Positions 1-47,960 of a stretch of 47,960 bases of DNA are shown one piece after another. Positions within the stretch are counted from its first letter, which is position 1; the number at the start of each line of letters is the position of its first letter. Source of the DNA: Deltaproteobacteria bacterium UBA5754. Its GTDB lineage: Bacteria > Desulfobacterota > Dissulfuribacteria > Dissulfuribacterales > UBA5754. The position numbers and the translations under genes are program-made. The stretch spans positions 1-47,960 of the forward strand of contig DIFG01000087.1 of assembly GCA_002419025.1 (NCBI GenBank), written 5' to 3'. The notes under the pieces were generated by a model. That model saw only the letters and a list, made by a program, of their open reading frames with translations, was not told where the DNA came from and did not search any database.

Positions 1-235
1 ACGAAATGACGAAGAGCCCAATTTTGCAGGACAGCAAAATTGATGGACTCGTAAAAAGTGCCGGACTCGTCATGCCGGACTTGATCCGGCATTCAAGAAC
101 ATATTGAAAATACAGGATTCAGACCTCCGCTGGAATGACGCCGAAAACGTCACATCTGCGAAGGCCGGGGTCCAGAACTACTCAAACAATCTATCAATAT
201 ACGGACTCCGGCTTATCCAGAGTGACGACCCAAGA
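1..235. repeat. Composite palindromic (MITE/REP-like) repeat block. A type-1 element starts at ~40, followed by further GCCGG-hairpin units.
   Basis: 40-143 aligns by eye with the reverse complement of 16529-16630 (TTGATGGAyTCGTAAAAAGTGyCGGACTCGTCATGCCGGACTTGATCCGGCAT...GGAATGACGCC). Internal hairpin TGCCGGA-cttga-TCCGGCA. The left context is cut by the window edge. Confidence 0.7.
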
Positions 236-460
236 TGTTTGTCATTTTGCAAGAGGTTCATAATACAATGTTTATATATTTAATATATAGCATTTGATAT
301 TAATTTCACTTTAATTAATTGTGAATTTTTTAATTTTTTTTAATGACCCTTTTCTATTGACATCATTTTTTCTTTATTTTATAGATTGACATTATAATAA
401 ATTGTTTGTGATTATTTATGCATTATAAAATTTCTTAAATTGTTATCAAAGGAGAGCTGC
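236..460 (+). promoter_or_regulatory. Strongly AT-rich upstream island of the MopB-nuo gene string
   Basis: My count is 29 G+C in the 190 nt from 261 to 450 (~15 % GC), against visibly GC-rich flanks. Contains two ATTGACAT motifs 29 bp apart (356-363 and 385-392). RBS GGAGAG at 451-456 precedes the ATG at 462. Confidence 0.6.
357..385 (+). promoter_or_regulatory. Candidate sigma-70 promoter (TTGACA-N17-TATAGA)
   Basis: TTGACA at 357-362, a 17-nt spacer, then TATAGA at 380-385, about 77 nt upstream of the ATG at 462. This is a motif match only. Confidence 0.3.
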
Positions 461-461
461 A

Positions 462-2552
462 ATGGAGCATACCGTTTACAGTATTTGTGGAATGTGTGCG
501 GTCCGTTGCCCTATACGCGTAATCGTCAAGGATGGCGATATAGAAAGGATTGAAGGCAATCCCAATGATCCCGGAATGGGAACGAGCCTCTGCGCCAAAG
601 GAGTGGCAGGCAGAGCGCTCTTAAACGATACGGAAAGGGTCCAGTACCCCATGATCCGCACGGGAGAAAGGGGCTCCGGACAGTGGAGAAGAGCCACATG
701 GGACGAGGCATTGGGCTACGTCGCGGACAAACTGAAAAAGATCATTGCGGAACACGGCGGAAAGGCCGTCATGTTGAGCGACCGGGGAGGCCCCTTCGCT
801 GACATTAGAAAGGCATTTCTAAAGGCGATCGGCTCCCCAAACTATTGTAACCACGACTGTACCTGCGGCCGAAACACCCACCATGCATCCAAATCCGTTT
901 ATGGTCTCGGCCGCACGGAACTGGCATACGACTTCAAGAACACGAAACACGTCGTTTTCTTCGGGCGGAACATGACCGAGTCCTTCAAGGTGAAGGAGGT
1001 CCGATCCTTCATGCAGGGGATCAAAAACGGGGCCAAACTCACATATATAGACCCCCGGGCTGCCCTCACCGCATCCAAGGCCACGCGGTATTGGCAGATC
1101 CGGCCGGGAACGGATTATGCCCTCCTTCTCGGCATGGCCCACGTAACAGTCAAGGAAAAACTCTACGATACGGAATTCGTGCAGAAATATGTCTCGGGCA
1201 TGCCTGAATTCGAGGCCTTTCTCCTCCCTTATACACCGGAATGGGCTGAAAAGGAGACGGGAATATCGGCTTCCGAGATCGTCTCATTCTGCAAAGAGAT
1301 AGCGGCAGACCGACCCAAGGTCATATTCCACCCGGGCTGGCACCTCTCACGCTACAAGGACTCTTTCTACGCGAGCCGGATGATGCACATCATGAACGTC
1401 CTCATGGGAAACCTCGAGGTCACAGGAGGCCAATTCTTCCCTAAAGGCCCCAAGGACGCTGGCAAGAAGGGTCTCCGAAGCCTCGGAGCCGACATACCGG
1501 ACGTGAAGGAAAAACGAGCAGACGGCTGCGGATGGAAACACAACCACTTCGACAAAGGTCCTGGTCTCCTCCACCTCATGTACAAGGCCATAGAGACCGG
1601 CGATCCCTACCCCCTCAAGGCCTACATTGTGTTCCGCCACGACCCGCTCCTCTCCCTTCCGGACCCAGAGGCACAGAAACGCATTCTCTCCAAGCTCGAT
1701 CTCATCGTAAGTATCGATGTGAACTACAGCGAGACTGCGTGGTTTTCCGACGTCATCCTTCCGGAAAGCATCTACCTTGAGCGGGACAGCATTCTCAGGA
1801 CGGACAAGGGCTGGAAGCCTGGTTTCAGCATGAGAAGAAAGGCCATCGAACCCCGCTACGACACCAAAGCGGGATGGGAGATCTGGACCGAGCTGGCTGG
1901 GCGCCTCGGGAAGGGCCAGTATTTCCCGTACAAGAGCATTGAAGACATCTGGATGCATCAACTCCGCGACACGGCCGTCACCATAGAGGACTTCACTGCA
2001 AAGGGCTTTGTTCAGCTCTGCCGGGATCCCATCAAGTTCGACCGGAACGCCCTTCCCTTCAAAACCCCTTCCGGCAAGATCGAATTCGTCTCTTCCGTCC
2101 TCGAAAAGGCCGGGCTTCCATCTTTTAAGCCCTACGAGGCCCCGCAAAAACCTGCGGAAGGACACTATCGCCTTCTTTTCGGAAGGACCGGCTACCAGAA
2201 CCACGGACACACCGCCAACAACCCGATCCTTTCCGAACTCCTCGGGACGAACTGCCTGTGGATCAACACCGCAGAGGCCAAGAGGTTGGGGATACGGGAA
2301 GGCGATATCGTCGAGGTGTCAAATCAAGGCGTATCCGGGAAAATCCGGGCGAAAGTGACGGATTACATCCACCCTGAGGCCGTCTTCATGCTTCACGGTT
2401 TTGGGAGATCGGTCCCTGTTCAGACACGGGCCTACGGGAAGGGACTTGCCGACCAGGTCTTTGAAAAGGGCCTCCTCGATGTCTGGGACAAGGCGGGCGG
2501 GGGCGTGGCCCTGTGCGAGTGTTTCGTCAAGGTTTCCCTTGCAGCCGCATAA
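462..2552 (+). CDS. Molybdopterin (MopB-family) oxidoreductase catalytic subunit, cytoplasmic (no Tat leader); substrate unknown
   Basis: 696 aa. N-terminal FS0 [4Fe-4S] motif CGMCAVRC...C44. The protein starts directly MEHTVYSICGMC, with no RRxF twin-arginine signal. The C-terminal region looks like a MopB dinucleotide-binding domain (EGDIVEVSNQGVSGKIRAKVTDYIHPEAVFMLHGFG). Confidence 0.8.
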   Translation: MEHTVYSICGMCAVRCPIRVIVKDGDIERIEGNPNDPGMGTSLCAKGVAGRALLNDTERVQYPMIRTGERGSGQWRRATWDEALGYVADKLKKIIAEHGGKAVMLSDRGGPFADIRKAFLKAIGSPNYCNHDCTCGRNTHHASKSVYGLGRTELAYDFKNTKHVVFFGRNMTESFKVKEVRSFMQGIKNGAKLTYIDPRAALTASKATRYWQIRPGTDYALLLGMAHVTVKEKLYDTEFVQKYVSGMPEFEAFLLPYTPEWAEKETGISASEIVSFCKEIAADRPKVIFHPGWHLSRYKDSFYASRMMHIMNVLMGNLEVTGGQFFPKGPKDAGKKGLRSLGADIPDVKEKRADGCGWKHNHFDKGPGLLHLMYKAIETGDPYPLKAYIVFRHDPLLSLPDPEAQKRILSKLDLIVSIDVNYSETAWFSDVILPESIYLERDSILRTDKGWKPGFSMRRKAIEPRYDTKAGWEIWTELAGRLGKGQYFPYKSIEDIWMHQLRDTAVTIEDFTAKGFVQLCRDPIKFDRNALPFKTPSGKIEFVSSVLEKAGLPSFKPYEAPQKPAEGHYRLLFGRTGYQNHGHTANNPILSELLGTNCLWINTAEAKRLGIREGDIVEVSNQGVSGKIRAKVTDYIHPEAVFMLHGFGRSVPVQTRAYGKGLADQVFEKGLLDVWDKAGGGVALCECFVKVSLAAA

Positions 2553-2563
2553 GGAGGATTTCC

Positions 2564-3067
2564 ATGAGCAAATATTTCGTCGAACAGGACCTCACGCTCT
2601 GCATCGGATGCCTTGCATGCGAGGCGGCGTGCAAGGACAAAAACAAAGTTCCTCAGGGATCCTTCTACTGCAAGATGATCCCGGTCGGTCCCCGGGACAT
2701 CAACGGGGTCCCTGTCGTAAGCCACGTGTACATGGCCTGTTTCCACTGTGAAAAGCCGTGGTGTGTAGATGCCTGTCCCACCGGGGCCATGCAAAAAAGG
2801 GACAAGGATGGGATCGTATTCGTGGACCCCGATCTCTGCATCGGATGCAAGGCCTGCATCAAGGCCTGTCCGTGGGGGGTCCCTCAGTGGAATTCCGAAA
2901 CCGGCAAGGTCGGCAAATGCGACCTCTGCAAGGACCGCCTGGACAGGGGGCTCAAGCCCGCCTGCGTGACCGCATGCACGACCAGTTCTCTCTCCTTCGT
3001 AACCCCTGAAGAGGCATCACGGAAACGCCGAAGCGACTGGGCCGATGCCATGCTTCGATATCGATAG
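2564..3067 (+). CDS. 4x[4Fe-4S] ferredoxin-type electron-transfer subunit (PsrB/HybA/HycB-like)
   Basis: Start re-set to the ATG at 2564 (MSKYFVEQ), preceded by AAGGAGG at 2551-2557. Four Cys clusters: CIGCLACEAAC, CFHCEKPWCVDACP, CIGCKACIKACP, CDLCKDR...CVTAC. No TM helix and no signal peptide. 167 aa. Confidence 0.85.
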   Translation: MSKYFVEQDLTLCIGCLACEAACKDKNKVPQGSFYCKMIPVGPRDINGVPVVSHVYMACFHCEKPWCVDACPTGAMQKRDKDGIVFVDPDLCIGCKACIKACPWGVPQWNSETGKVGKCDLCKDRLDRGLKPACVTACTTSSLSFVTPEEASRKRRSDWADAMLRYR

Positions 3068-3075
3068 GTGGCGGC

Positions 3076-3447
3076 ATGCAGCCCGGAACATATCTCCCGA
3101 CTGAGTATCTCCCTGTCCTCCTCCTTTTTCTCTTCGGACTGGGCTTTGGAATCGTTGCCCTTTGGGCAGGCAGCTATGCACGCATGCGCCGGCCCTATGC
3201 GGAAAAACTCACAGCTTACGAGTCAGGCAACCCTCCTACAAAGGAACCCCGATTCCCCTTCTCTGTTAAATTTTATCTTATCGCCATCCTGTTCGTCGTC
3301 TTCGACGTGGAGGCCATCTTTCTTTACCCATGGGCATTGGTCTACGACCAACTCGGACTATTCGCCTTCATCGAGATGATCATCTTCATCGCTCTTCTCC
3401 TCGTAGGGTATCTCTACGCATGGGGAAAGGGGGCGCTCGAATGGTAA
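3076..3447 (+). CDS. nuoA: NADH-quinone oxidoreductase (complex I) subunit A
   Basis: 123 aa with three hydrophobic helices. Typical NuoA motifs YESG and FDVE..FLYPW. Starts 8 nt after the preceding stop. Confidence 0.9.
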
Positions 3448-3962
3448 ACGACGTATCCCGACACGTGATCGAGGTGGAAAAGGGGGTCAAGGTGATCCCT
3501 GGCGGCAACACGATCATCACCAGCCTGGACAAGGTCGTCAATTGGGGCCGGGCCGGGTCCATCTGGCCTGTGACCTTTGGACTCGCCTGCTGTGCCATCG
3601 AAATGATGGCAGCGGGAAGCAGTCATTACGATCTTGACCGCTTCGGCATCATCTTTCGAGCGACCCCCCGACAGGCCGACGCCATGATCGTCGCCGGGAC
3701 CGTCACCAAAAAGATGGCGCCTATCGTAAGGCGCGTCTATGACCAGATGCCCGAGCCCCGCTACGTCATCGCAATGGGGAGCTGTGCGTGCAGCGGCGGG
3801 GTCTTCAACACGTATCATACCGTCCAGGGCTGCGACGAATTCCTGCCTGTTGACGTTTACGTCCCAGGTTGTCCACCGCGCCCCGAAGCCCTACTGGAGG
3901 GGCTCATCAAACTCCAGGAAAAGATCTCGAAGGAGCACCTCAGGTGGAGCCGCTGGAGTTAG
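3441..3962 (+). CDS. nuoB: Complex I subunit B (N2 cluster carrier)
   Basis: Start re-set to the ATG at 3441 (MVNDV), overlapping the nuoA stop. Motifs [18 protein letters not shown] and [10 protein letters not shown]. Confidence 0.9.
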
Positions 3963-4492
3963 CCGAAATCTTAAAAAAACGTTTTCCCGGCGAGGTGGTG
4001 GACATCGTCTCACACCGGGGCCAGGTCTCGGTCATTGTCAAAAGGGAACGCATCCTCGAAATCCTTGAAAACCTCCGGGATGATCCGACTGCCCTTATGA
4101 ACCACCTCATGGATCTCTGTGGTGTCGACTACCTGGGAAAGAAGGAAAACCGTTTCGAGGTAGTCTACAACCTGTATTCGATCCCACTTCGACATAGCTT
4201 GAGGGTACGCGCACTCGTCCCTGAGGATGACCCCAGGATCTCATCTGTGACATCACTGTGGCGGGGTGCGGATTGGCACGAAAGGGAGACATACGACCTA
4301 TACGGCATCGTGTTCGAGGGGCATCCGGACCATCGGAGGATACTCCTCCCCGAGGATTGGGAAGGATATCCACTTCGAAAGGACTACCCGCTTCCCGGAC
4401 CAAAAACTGAATGGCATGGGTACGAAGAGGTCAAGGAATTCTCGAAAAGGCTCCGTAAATACGATTTTTCCGGATCCCCCGGGGAGGCATAA
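3944..4492 (+). CDS. nuoC: Complex I subunit C (30-kDa subunit)
   Basis: Likely GTG start at 3944, 8 nt after AGGAG (3931-3935). The track ORF start at 3869 would overlap nuoB by 94 nt. Motif [17 protein letters not shown]. Confidence 0.85.
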
Positions 4493-4495
4493 ACG

Positions 4496-5704
4496 GTGGA
4501 CACGACCAGAATGAAACCGGTCCTTGAGGAAGAAGGTGAGCTTTTCACCCTCCAGATGGGACCACAACATCCAGCCACACACGGTGTTCTCAAACTGGAC
4601 CTTGAGCTTGACGGAGAGACCGTTGTCCGATGCCGTCCGGTAGTGGGCTTTCTCCACCGCGGCGTGGAAAAACTCGCGGAAAATATGACCTACGCCCAGT
4701 CCATGCCCCTTACGGATAGGCTCGACTACATCTCCGCCATGGCCAACAACGTCGGGCACACGGTGGCCGTGGAGACGCTTCTCGGGATCGAACCGCCCAT
4801 CAGGGCCAAATATATCCGGACCATGGTCTGCGAGATGTCCCGCATATCGAGCCATCTCCTCTGGCTAGCGACCCACGCCCTCGACATCGGGGCCATGACC
4901 GTATTTCTCTATTGTTTTCGTGAACGTGAATGGATTCTCGACCTCTTCGAAGAACTCTGCGGTGCACGCCTCACAACGAGCTATACCCGCATAGGCGGGG
5001 TGCGTCAGGATGTCACAGGACACTTCCTTGAAAGCCTTCTTCGCTTCACGGACGAATTCCCCGAAAAGGTCCATGAATATGAAACCCTCATTGACACCAA
5101 CCGGATCTGGCTTGACCGGACTCAGGGAATAGGCGTCCTGACCGCCGAAGAGGCCGTCCAGCTCGGCCTTACCGGACCGTCTCTCAGGGGGTCAGGCGTG
5201 GACTACGACATCCGCAAACACCGCCCATACGATGCTTATCCGTATCTCGATTTTCAGGTCCCCCTTGGGACGCACGGCGATGTTTACGACCGGTACCGCT
5301 GCAGGATGGAGGAATTCCACCAATCGAACCACCTCATCAGGCAGTGCATCGAAAAGCTCCCATCCGGCCCCATCCTCTCCGAAGACGCGCCAGATCTGGT
5401 CATGGATCCGCGTCCAAAATGTGTAACGGCCGACGCCTCCCTCTCAGCCGGCCTCATCAAGATCATTGAGGAGCGCAAGCATTTTATGGAGGGAGACGTC
5501 TACGTCTCGACAGAGGTCCCGAAGGGAGAACTGGGTTTCTATTTCGTGAGCGACGGCAGGGGGATCCCCATGCGCATGCACATTAGATCCCCATCCTATA
5601 TCCACATAGGTTCTCTACCCGCACTGTGTGAAGGCGGCATGATATCTGATGTCATCGCGAACATCGGAAGCCTGGACGTGGTCCTCGGCGAATGCGACAG
5701 ATAA
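4496..5704 (+). CDS. nuoD: Complex I subunit D (49-kDa subunit)
   Basis: 402 aa, GTG start. Motifs [13 protein letters not shown] and ER..R..Y.E. It lacks the N- and C-terminal NiFe-binding Cys pairs of hydrogenase large subunits. Confidence 0.9.
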
Positions 5705-5726
5705 GTCTCACGGAGGACAGGCCGAT

Positions 5727-6695
5727 ATGGAATTTGTAACGACCCTCATCATAATTCTCGCTGTAGTGGCCGTGGTCCTCCTGCACGTGGCCTATGCGAC
5801 CTATTTTGAACGCAAAGTCATCGGGCACATGCAGGTCCGGATGGGGCCCATGCGCGTCGGACCGCACGGACTCCTCCAGCCTATTGCCGACTTCGTCAAG
5901 CTCTTCTTCAAGGAAGACGTGGTGCCCGCCGGAGTGGACCGGCCCGTTTTTTACGCCGCACCGATCATCAGTCTCGTTGCATCCCTTTCCTCCCTCGCCG
6001 CCGTCCCCTTTGCCAGAGGGCTCGTGATCGCCGACATCAATATCGGTCTCCTTTACATATTTGCCATGAGTTCAGTCGCTTCCTACGGTGTCGTTCTCGC
6101 TGGATGGGCGTCCAATTCCAAATACGCATTCCTTGGAGGACTTCGATCCTCGGCCCAGGTAATCAGCTACGAGATAGCCATGGGGCTCAGCCTCGTAGGG
6201 GTCATGATGAGCGCCGGATCCCTGAATCTTACGGACATTGTCGAGGCGCAGAAAGCGGATTTTTTCGGGTGCTACGCCATTCCCCAGATCCTTGGGTTTT
6301 TCGTCTTCGTAGTTGCCATGCTCGCCGAAACGAATCGCACGCCCTTCGACCTTCCCGAGTGCGAAAGCGAACTCGTGGCCGGGTATTTCACCGAATATTC
6401 CGGATTCCGATTCGCTTTGTTCATGCTCGCGGAATACGTGGGAATGGTGATCATGTCAACGATTGCGGCCCTCTGCTTCCTTGGCGGCTGGCACGGTCCG
6501 TTCGATGTCCCCTACATCCCGAATTTCTGGCTCCTCATTAAGATCTATTTCATGATCTTTTTCTATTTCTGGATAAGGGCCACCCTTCCGCGCTACCGAT
6601 ACGATCAGCTCATGAGGCTCGGCTGGAAGGTCCTCATCCCCCTTGCCCTTGCGAACATCGTCGTGACGGGCATTGTGAAGACATTCATCTCGTAG
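5727..6695 (+). CDS. nuoH: Complex I subunit H
   Basis: Start re-set to the ATG at 5727 (MEFVTTL), after GGAGGA at 5712-5717. Polytopic membrane protein with motifs ERKVIGHMQVRMGP and AETNRTPFDLPE.E.ELVAG. Confidence 0.9.
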   Translation: MEFVTTLIIILAVVAVVLLHVAYATYFERKVIGHMQVRMGPMRVGPHGLLQPIADFVKLFFKEDVVPAGVDRPVFYAAPIISLVASLSSLAAVPFARGLVIADINIGLLYIFAMSSVASYGVVLAGWASNSKYAFLGGLRSSAQVISYEIAMGLSLVGVMMSAGSLNLTDIVEAQKADFFGCYAIPQILGFFVFVVAMLAETNRTPFDLPECESELVAGYFTEYSGFRFALFMLAEYVGMVIMSTIAALCFLGGWHGPFDVPYIPNFWLLIKIYFMIFFYFWIRATLPRYRYDQLMRLGWKVLIPLALANIVVTGIVKTFIS

Positions 6696-6705
6696 GGACG
6701 GAAAG

Positions 6706-7356
6706 ATGGCACAGGTAACCCGTTTCAAACAGAGGGGATGGATCGGGACGATCCTCCTTCTTGAGATCGCAAAAGGCATGGCGCTGACCCTGAAGAAGCT
6801 CTTCTCCAGATCGGTCACACGCCAGTATCCGGTGGAAAGACCCTCGATAGCCCTTGGATTTCGGGGCCAGCACGCCCTTGTCCGAAACCCTGATACGGGT
6901 GAAAGCTTGTGTGTCGCCTGCATGCGATGTGCGACTGTCTGCCCGTCCAAATGCATCCACATCACCTACCATCAGGACCCTGAGACGAGAAAACGAATCG
7001 TGGATACCTATGAGATCGAGGCGCTCCGGTGCATTTACTGCGGATACTGCGAAGAGGTCTGCCCGGTGAACGCGGTTGTGCTTACAGAGGTTTACGAATA
7101 TGCGTCCTATGACCGGCCATCAGTTTACTACGACAAGGACCGGCTGCTTTCCAACTGGGACCGATTCCTGGGCGAGAGCGGCCGGGATCCCAAGACATAC
7201 GTGAATCCATTCTGGCGTCCGCGTGGAGCTGACGAACGAACGCTCCCAGCCAAGAAAAGGCTCCCTGTTCCGGAAGAATGGACCCTTGAAGGACAGGCCA
7301 AGGGGATTCCCCTTCCCGTAGCCGCATCCCACGGTTCCCATGGAGGCGCCCACTGA
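6706..7356 (+). CDS. nuoI: Complex I subunit I (2x[4Fe-4S]) with a ~60-aa C-terminal extension
   Basis: Motifs CVACMRCATVCP and CIYCGYCEEVCP. The extra C-terminal tail (...RPRGADERTLPAKKRLPVPEEW...) is not part of the canonical NuoI core. Confidence 0.9.
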   Translation: MAQVTRFKQRGWIGTILLLEIAKGMALTLKKLFSRSVTRQYPVERPSIALGFRGQHALVRNPDTGESLCVACMRCATVCPSKCIHITYHQDPETRKRIVDTYEIEALRCIYCGYCEEVCPVNAVVLTEVYEYASYDRPSVYYDKDRLLSNWDRFLGESGRDPKTYVNPFWRPRGADERTLPAKKRLPVPEEWTLEGQAKGIPLPVAASHGSHGGAH

Positions 7357-7895
7357 TGATCACCCTCCAGCAGGCCATTTTTGCCTACCTGGCCATAGCT
7401 ATACTCGGTCTCTCCGCTGCTGCGGTAAACCTGAGAAATCCGGTCCACAGCGTCCTTCTAGTCCTTCTCATGTTCTTCCATATGGCCGGGATGTATCTCA
7501 CCCTGAACGCGGAGTTCCTTGCAGCTGTCCAGATCATTGTGTACGCAGGCGCCATCCTCGTCCTCTATCTATTCGTGGTCTTCCTTGTAGACCTCAACCT
7601 TGAACTCCGAATCGAAAGATTTGTACGAAACCATGCTACAGGCACGGTAATCACCATCGGCGTCTTAACGGTCCTCACTGCAGCTGCCATATCCTTTGTG
7701 CCCGCGCCTCCCGGTCACTGGAGCATAGAAATGATCCGAGAAATAACACATACGAGGGCCATCGGGGCTGAAATTTTCAGCAATTATCTCCTTCCATTCG
7801 AGATTACCGGGGTGATCCTCCTGATAGCAGTGGTAGGCGCCATGGTCATTGCAAGAAAGGACAAAAACGAGAAACGGGAGGTCACCCGCTCATGA
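7356..7895 (+). CDS. nuoJ: Complex I subunit J
   Basis: 179-aa hydrophobic protein. Its position and TGATG overlap with nuoI fit the canonical order. Confidence 0.85.
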   Translation: MITLQQAIFAYLAIAILGLSAAAVNLRNPVHSVLLVLLMFFHMAGMYLTLNAEFLAAVQIIVYAGAILVLYLFVVFLVDLNLELRIERFVRNHATGTVITIGVLTVLTAAAISFVPAPPGHWSIEMIREITHTRAIGAEIFSNYLLPFEITGVILLIAVVGAMVIARKDKNEKREVTRS

Positions 7896-8194
7896 TCCCC
7901 GTAACCTGGTATCTGATACTCGCTGCCTGCCTCTTTTCCATCGGCGTGTACGGCTTTCTCACAAGACGAAACATCATACTCATGCTTCTTTCCATCGAAC
8001 TCATGCTAAATGCCGTCAATCTGAATCTCGTCTCCATGAGCCACTACATCCAGGGTCTCAGAGGTCAGGTCCTCACATTCTTCATCATAGCCGTCGCCGC
8101 CGCGGAGGCCGCAATCGGTCTCGGTATCCTGATAGGACTTTACAGGAACCACAAGACCCTCCACGCGGATAAGATGACTATCCTCAAGGGTTAG
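7892..8194 (+). CDS. nuoK: Complex I subunit K
   Basis: 100 aa with 3 TM helices. ATGA overlap with nuoJ. Motif LSIELMLNAVNL. Confidence 0.9.
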   Translation: MIPVTWYLILAACLFSIGVYGFLTRRNIILMLLSIELMLNAVNLNLVSMSHYIQGLRGQVLTFFIIAVAAAEAAIGLGILIGLYRNHKTLHADKMTILKG

Positions 8195-8197
8195 GCC

Positions 8198-10126
8198 ATG
8201 AACATGCCGCTTTATCTCCCCCTCATCCCTTTTCTTCCCCTCGCCTCGTTCGTTTTCACGATCCTCTTCGGCAACAGGCTTGGGGAAAAGCGGGCACATT
8301 TCGTCCCCATCGCTACCGTCCTTGCATCCTTGGCCCTCTCCATCGTTGCATTGGGCGACGTCTTGAATGGGACAAGGATCAATGCCGACCTTTATACCTG
8401 GATCCAGTCTGGAAGTTTCACGGTCTCAGTTGGTTTTCTCCTCGATCAGCTCACTGTCGTGATGCTCATCGTGGTGACGAGCATCAGTTCCCTCGTTCAT
8501 ATTTATTCCGTCGGCTACATGCATGGGGACCCGGGATATCCCAGGTTCTTCGCGTACCTCAGCCTCTTCACCTTCTCCATGCTCATGCTGGTCACCGGAA
8601 ACAACTTCCTTCAGCTCTACTTCGGCTGGGAGGCGGTGGGACTCTCCTCCTATCTCCTCATCGGATTCTGGTACGAGAAGGTCTCAGCGGCAAACGCCGG
8701 GAAAAAGGCCTTCATTGTGAACAGGTTCGGAGATTTTGGTTTCGGCCTGGGGGTCATCCTCATTTTTCTCCTATTCGGAACCCTCCATTACGATCCCGTC
8801 TTCGCCCAGGCATCCGCCATGACAGGACGTACGTTTGATATCTTCGGCATGAGCTTTGATCTACCTACCTTGGTCGCCCTCCTCCTCTTCTGCGGTGCCG
8901 TGGGAAAATCGGCACAGATCCCACTCCACGTCTGGCTTCCTGACGCCATGGAAGGCCCAACACCCGTATCCGCCCTGATCCATGCAGCGACCATGGTGAC
9001 CGCAGGTGTCTTCCTCGTGGCCCGATGCAACCCTATTTTCGCCCTATCGGAGACCGCGCTCAATGTCGTAACCGTGACAGGAGCGGTGACATGCCTATTT
9101 GCGGCCACCATCGCCCTGGTGCAGGTGGACATCAAACGGGTCGTGGCCTATTCGACCGTGAGCCAGCTTGCCTACATGTTCATAGGATGCGGAGTCGGGG
9201 CCTACAGCGCCGGCATCTTCCACTTGTACACCCATGCCTATTTCAAGGCACTTCTCTTTCTTGGATGCGGAAGCGTCATCCACGCCATGAGCAACGAACA
9301 GGACGTCAGATCCATGGGAGGGCTGAGAAAATATCTCCCAATCACCTATATCACCATGCTTCTCGCCTCGTTGAGCATCTCCGGAGTACCAGGATTTGCG
9401 GGATTCTTCAGCAAGGACGAGATCCTTGCAATGGCCTATGCCTCCCATGTTGGCGCGGGAAAATTCGCATGGGCCGTTGGAACCCTTGTGGCGTTCATGA
9501 CCGCATTCTATTCATTCAGGCTCTTCTTTCTGACCTTTCACGGAAAATTCCGGGGTACAGAGGCACAGAAAAGGCATCTCCATGAATCCCCGTACGTAAT
9601 GACTATACCTCTCATGTTTCTTGCCTTCGGGGCAGTCGCATCAGGATGGGTGGGTATACCTGCAATCCTTGGAGGAGGCGCCCACTGGACACATTTCCTC
9701 GAACCTGTTCTTGGGCATCCGGCAGTCCATCTGGACCATAAAACGGAATGGATCCTCATGGCGACGTCTGTAGCAGCGGGAGGCCTTGGGATACTGCTTG
9801 CAATAGTCATGTATCTCCTCAATCCGTCTATTCCTGTAAAAATAGGCGCTGCCTTCCCTGCAGCATATCGATGGCTCTTTAATAAGTATTACGTGGATGA
9901 GCTCTACGATGCGACGATCATCAAACCCACGATCGGCCTTGCCAAAAGCGTACTCATGAAGATCACGGACGGGGCCATAATAGAAGGGATCGTAAACGGA
10001 ATTCCCAGGCTCGTCGGCTCCTTCTCAGGTGTCTTGAGGCGTATCCAGGACGGAAACGTCCAGCACTATCTTGCGGCCATGGCTGGAAGCGTCGTTCTGA
10101 TCCTATTCTGGTTCCTGAAGGGGTAG
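8198..10126 (+). CDS. nuoL: Complex I subunit L (antiporter-like)
   Basis: 642-aa Mrp-antiporter-like protein. Motifs GWEAVGLSSYLLIGFW and HAATMVTAGV, plus a long C-terminal helix region. Confidence 0.9.
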   Translation: MNMPLYLPLIPFLPLASFVFTILFGNRLGEKRAHFVPIATVLASLALSIVALGDVLNGTRINADLYTWIQSGSFTVSVGFLLDQLTVVMLIVVTSISSLVHIYSVGYMHGDPGYPRFFAYLSLFTFSMLMLVTGNNFLQLYFGWEAVGLSSYLLIGFWYEKVSAANAGKKAFIVNRFGDFGFGLGVILIFLLFGTLHYDPVFAQASAMTGRTFDIFGMSFDLPTLVALLLFCGAVGKSAQIPLHVWLPDAMEGPTPVSALIHAATMVTAGVFLVARCNPIFALSETALNVVTVTGAVTCLFAATIALVQVDIKRVVAYSTVSQLAYMFIGCGVGAYSAGIFHLYTHAYFKALLFLGCGSVIHAMSNEQDVRSMGGLRKYLPITYITMLLASLSISGVPGFAGFFSKDEILAMAYASHVGAGKFAWAVGTLVAFMTAFYSFRLFFLTFHGKFRGTEAQKRHLHESPYVMTIPLMFLAFGAVASGWVGIPAILGGGAHWTHFLEPVLGHPAVHLDHKTEWILMATSVAAGGLGILLAIVMYLLNPSIPVKIGAAFPAAYRWLFNKYYVDELYDATIIKPTIGLAKSVLMKITDGAIIEGIVNGIPRLVGSFSGVLRRIQDGNVQHYLAAMAGSVVLILFWFLKG

Positions 10127-10129
10127 TCC

Positions 10130-11677
10130 ATGGATATTCCCATTCTCAGCATCCTCATCTTTCTGCCTGTTGTCGGGGCACTCGCCCTCCTGCCCGTGGA
10201 TCGGGAAAGGCCTGGGATCATCAAATGGACGGCCCTGTCAGTGGCTACGATCGAACTTTTTGCATCAATTCCTCTATGGTTCCACTTCGACAAAACCACT
10301 GCTTCCATGCAATTCGTGGAAAAGGCCTCCTGGATCCCCGCATGGAACATCGAATATCACCTCGGGATCGACGGCATCAGTATCCTTTTCATCCTGCTTT
10401 CGGCCCTCGTCACCATACTTTGCATCCTTGTGTCCTGGAATGCGATAGAAAAGAAACGGAAGGAGTTCTTCATTTCCCTCCTCCTCATTGAGGGAGCCAT
10501 GATCGGTGTCTTCTGCTCCCTCGACCTCTTTCTCTTTTACATCTTCTGGGAGGCCATGCTTATCCCCATGTTCCTGATCATAGGGGTCTGGGGAGGACCG
10601 AAAAGGATCTACGCAGCGGTCAAATTCTTTCTTTACACCCTCGTAGGAAGCCTCCTCATGCTGGTCGGCATCATCATCCTTTATCAGACTGGTGGTCATA
10701 CCTTTGACATCCTTGCCCTCAGCATGCAGGAATTTCCATTCCGCCTCCAGATGCTCCTCTTTTGGGCCTTTTTCGCCGCATTCGCAGTAAAGGTCCCTAT
10801 GTGGCCCGTGCATACCTGGCTTCCTGACGCCCACACGGAGGCTCCGGCTGCCGGATCCGTCATCCTTGCAGCTATCCTCATAAAGATGGGGGCCTACGGT
10901 TTTCTCCGCTTTTCTCTCCCCATCTGCCCAGACGCATCCGTAGCCATGATGGTCCCCATGATCGTCCTCTCAATCATCGCCATCGTTTACGGGGGCATCA
11001 TCTGTCTCGGCCAGACAGACCTCAAGCGCCTTATTGCTTACAGCTCCGTTAGTCATATGGGCTTCGTGACACTTGGGATCTTTTCTCTCAATACCCAGGG
11101 AATGGAGGGAGGCATCCTCCAGATGATCAACCACGGAATCGTCACAGGTGCACTCTTCCTTGCAGTGGGCATGGTCTATGAAAGGACCCACACACGAAGG
11201 ATCGAGGATTACGGCGGACTCGCCTCGCACATGCCCATTTTCGCCGCTTTCTTCATGGTCTTCACCTTGGCGGCCGTAGGGCTACCAGGAACCAACGGGT
11301 TCGTCGGTGAGTTCCTCATACTCCTCGGCAGCTTTGTCGCCCGGTCCTGGGCGGGGGTGATAGCTGCGACGGGTGTCATCATCGGTGCCGCCTACATGCT
11401 CTGGCTCTATCAGCGGATCTTCTTCAATCCGGCAAACAGCAAGATCATCGGCCTCCCCGATCTTGACGACCGGGAGATAGTTACCCTTTTGCCCATGCTC
11501 ATCCTCATCCTTGTGGTCGGAATCTTTCCCACCCTCCTCCTCGACTATCTCCATGTCTCAGTGGCTCATCTCCTTGCCCATGTAACCGGAAACACGGCAG
11601 GCACAGGATCGAATGTGGGTTATTTGGCGGAAATCGCCGGCGGGATGAAGCAGATCCTGCCCCATATCCACCATTAA
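10130..11677 (+). CDS. nuoM: Complex I subunit M (antiporter-like)
   Basis: 515 aa. Motifs FYIFWEAMLIPMF and HTWLPDAHTEAP. Confidence 0.9.
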   Translation: MDIPILSILIFLPVVGALALLPVDRERPGIIKWTALSVATIELFASIPLWFHFDKTTASMQFVEKASWIPAWNIEYHLGIDGISILFILLSALVTILCILVSWNAIEKKRKEFFISLLLIEGAMIGVFCSLDLFLFYIFWEAMLIPMFLIIGVWGGPKRIYAAVKFFLYTLVGSLLMLVGIIILYQTGGHTFDILALSMQEFPFRLQMLLFWAFFAAFAVKVPMWPVHTWLPDAHTEAPAAGSVILAAILIKMGAYGFLRFSLPICPDASVAMMVPMIVLSIIAIVYGGIICLGQTDLKRLIAYSSVSHMGFVTLGIFSLNTQGMEGGILQMINHGIVTGALFLAVGMVYERTHTRRIEDYGGLASHMPIFAAFFMVFTLAAVGLPGTNGFVGEFLILLGSFVARSWAGVIAATGVIIGAAYMLWLYQRIFFNPANSKIIGLPDLDDREIVTLLPMLILILVVGIFPTLLLDYLHVSVAHLLAHVTGNTAGTGSNVGYLAEIAGGMKQILPHIHH

Positions 11678-11698
11678 GGCACAGTGAAGGAACCCGTC

Positions 11699-13153
11699 AT
11701 GAGTGGAATCGTTCTTCTTGCCCCCTACCCTGATCTCATTCTCGCTTTGCCTGAGATCTCGCTTCTCGTCCTCGGGCTCGTACTTGTAGCCGTGGACATC
11801 GTCTCACGGAAGGCCAGGATCATTCTTCCCTGGATCACCCTTGCAGGTGTGTCACTGACGGCCTTGTTTCTCGCTGACTCTGCTGGAGGAACGGCATTCG
11901 GGGGCATGTTCATATCGGACGCATACAGCAGTTTCGTCAAGATCGTGGTCCTTGCCGGTGTCGCCTTCACAACCCTCATCTCTGACCGCTATCTCGATAC
12001 CGAGGACATGAGGCATGGGGAATACTATGGCCTCATGGTCTTTTCCGCGCTCGGCATGTTCATCATGGCCTCTGCGGCCGATCTCATCGTCCTCTACTTG
12101 GGTCTCGAACTCATGGCCTTCTCTGTATATTGTCTCGTGGCCCTTCTGAAACAAGATCCGCGATCGAGCGAAGCGGCCGTGAAATACTTCCTCATGGGCG
12201 CCTTTTCATCAGCGATCCTTCTTTATGGGATCTCCCTCCTGTACGGAATGACCGGAACGACTGATCTTCTCGCAATCGCTGATGCGATGTCTGCCTACGG
12301 ACTTACCCATAACCCCGCCGCCCTCGCGGCAGTCGGCTGCATCCTGATCGCCTTTTCATTCAAGGTGGCAGCCGTTCCCTTCCACTTCTGGACCCCAGAT
12401 GCCTATGAGGGAGCACCCACGCCCATCACCGCATTCATGTCTGTAGGGCCCAAGGTGGCGGGTTTTGCCGTTCTCGGAAGGGTCTTCTTCACCTCATTTT
12501 ATGATGTGGAGGCCCAATGGGCCCCTCTCATTGGGGTCATCGCCTTTCTCACCATGGGCATTGGAAACATAGTCGCACTCTCCCAGACGAGCATAAAAAG
12601 GATGCTTGCCTACTCGGCCATCGCTCACGCCGGATACGCACTCCTTGGTGTTGTGGCCGGAACGGACGAAGGCCTTTCCGCGTCCCTCAACTACCTCCTC
12701 CTCTACACGTTCATGAATATGGGGGCCTTCGGGATCCTCATACTCCTATGCGGACCCGGAGAAAGACGGGAAACCCTCGACGATTACCGAGGACTCGCCA
12801 AAAACCACCCCATGGCTGCTGCCCTCATGCTCCTTTTCATGTTCTCGCTCACAGGCATCCCGCCGACTGCTGGATTCATCGGCAAGTTCTATCTCTTCGT
12901 CTCGGCCCTCAAGGAAGGACACACATTCCTTGTCATATCCGCTTGCATCTTCAGCGCCATATCCGCTTTCTTCTATCTCAGGGTCGTCCGGCTCATGTAC
13001 ATGGAGGAACCGGACAAGTCTTTCCCACTGTCCCTGTCCCCCGCCCTGTCGGTGGCCCTTTTGATCGCTGCTGTCGGGGTGATCGGTCTCGGGATCGCCC
13101 CAGGACCGGTCCTCGATATGGCCGGATCGGCCATCATGGGGTTCATGCGATAG
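11699..13153 (+). CDS. nuoN: Complex I subunit N (antiporter-like)
   Basis: The ATG at 11699 (MSGIVLL) lies 8 nt after GAAGGA. The alternative GTG at 11684 (the track start) is not excluded. Motif FHFWTPDAYEGAPTP. Confidence 0.85.
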   Translation: MSGIVLLAPYPDLILALPEISLLVLGLVLVAVDIVSRKARIILPWITLAGVSLTALFLADSAGGTAFGGMFISDAYSSFVKIVVLAGVAFTTLISDRYLDTEDMRHGEYYGLMVFSALGMFIMASAADLIVLYLGLELMAFSVYCLVALLKQDPRSSEAAVKYFLMGAFSSAILLYGISLLYGMTGTTDLLAIADAMSAYGLTHNPAALAAVGCILIAFSFKVAAVPFHFWTPDAYEGAPTPITAFMSVGPKVAGFAVLGRVFFTSFYDVEAQWAPLIGVIAFLTMGIGNIVALSQTSIKRMLAYSAIAHAGYALLGVVAGTDEGLSASLNYLLLYTFMNMGAFGILILLCGPGERRETLDDYRGLAKNHPMAAALMLLFMFSLTGIPPTAGFIGKFYLFVSALKEGHTFLVISACIFSAISAFFYLRVVRLMYMEEPDKSFPLSLSPALSVALLIAAVGVIGLGIAPGPVLDMAGSAIMGFMR

Positions 13154-13164
13154 ATAGAAAGGAT

Positions 13165-14301
13165 TCACACAAAGGCTGCCATGACGGTGTTTGCAATATT
13201 TCTTCCCTGTGGTGTGAGATATACTGCGTCACCGTCCGACTCAATAAGCCCCTCACGGAGAAAAAGATCCATAACGTCTCCATAATAATCCACGGGGTCG
13301 ATGCCGAACCGTTCGAGCAGGCCCCGGCGCGTAAATCCCTCCCGCGTCCTTAGGGCAAGGACAACCGTCTCACGGAAACGCGCCTCATTGTCCAGGGTCT
13401 CCTCAAAAATGACAGGTGACCGGAAAGAGCAAACGGCCTCGCGATAGAAAACAAGGTCGGCCGTATTTTTCCGCCTCAGCGGCGGGATGCAGGAGACGGC
13501 AGCGCACCCAAGGCCTATATACGCACCATTGGACCAATAATTCATGTTGTGTCGCGAGCGGAAACCGGGCCGCGCGAAGTTCGATATCTCGTAATGCTCG
13601 TACCCGTGTTCCGTGAGGAGAGAATCCGCGAGGTCCGAGAGGGCAAGGACTGTCTCCTCTTGGGGAAGAACCAGATCCCCACAGGAAAGGAGATGGGCAA
13701 ACTGAGTCCCGTCCTCAATGGTAAGTTCATAGCACGAGATGTGCTCCGGCCCGAGCCGGATCACCTCTTCCAGTTCCCGCCTCCACGTCTCAGGGTCCTG
13801 TCCAGGCCAGCCGTAGATGAGGTCCACTCCGATATTGGCAAAACCGGCCTTTCTTGCTGCCTCATAGGCATGAAGGGCATCTAATGCAGTGTGGATCCTG
13901 CCGAGAAAGGCAAGACCAGTGTCGTCGAGGGACTGGAAACCGAGGGAGATGCGGTTCACTCCGATGTCACGAAGGATACAGAGACGTTCAAGATCCACGG
14001 ACTCGGGATTCGCCTCGAGGGTGACCTCGGCTCCACTTTTCAGGACAGGGAAAAGGACGGACGACCGATCCATAAGGGCTCTGATATGACCGGGCGGAAA
14101 GATGGATGGAGTGCCACCCCCGAAGTAGATCGTGTCCCAATCGATGGCACAGACCTCGGGGATCCGGCTTACTGTTTCCAACTCGGCCAGAAGGGCGGAA
14201 AGGTATTCGTACGGCGAGACCTGATGGGCGTCAAATGAAACAAAGGAACAGTACGGACACCGCCTGCGGCAATATGGAATGTGAAAATAGAGGCCAGCCA
14301 C
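13165..14301 (-). CDS. hemW: Radical-SAM HemN-family protein of HemW size (heme chaperone / putative coproporphyrinogen III oxidase-like)
   Basis: 378 aa. Begins MAGLYFHIPYCRRRCPYCSF, which carries the CxxxCxxC radical-SAM motif. Convergent with nuoN across a 11-nt gap. Confidence 0.8.
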   Translation of the reverse strand: MAGLYFHIPYCRRRCPYCSFVSFDAHQVSPYEYLSALLAELETVSRIPEVCAIDWDTIYFGGGTPSIFPPGHIRALMDRSSVLFPVLKSGAEVTLEANPESVDLERLCILRDIGVNRISLGFQSLDDTGLAFLGRIHTALDALHAYEAARKAGFANIGVDLIYGWPGQDPETWRRELEEVIRLGPEHISCYELTIEDGTQFAHLLSCGDLVLPQEETVLALSDLADSLLTEHGYEHYEISNFARPGFRSRHNMNYWSNGAYIGLGCAAVSCIPPLRRKNTADLVFYREAVCSFRSPVIFEETLDNEARFRETVVLALRTREGFTRRGLLERFGIDPVDYYGDVMDLFLREGLIESDGDAVYLTPQGRNIANTVMAAFV

Positions 14302-14320
14302 TCGATAAACTGCGTGTTTC

Positions 14321-16108
14321 TCAGGAGAGGGGACACCAGGACACGAGATCCTCTTCCCCTTGAAGATGGTTGGAGATGCACGCTCCGAGTATCTCCTGGA
14401 TGTCTTTTGACGAGGGGGCGCCCAAAAGATCCCTCACACATGAGGTGCACTGATCTCGGCGGCACAGCCGGATCAATCTCTTTATTTCCGGAACGGCCTG
14501 CGGATTCATGCTCAGCTCGTCCACCCCAAAGCCCACGAAAAGGGGTACGTAAAGGGGCTCGCCCGCCATTTCCCCGCAGACCGAGATCTCGATCCCTGCC
14601 CCATGGGCTGCCTCTACCGTCTGATGGAGCATACGAATGACCGCAGGATGGAGAGGATTGTAGAGGTGGGCCACATGTTCGTTCACCCTGTCGATAGCAA
14701 GGGTATACTGGATAAGGTCGTTGGTTCCGATGCTGAAGAAATCCGCCTCCTGCGCCAGGTGGTCAGCTATCAAGACCGCGGACGGGACCTCGATCATGAC
14801 ACCTACCTTGATGCCAGAATCGAAAGGAACACCATCCCGTATAAGCCCGTTCCTGATCTCCTCTATGTGGGCCTTTGCAGTCCGGATCTCCTGGACACCG
14901 GACACAAGGGGCAGAAGCATCCGTACATCCCCAAAGGCACTCGCCCGGAGTATGGCACGAAGCTGCGCCCTGAAAAGCTCCGGTTCCTTGAGAGACAGCC
15001 TGATGGCCCGAAGGCCCAGGGCTGGATTTATCTCCGGGGCGAAATGAACATGGGAGGCGAACTTGTCGCCACCGATGTCAAGGGTCCTGATGGTGACCGG
15101 ATAGGGCGCAATCTTCTCGGCCACCTCGCGATAGGTCTGGAAGAGGAGATCTTCGGACGGTAGTTCCTTGTGGGCAAGATAGAGGTATTCCGTCCGGAGG
15201 AGACCGACGCCCTCGGCCCCGTTTGCGATGACCGCAGGGATCTCGTCGATGAGCTCTATGTTGGCCTTGATCTTGATTCTATGTCCGTCTTCGGTCTCAG
15301 CAGGGAGGTGGCTTGAGTGAATGATATGGAGCTGGCGCCGAATGAAACGGGCCTGCTTGGCCCTGCTGACCTCAAGAAAGAGTTCGTCAGGAGCGATATG
15401 CACGACCCCGCAGATGCCGTCGACAACGAGCGTCTGACCCGACTCCACGGCGGAGGAGACGTGCTCGAGCCCCACAACCGCCGGGATACCGATAGATCGG
15501 GCAAGGATCGCCGTATGTGACGTCCTGCTCCCCATGTCGGTCGCAATGGCGAGAATCTTGTCCGCCTTCATACGAATTGTGTCCTCAGGCGAGAGATCGC
15601 GTGCAACGATGATGACGGGCTCTTCCGGATTGAAGGGATCCTCGCTGCCATTCCCTTCAAGGATCCTGATGACCCGTTCCACCGCAAACTCCACATCCTC
15701 GATCCGTTCCCGGATGTAGTGGTCCTTGATGTTCAGAAAAAGTTCCCTGACCCGGTCGAGTGCGCGCACAAGGGCCCATTCGGCGCAGACCTTTTCCTGG
15801 GCGATGAGGGCAACGGTCTGTTCATGGATCATCCGGTCCCGGAGCATAAGTCGATGGAACTGAAAGACATCCCCATATGCTCGAAGTTCGTCGGGCAGAT
15901 CCTGGAGGATCTCCGTAATCTCCCCTTCCGCCCGTTCCACGGCATCCCGAAAACGGGCCTTTTCCCGTTCTATGTCTTCCTCCCTGATAGGACGCCTGGT
16001 GACAAGGGGTTTGCGCGGATCCCAGACAAAGGCGGGTCCCACGGCAATGCCTGGAGAGGCCCCTATGCCCTGAATCTTTTTCAGAATGCCGATCTTGTCC
16101 TGCATCAA
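14321..16108 (-). CDS. ptsI: Phosphoenolpyruvate-protein phosphotransferase (PTS enzyme I)
   Basis: 595 aa. Motifs GIGASPGIAVGPAF, GSRTSHTAILARSIGIPAVVG and IGTNDLIQYTLA. Confidence 0.9.
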   Translation of the reverse strand: MMQDKIGILKKIQGIGASPGIAVGPAFVWDPRKPLVTRRPIREEDIEREKARFRDAVERAEGEITEILQDLPDELRAYGDVFQFHRLMLRDRMIHEQTVALIAQEKVCAEWALVRALDRVRELFLNIKDHYIRERIEDVEFAVERVIRILEGNGSEDPFNPEEPVIIVARDLSPEDTIRMKADKILAIATDMGSRTSHTAILARSIGIPAVVGLEHVSSAVESGQTLVVDGICGVVHIAPDELFLEVSRAKQARFIRRQLHIIHSSHLPAETEDGHRIKIKANIELIDEIPAVIANGAEGVGLLRTEYLYLAHKELPSEDLLFQTYREVAEKIAPYPVTIRTLDIGGDKFASHVHFAPEINPALGLRAIRLSLKEPELFRAQLRAILRASAFGDVRMLLPLVSGVQEIRTAKAHIEEIRNGLIRDGVPFDSGIKVGVMIEVPSAVLIADHLAQEADFFSIGTNDLIQYTLAIDRVNEHVAHLYNPLHPAVIRMLHQTVEAAHGAGIEISVCGEMAGEPLYVPLFVGFGVDELSMNPQAVPEIKRLIRLCRRDQCTSCVRDLLGAPSSKDIQEILGACISNHLQGEEDLVSWCPLS

Positions 16109-16395
16109 AGGTCCATTTCTCCGAAACCGCTCTTTACAAGGGCGGCAAGATTTTCAACCGCTTCCTGCGCATCCGGGCCCTCGGCCCAGATGGTGAGCTT
16201 CGTTCCTCGGGGAGATGCAAGGGTCAGGATCTCGAGGATGCTCTTGCCGTCCACCATCTCTCCTGCCTTCTGGATACAGATACGGGAAGAGAATTCGCTC
16301 GCAAGAAGCGCAAACCGTGAGGCAGGCCTCGCATGGAGGCCGAGCCTGTTGGGAATCACCACGTCTTCCTGAGCCTTCATAAGACCGTCCATCAT
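16105..16395 (-). CDS. ptsH: Phosphocarrier protein HPr
   Basis: Active-site context NRLGLHARPAS and a GKSILEILTL Ser region. ATGA overlap with ptsI. The start is ambiguous (ATG at 16395 or at 16380) and neither has a clear RBS. Confidence 0.8.
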   Translation of the reverse strand: MMDGLMKAQEDVVIPNRLGLHARPASRFALLASEFSSRICIQKAGEMVDGKSILEILTLASPRGTKLTIWAEGPDAQEAVENLAALVKSGFGEMDL

Positions 16396-16416
16396 CCAAT
16401 CGTCTTCAAGGTAGTC

Positions 16417-16485
16417 GGAAAATGGTCCTTTCGCCCGATTGCTGTGTTGCTCGAGCGAAATTCCTCATTTTTCAAAGTTCCCTTC
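16417..16485. repeat. Type-2 palindromic repeat, short copy
   Basis: GGAAAATGGTCCTTTCGCCCGATTGCTGTGTTGCTCGAGCGAAATTCCTCATTTTTCAAAGTTCCC matches 47721-47757 plus 47835-47862. It lacks the ~77-nt insert of the other copy. Confidence 0.75.
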
Positions 16486-16493
16486 ATTCAACC

Positions 16494-16630
16494 TTGATGG
16501 TCTCGTAAAAAGTCGAAAATTCCAATTTGGCGTCATTCCGGCGTAGGCCGGAATCCAGTGTTTCCAATATGTTCAGGATGCCGGATCAAGTCCGGCATGA
16601 CGAGTCCGACACTTTTTACGAATCCATCAA
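16494..16630. repeat. Type-1 MITE-like element, 137 bp, with 20-bp terminal inverted repeats
   Basis: Left end TTGATGGTCTCGTAAAAAGT (16494-16513). Right end ACTTTTTACGAATCCATCAA (16611-16630). The ends match 18/20 as inverted repeats. Internal hairpins TTCCGGC-gtag-GCCGGAA and TGCCGGA-tcaag-TCCGGCA. No ORF of its own. Confidence 0.8.
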
Positions 16631-16680
16631 CCTTGAAGAAATGCACGTCAGTCCGGCAAAGCCTGTAGGGGTTTTTATTC

Positions 16681-18261
16681 TTATACCTTTTCGAGCGCTT
16701 CTCCGTAAAGCTCCATATACCGGTCGCTCACCACATCCCATGTGTAGTTTTCCCTTATGTTCCGAACAGCATTCACGACCATTTCGGTGAGCCTATCCCT
16801 CTGCCCATCATAAAGAGAGACGGCCCTGCGCACAGCCTCCGCCAAGTCCTCAGGCCGGTTGGATCCATAGCTGAAACCGGTGACCCCATCGACCACCTTG
16901 ACAAGGCCGCCGGTCGCGTGGACGATGGGAAGGTTTCCGTGGAGCTGGGCGATGAAATCGGTAAGCCCGCAAGGCTCGTAACGGGAAGGTATCAGGAAAA
17001 AATCCCCAGCAGCATAGACAAGACGTGCGAGGGAATCGCTGTAGCCTGGGATTAAGGCCATGCGCCCTGCAAGATCAGGATCCCTCGCAAGGGCTGCGAG
17101 ACTGGCCTCCATCTCCTTTTTGCCAGTCCCCATCACAACCGCCTGGAAACGCAGACCTTCGTGAAAAAGGATGGACAGGGCCTCGACGAGGATGTCGATC
17201 CCCTTCTGCTCCGAAAGCCTGCTCACTACTGTCAAAAGGGGATGGCCCAGATCTTCCTCCAAGGTCCCCACAACCGGCACCCCATCGAATACACCGGCCC
17301 GAATGATCTCTCCAAGCCTTCTTCTGCACACGGCCTTGCCGGAGAGATCCCCGGAAGCCGGATCGAATGCGGCTGGCAGTCCCGACTTCTTGGGATTTGA
17401 AGGATCGTATAACCAGGGATCGATTCCATTGGTGATACCTGAGATGGTCACGCCCCGGTCCAGAAGGGCATGACCAAGCCAACCGGTGAGTCTGTCCATG
17501 TCCGTGTGCTGCAGCTCGTAGGCATAGCGTTCGCTCACTGTGTTCACGGGACAGTAAGCGCTCGCAGCAAGGAAGGGATCAAATGAGCCGTTGAGGAGAT
17601 TTCCGTGAATGACCTTTCCGGGAAGACCAGTCACGGAGCGGGCAAAGGAAAGGTCGGTCACGTCCTGATGATAGCCCTGTCCTGCGTTATGGATCGTGAC
17701 GACGGCGCCTGAACGGCGGAAAAAGACCCGCACGCCGTCAAGCTCCCTCATCATGGGGACAAGACAGGCTGCATGTCCGTCATGACAATGAAAGATGTCG
17801 GGAGACCGGCCTTCCCACAGGGAAAGGCCAAGGACTGCCTTTTGCAGTAGAACGTTCATGGCGAAATAGTCGTAATGCCCCTCTCCCTTCCTGTGTGAAG
17901 GATTCGCCTTCTCCTCGCTGTCAGTATAGGTATAGACGTCCATTTTTTCCGAAAAACGGGCAGAGGCGATAAGAATGACCTGTACACCCTCCAGGGTCCT
18001 GGAGAAGAAACCCACCCGCTCCCGCCTTTCCTCATGGACATAGTCCATATCCACATCAAAATCTATGTCGAGTAAAGAAAATCCGGCCGAAGACGGATCG
18101 AGAAAACCGTAACAGGGCATGAGTACACGAACCGTCCTTCCCTTTCTGACAAGGGCCTCGGCCAGATCCCGGCTCACATCCTTTACTCCGCCGGCACCTG
18201 CCAATCCCCGGTACTCACGGGTGACGAACCATATGGATGCAATCTTCCTGGACACGGGCAT
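16681..18261 (-). CDS. glgA: Glycogen/starch synthase (GT5 family)
   Basis: 526 aa. N-terminal motif GLAGAGGVKDV and C-terminal motif PSRYEPCGLTDFIAQLHGNLPIVHATGGL. Confidence 0.8.
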   Translation of the reverse strand: MPVSRKIASIWFVTREYRGLAGAGGVKDVSRDLAEALVRKGRTVRVLMPCYGFLDPSSAGFSLLDIDFDVDMDYVHEERRERVGFFSRTLEGVQVILIASARFSEKMDVYTYTDSEEKANPSHRKGEGHYDYFAMNVLLQKAVLGLSLWEGRSPDIFHCHDGHAACLVPMMRELDGVRVFFRRSGAVVTIHNAGQGYHQDVTDLSFARSVTGLPGKVIHGNLLNGSFDPFLAASAYCPVNTVSERYAYELQHTDMDRLTGWLGHALLDRGVTISGITNGIDPWLYDPSNPKKSGLPAAFDPASGDLSGKAVCRRRLGEIIRAGVFDGVPVVGTLEEDLGHPLLTVVSRLSEQKGIDILVEALSILFHEGLRFQAVVMGTGKKEMEASLAALARDPDLAGRMALIPGYSDSLARLVYAAGDFFLIPSRYEPCGLTDFIAQLHGNLPIVHATGGLVKVVDGVTGFSYGSNRPEDLAEAVRRAVSLYDGQRDRLTEMVVNAVRNIRENYTWDVVSDRYMELYGEALEKV

Positions 18262-18346
18262 CTCCTATTACACGCAAGGGTTAAAGACCTCGGCGCCTAC
18301 ACCATTTTCACAGCAGGCGGTCAAATACTCATTTCGTCAGGGACAT

Positions 18347-19723
18347 CTACGCCCTTTTTCGGTATCGTTCCGGATCGATGCCGTGTTTCTCCATAAGTTT
18401 GTAGAATTCCGGCCGACTGTAGCCCGCGAGCCTTGCTGCAAGACTCACGTTTCCCTTGACCCGGGAAAAGAGGTCCTGAAGATATTTTTTGACAAAAATA
18501 CCTTTGGCCTCCTTGAGTGAAAGGTGCTCTGTCATCGGCATTAAGCGGGCAAGCGGGGTGTTCTCGAGGAGATCCCCGGTGATCGTGGAAGAGACGGCCA
18601 TAGTGGCCATGTATTCCACGATATTTTTGAGCTCACGGACATTTCCCGGCCATTCATACGAATAAAAGGCATCGATGACCTTCTGCTCTATGGAGAGGAC
18701 CTTTTTCCCCATGACCTCAGCAAAGTGGGAAAAGAAATGATAAACGAGCTGTGCCAGGTCCTCTCGGCGATCCCGGAGCGGGGGGAGGTAAATAGGAACG
18801 ACATGAATGCGATAAAAGAGGTCTTCACGAAAACGTTTTTCCGCAACCATGGAACGCAAATCCCGGTTCGTGGCCACGATGAGACGGACATCGACGGCCC
18901 GCTCCCGCATGGCTCCGAGGGGCTTGACCTCTCGGGTCTCGATGACCCTGAGGAGTTTTGCCTGCATGGCCTCGCTCATCTCCCCGATCTCGTCGAGAAA
19001 AAGGGTCCCTTTATGGGCCATGGCGAAGACGCCGTCCTTGGAGGAAACGGCACCGGTGAAGGCTCCTTTCACGTATCCGAAAAACTCCGACTCGATGAGA
19101 TTTTCCGGCAATGCAGCGCAATTGACCGCAATAAAAGGCCCCTTCGAACGCAAGCTGTGCCTGTGAACGGCCCGGGCCACAAGCTCTTTGCCCGTGCCGG
19201 ATTCCCCAAGGACGGTGATCGTCGCATCCGTGGGGGCGACCTGAAGGATCTGTTTGACAACCGCCTTCATGGAGGGGCTCGCTGCGATCATTTCCTCAAA
19301 ATACAAGGACTTCTCGACAAGACGTTCCAGCCGAGCTACCTTTACGAGCAGATTCCGCTTCTCAATGGCGTTTTCGATCTTGACCAAAAGATCCTGTTCA
19401 TCCACGGGTTTTGTGACATAGGCATAGGCCCCGGCCTTTATGGCATCCACCGCATCCCCGATGGTCCCGAAAGCGGTGAAGATAATGGTCTGTACGGTGG
19501 AATCGAGGTCGCGGCATCTTTCCATGAGCTCAACGCCGCGCATACCGTCCATCATCTGATCCGTGAGGAGGACAGGAAAATCCATGTGCCTGCGAAAGAT
19601 CTCAAAGGCATCCCTGGGATCGGAAGACGTGACGACCTCGTATCCGCCGAGTTCGAGACGCATGCGGATTACATCAAGGATATTGGGGTCGTCGTCAACG
19701 AGAAGGATTCGGGTATTGGACAC
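18347..19723 (-). CDS. Sigma-54-dependent response regulator (NtrC family: REC + AAA+ + Fis-type HTH)
   Basis: 458 aa. REC domain begins ILLVDDD. AAA+ motifs GESGTGKELVARAVH and the GAFTGA loop (YVKGAFTGA). C-terminal HTH GNVSLAARLAGYSRPEFYKLMEKHGI. Confidence 0.9.
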   Translation of the reverse strand: MSNTRILLVDDDPNILDVIRMRLELGGYEVVTSSDPRDAFEIFRRHMDFPVLLTDQMMDGMRGVELMERCRDLDSTVQTIIFTAFGTIGDAVDAIKAGAYAYVTKPVDEQDLLVKIENAIEKRNLLVKVARLERLVEKSLYFEEMIAASPSMKAVVKQILQVAPTDATITVLGESGTGKELVARAVHRHSLRSKGPFIAVNCAALPENLIESEFFGYVKGAFTGAVSSKDGVFAMAHKGTLFLDEIGEMSEAMQAKLLRVIETREVKPLGAMRERAVDVRLIVATNRDLRSMVAEKRFREDLFYRIHVVPIYLPPLRDRREDLAQLVYHFFSHFAEVMGKKVLSIEQKVIDAFYSYEWPGNVRELKNIVEYMATMAVSSTITGDLLENTPLARLMPMTEHLSLKEAKGIFVKKYLQDLFSRVKGNVSLAARLAGYSRPEFYKLMEKHGIDPERYRKRA

Positions 19724-19753
19724 GAGAGACGGTTTTCCTGATGACGTTCCGCA

Positions 19754-19771
19754 CCTGGAACGTTTCCCAGG
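19754..19771. promoter_or_regulatory. Imperfect 18-bp palindrome in the divergent RR/HK intergenic region
   Basis: CCTGGAACGTTTCCCAGG has CCTGG/CCAGG arms plus an inner GAAAC/GTTTC-like pairing. It lies 31 nt from the RR start and 39 nt from the HK start. Confidence 0.3.
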
Positions 19772-19809
19772 TATGATCGCACTGAAAAAACCATTTTTAT
19801 TATTATACC

Positions 19810-21336
19810 ATGATTAGACCGTTCAGACACGCGAGCCTTTACCAGAAACTCCTGGCTGGCTACCTCGCCCTCATGGCCCTCATGCTCCTTCCGAGTGCGT
19901 TTTCCCTCTATCTCATTTCAAGAATCGAGAGGGTGGCGGTCAATCTCTCACAAAACGACATCGACATCTCCACGTCCATCGAATCCCTCAAGTCCCTCGT
20001 CCCGACCCTCGAGGCCGAGGCACGAAGAATGATCAGCCTCCAACGGGAAGACGCGCTCCAGGCCCTTTTTTCAGCAGCGCAGGACTTCCGGACCCACCTG
20101 GACCGCGTGAGAGAAAAAGGAAATGTGTCCTTTTCTCCCTTGACCAATGAGGTAGAGACCCTTCTCGCCGATCTCTTCTCGATCGCATCCAGGTCTCACG
20201 GGCTGACAACACAGGACCCCTTCGCCCCAGGAGAACATGTGCCAGGAGACCCCGAGGGGGAGAAGCAGGTCAAAAAGATATCCATGGAGATCATGGCTAC
20301 GATCACCATGATCGAAAAGGCCCATGCCCGAAGGGTATTTGAAGAGGCCGCATCCATCTCACGGCAAAGCGCCCACGCATGGAAACTTGCCTTTTTTTCC
20401 CTCCTCTCCTCTCTCGTCTTCACGCTGATCGCACCCTTATACCTGAGAAAAAACCTGAAAAAACCCATGGATTGCCTGCGAGAAGGCATGAAACGTATAG
20501 GAGCAGGCGACTTTGAGGGCGCCATCCCCGTCACGAGCGATGACGAGATCGGCGAACTTTCCCGCGCGTTCAACGACATGACCGCGAAACTCAAGGAGAT
20601 CGATCTCCTCAAGTCCGAATTTGTGGCCGTAACAAGTCACGAGCTACGCACTCCCCTCACCTCCATGGTGGAGGCAGGCAAACTCCTGGCAGAGCCTGGC
20701 ATAGGCACCCTTAACGACAAACAAAAAAAACTGGTCTCCATCCTGAACGAGAGCCTTCAACGATTTCACTCCCTCGTAGACGCCCTTCTCCATCTTTCAC
20801 GTCTGAAGGCCGGGATGATCCCCCTGGAAAAGAGACCCGTCGGGATCTCATCCCTTTTCAAGGATGCGGCACGATCCATGGATCCCGTGATCCTGTCCAA
20901 GGGAATCACGGTGAGATGTGAAACGTCAAGGGATGACGACAGGGTCCTTGCAGACTACGGGGCCTTGTATCGGGCCATCCTCAATGTCTTGCAGAACGCC
21001 GTCAAATACAGCAACGAAGGAAACACCATCAAAATGGCAGTTGCAGGGGGCATGGGATCAAAGGACGACCAGATAATCCGCGCAGCCGTCGTGGATGAAG
21101 GCCCAGGCATCCCCCCTGAAGACTTGGAGAGGATCTTCGACAAGTTTTATCAGATACAGGGCGCGCGGAAAAAAGACGGCGTCGGCCTGGGACTTGCGAT
21201 CGCCCGGGAGATCATTGCACTACACGGAGGTCGGATCTGGGTGGAGAGCCCCCCTGATGACGAAATCGCGGTGCGTCCGGGTGTGGGCACCGCGTTCTGG
21301 ATCCAACTCCCCGCCGCCGCGGCACAGGAAAAGTGA
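19810..21336 (+). CDS. Sensor histidine kinase (2 TM, extracytoplasmic loop, HAMP, HisKA, HATPase)
   Basis: 508 aa. TM helices at about aa 14-37 and 187-210. HAMP motif DEIGELSRAFNDM, H-box SHELRTPLTS, G-boxes DEGPGIP and GVGLGLAI. Confidence 0.9.
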   Translation: MIRPFRHASLYQKLLAGYLALMALMLLPSAFSLYLISRIERVAVNLSQNDIDISTSIESLKSLVPTLEAEARRMISLQREDALQALFSAAQDFRTHLDRVREKGNVSFSPLTNEVETLLADLFSIASRSHGLTTQDPFAPGEHVPGDPEGEKQVKKISMEIMATITMIEKAHARRVFEEAASISRQSAHAWKLAFFSLLSSLVFTLIAPLYLRKNLKKPMDCLREGMKRIGAGDFEGAIPVTSDDEIGELSRAFNDMTAKLKEIDLLKSEFVAVTSHELRTPLTSMVEAGKLLAEPGIGTLNDKQKKLVSILNESLQRFHSLVDALLHLSRLKAGMIPLEKRPVGISSLFKDAARSMDPVILSKGITVRCETSRDDDRVLADYGALYRAILNVLQNAVKYSNEGNTIKMAVAGGMGSKDDQIIRAAVVDEGPGIPPEDLERIFDKFYQIQGARKKDGVGLGLAIAREIIALHGGRIWVESPPDDEIAVRPGVGTAFWIQLPAAAAQEK

Positions 21337-21353
21337 TAACGAACAAACGGAAT

Positions 21354-21773
21354 TCAGTCGCAACTCAGCCGTTCGTCGACTAGACGGCCGTTCTCAAACG
21401 TCCTGATCTCTACACACCTTCCGGAAGACCCCGTTCCATAGCGCGGTTCGGCCTCGACACGCTGCCATCCCCCGTCGTAAGGTCGTTCGTAATAGATAGG
21501 CCTCCCATACGTCCGGGCCTCGGAAGCAGCCCTTTTCGAGATCTCGGCCATGCTCGAACCGGCGGCAGCTCCGAGCGCCCCGCCGATGACCGCCCCCCTC
21601 CACGGATTTCCCTTGTCGATGAGCGCCCCGGCAGCGGCTCCCACTGCACCGACGCCAACAGCCCCCTCGTAATTGGATTGAGTAGGCGCACAGGCACCGA
21701 GTAGGGTCGCTCCGGTCAGCAAGCACCCACCGACAAGGGCGGAAACGAGACGCCTTCCAGGCTGGGTTGACAT
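21354..21773 (-). CDS. Glycine-zipper lipoprotein (17-kDa-antigen/Slp-like)
   Basis: Start re-set to the ATG at 21773 (MSTQPGRR). Lipobox LLGAC. Gly-zipper GAVGVGAVGAAAGALI...GAVIGGALGAAAG. The track ORF extension to 21992 runs across a repeat element. Confidence 0.7.
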   Translation of the reverse strand: MSTQPGRRLVSALVGGCLLTGATLLGACAPTQSNYEGAVGVGAVGAAAGALIDKGNPWRGAVIGGALGAAAGSSMAEISKRAASEARTYGRPIYYERPYDGGWQRVEAEPRYGTGSSGRCVEIRTFENGRLVDERLSCD

Positions 21774-21797
21774 GTGATTGACCCCTTTTTCAAAAAT

Positions 21798-21948
21798 GAT
21801 CCCGCTGAAAAAAACCGATCTGCTGCGTTGCTTCAATTTTCCAGCCCATGCGGCGTACGTTAAGTACACCTCATTCCTGGAAAATTTCGAGCCTTGCATC
21901 TCGGGCTTTTTGAACAGGATCATATTTTGAGGTTTTTGCAGTACGATC
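21798..21948. repeat. Type-3 MITE-like element, short copy (151 bp)
   Basis: Ends GATCCCGCTGAAAAAAACC (21798-21816) and GGTTTTTGCAGTACGATC (21931-21948) form imperfect inverted repeats. The core TGCTTCAATTTTCCAGCCCATGCGG...TTCCTGGAAAATTTCGAGCCTTGCATCTCGGGCTTTTTGA is ~85-90 % identical by eye to 46918-47055. Confidence 0.75.
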
Positions 21949-22031
21949 AAAAATGATATGCGCAAGATATCAATTTTTATATATTTCGCCAATCACATAC
22001 CGGATGCATTGCGGCATGGCTGATTGCTGCG

Positions 22032-25000
22032 CTATATGGAATCGTCGTCGGGTAAAACCCGAACGGCACATACCTTATACTCCGGCGTCAGGGTCTTGGT
22101 GTCAAGTCCGGGGCTCGTCAGGATGTTCACCGGCGTCTCGCTGAAATGGAAGGTCATAAATACGGAACCGGGCCTGCTTCTCTCTGTAACCCGTGCTGTC
22201 GCGATCACCCTGCCCCTTCTCGACTCCACCGCCACGCTTGAGCCGTCCACGATTCCGAGGTCCGCTGCATCCTCGGGATGGATCTCCACGAATTCCTTGC
22301 CCGCAATCCTGTCAAAGGCCTCACAGCGGCGCGTCATGGATGCGTTGTTGTAATGTTCGAGGCGCCGCCCTGTAACAAGGGTCAGAGGGAAATCCCGATC
22401 CGCATCCTCTTCGGCAAAAACAGGCGAAACCGGCACGAAACGCCCTTTTCCGATGGGAAATCTTTCTGTATGCAGGAGCGCCGTTCCTGGATGATCGGGA
22501 GCCGGACACGGCCAGACCTGGCCGTGTCCCTCGATACGCTCGTACGAGACTCCTGCATAGGGAGGCGTCACTTGGGATAGCTCGGCCATGATCTGGGATG
22601 GATGGGTATAGAACATGGGATATCCCATGGCCTGGGAAATGAGACAAACGATTTCCCAATCCGGCCTTGCGTCCCAGGGAGGGTCGACCGCCTTGTGGAC
22701 ACGCCGGATACGCCTCTCCCCGCTTGTAAAGGTCCCGTCCTTCTCGTAAAAACACGCGGCAGGAAGGACCACATGGGCATACCGGGCCGTTTCGGTGAGA
22801 AAGAGATCCTGGACCACGAGAAAGTCAAGGGCCTTCAATGCGGCCCTGACGTGGGAAACGTTTCCTTGCGTCTGAGCAGGATCATAGCCGACCACATAGA
22901 GACCCCTGAAATTGCCGCGCAGGGCCTCGTCGTACATCTGAGGTTCCATGAGCCCGGGATCGACCGGCAGCTCCGGGACGTTCCAGAGCCTCGCAAAACG
23001 TTTGAGCGCCTTTTCGTCGTCCGTGTGCTGATATCCCGGAAGCGAATAGGGCAATGTGCCCATGTCACACGCGCCCTGGACATTGTTCTGGCCCCGCAGG
23101 GGATTGATCCCGGTGTGGGGCCGCCCAACATGTCCGGTTGCAAGGACGAGATTGGCAAGGGCCATGACACCGGCGGTCCCTCCCTTGTGCTCCGCCACAC
23201 CCAGACCATAAAGGATTAAGGCGGTCCCGGCATTAGCATAGGCGCGGGCGGCATCGCGGATCCTGTCCTCAGGCACCCCTGTGATCTCCTCCACCTGGGA
23301 GAGCTCATAGTCCATGACATGGGTCTTTATGGCATCCACGCCCTCGGTCCTCTCCCGAATGAACTCCTCGTTGGCAAGCCCTTCCTCGAAGATGACGCGA
23401 AGGATCCCGTTCAGAAGCGGGATATTCGTCCCAGGTCTCAGACGAAGCCAGATGCCACCCTCCTGTGCCTCGGCAAGGGAAGAGACCTCGGTTCGTCTCG
23501 GGTCTATGACAACGAGCCTGGTTCCCTTTTCGACCGCCTCCCTGACCTTGAGTCCCACGATGGGATGGGCCTCGGTCGTGTTTGATCCGCAGATAAAGAG
23601 GAGTTCCGTGCCGACAATCTGCGAGAACGGGGTCGTTGCCGCTCCGCTTCCCAGTGTGGCCAGCAGACCGCTGACCGATGGGGCGTGTCAGACCCGGGCA
23701 CAGTTGTCGATGTTGTTGGTCCCAAGTACACCACGGGTGAATTTCTGCAAGAGATAATTCTCCTCGTTAGTACACCGGGACGAGGAGAGGACACCGATGC
23801 GGTTTGACCCATAGGCGTCCCGGATCTGCCGGAATCTGCCTGCGACCAGCCGTATGGCCTCATCCCAACCCACCTCTCGAAACGGCTCGTCAATGCCTTC
23901 CCGCACGAGCGGTTTTTTGAGCCGTTCGGGGTGCCGGTAAAAGGTATGCCCGAACCGGCCCTTTACGCAAAGCGCACCGTAATTGGGAGGACTTGATCCG
24001 TCCGCCTTCACCTCGAGAATGGCCCCGTGCGTCACGACGAGATCGAGACCGCATCCTGTTCCACAATAGGTACAGACGCTTTTTACGATCTCCGCTTCAC
24101 CAGGGAGAAACGGGACGACAACGGCCTTCTTGACAAGGGCCCCGGTCGGACATGCATCCACGCAAGCCCCGCAGGACACACACCTTTCCGTCAATCTGAT
24201 CCGGACTGATGTGATATGCCCGCTTTCACCGTGCTCAAAGTGGAGATCGATGGCGTCGTACCGGCAGCTTCGCTCACAACGGGTACAGGCGATACACTTG
24301 TTCGGATCCACGGAGATGAAAGGATGGCTGTCTTCGATGGGTTGCCGAAGGCGACTCGGTGCCGCTGAGGTATTGACCTTGTACTGGATGGAAAGCTCCC
24401 GGAAGGTACATTTGGAAAGGCCCGTACAGCCGCATTTCAGACACCGGCCTGCCTCGCGTCGAGCCATCTCTTCACTGAAACCCAATTCGACCTCACCGAA
24501 ATCCGTCACGCGCCTTTCCGGCGGCCGAGCCGGCATGACCTCGCTCAGGCGGATGGAAAATCCGTCAAAGTTGTGGAGATCCACCTCCTCGAACCGTTTC
24601 CCCTTGGAGAAATTGAATCGGGGCTCCACCGGCGTCTTCACAGAAAGGAGGAACTCATGAATGGATTCCGCGGCCCTCCTGCCGGATGAAACCGCCTGGA
24701 TGACCGTTCGGGGTCCGCTCGCCACATCCCCTCCGGCATAGATACCCGGCACATTGGTCGCCATGGTGCTAGGACTGGACTTGATCGTGTTCCGGGGCGT
24801 GAGCTGGATGGAGGATTCTATCTTCCCAAAACTCCTGAAGGAGCCGTCCCCCTCCTGGCCTGTCGCATTGATGACGCACTCCCCGCTCCAGTTGAGCCGG
24901 GATCCGGGCATGGGTTCCGGTTGACGAAGGCCCTTTGCATCCGGTTCCCCGAGGATCGTCCGTGCCATCTCCACGCGAATGCGTCCTTCCATACGGTGGA

Positions 25001-26153
25001 TGCGAAGCGGCATGGCCATGAGAAAGAACTGCACGCCTTCCTTCTCGGCCTCGGCGATGTCACGCTGCTGGGCTGAGAGTTCCACCCGGGAGCGGGGATA
25101 GATCACGGTGACATTCGAGGCCCCAAGCCTCCTGGCACTCCGGGCGGTATCCACCGCGATATCACCCCCGCCTACAACGAGGACCTGGTCACCGATCAGG
25201 GGATGCCTGCCCTCATTGACGTCTCTCAGGAACTTGAGACCGTCAATGGCATACTCTCCGCCCTCGATGTCGAGGGCCTTTTGCCGGTGAAGACCCGTGG
25301 CGATGAAGATCGCCTCATACCCCTGGGTTTTGAGGTCATCAAGCGTGAAGTCCTGGCCCCAGCGTTTTCCGGTCTTGACATGCACCCCCATGGAGAGAAT
25401 GGACTGGACCTCACGGTCCACGACCCGGTTCGGCAGCTTGTAACCAGGTATCCAGAACCGAAGCGCCCCGCCGAGGTTGTTCTCGGCCTCGAAGATCGTG
25501 ACATCGTGACCGTATTTACGAAGATAATAGGCGGCGGAGAGCCCGGCTGGCCCGCCTCCGATTATGCCGACCCGCCTACCTGTGGCAGGGGCGCCCACCT
25601 CCTCCGTGAGACCGCGTTCGAGGGCGTAATCAGCCACGAATCTCTTGAGGTGATTGATGGCGATGGGTTCATCAACGAGGATCCGTCTGCAGCGGGTCTC
25701 GCAGAACCGGGGGCAGACCCTGCCCACTGAAAGGGGAAGGGGATTTTTCTCCTTGATGAGACCCAGGGCCGCATGGTATTCCCCCCGGGCCACGAGGTTC
25801 ACGTACCCCTGGACGTTGATCCCGCCAGGGCACGTGAGGTTGCACGGGGCCTTGCAGTCGCCGTAATGGACATCCGCAAGGAGCTGGAGGCGATGCGCAC
25901 GGAATTCCTCCAGCTCCTTCGTGCGCGTCGAGATCTTCATCCCCTCCTCTACGGAGGTAGCACAGGAGCGGTGTCTTCCCTTTCCCTCGACCTCCACCAT
26001 GCACAGAAGACACGGGATCCGCGATTCGGAAACACCCGAAATGTGACAAAGGGTGGGAATATCCAGCCCGGCCGATCGGGCGGCCTCGAGGATGGTCGCC
26101 CCATCCTCCACCGTTATCGTCTGTCCGTCGATCTCGATGGTAACGGTCTTCAT
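22032..26153 (-). CDS. fdhA: Selenocysteine-containing formate dehydrogenase. Single 1373-aa polypeptide: 2Fe-2S domain + GltD-like NAD(P)H/FAD domain + 4Fe-4S domains + MopB catalytic domain.
   Basis: Track ORFs 23688-26153 and 22032-23558 are in the same frame and are separated only by a TGA at 23688-23690. Read-through gives ...NNIDNCARV-U-HAPSVSGLLATLGSGAATTPFSQIVGTELLFICGSNTTEAHPIVGLKV..., which is the FDH Sec/His active-site motif. N-terminal domains carry VGIIGGGPAGLSAAYYL, CIACTRCERSC, CVSCGACVDACP and CTYCGTGC. Confidence 0.9.
23658..23676 (-). promoter_or_regulatory. SECIS-like hairpin downstream of the fdhA UGA
   Basis: mRNA reads UGA-CACGCCCCAUC-GGUCAGC-GGUCU-GCUGGCC. This gives a 7-bp stem and a 5-nt loop GGUCU, starting 11 nt after the UGA. 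Confidence 0.7.
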
Positions 26154-26161
26154 GGCATACC

Positions 26162-27052
26162 TTACAGCTCGAGCCAGGCCTCGGAGAAGATGGTCTTCCC
26201 CATGAGAACACGGGTCGTCTTGTAGTATTCGAGCTCCTTGGGCGTCAGGTCGGAAGGATTTGGCTCGTTTCCGTCCATGATGTCATGAACTACCTTCACG
26301 AGTTCGGGCCTTTCACCATGGGCAAGGCCCATGAGCTCCTCGTCATACGCATCCACGATGGCGGACCAGATCCCGTGTTTCATGAGCATGGCAAGATAGG
26401 CCCGGTTGAGGTAATGACGCTTTTCCGCCGCAACCCCGTTCGAGACATTCGAGAGTCCGACCGTAGATTTGGCCCCTGGTGCGATGTCTTGAAGCATGGC
26501 GAGATACTGAAGACCGCTCAGGACCTGATCCGCGCCGAGGGTGATGGGAGTGGCGATGGGATCGAACAGGATCCTCTCGTTCGGAATCCCCGCCTCGTTC
26601 ATGGCCATGGCCAGATCTACGGTCATGGCAGCCCGTTCGTTGGAGTCCCTCGGCATCCCTTCCACCCCCCAGAGGAGCCCCACGACAAAACAGCCGGCCT
26701 CCGCCGCCACCGGGATGAGCTTCTTCATCCGCTCGGGCTGAAGGGAGATGGAGTTCATGATGTGCCTGGTCGGGTGGGCGGCGGCCCTGATCCCGGCAAT
26801 GAGGGCGTCGGCGTTGGTCGTATCGAGAGAGAGGGGGCAGTCGGTCACCTCCTCCACCTGCCTGACGATCCACGGCATGAGTTCGGGGCCGTCCTTGCGG
26901 GCAGGTCCTATATTCAGGTCGAGAAAATCGGCACCGTTTGCGACCTCCTCGTTGGCCATGAGCTGGATCGGGCCGGGGTCGCGCTCCTTCATGGCCTTCC
27001 CGGTCCTGGCCCCCATGATGTTGATGCTTTCTGCGATGCAGTGGACGTACAT
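26162..27052 (-). CDS. acsE: Methyltetrahydrofolate:corrinoid/iron-sulfur protein methyltransferase
   Basis: Start re-set to the ATG at 27052 (MYVHCIAESINIMG), directly after the acsC stop. Pterin-binding fold motifs FLDLNIGPA and LSLDT. 296 aa. Confidence 0.85.
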   Translation of the reverse strand: MYVHCIAESINIMGARTGKAMKERDPGPIQLMANEEVANGADFLDLNIGPARKDGPELMPWIVRQVEEVTDCPLSLDTTNADALIAGIRAAAHPTRHIMNSISLQPERMKKLIPVAAEAGCFVVGLLWGVEGMPRDSNERAAMTVDLAMAMNEAGIPNERILFDPIATPITLGADQVLSGLQYLAMLQDIAPGAKSTVGLSNVSNGVAAEKRHYLNRAYLAMLMKHGIWSAIVDAYDEELMGLAHGERPELVKVVHDIMDGNEPNPSDLTPKELEYYKTTRVLMGKTIFSEAWLEL

Positions 27053-27053
27053 C

Positions 27054-28406
27054 TTATGCAGGCCTCCATTCCCTGAGATATGCAGGTATATGACTCGCCT
27101 CACGGGGTCCTATCTGGATGTTCCAGCCCGGGAGTTCCTCCTCTAGCTCCCCTTTGATGGAGGCGAGATAACCGGGGATGATGAGGTTTCTGTGTCGGAC
27201 CTTGTTCTCGATCCCGCTCTTCTTGACGAATGAACCTATGAGATCCGCGCTGAACTTGCCTGCGGCCCAGGCCGTGAGCACTGAAAGTCCCTCTGTGTCC
27301 TTGATGAGGAGCCAGGACGGGACCTTGCTCCCCTCCACCTCGCCCGAGACGATGAAATACGTGAGGGAAAAGTTGCAGGTGACAAGGACAGGCGAGTCCT
27401 CCCCCGGGCCGTTGATGGGATAGACGTCCTCCTGAACCACCATGGGACGCTGGGGATCGGTAAAGAGGTTGAGCCGTTCGAGAAGGATCGGGAAGAGGGT
27501 TTCGCCCTGAAGGTCGGAGAGGATCACCGCCCCTGCGTACTTGGCTATATGGACCGAGGTGATGAGGCTCTCGAGCAGGGGATCCTCCGTCATCTCGCAA
27601 GGAAACGTTATGCTCGGAAAGCCGAACGGCTTGTATTTGTGTCTGGTGGCCGCCCGCCGAAAGACGATCTGGTCCTCAAAAGAGCCCCGCAGAGTCCGGG
27701 AGCCCGAATCGAGGACCAGGTCCTTGAGTCCCTCCTTCTGAAGACGTTCGGAAAGGGCGGCCGTTTCCCCCACGGTGTTTCCCTTTACCGCCAGGGGGCA
27801 GCCGGCCTCCTTGGCCAGCGCGGCCATGGCCTCCGCATTCTCAGCGGTGGCCGCATAGAGGAGAGGCTTGTGGTCTCCGCACGCCTTCACCCCGGAGGAA
27901 AGGAAGTCAGGACGTTCACTCATGAGGACCAGAGCCGCATCAGGACACCCGCTCCGCACACGGGTGACAAGGGAGGCAAAGGCCCCTGTATCGCCGCCAG
28001 CGTCCTTGACGGCAATGATATCCGCCTTGAGGGTGAGGCCTACGCGCTCGTAGCGGAGTGAGGCAAACCGGGAAAGGCGTCCAGCGATCTCGTCCTCAGC
28101 CATATCGGTCCGGACGAGGACCCCTATCCCGGTCGGATGCTCGAAACGTTTCTCATGGCGGTAGAGGCAGGTCTCCCCACCCATCTCGAAGAGATGATCC
28201 CCACCTCCGATCTTGACGGTCCGGATGGGCGGGGCCGAGGCCTCCCCCACCTTTTCTTTCACCTCTTCGGATACATACGGACACAACCCGATGTCGGCCT
28301 GCCCGGCCGCCACCTTCATGGCAAAGGCGAGGCACGTGGGTACGCCGCATTCCCCACAGTTGGTCTTGGGGAGCATCTTTAGGATCTGAATACCTGTAAG
28401 CGCCAT
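27054..28406 (-). CDS. acsC: Corrinoid iron-sulfur protein large subunit
   Basis: 450 aa. The N-terminus MALTGIQILKMLPKTNCGECGVPTCLAFAMKVA carries the [4Fe-4S] motif of AcsC/CdhE. Confidence 0.9.
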   Translation of the reverse strand: MALTGIQILKMLPKTNCGECGVPTCLAFAMKVAAGQADIGLCPYVSEEVKEKVGEASAPPIRTVKIGGGDHLFEMGGETCLYRHEKRFEHPTGIGVLVRTDMAEDEIAGRLSRFASLRYERVGLTLKADIIAVKDAGGDTGAFASLVTRVRSGCPDAALVLMSERPDFLSSGVKACGDHKPLLYAATAENAEAMAALAKEAGCPLAVKGNTVGETAALSERLQKEGLKDLVLDSGSRTLRGSFEDQIVFRRAATRHKYKPFGFPSITFPCEMTEDPLLESLITSVHIAKYAGAVILSDLQGETLFPILLERLNLFTDPQRPMVVQEDVYPINGPGEDSPVLVTCNFSLTYFIVSGEVEGSKVPSWLLIKDTEGLSVLTAWAAGKFSADLIGSFVKKSGIENKVRHRNLIIPGYLASIKGELEEELPGWNIQIGPREASHIPAYLREWRPA

Positions 28407-28419
28407 GTCGTCTCCCCTC

Positions 28420-30627
28420 CTACACGACCATTTCCATGGAAAGGGCGGGATGTCCCTTCTCCTGGAGGAATCTCAGGACCTCTTCCTCAGTGGTCCCTAC
28501 GGTCTCGTCCGCGATCATGTCCACAAAATTCGGGATGCCTTCCTCCTCGGCCCTTAAATGGAGTCGGTCGTGAAGCTCGTCCTTGAGCATCTTGGGCATC
28601 CATACCACACGCTTGAGACCGCCTTCGGCCTTCAAAAACTTGCGGCTGCAGATGTAGTGCTTGGAGACCCCGAGAAAACCTGGGGTAACATTTCCGCCTC
28701 CGACCATGCCGGCAAGGGTCGTAAATTTCATCCCGCTCGGTGTCATGCCGAGGTAGTCGCGGTTCACGATCATGAGTCCGTTACAGGTGGGGAGCATGGT
28801 GGCGATACACTCGAAACACCCGCACGCGGTCATGGGGTCCACCATGATGCTGTAGGCGCTCACCCTCTCCACCTTGCCGCGCGAGGCCTTCTTAACGTAT
28901 TCATTGACCCCGGTCCACTGCCCGAGGTTGGGGTCGATGCACTCCCTTTTTTCTATGGGCTGGTTCGGACCGGTAGGATTGATCTCGTATGAGGCCTTGC
29001 CGTCGAGCCAGTTGTATGCGCCGCACATCCCGACCCGCTCCGGGGTGATGACGCAGACGTGACTCGGTGCAAAGGACTGGCAGAGGGTGCACGAGTAGAA
29101 GATCTCTTCCGTCTCGTCGGTCATGGATCCAAGACGCTCGTCACGTGCGGCATAGACCTGGCGCGCGAGCTCCATAACCTCCTTGACCTTTTCTTCCTCC
29201 GTATAGATCTTCACCTGGACCTTGTCCACGATGGCCCCGAACTCCTGATGGAGCTTCCCGTGAAGGATACGACCGATGTGTTCGAACTTAAAACCCTTCT
29301 CAATGGCCTGTTTCCCCACCCTGAGCCACATGATGTTCCGCTGGCCGATGTGCATGATCCCCTGGGCGTAGTTTATCAGATGGTGAAACTGGCGTTCGAG
29401 AATGGGTTCAAAGTCAGATTGCATGGCGCGGCCCGCCACCTCCGCCAGGATAGCAAGCGGGAGCTTGGCCCCGGGCTGGACATCGGTCATCTCCGGGCCT
29501 TCAACCGTGACAAGTCCGTCCTGGACCTCATCGAGATCCTTTGAGACGAGGAGCTCAACACCAAGGGTCCTTCCGCCGCCGCACTCCAGATAGAGGTCGT
29601 CCTTTCTGACCCGCTCCCCCTCAAAGGCAGGGCCGTAGGCCACGGGGATGTCGATCTTGGTGACCGAGACCTTGAGGCCTCTCACCTCGATCGCTTTCTG
29701 GACGATCTCATTGTGCGGAACCTTGCTCACCACGTGTTCGTAAGTGCAGATCCCCGTGGGCAGGATCTGGGGGATGTCCCAGTCGGAGATGGTTGGGAAG
29801 CCCCAGTTAATGGCACCTGCGGCATTGGCATACCATTCATCTGAGACGGGCCCGAAGGCCATGACGAATGCGAAGGTGCGGTCCTTGTTGTAGATGAGGT
29901 TTCCCTTGTAGTCCCCAGGCTTGACGCCGCCGAAGGCAAGGGCCACCCTGCAGGCGAAACCGATGGCAAAGACCACCGAGGTATAGGTGGGGCCAAAGGG
30001 AACAAGCCGCGTGGACCAGCCGATCTGGACGTTTTCCTTCCGGAGCTGGTCGGGCATGCTGATCCCGTCCGTCTGGTCGTGCATGAAGATGTAGAGGTTC
30101 TTCTCCTGAAGCTCGAGGGCGATCTTGGATGCCACCGCCGGGTCCGCAGGGGTCCCGAGGATGGCGGCAAAGCCGGGCGCGGTCCCATCCACAAACTCGA
30201 CGCCCCGCTTGCGGAATATGATGTCGTCTGCGGCCCCCAGCCAGAAACGGTCTCCGCCCGGCGGATCCTCGGTCTTGGTGTAAAAGTCCGGGTCCTCGAT
30301 GTAACGGATCGCCTCTGACATTTCTTCGGCAAAGAAGGTGGCCATGCCCGCGTCGAGGGCCGGTGCGAGGTAGGGAAGCCAGTTGGCCTGACTCACGAGA
30401 GGAGGAAGGAGCTTTCGACATTCCGCAAAGATATCCTTCATGTCGCCGAGCTGCTTCACCGGCGCACCGAGCATGCTGTAGATGATCGGTAGATAATAGG
30501 CCGTATTGGGGAAGGCCACCTCGTGTTCCGGCCCGTACTTCTTGAGGGCCTCCTGGTATCTCTCCTCGGCCATATCGACAATCTTGTGAGCGCCCCGGAT
30601 GGCCGCCGAACAGATGATCTTGGACAT
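28420..30627 (-). CDS. acsB: Acetyl-CoA synthase (A-cluster subunit of CODH/ACS)
   Basis: 735 aa. N-terminus IRGAHKIVDMAEERYQEALKKYGPEHEVAFPNTAYYLPIIY. Cys motifs CQSFAPSHVCVITPERVGMCG and ACGCFECI. Confidence 0.9.
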   Translation of the reverse strand: MSKIICSAAIRGAHKIVDMAEERYQEALKKYGPEHEVAFPNTAYYLPIIYSMLGAPVKQLGDMKDIFAECRKLLPPLVSQANWLPYLAPALDAGMATFFAEEMSEAIRYIEDPDFYTKTEDPPGGDRFWLGAADDIIFRKRGVEFVDGTAPGFAAILGTPADPAVASKIALELQEKNLYIFMHDQTDGISMPDQLRKENVQIGWSTRLVPFGPTYTSVVFAIGFACRVALAFGGVKPGDYKGNLIYNKDRTFAFVMAFGPVSDEWYANAAGAINWGFPTISDWDIPQILPTGICTYEHVVSKVPHNEIVQKAIEVRGLKVSVTKIDIPVAYGPAFEGERVRKDDLYLECGGGRTLGVELLVSKDLDEVQDGLVTVEGPEMTDVQPGAKLPLAILAEVAGRAMQSDFEPILERQFHHLINYAQGIMHIGQRNIMWLRVGKQAIEKGFKFEHIGRILHGKLHQEFGAIVDKVQVKIYTEEEKVKEVMELARQVYAARDERLGSMTDETEEIFYSCTLCQSFAPSHVCVITPERVGMCGAYNWLDGKASYEINPTGPNQPIEKRECIDPNLGQWTGVNEYVKKASRGKVERVSAYSIMVDPMTACGCFECIATMLPTCNGLMIVNRDYLGMTPSGMKFTTLAGMVGGGNVTPGFLGVSKHYICSRKFLKAEGGLKRVVWMPKMLKDELHDRLHLRAEEEGIPNFVDMIADETVGTTEEEVLRFLQEKGHPALSMEMVV

Positions 30628-30647
30628 TATCGTTCCTCCGTGACTCG

Positions 30648-33600
30648 TTACATAAAAGACTTGATGAGGGTTTCGGTAAGAGAGACCGCAGTCGGGTGCC
30701 GCATGATAAGAAGCTCGCCTCCTGCAAGAAGGAGGGTCGCTGCAGTCACCGCCTCCATGAGGATGCCCCTTTTCTCCTGATCTCCCATGACATCGTCGCT
30801 CGGGAGCTTACACTCCTTGGCCTTCCAGACCTCACGGCCGAGGTTGCAGACAAAGGGGACCTGAAGCTTGTCGTCCTGCTGGGTAAGGGCCGCGAGCCGA
30901 ATCCTCTCCATGACCGAATACGTGTACTCAAGGCCGTACCCCACGGCCCCTATGGACGGATCCATGAGGATGTTCTCCAGGGGTAGGCCCAGGTTCTGAA
31001 GGAGGATGTTGAGCTGTTTTGCGAGGTTGACGTCAATGGGGGTCGCGGCCACGACCGGAAGCTGAAGCGCCATGGCGGTCGCTCCCAGGTTGCGGAAGTT
31101 GGCGTCAGTGAGCGGGGAGAGACAGACCTTGCGGCTGCCGATGAGGCTCGTGATCTCGCGCAGGGTCTCCGTGTCCTTTTCTGCGTTTCCGCAGCCCCAG
31201 AGGACTACAGGGACATCGATGGCGTCGAGCACCGACTTTGCGGCCTTGGCCCCTTCCCCGGCAGAGAGGTTTCTGCCGTTGGGATCCGTACTCACAAGGG
31301 AGAGGCAGATCGCCTTTGCGCCGTATTCGTTCACGCATTTCCTGGCCCAGGCAGCGGGATCTGCAAGGACGTCGGAATAATGACGCGTGAGGACCTCCGG
31401 CCAGTCCTCCGGCGGTGAATCCAGGACCTCGAATGCGATGCGGGGGGGGAAAGGCATCTCCCCTTCGAAGAGATGGAACGGGAGGGCCGATTCACCACCC
31501 ACGGTGATGGCGGATGGCCCATCGCCGATTCTCACGGCCCGGATGGCACCGCTTGCGGGATCGAGATAAAGCCCCTTGTCCACCCCTTCTGCCCGTTCCG
31601 CAAGGGAGGTAGACTCCCGGGGAAGTTCGCCTACCGCAAGGGGCACCCCGACGGGAGACGGTGAAGGAGGTGCGGGTTTCGGCTCGGGCGGAGCCGGCTT
31701 CGCCGCCATGGCTTCGGGTTTCGGGGCGGAGGGCTGGGAGGGGGGCGGCTCACTGACAGGGAGAGGCTCCGGTCTTGCCTCAGAAGGCGCAGGAGGCGGA
31801 GCTGCCCCGGATTCCACGGCCGCAAGCCCCTTTTTCGCCTTGGCGTTTTCGGGTTCGATCCGAAGGGCCTCTTCAAAAGAGGCGCGCGCGCCCTCCATGT
31901 CTCCCTTTTGAAGGGCCACATTTCCCCTTGCCACGAGGCGGATCACCCATTTTCTTTGCCACTCCTCGGGAGTAAGCTCGGGCGGACAGGGTGGGATACC
32001 CCCTCCTGCGGTAGGTACGGCCTGCGGAGCGGCGGGAAGAAGACCCTTTGCCCTTGCAAGCCCGTCTCTCGCCTTCTGGTTCCCTGGATCCAGGGCAAGG
32101 GCGGCATCAAAGGCCTCCATGGCCTCCTGCGCAGCCCTCTTCTGGAGAGACACATTCCCCTTGGCAATGAGCCGTGTCACCTGTTTCCTGCGCTCTTGAT
32201 CCTCCGGAGAGACCTCCGGAGGGGCAGGGGCGGCCGCCTCTGCTTGGGCCGGGGCCATTTCCGGGAGAGGTGACTCCATCGGCCTTGAAATGGGTGTCGG
32301 CACGGCCCGTGACTCAGGAAAGACCTCGGCATGTATCGTGAGCTCCGCCTCGATGAAGTGCCTGATGGCGGAAAACTGATCTTCGGAGAGACCGAGACCC
32401 TTTCTCAGGGCATCAAGTCCGGCACTGATGGACTTCAGGACCCGCCTTTCCCTCGGGGTGAGGGTCTCACCGGCGCCTTCCGGTCCCAGCGACGGGGTAA
32501 TGGACGGTTGCACGCTTACGGTCGTCATAGGCCTTTCCAGCAACTCCTGCCTGGTTTTTAAAAGCTCTTCCTTCATGCGCCCAAGTTCCGCCTCCCTGGA
32601 CCGCACATCCTCCCTGGCCGCGGCGAGGTCCTTTCTAAGGCCTGTGAGCTCGGATTGAACGCGCTCCTTTTCCCGGGCGACGAGGTCACGGGAGGCCTGG
32701 GCCTCTGCCTTAGCGCGGTCGATTTCATGGGCGAGGGCGTCCTCGACCTCTTTTTTCGCCGTGGCCACGGCCTCCTCGATGGTTGCCTCGCTCACAAGGA
32801 CGGGCACAACATTCTGATAAGCCGGCCTCGGAAGAAGCCCGGCCCGCGAGGCGATCTCGGCGACTGCCTGTTCCCACTCAATGGCCATGATGTGGACCCC
32901 TGCGACTCCGGGGATCTCGCGCACCTGGCGAATGATGTCCACGGCAATCTCGATCCCCTCCTCCCGCTGGTCCTTGGCGTCCCTGAGCCTGGAGAGGATC
33001 CCGTCGGGGACGTCGAGCCCGGGGACGTTGTATTTCATGTACCGAGCCATCCCGAGGGATTTGGGAGGGGTGACGCCGGCAAGGATGAAGGCCTTTTCAT
33101 GGAGTCCGAGATCGCGCACCATCTCCATGAACCGGGCGAACTTCTCGACGTTGTAGATGATCTGGGTCTGGATGAAATCCGCACCAGCCGCGACCTTCTT
33201 CCCGAGCCGTATGGGCCGGTACTCAAAGGGATCCGCAAAGGGATTCGCAGCAGCCCCGAGGAAGAAGCGGGGCTCCGCCTCCTTGATGGCCTCTCCGCAC
33301 TGAAACCTCTTTTCGTCCCTCATGGCCCGGACCATCCCGAGCATCTGGATGGAGTCCATGTCGAAGACGCCCTTGGACTGGGGGTGATTCCCGAATTTCT
33401 GATGATCTCCGGTGATGCAGAGGAGGTTTTTCAGGCCAAGGGCAGAGGCCCCGAGGAGATCGGACTGCATGCCGATCCTGTTCCGGTCCCGACAGGTCAT
33501 CTGCATGACAGGCTCGACCCCCTCTGAAAGGGCGATCAGACCGGCGGTGAGGCTCGACATCCGCACGATCGCAGTCTGGCAATCGGTGATGTTGGCCGCA

Positions 33601-33734
33601 TCCACCACCCCCTTGAGGAGCCTGGCCTTCTCCCTCACGACCTCGGGATTTCCGTTCTTCGGCGGGCCGAGCTCGCCCGTCACGGCGAAAGCCCCTGATC
33701 TCAGGACGTGTTCCAGATTGCTTGCGGCTTTCAC
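30648..33734 (-). CDS. metF-acsD: Fusion protein: methylenetetrahydrofolate reductase (MetF) + ~410-aa coiled-coil/TPR/Pro-rich linker + corrinoid Fe-S protein small subunit (AcsD)
   Basis: One open frame of 1028 codons. It runs from the GTG at 33734 (GTGA overlap with the metV stop, GGAGGAGGGAGGA upstream) to the TAA at 30648. MetF motifs: AVTGELGPPK, CITGDH, FIQTQIIYN. AcsD motifs: ITVGGESALPFHLFEGEMP, IDVNLAKQLNILL, MDPSIGAVGYGLEYTYSVMERIRLAAL, LLIMRHP. The first 129 codons of the track ORF (33735-34121) overlap metV and are discarded. Confidence 0.75.
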   Translation of the reverse strand: MKAASNLEHVLRSGAFAVTGELGPPKNGNPEVVREKARLLKGVVDAANITDCQTAIVRMSSLTAGLIALSEGVEPVMQMTCRDRNRIGMQSDLLGASALGLKNLLCITGDHQKFGNHPQSKGVFDMDSIQMLGMVRAMRDEKRFQCGEAIKEAEPRFFLGAAANPFADPFEYRPIRLGKKVAAGADFIQTQIIYNVEKFARFMEMVRDLGLHEKAFILAGVTPPKSLGMARYMKYNVPGLDVPDGILSRLRDAKDQREEGIEIAVDIIRQVREIPGVAGVHIMAIEWEQAVAEIASRAGLLPRPAYQNVVPVLVSEATIEEAVATAKKEVEDALAHEIDRAKAEAQASRDLVAREKERVQSELTGLRKDLAAAREDVRSREAELGRMKEELLKTRQELLERPMTTVSVQPSITPSLGPEGAGETLTPRERRVLKSISAGLDALRKGLGLSEDQFSAIRHFIEAELTIHAEVFPESRAVPTPISRPMESPLPEMAPAQAEAAAPAPPEVSPEDQERRKQVTRLIAKGNVSLQKRAAQEAMEAFDAALALDPGNQKARDGLARAKGLLPAAPQAVPTAGGGIPPCPPELTPEEWQRKWVIRLVARGNVALQKGDMEGARASFEEALRIEPENAKAKKGLAAVESGAAPPPAPSEARPEPLPVSEPPPSQPSAPKPEAMAAKPAPPEPKPAPPSPSPVGVPLAVGELPRESTSLAERAEGVDKGLYLDPASGAIRAVRIGDGPSAITVGGESALPFHLFEGEMPFPPRIAFEVLDSPPEDWPEVLTRHYSDVLADPAAWARKCVNEYGAKAICLSLVSTDPNGRNLSAGEGAKAAKSVLDAIDVPVVLWGCGNAEKDTETLREITSLIGSRKVCLSPLTDANFRNLGATAMALQLPVVAATPIDVNLAKQLNILLQNLGLPLENILMDPSIGAVGYGLEYTYSVMERIRLAALTQQDDKLQVPFVCNLGREVWKAKECKLPSDDVMGDQEKRGILMEAVTAATLLLAGGELLIMRHPTAVSLTETLIKSFM

Positions 33735-34399
33735 GGCAGCAGGTCCTCCCTCCTCCGGTTGCGGGGACCGCCGTGTCCTGCGGTCCTCCAGTCCCGAATG
33801 GGCATGATCTCCTTCATGTCCTCGGATCGCTTGAGTTCGGAAAGTTTGTCGTAAATGAGGTTCCAGACGCAGGAGACATTGGGATCGATCTCGCAGCGAC
33901 CGCCGACCGACCCTCCGCAGGGGCCGTTTGAAAGACTCTTGGCGCATCTTGCTACAGGACAGAGCCCACCCGTGAGGTGGAGGACGCAGGCCCCACAGCC
34001 CGCGCACATCTCCTTCCATTCCCCGCTCGAGAGATTGGCCCCAAAGAAAGATGTATTGACAGCCGGAAGGACGTTCACCCCCGGGCATCGGTCCGCGATG
34101 AAGTTGACCCCCACACCGCATGCCATGGAAAGGACGGCATCGTACTCGCGCCCGAGTGTCTTGATGGGTTCGAGGTATTCGGGGTCACACTGACGAACGA
34201 GGGTATCCTTATCGATATGGATCGCCTTCCCCTGTCTCTTTCTTCCAAGTTTCAGGGCCGAGGCAAGGACGTCCACCTCCGCGTCCCCGCCCGCTGAACA
34301 GACTGCGACACACCCACGGCACCCGAGAACAAGGACCTTCTCCATGCCGGAGATCATCTCGAGGATCTCACGCAGGGGTTTTCGTTCTGCGATGATCAT
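33731..34399 (-). CDS. metV: MetV (MTHFR small, Cys-rich subunit)
   Basis: 222 aa. Cys motifs LGCRGCVAVC, CAGCGACV and CPVARCAKSLSNGPCGG. Located immediately upstream of metF. Confidence 0.8.
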   Translation of the reverse strand: MIIAERKPLREILEMISGMEKVLVLGCRGCVAVCSAGGDAEVDVLASALKLGRKRQGKAIHIDKDTLVRQCDPEYLEPIKTLGREYDAVLSMACGVGVNFIADRCPGVNVLPAVNTSFFGANLSSGEWKEMCAGCGACVLHLTGGLCPVARCAKSLSNGPCGGSVGGRCEIDPNVSCVWNLIYDKLSELKRSEDMKEIMPIRDWRTAGHGGPRNRRREDLLP

Positions 34400-34806
34400 C
34401 TTTCGCTCCTTTGCCCCTTTTTGCCCCCCGCAACCCGTGAGGCCATCTCCCGGGCCGCGCTGACAAGGGGTCCGGTCTCTGCGCGAGGGACGAAAAACAT
34501 CTCGACCAACCCCGGATCCATGTCCAGCTCTGCAAGGATCCCCTTGGCGACACCGACCTTTTTGTGCGCCCGGTGGCTGCCGGAGAGGTTGTGGCAGGTC
34601 CCCTCCTCACAGCCGGCCACAAAGACCGCGTCCGCCCCTGCCTCAAGGGCATCGAGAAGGGTGGTCACCTCAAGCCGGCCGGTGCACGGAAGCCTCTCGA
34701 TCCTGACCCCATCTGGCATGAGACCCGCCTCGCGCAAGACCTCCTCAGAGACCCTGCCTGCATAGTTGCAGCAGAAACCGACTATGTTCGAATGTCCTTC
34801 CGTCAT
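34396..34806 (-). CDS. mvhD: MvhD-like [2Fe-2S] protein (Cys version)
   Basis: 136 aa. Motifs IVGFCCNYAG, ERLPCTGRLE and GADAVFVAGCEEGTCHNLSGSHRA. Confidence 0.85.
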   Translation of the reverse strand: MTEGHSNIVGFCCNYAGRVSEEVLREAGLMPDGVRIERLPCTGRLEVTTLLDALEAGADAVFVAGCEEGTCHNLSGSHRAHKKVGVAKGILAELDMDPGLVEMFFVPRAETGPLVSAAREMASRVAGGKKGQRSER

Positions 34807-34807
34807 C

Positions 34808-35365
34808 TCAGGATCCTTTCCTCATGCCCTGTTCCTCGAGGGAGGGAAGAAGGGTGATCGCCTCTGCGGGGCACGCTGTCACGCAGATACCGCAGGCCCG
34901 ACAGAGCCCCGGATCTATGACGGCATATCCTCCGGACTCGATCCTCGGCGCCGCAAACGGACAGAGGCGCACACAGGTGAGGCATGCAACGCATTTTCCC
35001 GCGTCCACCCTGGCAAAAAGCCCGAGTGAGTACCTTCGCTCCTCATCCACGAATCCCTTTTCCGCCGCCTCATCGCGAAGGGCCTTGATCACGTCGCTGC
35101 ACCGTACCCCCTGGGGACACACCGGGACACAGCTCTGACACTGGGAACAGGCCCAGATGGTGTCCGATTTGAGAAGCATCTCCTCAAGACCGAGGGCGAC
35201 CATGTGGACTATCTTTCTCGGATCGAAGTCCGAAACGACCTTTTCCACAGGGCATACTGAGCTGCACGAGCCGCAGGCATAACACTGGGCAAGGGTCGAG
35301 CACCCCGCGTGGACCGCAATGGACGCACCGAAATCGGCGTTTGCGCTTGAGATGTGAATGGTCAT
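34808..35365 (-). CDS. HdrC-like polyferredoxin (four 4Fe-4S motifs)
   Basis: Start re-set to the ATG at 35365 (MTIHISS). Motifs CYACGSCSSVCP, CSQCQSCVPVCP, CVACLTCVRLCP and CRACGICVTACP. 185 aa. No CCG (HdrB-type) motif. Confidence 0.75.
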   Translation of the reverse strand: MTIHISSANADFGASIAVHAGCSTLAQCYACGSCSSVCPVEKVVSDFDPRKIVHMVALGLEEMLLKSDTIWACSQCQSCVPVCPQGVRCSDVIKALRDEAAEKGFVDEERRYSLGLFARVDAGKCVACLTCVRLCPFAAPRIESGGYAVIDPGLCRACGICVTACPAEAITLLPSLEEQGMRKGS

Positions 35366-35372
35366 CGCCGTC

Positions 35373-36140
35373 TCATTCCCCCTTGAGAACCCACCCGGAA
35401 CCGGTATCCGAGGCAAGCCCCTTTTTCTCGAAAGCAGAGAGGATCCCTGAAAGCTCCTCCTCACCGGCTCCGGTAACAACGACAAGATCGGATATGGCCT
35501 TCGGGCCTTCCCGCAGGCAGTCCCTGACCTCAAGTAAAAGCCTCTCCTGGCGAAACGTGGGAAAGACCTTGCTCGACACCCCGTCCTCGATCGCATCTCC
35601 GGTATAATGTCCTTCCTGATGCATCTTCTTGGCAAAGGTCCCGTAGGCCGTCCGCACCTTGGGGACCCCAGCGGCCTTGACCGCCGCCTCGAGCCTCGTG
35701 GCAAGCACGTCCCATCCCGGCTCCCCCGCCCCCTCCCCCAACGGTCCAAGGGCGGTTATCCTCCTCACGTAGTCCGTGATGAGTTCCACAAAACGCGGAC
35801 CTTCTGCGGCCGAGGCCCACTCGAGGGCAAGTCTTTCCGGGTTGACGCCGCAGTCCTTGAGGACCTGCCTGCATGTCTCAGCCATTATGAGTGCTTCGTA
35901 ATTACCAGACTGGTAATGGCATTCGCCCAGGTGTCACCCGCCGGTAAAGACCCCATCCGAGCCGCACCTGAAGGCCTCGAGGACAAAACGCACGTCGATC
36001 CGTCCGGTACAAAGGACGCGGACTACACGGACATTGGGGGGATACTGATACCGGGCGACCCCTGCGGCATCCGCCGCGGCGTAACAGCACCAGTGGCAGA
36101 AAAAACCGAGGATTCGGGGCTTGAACTGTGTCTTGCTCAT
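35373..36140 (-). CDS. mvhD: Selenocysteine-containing MvhD-like protein with a ~110-aa C-terminal extension
   Basis: Track ORFs 35934-36356 (real start ATG 36140, [20 protein letters not shown]) and 35373-35885 are in frame across a TGA at 35934-35936. Read-through gives GSDGVFTGG-U-HLGECHYQSGNYEALIMAETCRQVL...NPERLALEWASAAEG, so U occupies the Cys of the GC..G.CHY..GN motif. ATGA overlap with the hdrA stop. Confidence 0.85.
35901..35917 (-). promoter_or_regulatory. SECIS-like hairpin downstream of the mvhD UGA
   Basis: mRNA AUUACC-AGUCU-GGUAAU (6-bp stem, 5-nt loop) starts 16 nt after the UGA. It appears on the plus strand as the near-palindrome ATTACCAGACTGGTAAT. Confidence 0.5.
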
Positions 36141-39100
36141 GAGGCGCACCTTTCGGAGAAGGCGTGGATTTGGGCCATGATGGCCTCGTCGGTGAATCCG
36201 CCCATGCTGATGGCAAGGGTCGGACAGTGGGCCGCACAGATGCCGCAGGCCTTGCACGAGGCGGTGACGGTCTCGGCCTTGCGCCTCTTGTCCACCTTGA
36301 CAAGACGGATAGCATGGAACGGACAGAGGCTCTCGCAGATGCCGCAGCCGATGCATTTCTCCTGATCCACCCGGGAGACGAGAGGAGTGACGGGGACCTC
36401 GCCCTTCGCAAGGGGAATCGCCGCCTTGGCCGCCGCGGCCTTGGCCTGGGCGATGGACTCATCCAGGGACTTGGGCCCATGGGCAAGTCCACAGAGATAA
36501 AACCCATCCACCGAGACCTCTACGGGCCGGAGCTTGGCATGTGCCTCGAGAAAGAACCCCTCAGGGGTGAGAGGGGCCTTGACGACCCTGGAAAGGGCCT
36601 CGTTTTCCCCGGGGGCGATGCCGGTGGAAAGGACCACGAGACCCGCCGGGATCTCGATATACTCCCCGAGGAGACGGTCAAATGCCCGCACCTTGAGGCC
36701 GTTTCCGGCCTTCAGAACCTGGGGCCGATCCTCAGGCTCATAGCGGAGAAAGACGACCCCCTTCCTTCTGGCCTCGCTGTAAAGGTCCTCATGGAAACCG
36801 AATGTCCGGATGTCCCGGTAGAGGACGTAAACAGCGGTCTCCGGTTTCATTTCCTTTATTTTGAGTGCGTTCTTGACCGCCTGGGTGCAACAGACCCGGC
36901 TGCAATGGTTCATGCCGTCACCACGGCTTCCCACGCACTGGATCATCACCACGGAATTCACACCCCTGAGCCCGCCCTTGCCTTTGGAAAGGCGCCCTTC
37001 GAGCTCGAGCTGGGTGAGGACCTTGGGGCTCTCGCCATACATGTCGCCCGTCGGGACGTACTGCATTCCTCCGGTCGCAATGACACAGACCCCATGCCGG
37101 ACCTCCTCGTTTGAATCCCCTGTCCGAATGGTCGAGACGAAGTTCCCCACAAAACCCGTGACGTTCTCGAGAACCGCGTTGGTCATGACACGGATCCGCG
37201 GATGTCCCTGCACCCTTGTAACGAGGTTGGCAAGGATGGCCGAGGCGTCCTGGCCGTCCAGAGTCCATTTCAACATGCGGAGATTTCCCCCGAGTTCTCC
37301 TTCCTTTTCCACGAGGATGCAATCGAAACCCTGGTCCGCGATGGCAAGGGCGGCACTCATGCCAGCAGCACCTCCGCCGAGGACGACGGCCCTGGGTATC
37401 ACGGAAACCATCTGGAGAGAAAGAGGCTCGAGATGCCTGGCCTTGGCCACGGCCATGCGAACCAGATCCATGGCCTTTTGGGTGGCCTCGGCAGGCTCCT
37501 GGGCGTGGACCCAGGAACACTGGTCCCGGATATTGGCCATCTCGACAAGGGCAGGATTGACCCCTACGGATCTCAATGTCTCCTGGAAGAGGGGCTCGTG
37601 GGTCCTGGGGGAACAGGCAGCAATGACAACCCTGTTAAGTCTGTTTTCCTTGATCTTTCGCGCGATGTTCTTGAGGGCGTCCTGGGAGCAGGAATACATG
37701 GGATCCTCGTACAGGACCACATCGCCCAAGTCTGCCGCATAATCCCGGACTGCCTTAACGTCCACCACACCCGCGATGTTGACGCCGCAGTGGCACACAA
37801 AGACCCCGATCCTGGGGGGACCTTTCGCAATCTCCAGATCCTCCTCAGGATACATGACGGAGACGGTGCGGGTTCCCCTGGCGGAAGCAAGCTCCTCGGA
37901 TGCGAGGGATGCCACGCCCGAGGCCTGCGTCACGCTCTCAGGCACGTCTTTCGGACCCTGGAAGGCACCGGCTACAAAAACACCCGGTCGCGTGGTGGAA
38001 AGTGGGCTCCCCGCTGATGTTAGGCAGAAATCGTATTTGTTGAGCTCCACCCCACAGAGGTCTGCGATCTGGCGTGCGTCTTCCGGGGCGTCGAGACCGA
38101 CGGAAAGGACGACCATGTCGAAAAGCTCGGAGCGGGAGGTCCCGTCCTCATCCGTCCAGGTGAGTGCAAGGCGGCCGTCGATCTCCTCGACCCGGGGGAC
38201 ACGGGCCCGAATGACCCGAATGCCGTATTTCTTCTCGGCCCGCTCCCTTGACTCGTCGAAACCCTTGCCCTGGGTCCGGACATCCATGAAAAAGATAGAG
38301 ATGTCGAGATCCGGCTCGTGTTCCTTGGCAACGGAGGCCTCCTTTACGGCGTACATGCAACAGACCGAGGAACAATAGCCGTTACCGCATGTCTCGTCCC
38401 GGGAGCCGATGCACTGGAGAAAGGCGATCTTTTTGGGCGTCTTGTGGTCGGAGAGACGTACGATGTGCCCTTCGGTCGGGCCGGAGGCGCAGGTGAGGCG
38501 CTCAAACTCGAGACTCGTCACCACGTCTGGATGTTTTCCGTAGCCGAAACGGGCGAGGACCGCGGGGTCGATCTTTCCGAAACCCGGCGCAAGGACCACT
38601 GCTCCGACATCGAGGACATGCTCCCTGGGCTTCTGTGAAAAATCAATGGCCTTTGCCGTACAGGTCTGGGCGCAGAGGTTACAGCTCTCGTAGTTGACCC
38701 GGAGACAGGCCTTTGCGTCGATATAATACACGGCGGGAATGGCCTGCGGATAGTCGATGTGAGGGGCCCGGGTGATGTCGAGCCGCTCGTTGTAGAGATC
38801 CACCACAGGACGCGGACAGTACATAGTACAGGTCCCGCATGCCGTACACTTGTCCTCGTCGATGAAGCGGGGTTCTTGATGGACCCGGGCTGTGAAACCT
38901 CCCGCCTCCCCCTCGAGGGCCATGAGACGGGCGTTCGCAAGGATCTCTATGTTGGGAGACCGACCGGCCTCCACCAGCTTGGGCGCGAGGATTCAGAGCG
39001 AACAGTCGTTGGTGGGAAAGGTCTTGTCGAGCTGGGCCATCACCCCGCCGATGGAGGCCTTTTTCTCCACGAGGTAGACGTAATAGCCGAGATCGGCAAG

Positions 39101-39175
39101 ATCAAGGGCAGACTGGACACCAGCGACCCCTCCACCCAGAACAAGTACGGCTCCTTGTTTTCCCTTATCCGTCAT
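36137..39175 (-). CDS. hdrA: Selenocysteine-containing HdrA-like flavoprotein with tandem (duplicated) HdrA core, 1012 aa
   Basis: Track ORFs 38993-39175 and 36137-38974 are in frame across a TGA at 38993-38995. Read-through gives ...[31 protein letters not shown], so U sits where HdrA has the second Cys of DCSxC. Two FAD folds ([16 protein letters not shown] and [16 protein letters not shown]). Two CxGSRD...C..VCC blocks. C-terminal 2x[4Fe-4S]. Confidence 0.88.
38955..38972 (-). promoter_or_regulatory. SECIS-like hairpin downstream of the hdrA UGA
   Basis: mRNA GGAGGCC-GGUC-GGUCUCC gives a 7-bp stem (one G-U pair) and a GGUC tetraloop, starting 20 nt after the UGA. Confidence 0.55.
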
Positions 39176-39192
39176 TTCGATTCCTCTCTACA

Positions 39193-39229
39193 AAATCCCC
39201 CCTTTGCCCAAGGGGATAAGGGGGGATTT
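39193..39229 (-). terminator. Strong intercistronic hairpin between acsA(cooS) and hdrA (possible leaky terminator or RNA-stability element)
   Basis: Perfect 12-bp stem AAATCCCCCCTT / AAGGGGGGATTT with a 13-nt loop. On the mRNA the 3' arm runs into UUUUG, followed by the hdrA RBS GAGGAA. Confidence 0.4.
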
Positions 39230-39236
39230 CATGCTC

Positions 39237-41252
39237 TTATACGCCTGCCGGGGCCCCGGGACCGTGACATCCTACGTCATGAAGGGGAGAGCCGGGGCTT
39301 CCAAGCTCCCGCCTCATGGCCATGTCGAAGAGTATGCGCTCCTTTTTCTTGTCAAGACCAAGGGCGGCCCTCTTGAGGTTGATCTTGTCGATCATGATGT
39401 TGGCAAATTCGTTGGCCGTAGAAGCGACATTCCAGACCGCTCCGTATTTTTCCATCATGCCCTCGAAACAGAAATCCGTGACGACACGGGATCCGGAGGT
39501 AGGGAAATTGGGCCCGAAGACCACCTGTGCACCGCTCGTTACAAAGTACTGTCCGATGGAAACGGCCTTTTCACTCATCCACTGCGGTGCGCAACCGATG
39601 GCGGGAAGATCGGAGATGTCACTTCCAAGCCCTCCGGTGTTCACCATTTCGGTAAGGGCAATCAAGATGCGGCTGTTGTCCACGCAGGAACCCATGTGGA
39701 GGACCGGCGGGCATCCCACGGTCTCGAGCACCTCACGAAGGCCGCCTCCTGCCATGGAAAGGGCCTCTGGCGCAAGGAGCCCGGCGCGACCCATGCCGGT
39801 TGCCGCGCATCCCGTGACCACCACGAGGATGTCGTTGGCTATGAGCTCGCGGGCGAGATCGATGTGGATCTCGTCCATGACCCTGTAATTATCGCACCCG
39901 ACGATGGCGGCGACCCCGCGGATGCGTCCGTTTACTATGTTGTCGTTTAGTGGCTTGTAAGAACCCCTGAACCTGCCGCCAAGGATGTAGTTGATGGTCT
40001 CGTGGCTGAATCCGGCGACCACATCCATCTGGTGCACGGGGATGAAATACTTGCCACGCTCCGGGAACCTGTTGATGGCCCGCATTATGATTTCTTTGGC
40101 CGTATCAATGGCCCGGTGCTCGTCGAACTGGATATGCGTGGCCCCTGGTATCCACGCCCGGTCCGAAGTGGTGATGAGTTCCGTATGAAATTTGCTCGAG
40201 ACAGGCGAGAGACCCTGCATGATGCACTGAACATCCACCACCATGGCCTCCACGGCACCGGTGGCAAGGACCACCTCCTGCTGGATGAAACTCCCGGCGA
40301 TGGGAAGCCCGCGCCTCATGAGGATCTCGTTCCCTGTGCAGCAGACCCCGGCGAGATTCACCCCCTTTGCACCCACCTTTTTCACGGCTGCGGCGATCTC
40401 CGGAGAGTTTGACACCATGGCGAGCGCCTCGGCAAGTACCGGTTCATGCCCGTGGACCGTGACGTTCACCTCGTCCTCCTTGAGGACGCCAATATTCACC
40501 TTGGCCCGGATGGGCATGGGGGTTCCGAACATGATATCGGAGAGCTCGGTCGCGATCATGGAGGCGCCCCAGCCGTCGGCAAGAGCGCACCGGGCGGCCT
40601 GAAAGAGGATGTTTTCGTAGTGTTGATCCACACCCATGTGGGTACGGTGCATCATCTCAGTGACCTCGCGGTCGATCCCGCGGGGGAGCACACCGGCCTT
40701 GGCCCAGACCTCCTGACGGGCCTTGGGTGCGCGCCTCATGAAGGAAAGCGTCCCTTGCTGCTGACCGAACTCGGAGAGGAGCCTTTCACCCACCTCGATG
40801 GCCAGATCCGTGGTGGATTTTTCCGCAGGATCGACCCCGATGCGAAGGGCCGTCTCCCGCAGCTTGATGGAATCCTTTATCTCGTAAGGGGTCTCACCCT
40901 TTGCAGTCGCCAGGAATGCGAGGGTCACTCCGCGTCCGTGATCGATGTGGGTGGCAGCGCCTCCCGTGACGATCCGGGCAAAGTTCCGGGCCGCCACTGT
41001 GGAGGCGTCCGCACCGCAGATACCGACCATCTCGGCAACGCCATCAATGATCTGACACGGCCCCATGTTGCAATTGCGGCAGCAGGTCCCGCCCTTGCCA
41101 AAGAGACAGGGCTCGATAGTGCGCATCTCCACCCGGTGGGCGGCCGTAATCACTCCAGAGGCGCAGGACTGGCAGAGGACGTCACGGTTTGCCTCGCACT
41201 GGATGCTGGGACACCCGCCGTTACCTTTCTCGAATCGTTTGCTCGTATCCAT
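39237..41252 (-). CDS. acsA: Carbon monoxide dehydrogenase catalytic subunit (Ni-Fe CODH)
   Basis: 671 aa. N-terminal Cys motifs CQSCASG and CLFGKGGTCCRNCNMGPC. Further motifs HGHEP and GVCCTGNE. Confidence 0.9.
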   Translation of the reverse strand: MDTSKRFEKGNGGCPSIQCEANRDVLCQSCASGVITAAHRVEMRTIEPCLFGKGGTCCRNCNMGPCQIIDGVAEMVGICGADASTVAARNFARIVTGGAATHIDHGRGVTLAFLATAKGETPYEIKDSIKLRETALRIGVDPAEKSTTDLAIEVGERLLSEFGQQQGTLSFMRRAPKARQEVWAKAGVLPRGIDREVTEMMHRTHMGVDQHYENILFQAARCALADGWGASMIATELSDIMFGTPMPIRAKVNIGVLKEDEVNVTVHGHEPVLAEALAMVSNSPEIAAAVKKVGAKGVNLAGVCCTGNEILMRRGLPIAGSFIQQEVVLATGAVEAMVVDVQCIMQGLSPVSSKFHTELITTSDRAWIPGATHIQFDEHRAIDTAKEIIMRAINRFPERGKYFIPVHQMDVVAGFSHETINYILGGRFRGSYKPLNDNIVNGRIRGVAAIVGCDNYRVMDEIHIDLARELIANDILVVVTGCAATGMGRAGLLAPEALSMAGGGLREVLETVGCPPVLHMGSCVDNSRILIALTEMVNTGGLGSDISDLPAIGCAPQWMSEKAVSIGQYFVTSGAQVVFGPNFPTSGSRVVTDFCFEGMMEKYGAVWNVASTANEFANIMIDKINLKRAALGLDKKKERILFDMAMRRELGSPGSPLHDVGCHGPGAPAGV

Positions 41253-41279
41253 AAGTCTCTTCTCCTTTGGGTCGGGATC

Positions 41280-41304
41280 TTCCCCGTGGATTCCTTACGG
41301 GGAA
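41280..41304 (-). promoter_or_regulatory. Intercistronic hairpin between folD and acsA
   Basis: TTCCCCGT-ggattcctt-ACGGGGAA: 8-bp stem and 9-nt loop, located 28 nt upstream of the acsA ATG. Confidence 0.35.
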
Positions 41305-41332
41305 TCTTTCCCCCATTTCCGCCCCCAGTGTG

Positions 41333-42223
41333 TCAGCCAGGAATCCCCGCGCTGATCTTGGCCGCAAGGACCGTATTTTTCATGAGCATGGTGATGGTCA
41401 TGGGGCCGACCCCCCCTGGAACCGGCGTGATGGCCAAGGCCTTCTCCTTGACCCCCTCAAAATCCACGTCGCCGCAAAGGATCGCCTTGCCCTCAGGGGT
41501 CTGGCCGATCCTGTTCACCCCGACGTCGATCACGACCGCCCCTTCCTTCACCATGTCGGCCGTCACTACCTTGGGGCGTCCGGCCGCCACGACCAGTATG
41601 TCCGCGCGCCGCGTGTGAAAGGCCAGATCCCGGGTCCGGGTGTGACAGATGGTCACGGTCGCATCACCGGCAGGACGCTTCTGAAGCATGAGGTTTGCAA
41701 TGGGCTTCCCAACGATGTTGCTCCTGCCTACCACGACCACCTCGGCACCCTCAGTCTTGACACCGGACCGTACGAGCATCTCAAGGATGCCGTGGGGCGT
41801 GCACGGGAGGAAACACCTCTCCCCGATGACCATCTTTCCCACGTTGACCGGATGGAAACCATCCACGTCCTTGTCCGGGTCGATGGCGTAAAGGACGTTG
41901 GTCTCGTTCACATGCCTTGGAAGCGGGAGCTGGACCAGGATCCCGTGGATGGCGGGGTCCTCGTTGTAGCGCTTGATAAGGGCAAGCAAGTCGTCTTCCG
42001 AGATGTCGGCGGGCTGGTTGTCCTGGACGGAGTGAAAACCGAGCTCGTGAGCCGTCCTCTGTTTGGCCGTAACATAAGAAACCGACGCAGGGTTCTCCCC
42101 CACGAGGATGGTCACAAGGCCAGGTGTCACGTTGAGACGGGACTTCATCTCGGCGACCTCTGCCTTGAGTTCCTCCCGAATCTGCTTCGCTATTTCCGTT
42201 CCACTGATGATTTTCGCCGCCAT
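41333..42223 (-). CDS. folD: Bifunctional methylene-THF dehydrogenase / methenyl-THF cyclohydrolase
   Basis: 296 aa. Motifs GILVQLPLP, DKDVDGFHP, VVVGRSNIVGKP and PVPGGVGPMT. Confidence 0.92.
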   Translation of the reverse strand: MAAKIISGTEIAKQIREELKAEVAEMKSRLNVTPGLVTILVGENPASVSYVTAKQRTAHELGFHSVQDNQPADISEDDLLALIKRYNEDPAIHGILVQLPLPRHVNETNVLYAIDPDKDVDGFHPVNVGKMVIGERCFLPCTPHGILEMLVRSGVKTEGAEVVVVGRSNIVGKPIANLMLQKRPAGDATVTICHTRTRDLAFHTRRADILVVAAGRPKVVTADMVKEGAVVIDVGVNRIGQTPEGKAILCGDVDFEGVKEKALAITPVPGGVGPMTITMLMKNTVLAAKISAGIPG

Positions 42224-42282
42224 TTATCCTCTCCTATCCCACAAAACCTTCGAAGACTTGCTGTTATGGGCTTTTAAGATAT

Positions 42283-42298
42283 TGCCAAATGCGTGCCA
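42283..42298 (-). promoter_or_regulatory. Candidate sigma-54 promoter upstream of folD
   Basis: The minus strand reads TGGCACG-CATT-TGGCA, against the consensus TGGCACG-N4-TTGCW (15/16, correct GG-N10-GC spacing). It lies ~60 nt upstream of the folD ATG. Confidence 0.5.
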
Positions 42299-42401
42299 AA
42301 ATGAAAAGGTTCCCACCGGAGATAATCAGCGCTCCACTCATGGGGGCTAAACGAGAACAAGACGGTGGTGACACCCTGGCGGGTCTTTTGTCCCCACAAC
42401 C

Positions 42402-42444
42402 GGGGCGTTTTGCCCCATAGGCAGAGGGGGCGTTTTGCCCCCTC
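42402..42444. repeat. Two tandem GC hairpins sharing GGGGCGTTTTGCCCC, just 3' of fhs
   Basis: GGGGCGTTTTGCCCC at 42402-42416 and GAGGGGGCGTTTTGCCCCCTC at 42424-42444. On the mRNA they follow the fhs stop (TAG, 42456-42458) by 11 nt. There is no U-tract. Confidence 0.5.
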
Positions 42445-42455
42445 CGGACAATTTG

Positions 42456-44219
42456 CTAAAAAAGCCCTTTGACCTTGCCCGTCTCCACGTCCACATCGAT
42501 CCTCCGGTAGGCGGGATCCGAGCCGGTTCCGGGCATGAGGCTGATGGCCCCTGCCACCGGGACGACGAACCCTGCCCCCTTGTACGTTAGGATGTCACGC
42601 ACATGGAGGGTCCATCCCCTCGGCACCCCCTTGAGGTTGGGGTTGTCCGAAAGGCTGAGGTGGGTCTTCACCATGCAGGTGCCGAGCTTGGCGAGTTCCG
42701 GATCCTTTTCCATCTGCTCGGCCTTGGCCGCGGCCTCAGGGCTATAGGTGACGCCGTCTCCTCCATAGACCTCCCTGGTGATGCGCTCAATGCGCTCCCT
42801 TAGGGGGACATCCAAGTCATAGAGGAAACGGAACTCGTTCGGCTCCTCGCAGGCCTCGACCACTGCATCCGCGAATTCCAGAGCCCCCTCGCCTCCCTTG
42901 AGCCAGTGCTCGGAAAGGGCTACCCTCGCGCCTGCCTGCTCGCACAGACGCCTGACTGCTGCGATCTCGTCCTTTGTGTCCGTATAGAAGGCGTTGATGC
43001 AGACCACCGGGTTGATACCCGCCTTCTTCACAGTCTCGATGTGGTGGATGAGGTTTGCCGTCCCCTTTTCCACCCAGCCCACGTTCTCCGAAAGGTATTC
43101 CTCGGGCATGGGCCGGCCCGGCCTCGGAATGGGGGCCCCTCCGTGGCATTTGAGCGCACGGATCGTGGCCACGACCACAGCGCAGTTGGGCTTGAGGCCG
43201 CTGAAGCGGCACTTCAGGTTCCAGAATTTCTCGAATCCGATATCGGCACCGAACCCGCTTTCAGTGACGACGTAGTCAGCGAGTTTGAGCCCTACCCGGT
43301 CCGCGATGACCGAGGACTGGCCGATGGCGATGTTGGCAAAGGGGCCGGCGTGGATGAGGCAGGGCTGGCCCTCGATGGTCTGCATGAGATTCGGGTTCAC
43401 AGCCTCCACCATCCAGGCGGCCATGGCCCCAGCGACCTCCAGGTCCTCGGTGGTGATCGGGGTCCCGCTCCGGTCATAGGCAACGACTATCTTTCCGATT
43501 CGATCCCTCAGGTCCTTGAGGTCATTGGCAATGGCGAGGATGGCCATGATCTCCGAACTCACAGCGATGTTGAAACCGCTCTGCATGGTAAATCCGTCCA
43601 TCCTGCCGCCTATCCCAAGGGTGATATTTCTCAGGGCCTGGGCGCAAAAGTCGATGATCCATCGGAATTCCACGGACTTGGGATGGATGTTCAGGCGCTT
43701 GAGACCCCGCCTGGCAAGCTCATCGTCCGTGTAGTTGGACTCGTGCTGCATGCGTGCGGTCAAGGCCACCATCCCTAAGTTGTGGGCGTTCATGATGGCA
43801 TTGATATCGCCGGTGAGACCGAGCGAGAATTTGGAAAGCGGGATCACCTGGGCGAGCCCGCCGCCTGCGGCGCTCCCCTTGATGTTGAAGGTCGGGCCTC
43901 CCGACGGCTGACGAAGGGCGCCGATGACGTTCTTACCTCGAAGACCGAGCCCTTCCATGAGCCCAACGGAACTCGTGCTCTTTCCTTCTCCGAGGGGGGT
44001 GGGGGTGATGGCCGTGACGTCGATGTATTTACCGTCGGGGCGGCCTTTCAGCCGATCGAGAACCTTCGCGTAGTCGATCTTCGCCACATGATGTCCATAC
44101 GGGAGGAGTTCCTCCTTGTCGAGTCCCATTTCTTCCCCGAGCTGGTAAACGGTCTTCATGTTCTCCTCGGCAGCCTCGGCGATCTGCCAGTCCTTCATCT
44201 TCGTCGGATCGAGTTGCAT
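42456..44219 (-). CDS. fhs: Formate-tetrahydrofolate ligase
   Basis: 587 aa. Motifs [26 protein letters not shown] and [30 protein letters not shown]. Confidence 0.92.
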
Positions 44220-44246
44220 TCAATCACCCTCCTCATGTGCGTAATC

Positions 44247-44264
44247 TGAATGAAGCTTCATGCA
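44247..44264. promoter_or_regulatory. 18-bp near-perfect palindrome in the fhs leader
   Basis: TGAATGAAGCTTCATGCA has a perfect core ATGAAGCTTCAT at 44250-44261. It lies 28-45 nt upstream of the fhs ATG and downstream of the candidate sigma-54 promoter. Confidence 0.35.
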
Positions 44265-44341
44265 TTGGTAACGTTTTGATGAAAACCTTGTCAAGGATCC
44301 GGGACTTGCCTCCTTGCGATGCCACATCTCCATCTTTCTTT

Positions 44342-44357
44342 TGCAAATGCCGTTCCA
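44342..44357 (-). promoter_or_regulatory. Candidate sigma-54 promoter upstream of fhs (head of the Wood-Ljungdahl block)
   Basis: The minus strand reads CTGGAACG-GCAT-TTGCA, against the consensus YTGGCACG-N4-TTGCW (15/16, correct spacing). It lies ~125 nt upstream of the fhs ATG. Confidence 0.55.
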
Positions 44358-44465
44358 GAAAAGCTCACCGATGCCGGCAACCCGATCGATGCGGTTCGTA
44401 CCTCACTGCATCCTACATGCTCATCCCTACCGGCGAACAGGAATGGCCTTGAGCCGGGATGCGTC

Positions 44466-44494
44466 TTGCCCTGAACAGGGGCTCCCCGTAAACT
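44466..44494 (+). promoter_or_regulatory. Weak sigma-70-like promoter candidate for the C_GCAxxG_C_C gene
   Basis: TTGCCC-N17-TAAACT, 45 nt upstream of the ATG at 44539. This is a motif match only. Confidence 0.2.
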
Positions 44495-44538
44495 CGTTTC
44501 CGCCTGCAAAGGCAATCCGATCCTGGAGAGACTGATCC

Positions 44539-45033
44539 ATGACCCCAGAAGACATGGCACTTAAGGCCCAAAAACTCTTTAATGAGGGATTTCACTGCAG
44601 CCAGGCCATTTTCGCCGTCGGGGCGGAAAAGATCGGCTTGACCGACGAGGGCACTCAGCTCATCATCGCATCCCTCGCCCCCTTAGGCGGGGGGCTCGGA
44701 AGCTCAGGAGATGTCTGCGGCTCGCTTCCCGGTGCGCTTGCGGCCATCGGCGTCCTTACTGGAAAAAAGGCGCCATCGGCCCGGGACCACCGGGACATGT
44801 GGAGGCTGAGCTCCCGGATGGTCAAGGCGTTTCACGAGATCACAGCGTGCTACGGCGGCATCCACTGCCGGGACATCGCCAGGGTGGAATGGAGGGACCG
44901 GGAACAGGTAAAGGCCTTCCGATCCGACCCATCAGATCCCCGGCGGGAGTGCCTCAAGGTCATAGGAGAGACGGCACAGGCCCTCGGCGTGATCCTTGAA
45001 GGCCTTACGCCTGAAGATAACAGAACACGTTAA
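44539..45033 (+). CDS. C_GCAxxG_C_C family (putative redox-active) protein
   Basis: 164 aa. Motifs FNEGFHCSQAIF, VCGSLPGALAAIG and CYGGIHCRDI, plus a C-terminal Cys. RBS GGAGAG. Confidence 0.6.
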   Translation: MTPEDMALKAQKLFNEGFHCSQAIFAVGAEKIGLTDEGTQLIIASLAPLGGGLGSSGDVCGSLPGALAAIGVLTGKKAPSARDHRDMWRLSSRMVKAFHEITACYGGIHCRDIARVEWRDREQVKAFRSDPSDPRRECLKVIGETAQALGVILEGLTPEDNRTR

Positions 45034-45596
45034 AGTAGGCTGAGGGCCGATTCGGCAAGGCGTCGTTCTTCCGGATTCTCAGAGGCGAGGCAGGGTTCGA
45101 TGTGTTTCTTCGCATCGAGCGAGCGTAGGATATGGGGCCGGGCCTCGGCCAGGCGGGCGATCCCCTTAAGGGCGTCCAGCCGAAGGGCGGGAAGCTCGAG
45201 ATAGTTCCCGTCTTCCCTGATGTAGGAGAGGAGGATCGGGGCGTATTCTTCCGCAAGGCCCCGGTGTCGCGCCATGGCCTCGCCCATGGCCACAGGCGCA
45301 CCCCATCCGATCCCGCCTGATTCGTCGTTGAGACTCCACATGAGACGCCTCATGAAGACCCGGGCCGCCTCCATGTCCTCATCCGCGATGCGCGCAAGGA
45401 GCACCCCGAAGGCAGCGATGGCCCCATCCCTGATACGGACATCCCCCTCGTAGAAAAGGGAGATGAGGGGGCTCATAAGACCGCGGTACCCGGAAGGAGG
45501 AAAGGCCTCGATGATGGCATCGGGGCCTTTCGTAGATAAAAGTTCAAGGATCTTCCGCCGGAGAAGACAAATCCGGGAAGGCCCATCATCTCTCAT
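45030..45596 (-). CDS. Hypothetical alpha-helical (HEAT/armadillo-like) protein
   Basis: Start re-set to the ATG at 45596 (MRDDGPS), with an ATGA overlap with the preceding stop. Helical repeat character. No catalytic motif recognised. Confidence 0.45.
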   Translation of the reverse strand: MRDDGPSRICLLRRKILELLSTKGPDAIIEAFPPSGYRGLMSPLISLFYEGDVRIRDGAIAAFGVLLARIADEDMEAARVFMRRLMWSLNDESGGIGWGAPVAMGEAMARHRGLAEEYAPILLSYIREDGNYLELPALRLDALKGIARLAEARPHILRSLDAKKHIEPCLASENPEERRLAESALSLL

Positions 45597-46792
45597 GGAT
45601 TCAGCGATTCGTTCACGGCCCGACCGATCCTCCTTCCCATCTCGGTGCATTCCCTGAGATCGGACTCGGTGGGGACGTATTTCACGCGGATACCGGGTTC
45701 TGGCAGGGTGAACTTAAGATCCGACATGACATCGTTCATGAGCTTTACAGCCTCGCCGCTCCATCCATACGATCCGAAGGCCGCGCCTATCTTGTTCGCG
45801 GGCTTGAGTCCCTTCATGTAGGCGAGGAATCCGGCCATGCGTGGGAGCATTCCGTTGTTGAGGGTCGGGGAACCGAGGAGGATGGCCTTGGCATCCAGGA
45901 CCTCGGTCATGATGTCACTGCGGTGATTCACCTGGAGGTCGAGCATGTTGACGCTCACCCCCTCGCGATTGATGCCGTCAGCGACCGCCTTAGCCATGAG
46001 CTCCGTGCTGTGCCACATGGTGTCGTAAACCACGATGGCCCTTTTCCTGGCCTCGTGCCTGGACCAGACGTCGTATGCGGCAAGGATTGCGCCTACATGG
46101 GCGCGCTTGATGAGCCCGTGATCCGGGGCGATGGTGTCGATCTCGAGGCCCATCTCCCGGACCTTCTGAAGGAGTTTTTGAACAAGCGGGGAGTAGAGAA
46201 GAAGGATGTTGGCGTAATATTTGGCGTTATGCGCCATGAGCTCGGAGAAATCCACCTCGTCGTCGAATCGTTCACTCGTCGCCCAGTGTTCGCCGAAGGC
46301 ATCACTTGAAATGAGGAGCTTTTCCTCGGGTATATATGAGAACATGCTGTCCGGCCAGTGGAGCATGCGCGTCTCTATGAACTGGACGGAACGCCTTCCC
46401 ATGCCCATGGTCTGGCCGGGCGCGGCCACCTCGTAAGGCCAGTCCTCCCGGTGGAAGTGCTCGAGCAGGGCCTTCTTGCCCATGGTGGAGCAGATGATCT
46501 TTTCGGGTTTCACCACGTCGATCACCTCGCCGAGCCCACCCGAGTGATCCATCTCCACGTGATTAACGACTATGTAGTCGATCCTCGACGGATCAATGAC
46601 CTCCCGGATCCTCGCAAGGAGCTGATCCACCTTGCCGTGTTTGACCGTGTCGAAAAGAACGACCTTTTCGTCCAACATGAGAAACGAATTATATGTCGTC
46701 CCCTTGTACGTGGAGTATCCGTGGAAATCCCTGATAGTCCAATCCACAGCGCCCACCCAGTAGATGTCCTTTTTCACCTCGACTGTCTTCAT
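45593..46792 (-). CDS. Flavodiiron protein (rubredoxin:oxygen/NO oxidoreductase type: metallo-beta-lactamase + flavodoxin domains)
   Basis: Start re-set to the ATG at 46792 (MKTVEVKKDIYWVG), with GGAG 6 nt upstream. Motifs DFHGYSTYKGTTYNSFL and di-iron site VNHVEMDHSGG. C-terminal flavodoxin-like half. 399 aa. Confidence 0.85.
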   Translation of the reverse strand: MKTVEVKKDIYWVGAVDWTIRDFHGYSTYKGTTYNSFLMLDEKVVLFDTVKHGKVDQLLARIREVIDPSRIDYIVVNHVEMDHSGGLGEVIDVVKPEKIICSTMGKKALLEHFHREDWPYEVAAPGQTMGMGRRSVQFIETRMLHWPDSMFSYIPEEKLLISSDAFGEHWATSERFDDEVDFSELMAHNAKYYANILLLYSPLVQKLLQKVREMGLEIDTIAPDHGLIKRAHVGAILAAYDVWSRHEARKRAIVVYDTMWHSTELMAKAVADGINREGVSVNMLDLQVNHRSDIMTEVLDAKAILLGSPTLNNGMLPRMAGFLAYMKGLKPANKIGAAFGSYGWSGEAVKLMNDVMSDLKFTLPEPGIRVKYVPTESDLRECTEMGRRIGRAVNESLNP

Positions 46793-46809
46793 TTTCTTCT
46801 CCATGTTCT

Positions 46810-47055
46810 GATCCCGCTGGAAAAACCCGATTCTCGCGTCGTGCATGGCGTCCATCCTTGGACGCCACCCCTTCGGGGCTGCCTTAGGCCGTGCAAATCG
46901 GCAGTTCTCCCGATTTGTGCTTCAATTCTCCAGTCCATGCGGAGTACGCTGTAGGGGCGAATCGTGATTCGCCCTCCTCTTTCCTGGAAAATTTCGCGCC
47001 TTGCATCTCGGGCTTTTTGAGCGGGATCAGATTTTGATGTTTTTGCAGTGCGATC
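46810..47055. repeat. Type-3 MITE-like element, long copy (246 bp) with nested inserts
   Basis: Ends are GATCCCGCTGGAAAAACCC (46810-46828) and GTTTTTGCAGTGCGATC (47039-47055). Same core as 21798-21948. It carries two extra segments, one of which contains the palindrome GGGCGAATC-gt-GATTCGCCC. Confidence 0.75.
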
Positions 47056-47177
47056 ATGTTCTATGAACGTGTAATCGTGTCGTTAACGGTGCGGCCTGTT
47101 CCTCACCGCACTCCGGGTTCCACGGGTTCTGATTTGAGGCCGCCTTGAGTGATCCTTCCTGCTTGGCGTTGCACCCA

Positions 47178-47525
47178 TTACATGACTATGATTTCACAGC
47201 CTTCCTGCTCGTAGCGTGACATGGCCGGATGGCCCGACATTCCGGCCTCGATGGGAAGCCCCTCCTGCTCGACGGCCTCAAGGACCCCCATCTTCATGGA
47301 GCACGCCTTGCAGACCGCATCGATCAGGCCCTTTTCCTTGACCGAGCCGTAAAGGGCGCGGAGGAAATGGCCGGGCTGGATCATCTCGGGGACGAGACGC
47401 GTCGCCTCCCCTTCGATGATGATCCTGCCACCGAGGCCTTTTTCCGCCAGGTCGAGGGCGTTCAAAAGCACGTGGACAAAACAGAGGGGATCCCCCCTGA
47501 ATGCGAAAATGACAACCTGTTTCAT
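47178..47525 (-). CDS. DsrE/DsrF-like family small protein
   Basis: 115 aa with a Rossmann-like alternation (MKQVVIFAFRGD...) and conserved Cys residues (CKAC). The family assignment is from overall resemblance only. Confidence 0.45.
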   Translation of the reverse strand: MKQVVIFAFRGDPLCFVHVLLNALDLAEKGLGGRIIIEGEATRLVPEMIQPGHFLRALYGSVKEKGLIDAVCKACSMKMGVLEAVEQEGLPIEAGMSGHPAMSRYEQEGCEIIVM

Positions 47526-47540
47526 ACTCGGCCTCTCGGA

Positions 47541-47699
47541 TCAGACGGGCTCGAACTGGTCTTTGGTAGCGCCACAGACAGGACACGACCAGTCCGGAGG
47601 AAGGTCGTCAAAGGAAGTCCCAGGCTTCACGCCGTTTGCAGGGTCCCCCTGGGCCGGATCATAAACATAACCGCAGATGGTGCACTTGTACTTTTGCAT
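47541..47699 (-). CDS. rub: Rubredoxin (52 aa; absent from the supplied ORF track because it is under 60 aa)
   Basis: My translation is [52 protein letters not shown]. It has CxxCG...CPxCG motifs, RBS AAGGAG 5 nt upstream, and a TGA stop at 47541-47543. Confidence 0.9.
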
Positions 47700-47712
47700 G
47701 GCTTCTCCTTAT

Positions 47713-47862
47713 GGGAACCTTGAAAAATGGTCCTTTCGCCCGATGGCTGTGTTGCTCGTCGGTCAAAAATGCTCACATACAGCGGGCAACCACGAGGGTT
47801 GCCCCTACAAAGTCTCCTCGCGCCTTGCCCTCGAACGAAAATCCTCATTTTTCAAGGTTCCC
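47713..47862. repeat. Type-2 MITE-like element, long copy (150 bp) with perfect 17-bp terminal inverted repeats
   Basis: GGGAACCTTGAAAAATG (47713-47729) and CATTTTTCAAGGTTCCC (47846-47862). A ~77-nt insert relative to 16417-16485 contains the hairpin GGGCAACC-acgag-GGTTGCCC. Confidence 0.8.
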
Positions 47863-47884
47863 TTTTATTTATTATGTAGAGGTC

Positions 47885-47923
47885 CGGGCGCGGGGTGATT
47901 TACCGCGCCCGTGGGTTTTCTCT
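47885..47923 (+). terminator. Intrinsic-terminator-like hairpin with no gene to terminate on its strand
   Basis: CGGGCGCGG-ggtgattta-CCGCGCCCG (9-bp GC stem) followed by TGGGTTTTCTCT on the plus strand. Confidence 0.3.
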
Positions 47924-47934
47924 GTGAACTATGT

Positions 47935-47960
47935 GTGATGGTTTCGTAAAAAGTCGAAAA
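47935..47960. repeat. Type-1 element, left end only (cut by window edge)
   Basis: GTGATGGTTTCGTAAAAAGTCGAAAA matches 16494-16519 (TTGATGGTCTCGTAAAAAGTCGAAAA) in the same orientation. Confidence 0.7.

Follow-up and report, generated by a model that had tools for sequence, protein, structure and literature searches.

A PsrA/PhsA-type molybdoenzyme and four-cluster FeS protein as candidate electron module of an 11-subunit complex I in Deltaproteobacteria bacterium UBA5754

The 13-gene operon

The window analysed here, a stretch of 47,960 nucleotides from Deltaproteobacteria bacterium UBA5754 (contig DIFG01000087.1), carries at positions 462–13153 a tightly packed operon of 13 genes that encodes a MopB protein, an FeS subunit and nuoABCDHIJKLMN. 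Relative to the raw ORFs, boundaries were re-set slightly for nuoB, nuoC and nuoH, to the coordinates given here.

240–461, + strand: AT-rich leader with a sigma-70-like promoter (TTGACA-18-GATTAT, 386–415) and the MopB ribosome-binding site
462–2552, + strand: MopB, Tat-less Psr/Phs-type Mo/W-bisPGD catalytic subunit ("cytoplasmic PhsA-like"), 696 aa (Pfam, NCBIfam)
2564–3067, + strand: soluble 4x[4Fe-4S] electron-transfer subunit (PsrB/DmsB/HycB type), 167 aa (Fer4_11, PDB matches)
3076–3447, + strand: nuoA (PF00507), starting 8 nt past the FeS stop
3441–3962, + strand: nuoB, 173 aa from ATG 3441; N2 ligands CC...C...CP present
3944–4492, + strand: nuoC (profile matches)
4496–5704, + strand: nuoD, complex-I type, with HPATHG and RLDY quinone-site motifs and no NiFe CxxC motifs (NCBIfam NuoD)
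5727–6695, + strand: nuoH (PF00146), start re-chosen
6706–7356, + strand: nuoI with a C-terminal extension of ~58 aa (YVNPFWRPRG...LPAKKR..VPEEWTLEGQ)
7356–7895, + strand: nuoJ (Pfam)
7892–8194, + strand: nuoK (Pfam)
8198–10126, + strand: nuoL, 642 aa, full length against TIGR01974 (NCBIfam)
10130–11677, + strand: nuoM (NCBIfam)
11684–13153, + strand: nuoN (NCBIfam)

The only promoter-like site of the operon lies upstream of MopB, in a leader that is likewise poor in GC in the closest relatives (26–33%) and that matches no Rfam family and hence holds no Moco riboswitch. A terminator or promoter separating the FeS gene from nuoA would speak against a single operon; the + strand from 2552 to 3076 was scanned and contains no terminator-like or promoter-like site, and the operon reading stands. 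The next gene after nuoN is on the opposite strand, which marks the operon end. The gene order given in the preliminary description was borne out: junctions are overlapping or short (−19 to +22 nt), nuoA occupies the position behind the FeS gene, the operon contains no PsrC/NrfD anchor gene, and no nuoE, nuoF or nuoG lies between nuoD and nuoH. The window also encodes a genuine Sec-FDH, with the motif NCARV*HAPS.

NuoB, NuoD, NuoL, NuoM and NuoN all score above curated NCBIfam cutoffs; in particular, NuoD reaches 509.6 bits against a cutoff of 360 and aligns to complex I 49-kDa subunits. These matches, together with the motifs for N2 and for the quinone site, identify the Nuo module as a genuine complex I that reduces quinone. 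What donates electrons to 11-subunit complex I in anaerobes is a question that the literature acknowledges as open (PMC11238625).

The catalytic subunit and its FeS partner

MopB contains the Pfam domains Molybdop_Fe4S4, Molybdopterin and Molydop_binding, with the FS0 cysteines at C9, C12, C16 and C44. The ORF cannot be extended upstream: its start, preceded by a GGAG ribosome-binding site, lies three residues ahead of the FS0 motif. The NCBIfam PhsA profile finds a match no earlier than its position 41, from which we conclude that a Tat leader is absent. A search for TM segments in MopB found none. The FS0 motif and the lack of a twin-arginine leader thus agree with the earlier reading of the gene. 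The best NCBIfam model is PhsA (556 bits, below its equivalog cutoff of 694) and the closest PDB structure is Thermus PsrA (2VPW_A, E 6.5e-113). The segment YCNHDCTCGRNTHH, previously regarded as uninformative, holds Cys135, which lines up with Cys173, the Mo ligand of Thermus PsrA, and is invariant, as are the FS0 cysteines, in an alignment of 44 MopB relatives. By these alignments MopB is clearly of the PsrA/PhsA type with Cys as Mo ligand and, given the invariant residues and best matches, looks catalytically competent. The earlier view that the substrate could not be read from the sequence was too pessimistic, as in addition to this assignment homologues are induced by thiosulfate (PMC13490349).

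The FeS protein has 17 Cys, 16 of which fall in four cluster motifs and are conserved in the relatives compared. Its best PDB match is PsrB (2VPW_B, E 3.6e-31), with HycB (7Z0S_B) at E 1.4e-13, and a search for hydrophobic or TM segments found none (maximum KD19 1.33). It is accordingly the soluble PsrB/HycB-type protein that had been described, and neither it nor MopB has a Tat leader or membrane segment.

It is very improbable that MopB is instead a formate dehydrogenase, which would make a formate:quinone enzyme resembling FHL, or a degenerate protein that replaces NuoG without catalysis. FdhF with HycB on a complex-I-like module is a known precedent, NuoG contains a MopB fold, and MopB weakly resembles Fdh-alpha (269 bits) and NuoG (62 bits); however, these scores are far under the cutoffs of 666 and 470, respectively, and under the 556 bits to PhsA. 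Moreover, MopB lacks the FDH Sec/Cys-His motif, as had been noted, its Mo ligand aligns with that of PsrA, and its cofactor motifs are all invariant.

Conservation of the linkage and other partners of the pair

We find the MopB-FeS-nuo adjacency in no fewer than 29 independent loci, of which 19 are species-representative genomes, so the arrangement is not due to chance. The order MopB-FeS-nuoA..N is present in 19 of the 49 species-representative genomes examined and also in locus L052 and five metagenome contigs; the operon is found as well in Desulfobulbus propionicus DSM 2032 and D. oligotrophicus (both complete genomes), in a Desulfurivibrio MAG and in locus L136. The FeS-nuoA gap is 8–16 nt in 17 of the 19 linked species-representative genomes, suggesting co-translation. 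The nuo-linked MopBs form one clade (200/200 bootstraps) and the linkage persists across more than 35% sequence divergence and a change of gene order (MopB-FeS-nuoB-D-I-A-C-H in L063), so the adjacency looked for by synteny is kept over family- or order-level divergence and one rearrangement. Some of the operons encode a fourth antiporter-like subunit.

The NuoI C-terminal extension is a signature common to the pair-linked Nuo subfamily. Among NuoI homologues of at least 54% identity with upstream DNA inspected, every operon is headed by the MopB-FeS pair, the exception being the related Nuo operon of L060, which begins with a four-cluster ferredoxin alone, with no MopB. NuoI homologues of 46% identity or less are in 14-subunit operons without the pair.

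In a sister Desulfobacterales clade, Nitrospira and Desulfomonile, a gene for a GltD-like NAD(P)H flavoprotein directly follows the FeS gene of the Tat-less pair. This same-strand adjacency was confirmed in 17 loci, with gaps of −38 to 307 nt in the 13 that have the FeS ORF called. The position behind the FeS gene is thus that of the redox partner, and the earlier argument from the identity of the third gene is strengthened by these loci and by the ferredoxin-only operon head of L060. The sister clades indicate that the pair can work without Nuo, by use of a soluble NAD(P)H module.

Published proteomes bear on the same question. In Desulfolithobacter dissulfuricans GF1, the consecutive genes GF1_30490–30540 encode PhsA-1, PhsB-1 and NuoA-D, all detected in the proteome; NuoA and NuoB were detected only in cells disproportionating thiosulfate, which also had more PhsA-1, though its induction was slight and it made up only 0.12% of protein (PMC9751629). 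The product sizes equal those of the UBA5754 operon, and the two appear to be the same operon. In Dissulfuribacter thermophilus a Tat-less PhsAB-like pair homologous to MopB-FeS ranks with the most thiosulfate-induced proteins, but its genes do not adjoin nuo, Nuo subunits go down on thiosulfate while PhsAB-like goes up, and the authors propose a membrane-independent PhsAB (PMC13490349).

The D. thermophilus data favor an alternative in which the two modules are co-transcribed but undocked, with a soluble PhsAB-like reductase fed by ferredoxin, DsrC or an Hdr/Qmo-type protein, a Nuo fed by ferredoxin, and an operon shared only since both are needed in sulfur-intermediate metabolism. The soluble partner in sister clades and the presence of the pair without adjacent nuo in L001 point the same way. 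The loss of nuo genes in L001 and L002, the unrelated gene that precedes the nuo operon of D. dismutans and the low abundance of PhsA-1 in GF1 weigh against a docked complex. Nevertheless, PsrB-type subunits normally pass electrons to a dedicated partner encoded alongside, a role for which Nuo is the sole candidate here. The persistence of the linkage, its exclusivity to a whole Nuo subfamily, the ferredoxin that this subfamily can keep at the operon head without MopB, and the short junctions also argue against this alternative, which we consider unlikely.

A proposed complex and the direction of electron flow

From the features of the locus we infer physical docking, ion pumping, a substrate and a direction of electron flow. 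We propose, with a probability of roughly 45%, that the products of the 13 genes assemble into a single membrane complex. It would be a reversible thiosulfate/polysulfide:menaquinone oxidoreductase with complex I as its base, probably driven backwards by the pmf. MopB and the FeS subunit would form the usual tight A-B heterodimer, and the FeS subunit would dock on the exposed NuoI/NuoB/NuoD face, in the place of NuoEFG, rather than on a PsrC/NrfD anchor. The resulting wire (Mo-bisPGD, FS0, 4x[4Fe-4S], N6a/N6b, N2, menaquinone) would be coupled to the NuoL/M/N/H proton pump. The substrate is most likely thiosulfate, with polysulfide or persulfide sulfur as alternatives. During thiosulfate/sulfur disproportionation and thiosulfate respiration the complex would run backward: Qmo/APS reductase or Dsr would feed menaquinol at −74 mV, pmf inflow via complex I would raise its electrons to about −400 mV, and these would reduce thiosulfate to sulfide and sulfite in the cytoplasm. 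A stoichiometry of ~4 H+ per 2 e− is compatible with the −22 kJ/mol available from thiosulfate disproportionation (Thauer-type values). Quoted potentials are −74 mV for MK and −402 mV for thiosulfate (PMC13490349), and Salmonella Phs, as cited there, needs the pmf to reduce thiosulfate from menaquinol (Stoffels 2012). A redox loop that consumes pmf is not available to an active site in the cytoplasm, so a reversed pump would be the logical coupling device. Overall, the interpretation in the preliminary description is partly supported, and those of its refuting conditions that lend themselves to computation were all examined and left it standing.

The proposed complex resembles E. coli FHL-1 (FdhF-HycB-HycCDEFG; 7Z0S/7Z0T) in that a cytoplasmic MopB and multi-cluster ferredoxin would plug onto a NuoI/NuoB/NuoD-like arm, and the UBA5754 FeS, NuoI and NuoD proteins each match chains of 7Z0S. 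It differs in its acceptor, an 11-subunit complex I that reduces quinone and includes NuoL, M and N rather than a [NiFe] hydrogenase, in its Psr/Phs-type rather than FdhF-type MopB, and in an FeS subunit nearer PsrB than HycB. With PsrABC of Thermus thermophilus (2VPZ) and PhsABC of Salmonella it shares homologous catalytic and FeS subunits, FS0, the Cys Mo ligand, four [4Fe-4S] clusters and menaquinone as presumed redox partner; unlike them, it has no Tat leader, which places the active site in the cytoplasm, and no PsrC/PhsC NrfD-type or haem anchor, and its proposed pmf coupling uses a proton pump run in reverse instead of a redox loop. The "cytoplasmic PhsAB-like" enzyme of D. thermophilus and PhsAB-1/-2 of D. 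dissulfuricans are likewise Tat-less, without a C subunit and expressed or induced in thiosulfate disproportionation, but were treated as soluble or of unknown membrane association, with Nuo listed separately (PMC13490349, PMC9751629); we found no published paper tying a cytoplasmic PhsAB-like enzyme to Nuo. Cyanobacterial NDH-1/ferredoxin, Fpo/FpoF-F420H2 and Desulfitobacterium Nuo likewise combine a NuoABCDHIJKLMN core lacking NuoEFG with an input module that can be exchanged, whereas in UBA5754 the candidate module is a molybdoenzyme from the same operon and NuoI carries the extension. SoeABC also joins a cytoplasmically oriented, Tat-less MopB to a four-cluster FeS protein in quinone-coupled conversion of a sulfur oxyanion, but SoeC is an NrfD-type anchor. 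SoeA is described as belonging to the bSreA/SoeA lineage, not PsrA/PhsA (PMC10100899), which sets it apart from UBA5754 MopB.

The same physical complex could also run forward, with a low-potential sulfur donor oxidised (polysulfide formed from sulfide, or thiosulfate from sulfide and sulfite), menaquinone reduced and protons pumped by complex I. The evidence for coupling from synteny and cofactors holds equally for this direction, the carriers Desulfobulbus, Desulfurivibrio and Desulfocapsa are lineages known for sulfide oxidation or disproportionation, a span from about −400 or −260 mV to −74 mV would suffice for pumping, and the fourth antiporter-like subunit of some operons would fit. We regard this direction as quite unlikely: Psr/Phs enzymes are known as reductases, and thiosulfate, whose conversion must begin with a reductive step, is the substrate to which both the D. 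thermophilus homologue and the GF1 operon respond. To our knowledge, thiosulfate synthesis has no known physiological role in the carrier organisms. If electrons did flow forward, the complex would be an energy-conserving alternative to SQR in sulfide-oxidising or disproportionating Desulfobulbia.

With pmf-driven thiosulfate reduction as the preferred direction, the MopB-FeS pair is the best candidate so far for the missing electron module of the 11-subunit complex I, and it heads the complex I operon in many sulfur-cycling bacteria, including Desulfobulbus propionicus.

The molybdoenzyme–ferredoxin pair and the genes around it

Thirteen co-directional genes fill the first 13.2 kb of the window. 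The first (462–2552) encodes a 696-aa protein, MopB, with the Pfam domains Molybdop_Fe4S4, Molybdopterin and Molydop_binding, and so carries both the MopB and the dinucleotide-binding domains. Its closest solved structure is Thermus thermophilus PsrA (2VPW, E 6.5e-113). Among curated models, the NCBIfam NF012032 equivalog for thiosulfate reductase PhsA scores best at 556.4 bits, which is below the 694-bit cutoff, and it aligns to MopB only from profile position 41. These two matches place MopB, whose clade the preliminary description had left open, with PsrA and PhsA. As in the PsrA/PhsA/SrrA clade, MopB has an FS0 motif, Cx2Cx3Cx27C (C9, C12, C16 and C44), which is invariant in 44 relatives. 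The region of residues 128–146 had been set aside earlier as not aligning with the formate dehydrogenase motif. No formate dehydrogenase-type identity did emerge there, but the region can be placed: Cys135 (...NHDCTC135GRN...) aligns to the Mo-ligand Cys173 of T. thermophilus PsrA and is likewise invariant in the 44 relatives. The invariant FS0 cysteines and Cys135 indicate, at the level of sequence, that MopB is a competent Psr/Phs-type Mo/W enzyme. Its identification as a formate dehydrogenase or as a degenerate NuoG was rejected on model scores and the active-site alignment.

Psr and Phs are listed as periplasmic in a review of the MopB superfamily. The twin-arginine leader that marks this location in the PsrA/PhsA/SrrA clade is absent from MopB, since the ORF begins 3 residues ahead of FS0 and cannot be extended upstream. 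A Tat leader is also missing from all homologues of 49% identity or more, while those at ~30% identity have RRKFL leaders. Identity with the MOLY cluster (MolyABC) of sulfur disproportionators was also rejected, because that cluster is periplasmic, with Tat-exported MolyA/B plus a gene for a chaperone of the TorD/DmsD kind (PMC12998232), and the operon has neither a Tat leader nor a chaperone gene.

The second gene (2564–3067) encodes a 167-aa Fer4_11 protein (E 8.7e-26), here called the FeS protein. Its 16 cysteines form four CxxCxxCxxxC-type groups that are conserved in the alignment, as in the four-cluster proteins PsrB, DmsB and HycB, and its closest structure is T. thermophilus PsrB (2VPW_B, E 3.6e-31). 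Neither MopB nor the FeS protein contains a hydrophobic segment.

Domain scans and a check of gene boundaries bore out the arrangement given in the preliminary description, in which a Tat-less MopB and the FeS protein are followed by nuoABCDHIJKLMN with no nuoEFG and no anchor. The nuoA start lies 8 nt after the FeS stop, so that nuoA takes the slot held by the anchor gene in the three-subunit PsrABC and PhsABC systems; neither an NrfD/PsrC-type nor a cytochrome b anchor accompanies the pair, and no NrfD-type protein turned up when the larger ORFs of the window were scanned with Pfam. After nuoA come nuoB, C, D, H, I, J, K, L, M and N. Junction lengths lie between −19 and +22 nt, a range that depends on the starts chosen as real for nuoB (3441), nuoC (3944) and nuoH (5727). 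The genes nuoE, nuoF and nuoG are absent from the operon, in which nuoD and nuoH are 22 nt apart, and none of the scanned window ORFs has NuoE or NuoF domains; the N-module of the canonical 14-subunit enzyme, with its NADH/FMN site, is thus not found.

The transcriptional break between the FeS gene and nuoA that had earlier been considered did not appear, as the + strand from the MopB stop to nuoA holds no terminator-like and no promoter-like site. The single good promoter-like site lies at 386–415, upstream of MopB, and a 220-nt AT-rich leader with a GGAG ribosome-binding site precedes the ORF. The window (240–461) shares this feature with its closest relatives (loci L003–L015, L053 and L054), in which the AT-rich stretch upstream of MopB is at least 400 nt long; these leaders have 26–33% GC compared with ~55% in the genes. 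An Rfam screen of the leader matched no family and no Moco riboswitch. The idea that a sigma-54 promoter is conserved ahead of MopB was rejected because such a promoter is absent from the window and near relatives; sigma-54-like boxes occur only at some Desulfobulbaceae-type and sister-clade loci.

The Nuo core and its likeness to known systems

All of NuoABCDHIJKLMN are present, including three antiporter-like subunits, and together form an 11-subunit complex I core. For NuoB, D, L, M and N the scores exceed the curated NCBIfam cutoffs. The CC/C/CP ligands of cluster N2 are present in NuoB and the quinone-site motifs HPATHG and RLDY in NuoD. The NuoD equivalog scores 509.6 bits versus ~21 bits for the hydrogenase models, and the CxxC motifs that bind NiFe in group 4 [NiFe] hydrogenases and formate hydrogenlyase (FHL) are absent from the NuoD termini (GPQHPATHG... 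and ...LGECDR). By these motifs and scores Nuo here is a genuine complex I core that reduces quinone. Residues 13–158 of NuoI align with TYKY/Nqo9 and are followed by a ~58-aa C-terminal extension, Y-x-NPFW-[RK]-P-x-G...LPA-x-KR, that is common to all members of this Nuo subfamily and absent from 14-subunit NuoI. What the gene content shows is a competent catalytic subunit and its four-cluster partner, both cytoplasmic and without an anchor, in one operon with a complete three-antiporter core.

The operon is like FHL in combining a MopB enzyme and a polyferredoxin with a complex-I-type module but lacks the NiFe motifs. It is like PsrABC and PhsABC in chemistry and cofactors but differs in having no Tat leader, no anchor and a score below the equivalog cutoff, and it differs from canonical complex I in having no NuoEFG. 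It is best described as a variant of the modular complex I family that belongs to neither FHL nor Psr/Phs.

Conservation of the linkage and exchange of partners

Whether relatives share the MopB–FeS–nuoA adjacency, a question raised in the preliminary description, was addressed with a MopB scan that took one genome per species and gave 49 loci. The pair is followed by nuoABCDHIJKLMN in 19 of these, and in 17 of the 19 the gap between the FeS gene and nuoA is 8–16 nt. The MopBs linked to nuo group in a single clade (200/200 NJ bootstraps), and the nearest relatives of the window's MopB are from uncultured 'Thermodesulfobacteriota/Desulfobacterales' MAGs (74–77% identity). The sole unlinked members within the clade are L001/L002, from a Desulfobulbaceae MAG. 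They share upstream neighbors with the linked locus L018 and have a replaced FeS C-terminus, which points to secondary loss of the nuo genes. This altered C-terminus is found in L001/L002 only (12101–12613), where the last ~12 residues are replaced relative to the nearest linked relatives, L018 and L051, possibly as a deletion scar. An independent double origin of the Nuo linkage, hinted at by the NJ tree for L136 and L063, was dropped, as the L136 bootstraps were split 101 versus 92 of 200.

The sister clade, of Desulfobacterales-type MAGs, is equally firm (200/200 bootstraps). Here, and in the more distant Nitrospira and Desulfomonile members, the gene downstream of the FeS gene encodes a GltD/NfnB-like flavoprotein of ~710–740 aa with Fer4_20, Pyr_redox_2 and 2x[4Fe-4S] domains. 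Same-strand adjacency of the two genes was confirmed in 17 loci, with a gap of −38 to 307 nt in the 13 that have a called FeS ORF. Because either a GltD-type flavoprotein or Nuo follows the FeS gene, this slot holds the redox partner of the enzyme: some lineages have an NAD(P)H module there, this one has Nuo. Inspection of the alignment by eye revealed no clade-specific insertion between Nuo-linked and GltD-linked FeS sequences. The usual companions at GltD-linked loci are a CBS protein, a 2Fe-2S/4Fe-4S protein and a divergent TauE/SafE permease. This permease stands beside the Tat-less pair at GltD-linked loci (L021–L045, L037–L041) and at some Nuo-linked ones (L052, 5660–6718; L136, 861–2579), and is often joined there by a USP protein and a two-component system of the sigma-54 type. 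Its presence would fit a sulfur oxyanion being imported or exported. The window has no TauE/SafE-family permease.

The same linkage was seen from the Nuo side. In a metagenome scan with NuoI, contexts were read where there was enough upstream DNA. Contigs with at least 59% NuoI identity (L053, L054, L055, L057 and L058) are headed by MopB–FeS, with one variant, L060, at 60%; those at 46% identity or less are 14-subunit operons, in which MopB is missing and NuoEFG takes up a 4-kb gap. On the 637-kb contig L060 (5809–6719) the stop of a 185-aa four-cluster ferredoxin gene abuts nuoA, and there is no MopB; glycolytic genes lie upstream of the ferredoxin gene. This arrangement hints that the ferredoxin-like subunit is a generic adaptor of this Nuo type. 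Another variant, L063 (2–4822; partly also L065), has the order MopB–FeS–nuoB-D-I-A-C-H with overlapping genes, and the cluster-bearing Q-module genes directly follow the FeS gene. A protein search with NuoI returned >100 homologues at 54–76% identity. The four contexts read among them, Desulfobulbus propionicus DSM 2032 (CP002364), D. oligotrophicus (CP054140), a Desulfurivibrio MAG (L135) and L136, all have MopB (694–699 aa)–FeS (167 aa)–nuoA..N. L135 (8577–15322) and L136 (11542–18077) encode four antiporter-like subunits along with small ORFs ('2M'-type complex I), a difference that would alter the proposed enzyme's H+/2e− ratio. The 13-gene 'Nuo cluster' of D. dismutans was rejected as a linked example because an mpl ligase gene precedes its nuoA. 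From these gene contexts, the linkage is long-term and conserved across the subfamily, with exchange of partners in sister clades.

Proposed electron transfer and its biological setting

In the proposed mechanism, the FeS subunit would dock on the NuoI face, by analogy with HycB on HycF in FHL; the FeS, NuoI and NuoD proteins all matched FHL chains. The potentials quoted in PMC13490349 are −402 mV for thiosulfate/(HS− + sulfite) and −74 mV for menaquinone, and Salmonella Phs is quoted there as pmf-dependent. Where the active site lies in the cytoplasm, a redox loop would oppose the membrane potential, and a reversed complex I proton pump would thus be the logical payer, supplying ~60 kJ per 2 e−. 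The free energy of thiosulfate disproportionation is ~−22 kJ/mol. Presumably, ~4 H+ per thiosulfate fits this small energy yield. The favored identity of the enzyme is a pmf-driven menaquinol:thiosulfate (or polysulfide/persulfide) reductase. Our most far-reaching reading, to which we give a probability of roughly 0.4, is that a Psr/Phs-type molybdoenzyme replaces the NADH module in a true supercomplex, in which the reversed pump lowers menaquinol electrons to ~−400 mV for cytoplasmic reduction of thiosulfate or polysulfide. A forward mode, the proton-pumping oxidation of sulfide or of sulfite plus sulfide, is a less likely alternative.

Published data bear on these readings. In Desulfolithobacter dissulfuricans GF1, the consecutive genes GF1_30490–30540 encode PhsA-1 (701 aa), PhsB-1 (168), NuoA (124), NuoB (173), NuoC (195) and NuoD (408). 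The proteome detects PhsA-1, PhsB-1 and NuoA–D, with NuoA and NuoB found only under thiosulfate disproportionation and PhsA-1 higher there (0.124 vs 0.087%). As its authors noted, Phs 'lacked subunit C', a subunit 'considered to be essential' for interacting with quinone (PMC9751629). In a 2026 proteome of Dissulfuribacter thermophilus, a Tat-less 'PhsAB-like' pair is among the proteins most induced on thiosulfate, and investigation of its 'potential membrane association' is called for (PMC13490349). Its genes do not adjoin nuo, and the abundance of Nuo is lower on thiosulfate (PMC13490349). Such discordant abundances in D. thermophilus, and the fact that the pair demonstrably works with other partners, would fit a looser relation, in which the pair and Nuo are co-regulated and undocked; we regard this as possible.

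The partner of the widespread 11-subunit complex I has been sought before. The electron donor of the 11-subunit enzyme is a stated open question (PMC11238625), and according to the same source a search by Moparthi and Hägerhäll for a common donor of the NuoEFG-less form failed. An unlinked nuo operon of D. dismutans is up during S0 disproportionation, for which its authors guessed at 'some unknown electron-donating oxidoreductase'. Ca. Desulfobulbus rimicarensis has been drawn with Nuo and PhsAB side by side, uncommented, and the 'NADH dehydrogenase' of D. sulfexigens comprises 13 loci as annotated. No explicit PhsAB–Nuo proposal was found in our full-text literature search, whose scope did not include Kjeldsen et al. 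2019 or Pereira et al. 2011. Published genomes and proteomes already contain the components, and even their adjacency, but we came across no statement of the functional link.

The rest of the window contains an HdrA-like protein and a Wood-Ljungdahl cluster (CODH/ACS, FolD, FTHFS, MTHFR fusion), and these surroundings fit an autotrophic sulfur-cycling member of the Desulfobacterota:

22032–26153, − strand, selenocysteine formate dehydrogenase in one frame, with an in-frame TGA (23688–23690) in NCARV*HAPS
26162–44219, − strand, Wood-Ljungdahl cluster: pterin-binding methyltransferase, CdhD-like protein, ACS/CODH beta, polyferredoxin, prismane/CooS, FolD and FTHFS

The N-terminus of the formate dehydrogenase, which adjoins the Wood-Ljungdahl genes, is fused to 2Fe-2S, Fer4_20/Pyr_redox_2 (GltD-like) and 2x[4Fe-4S] domains. 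The cluster also encodes a 945-aa HdrA-like protein and a 1157-aa MTHFR+TPR+CdhD-like fusion, and this MTHFR–CdhD fusion looks unusual.

Since the operon is carried by strains that have been both cultured and sequenced (D. propionicus DSM 2032, D. oligotrophicus, D. dissulfuricans GF1), the hypothesis is directly testable. If it is true, the 11-subunit complex I of anaerobes would for the first time have a defined physiological partner, namely the pair, and the energy-dependent step of reverse electron transport that has long been postulated for sulfur disproportionation would be identified. One operon would then answer two stated puzzles, the partner of NuoEFG-less complex I and the quinone access of a PhsAB that has neither subunit C nor a Tat leader. 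Complex I would serve a sulfur reaction as an electron 'lifter' driven by the pmf, and the modular evolution of FHL and complex I would extend to a quinone-coupled molybdoenzyme.
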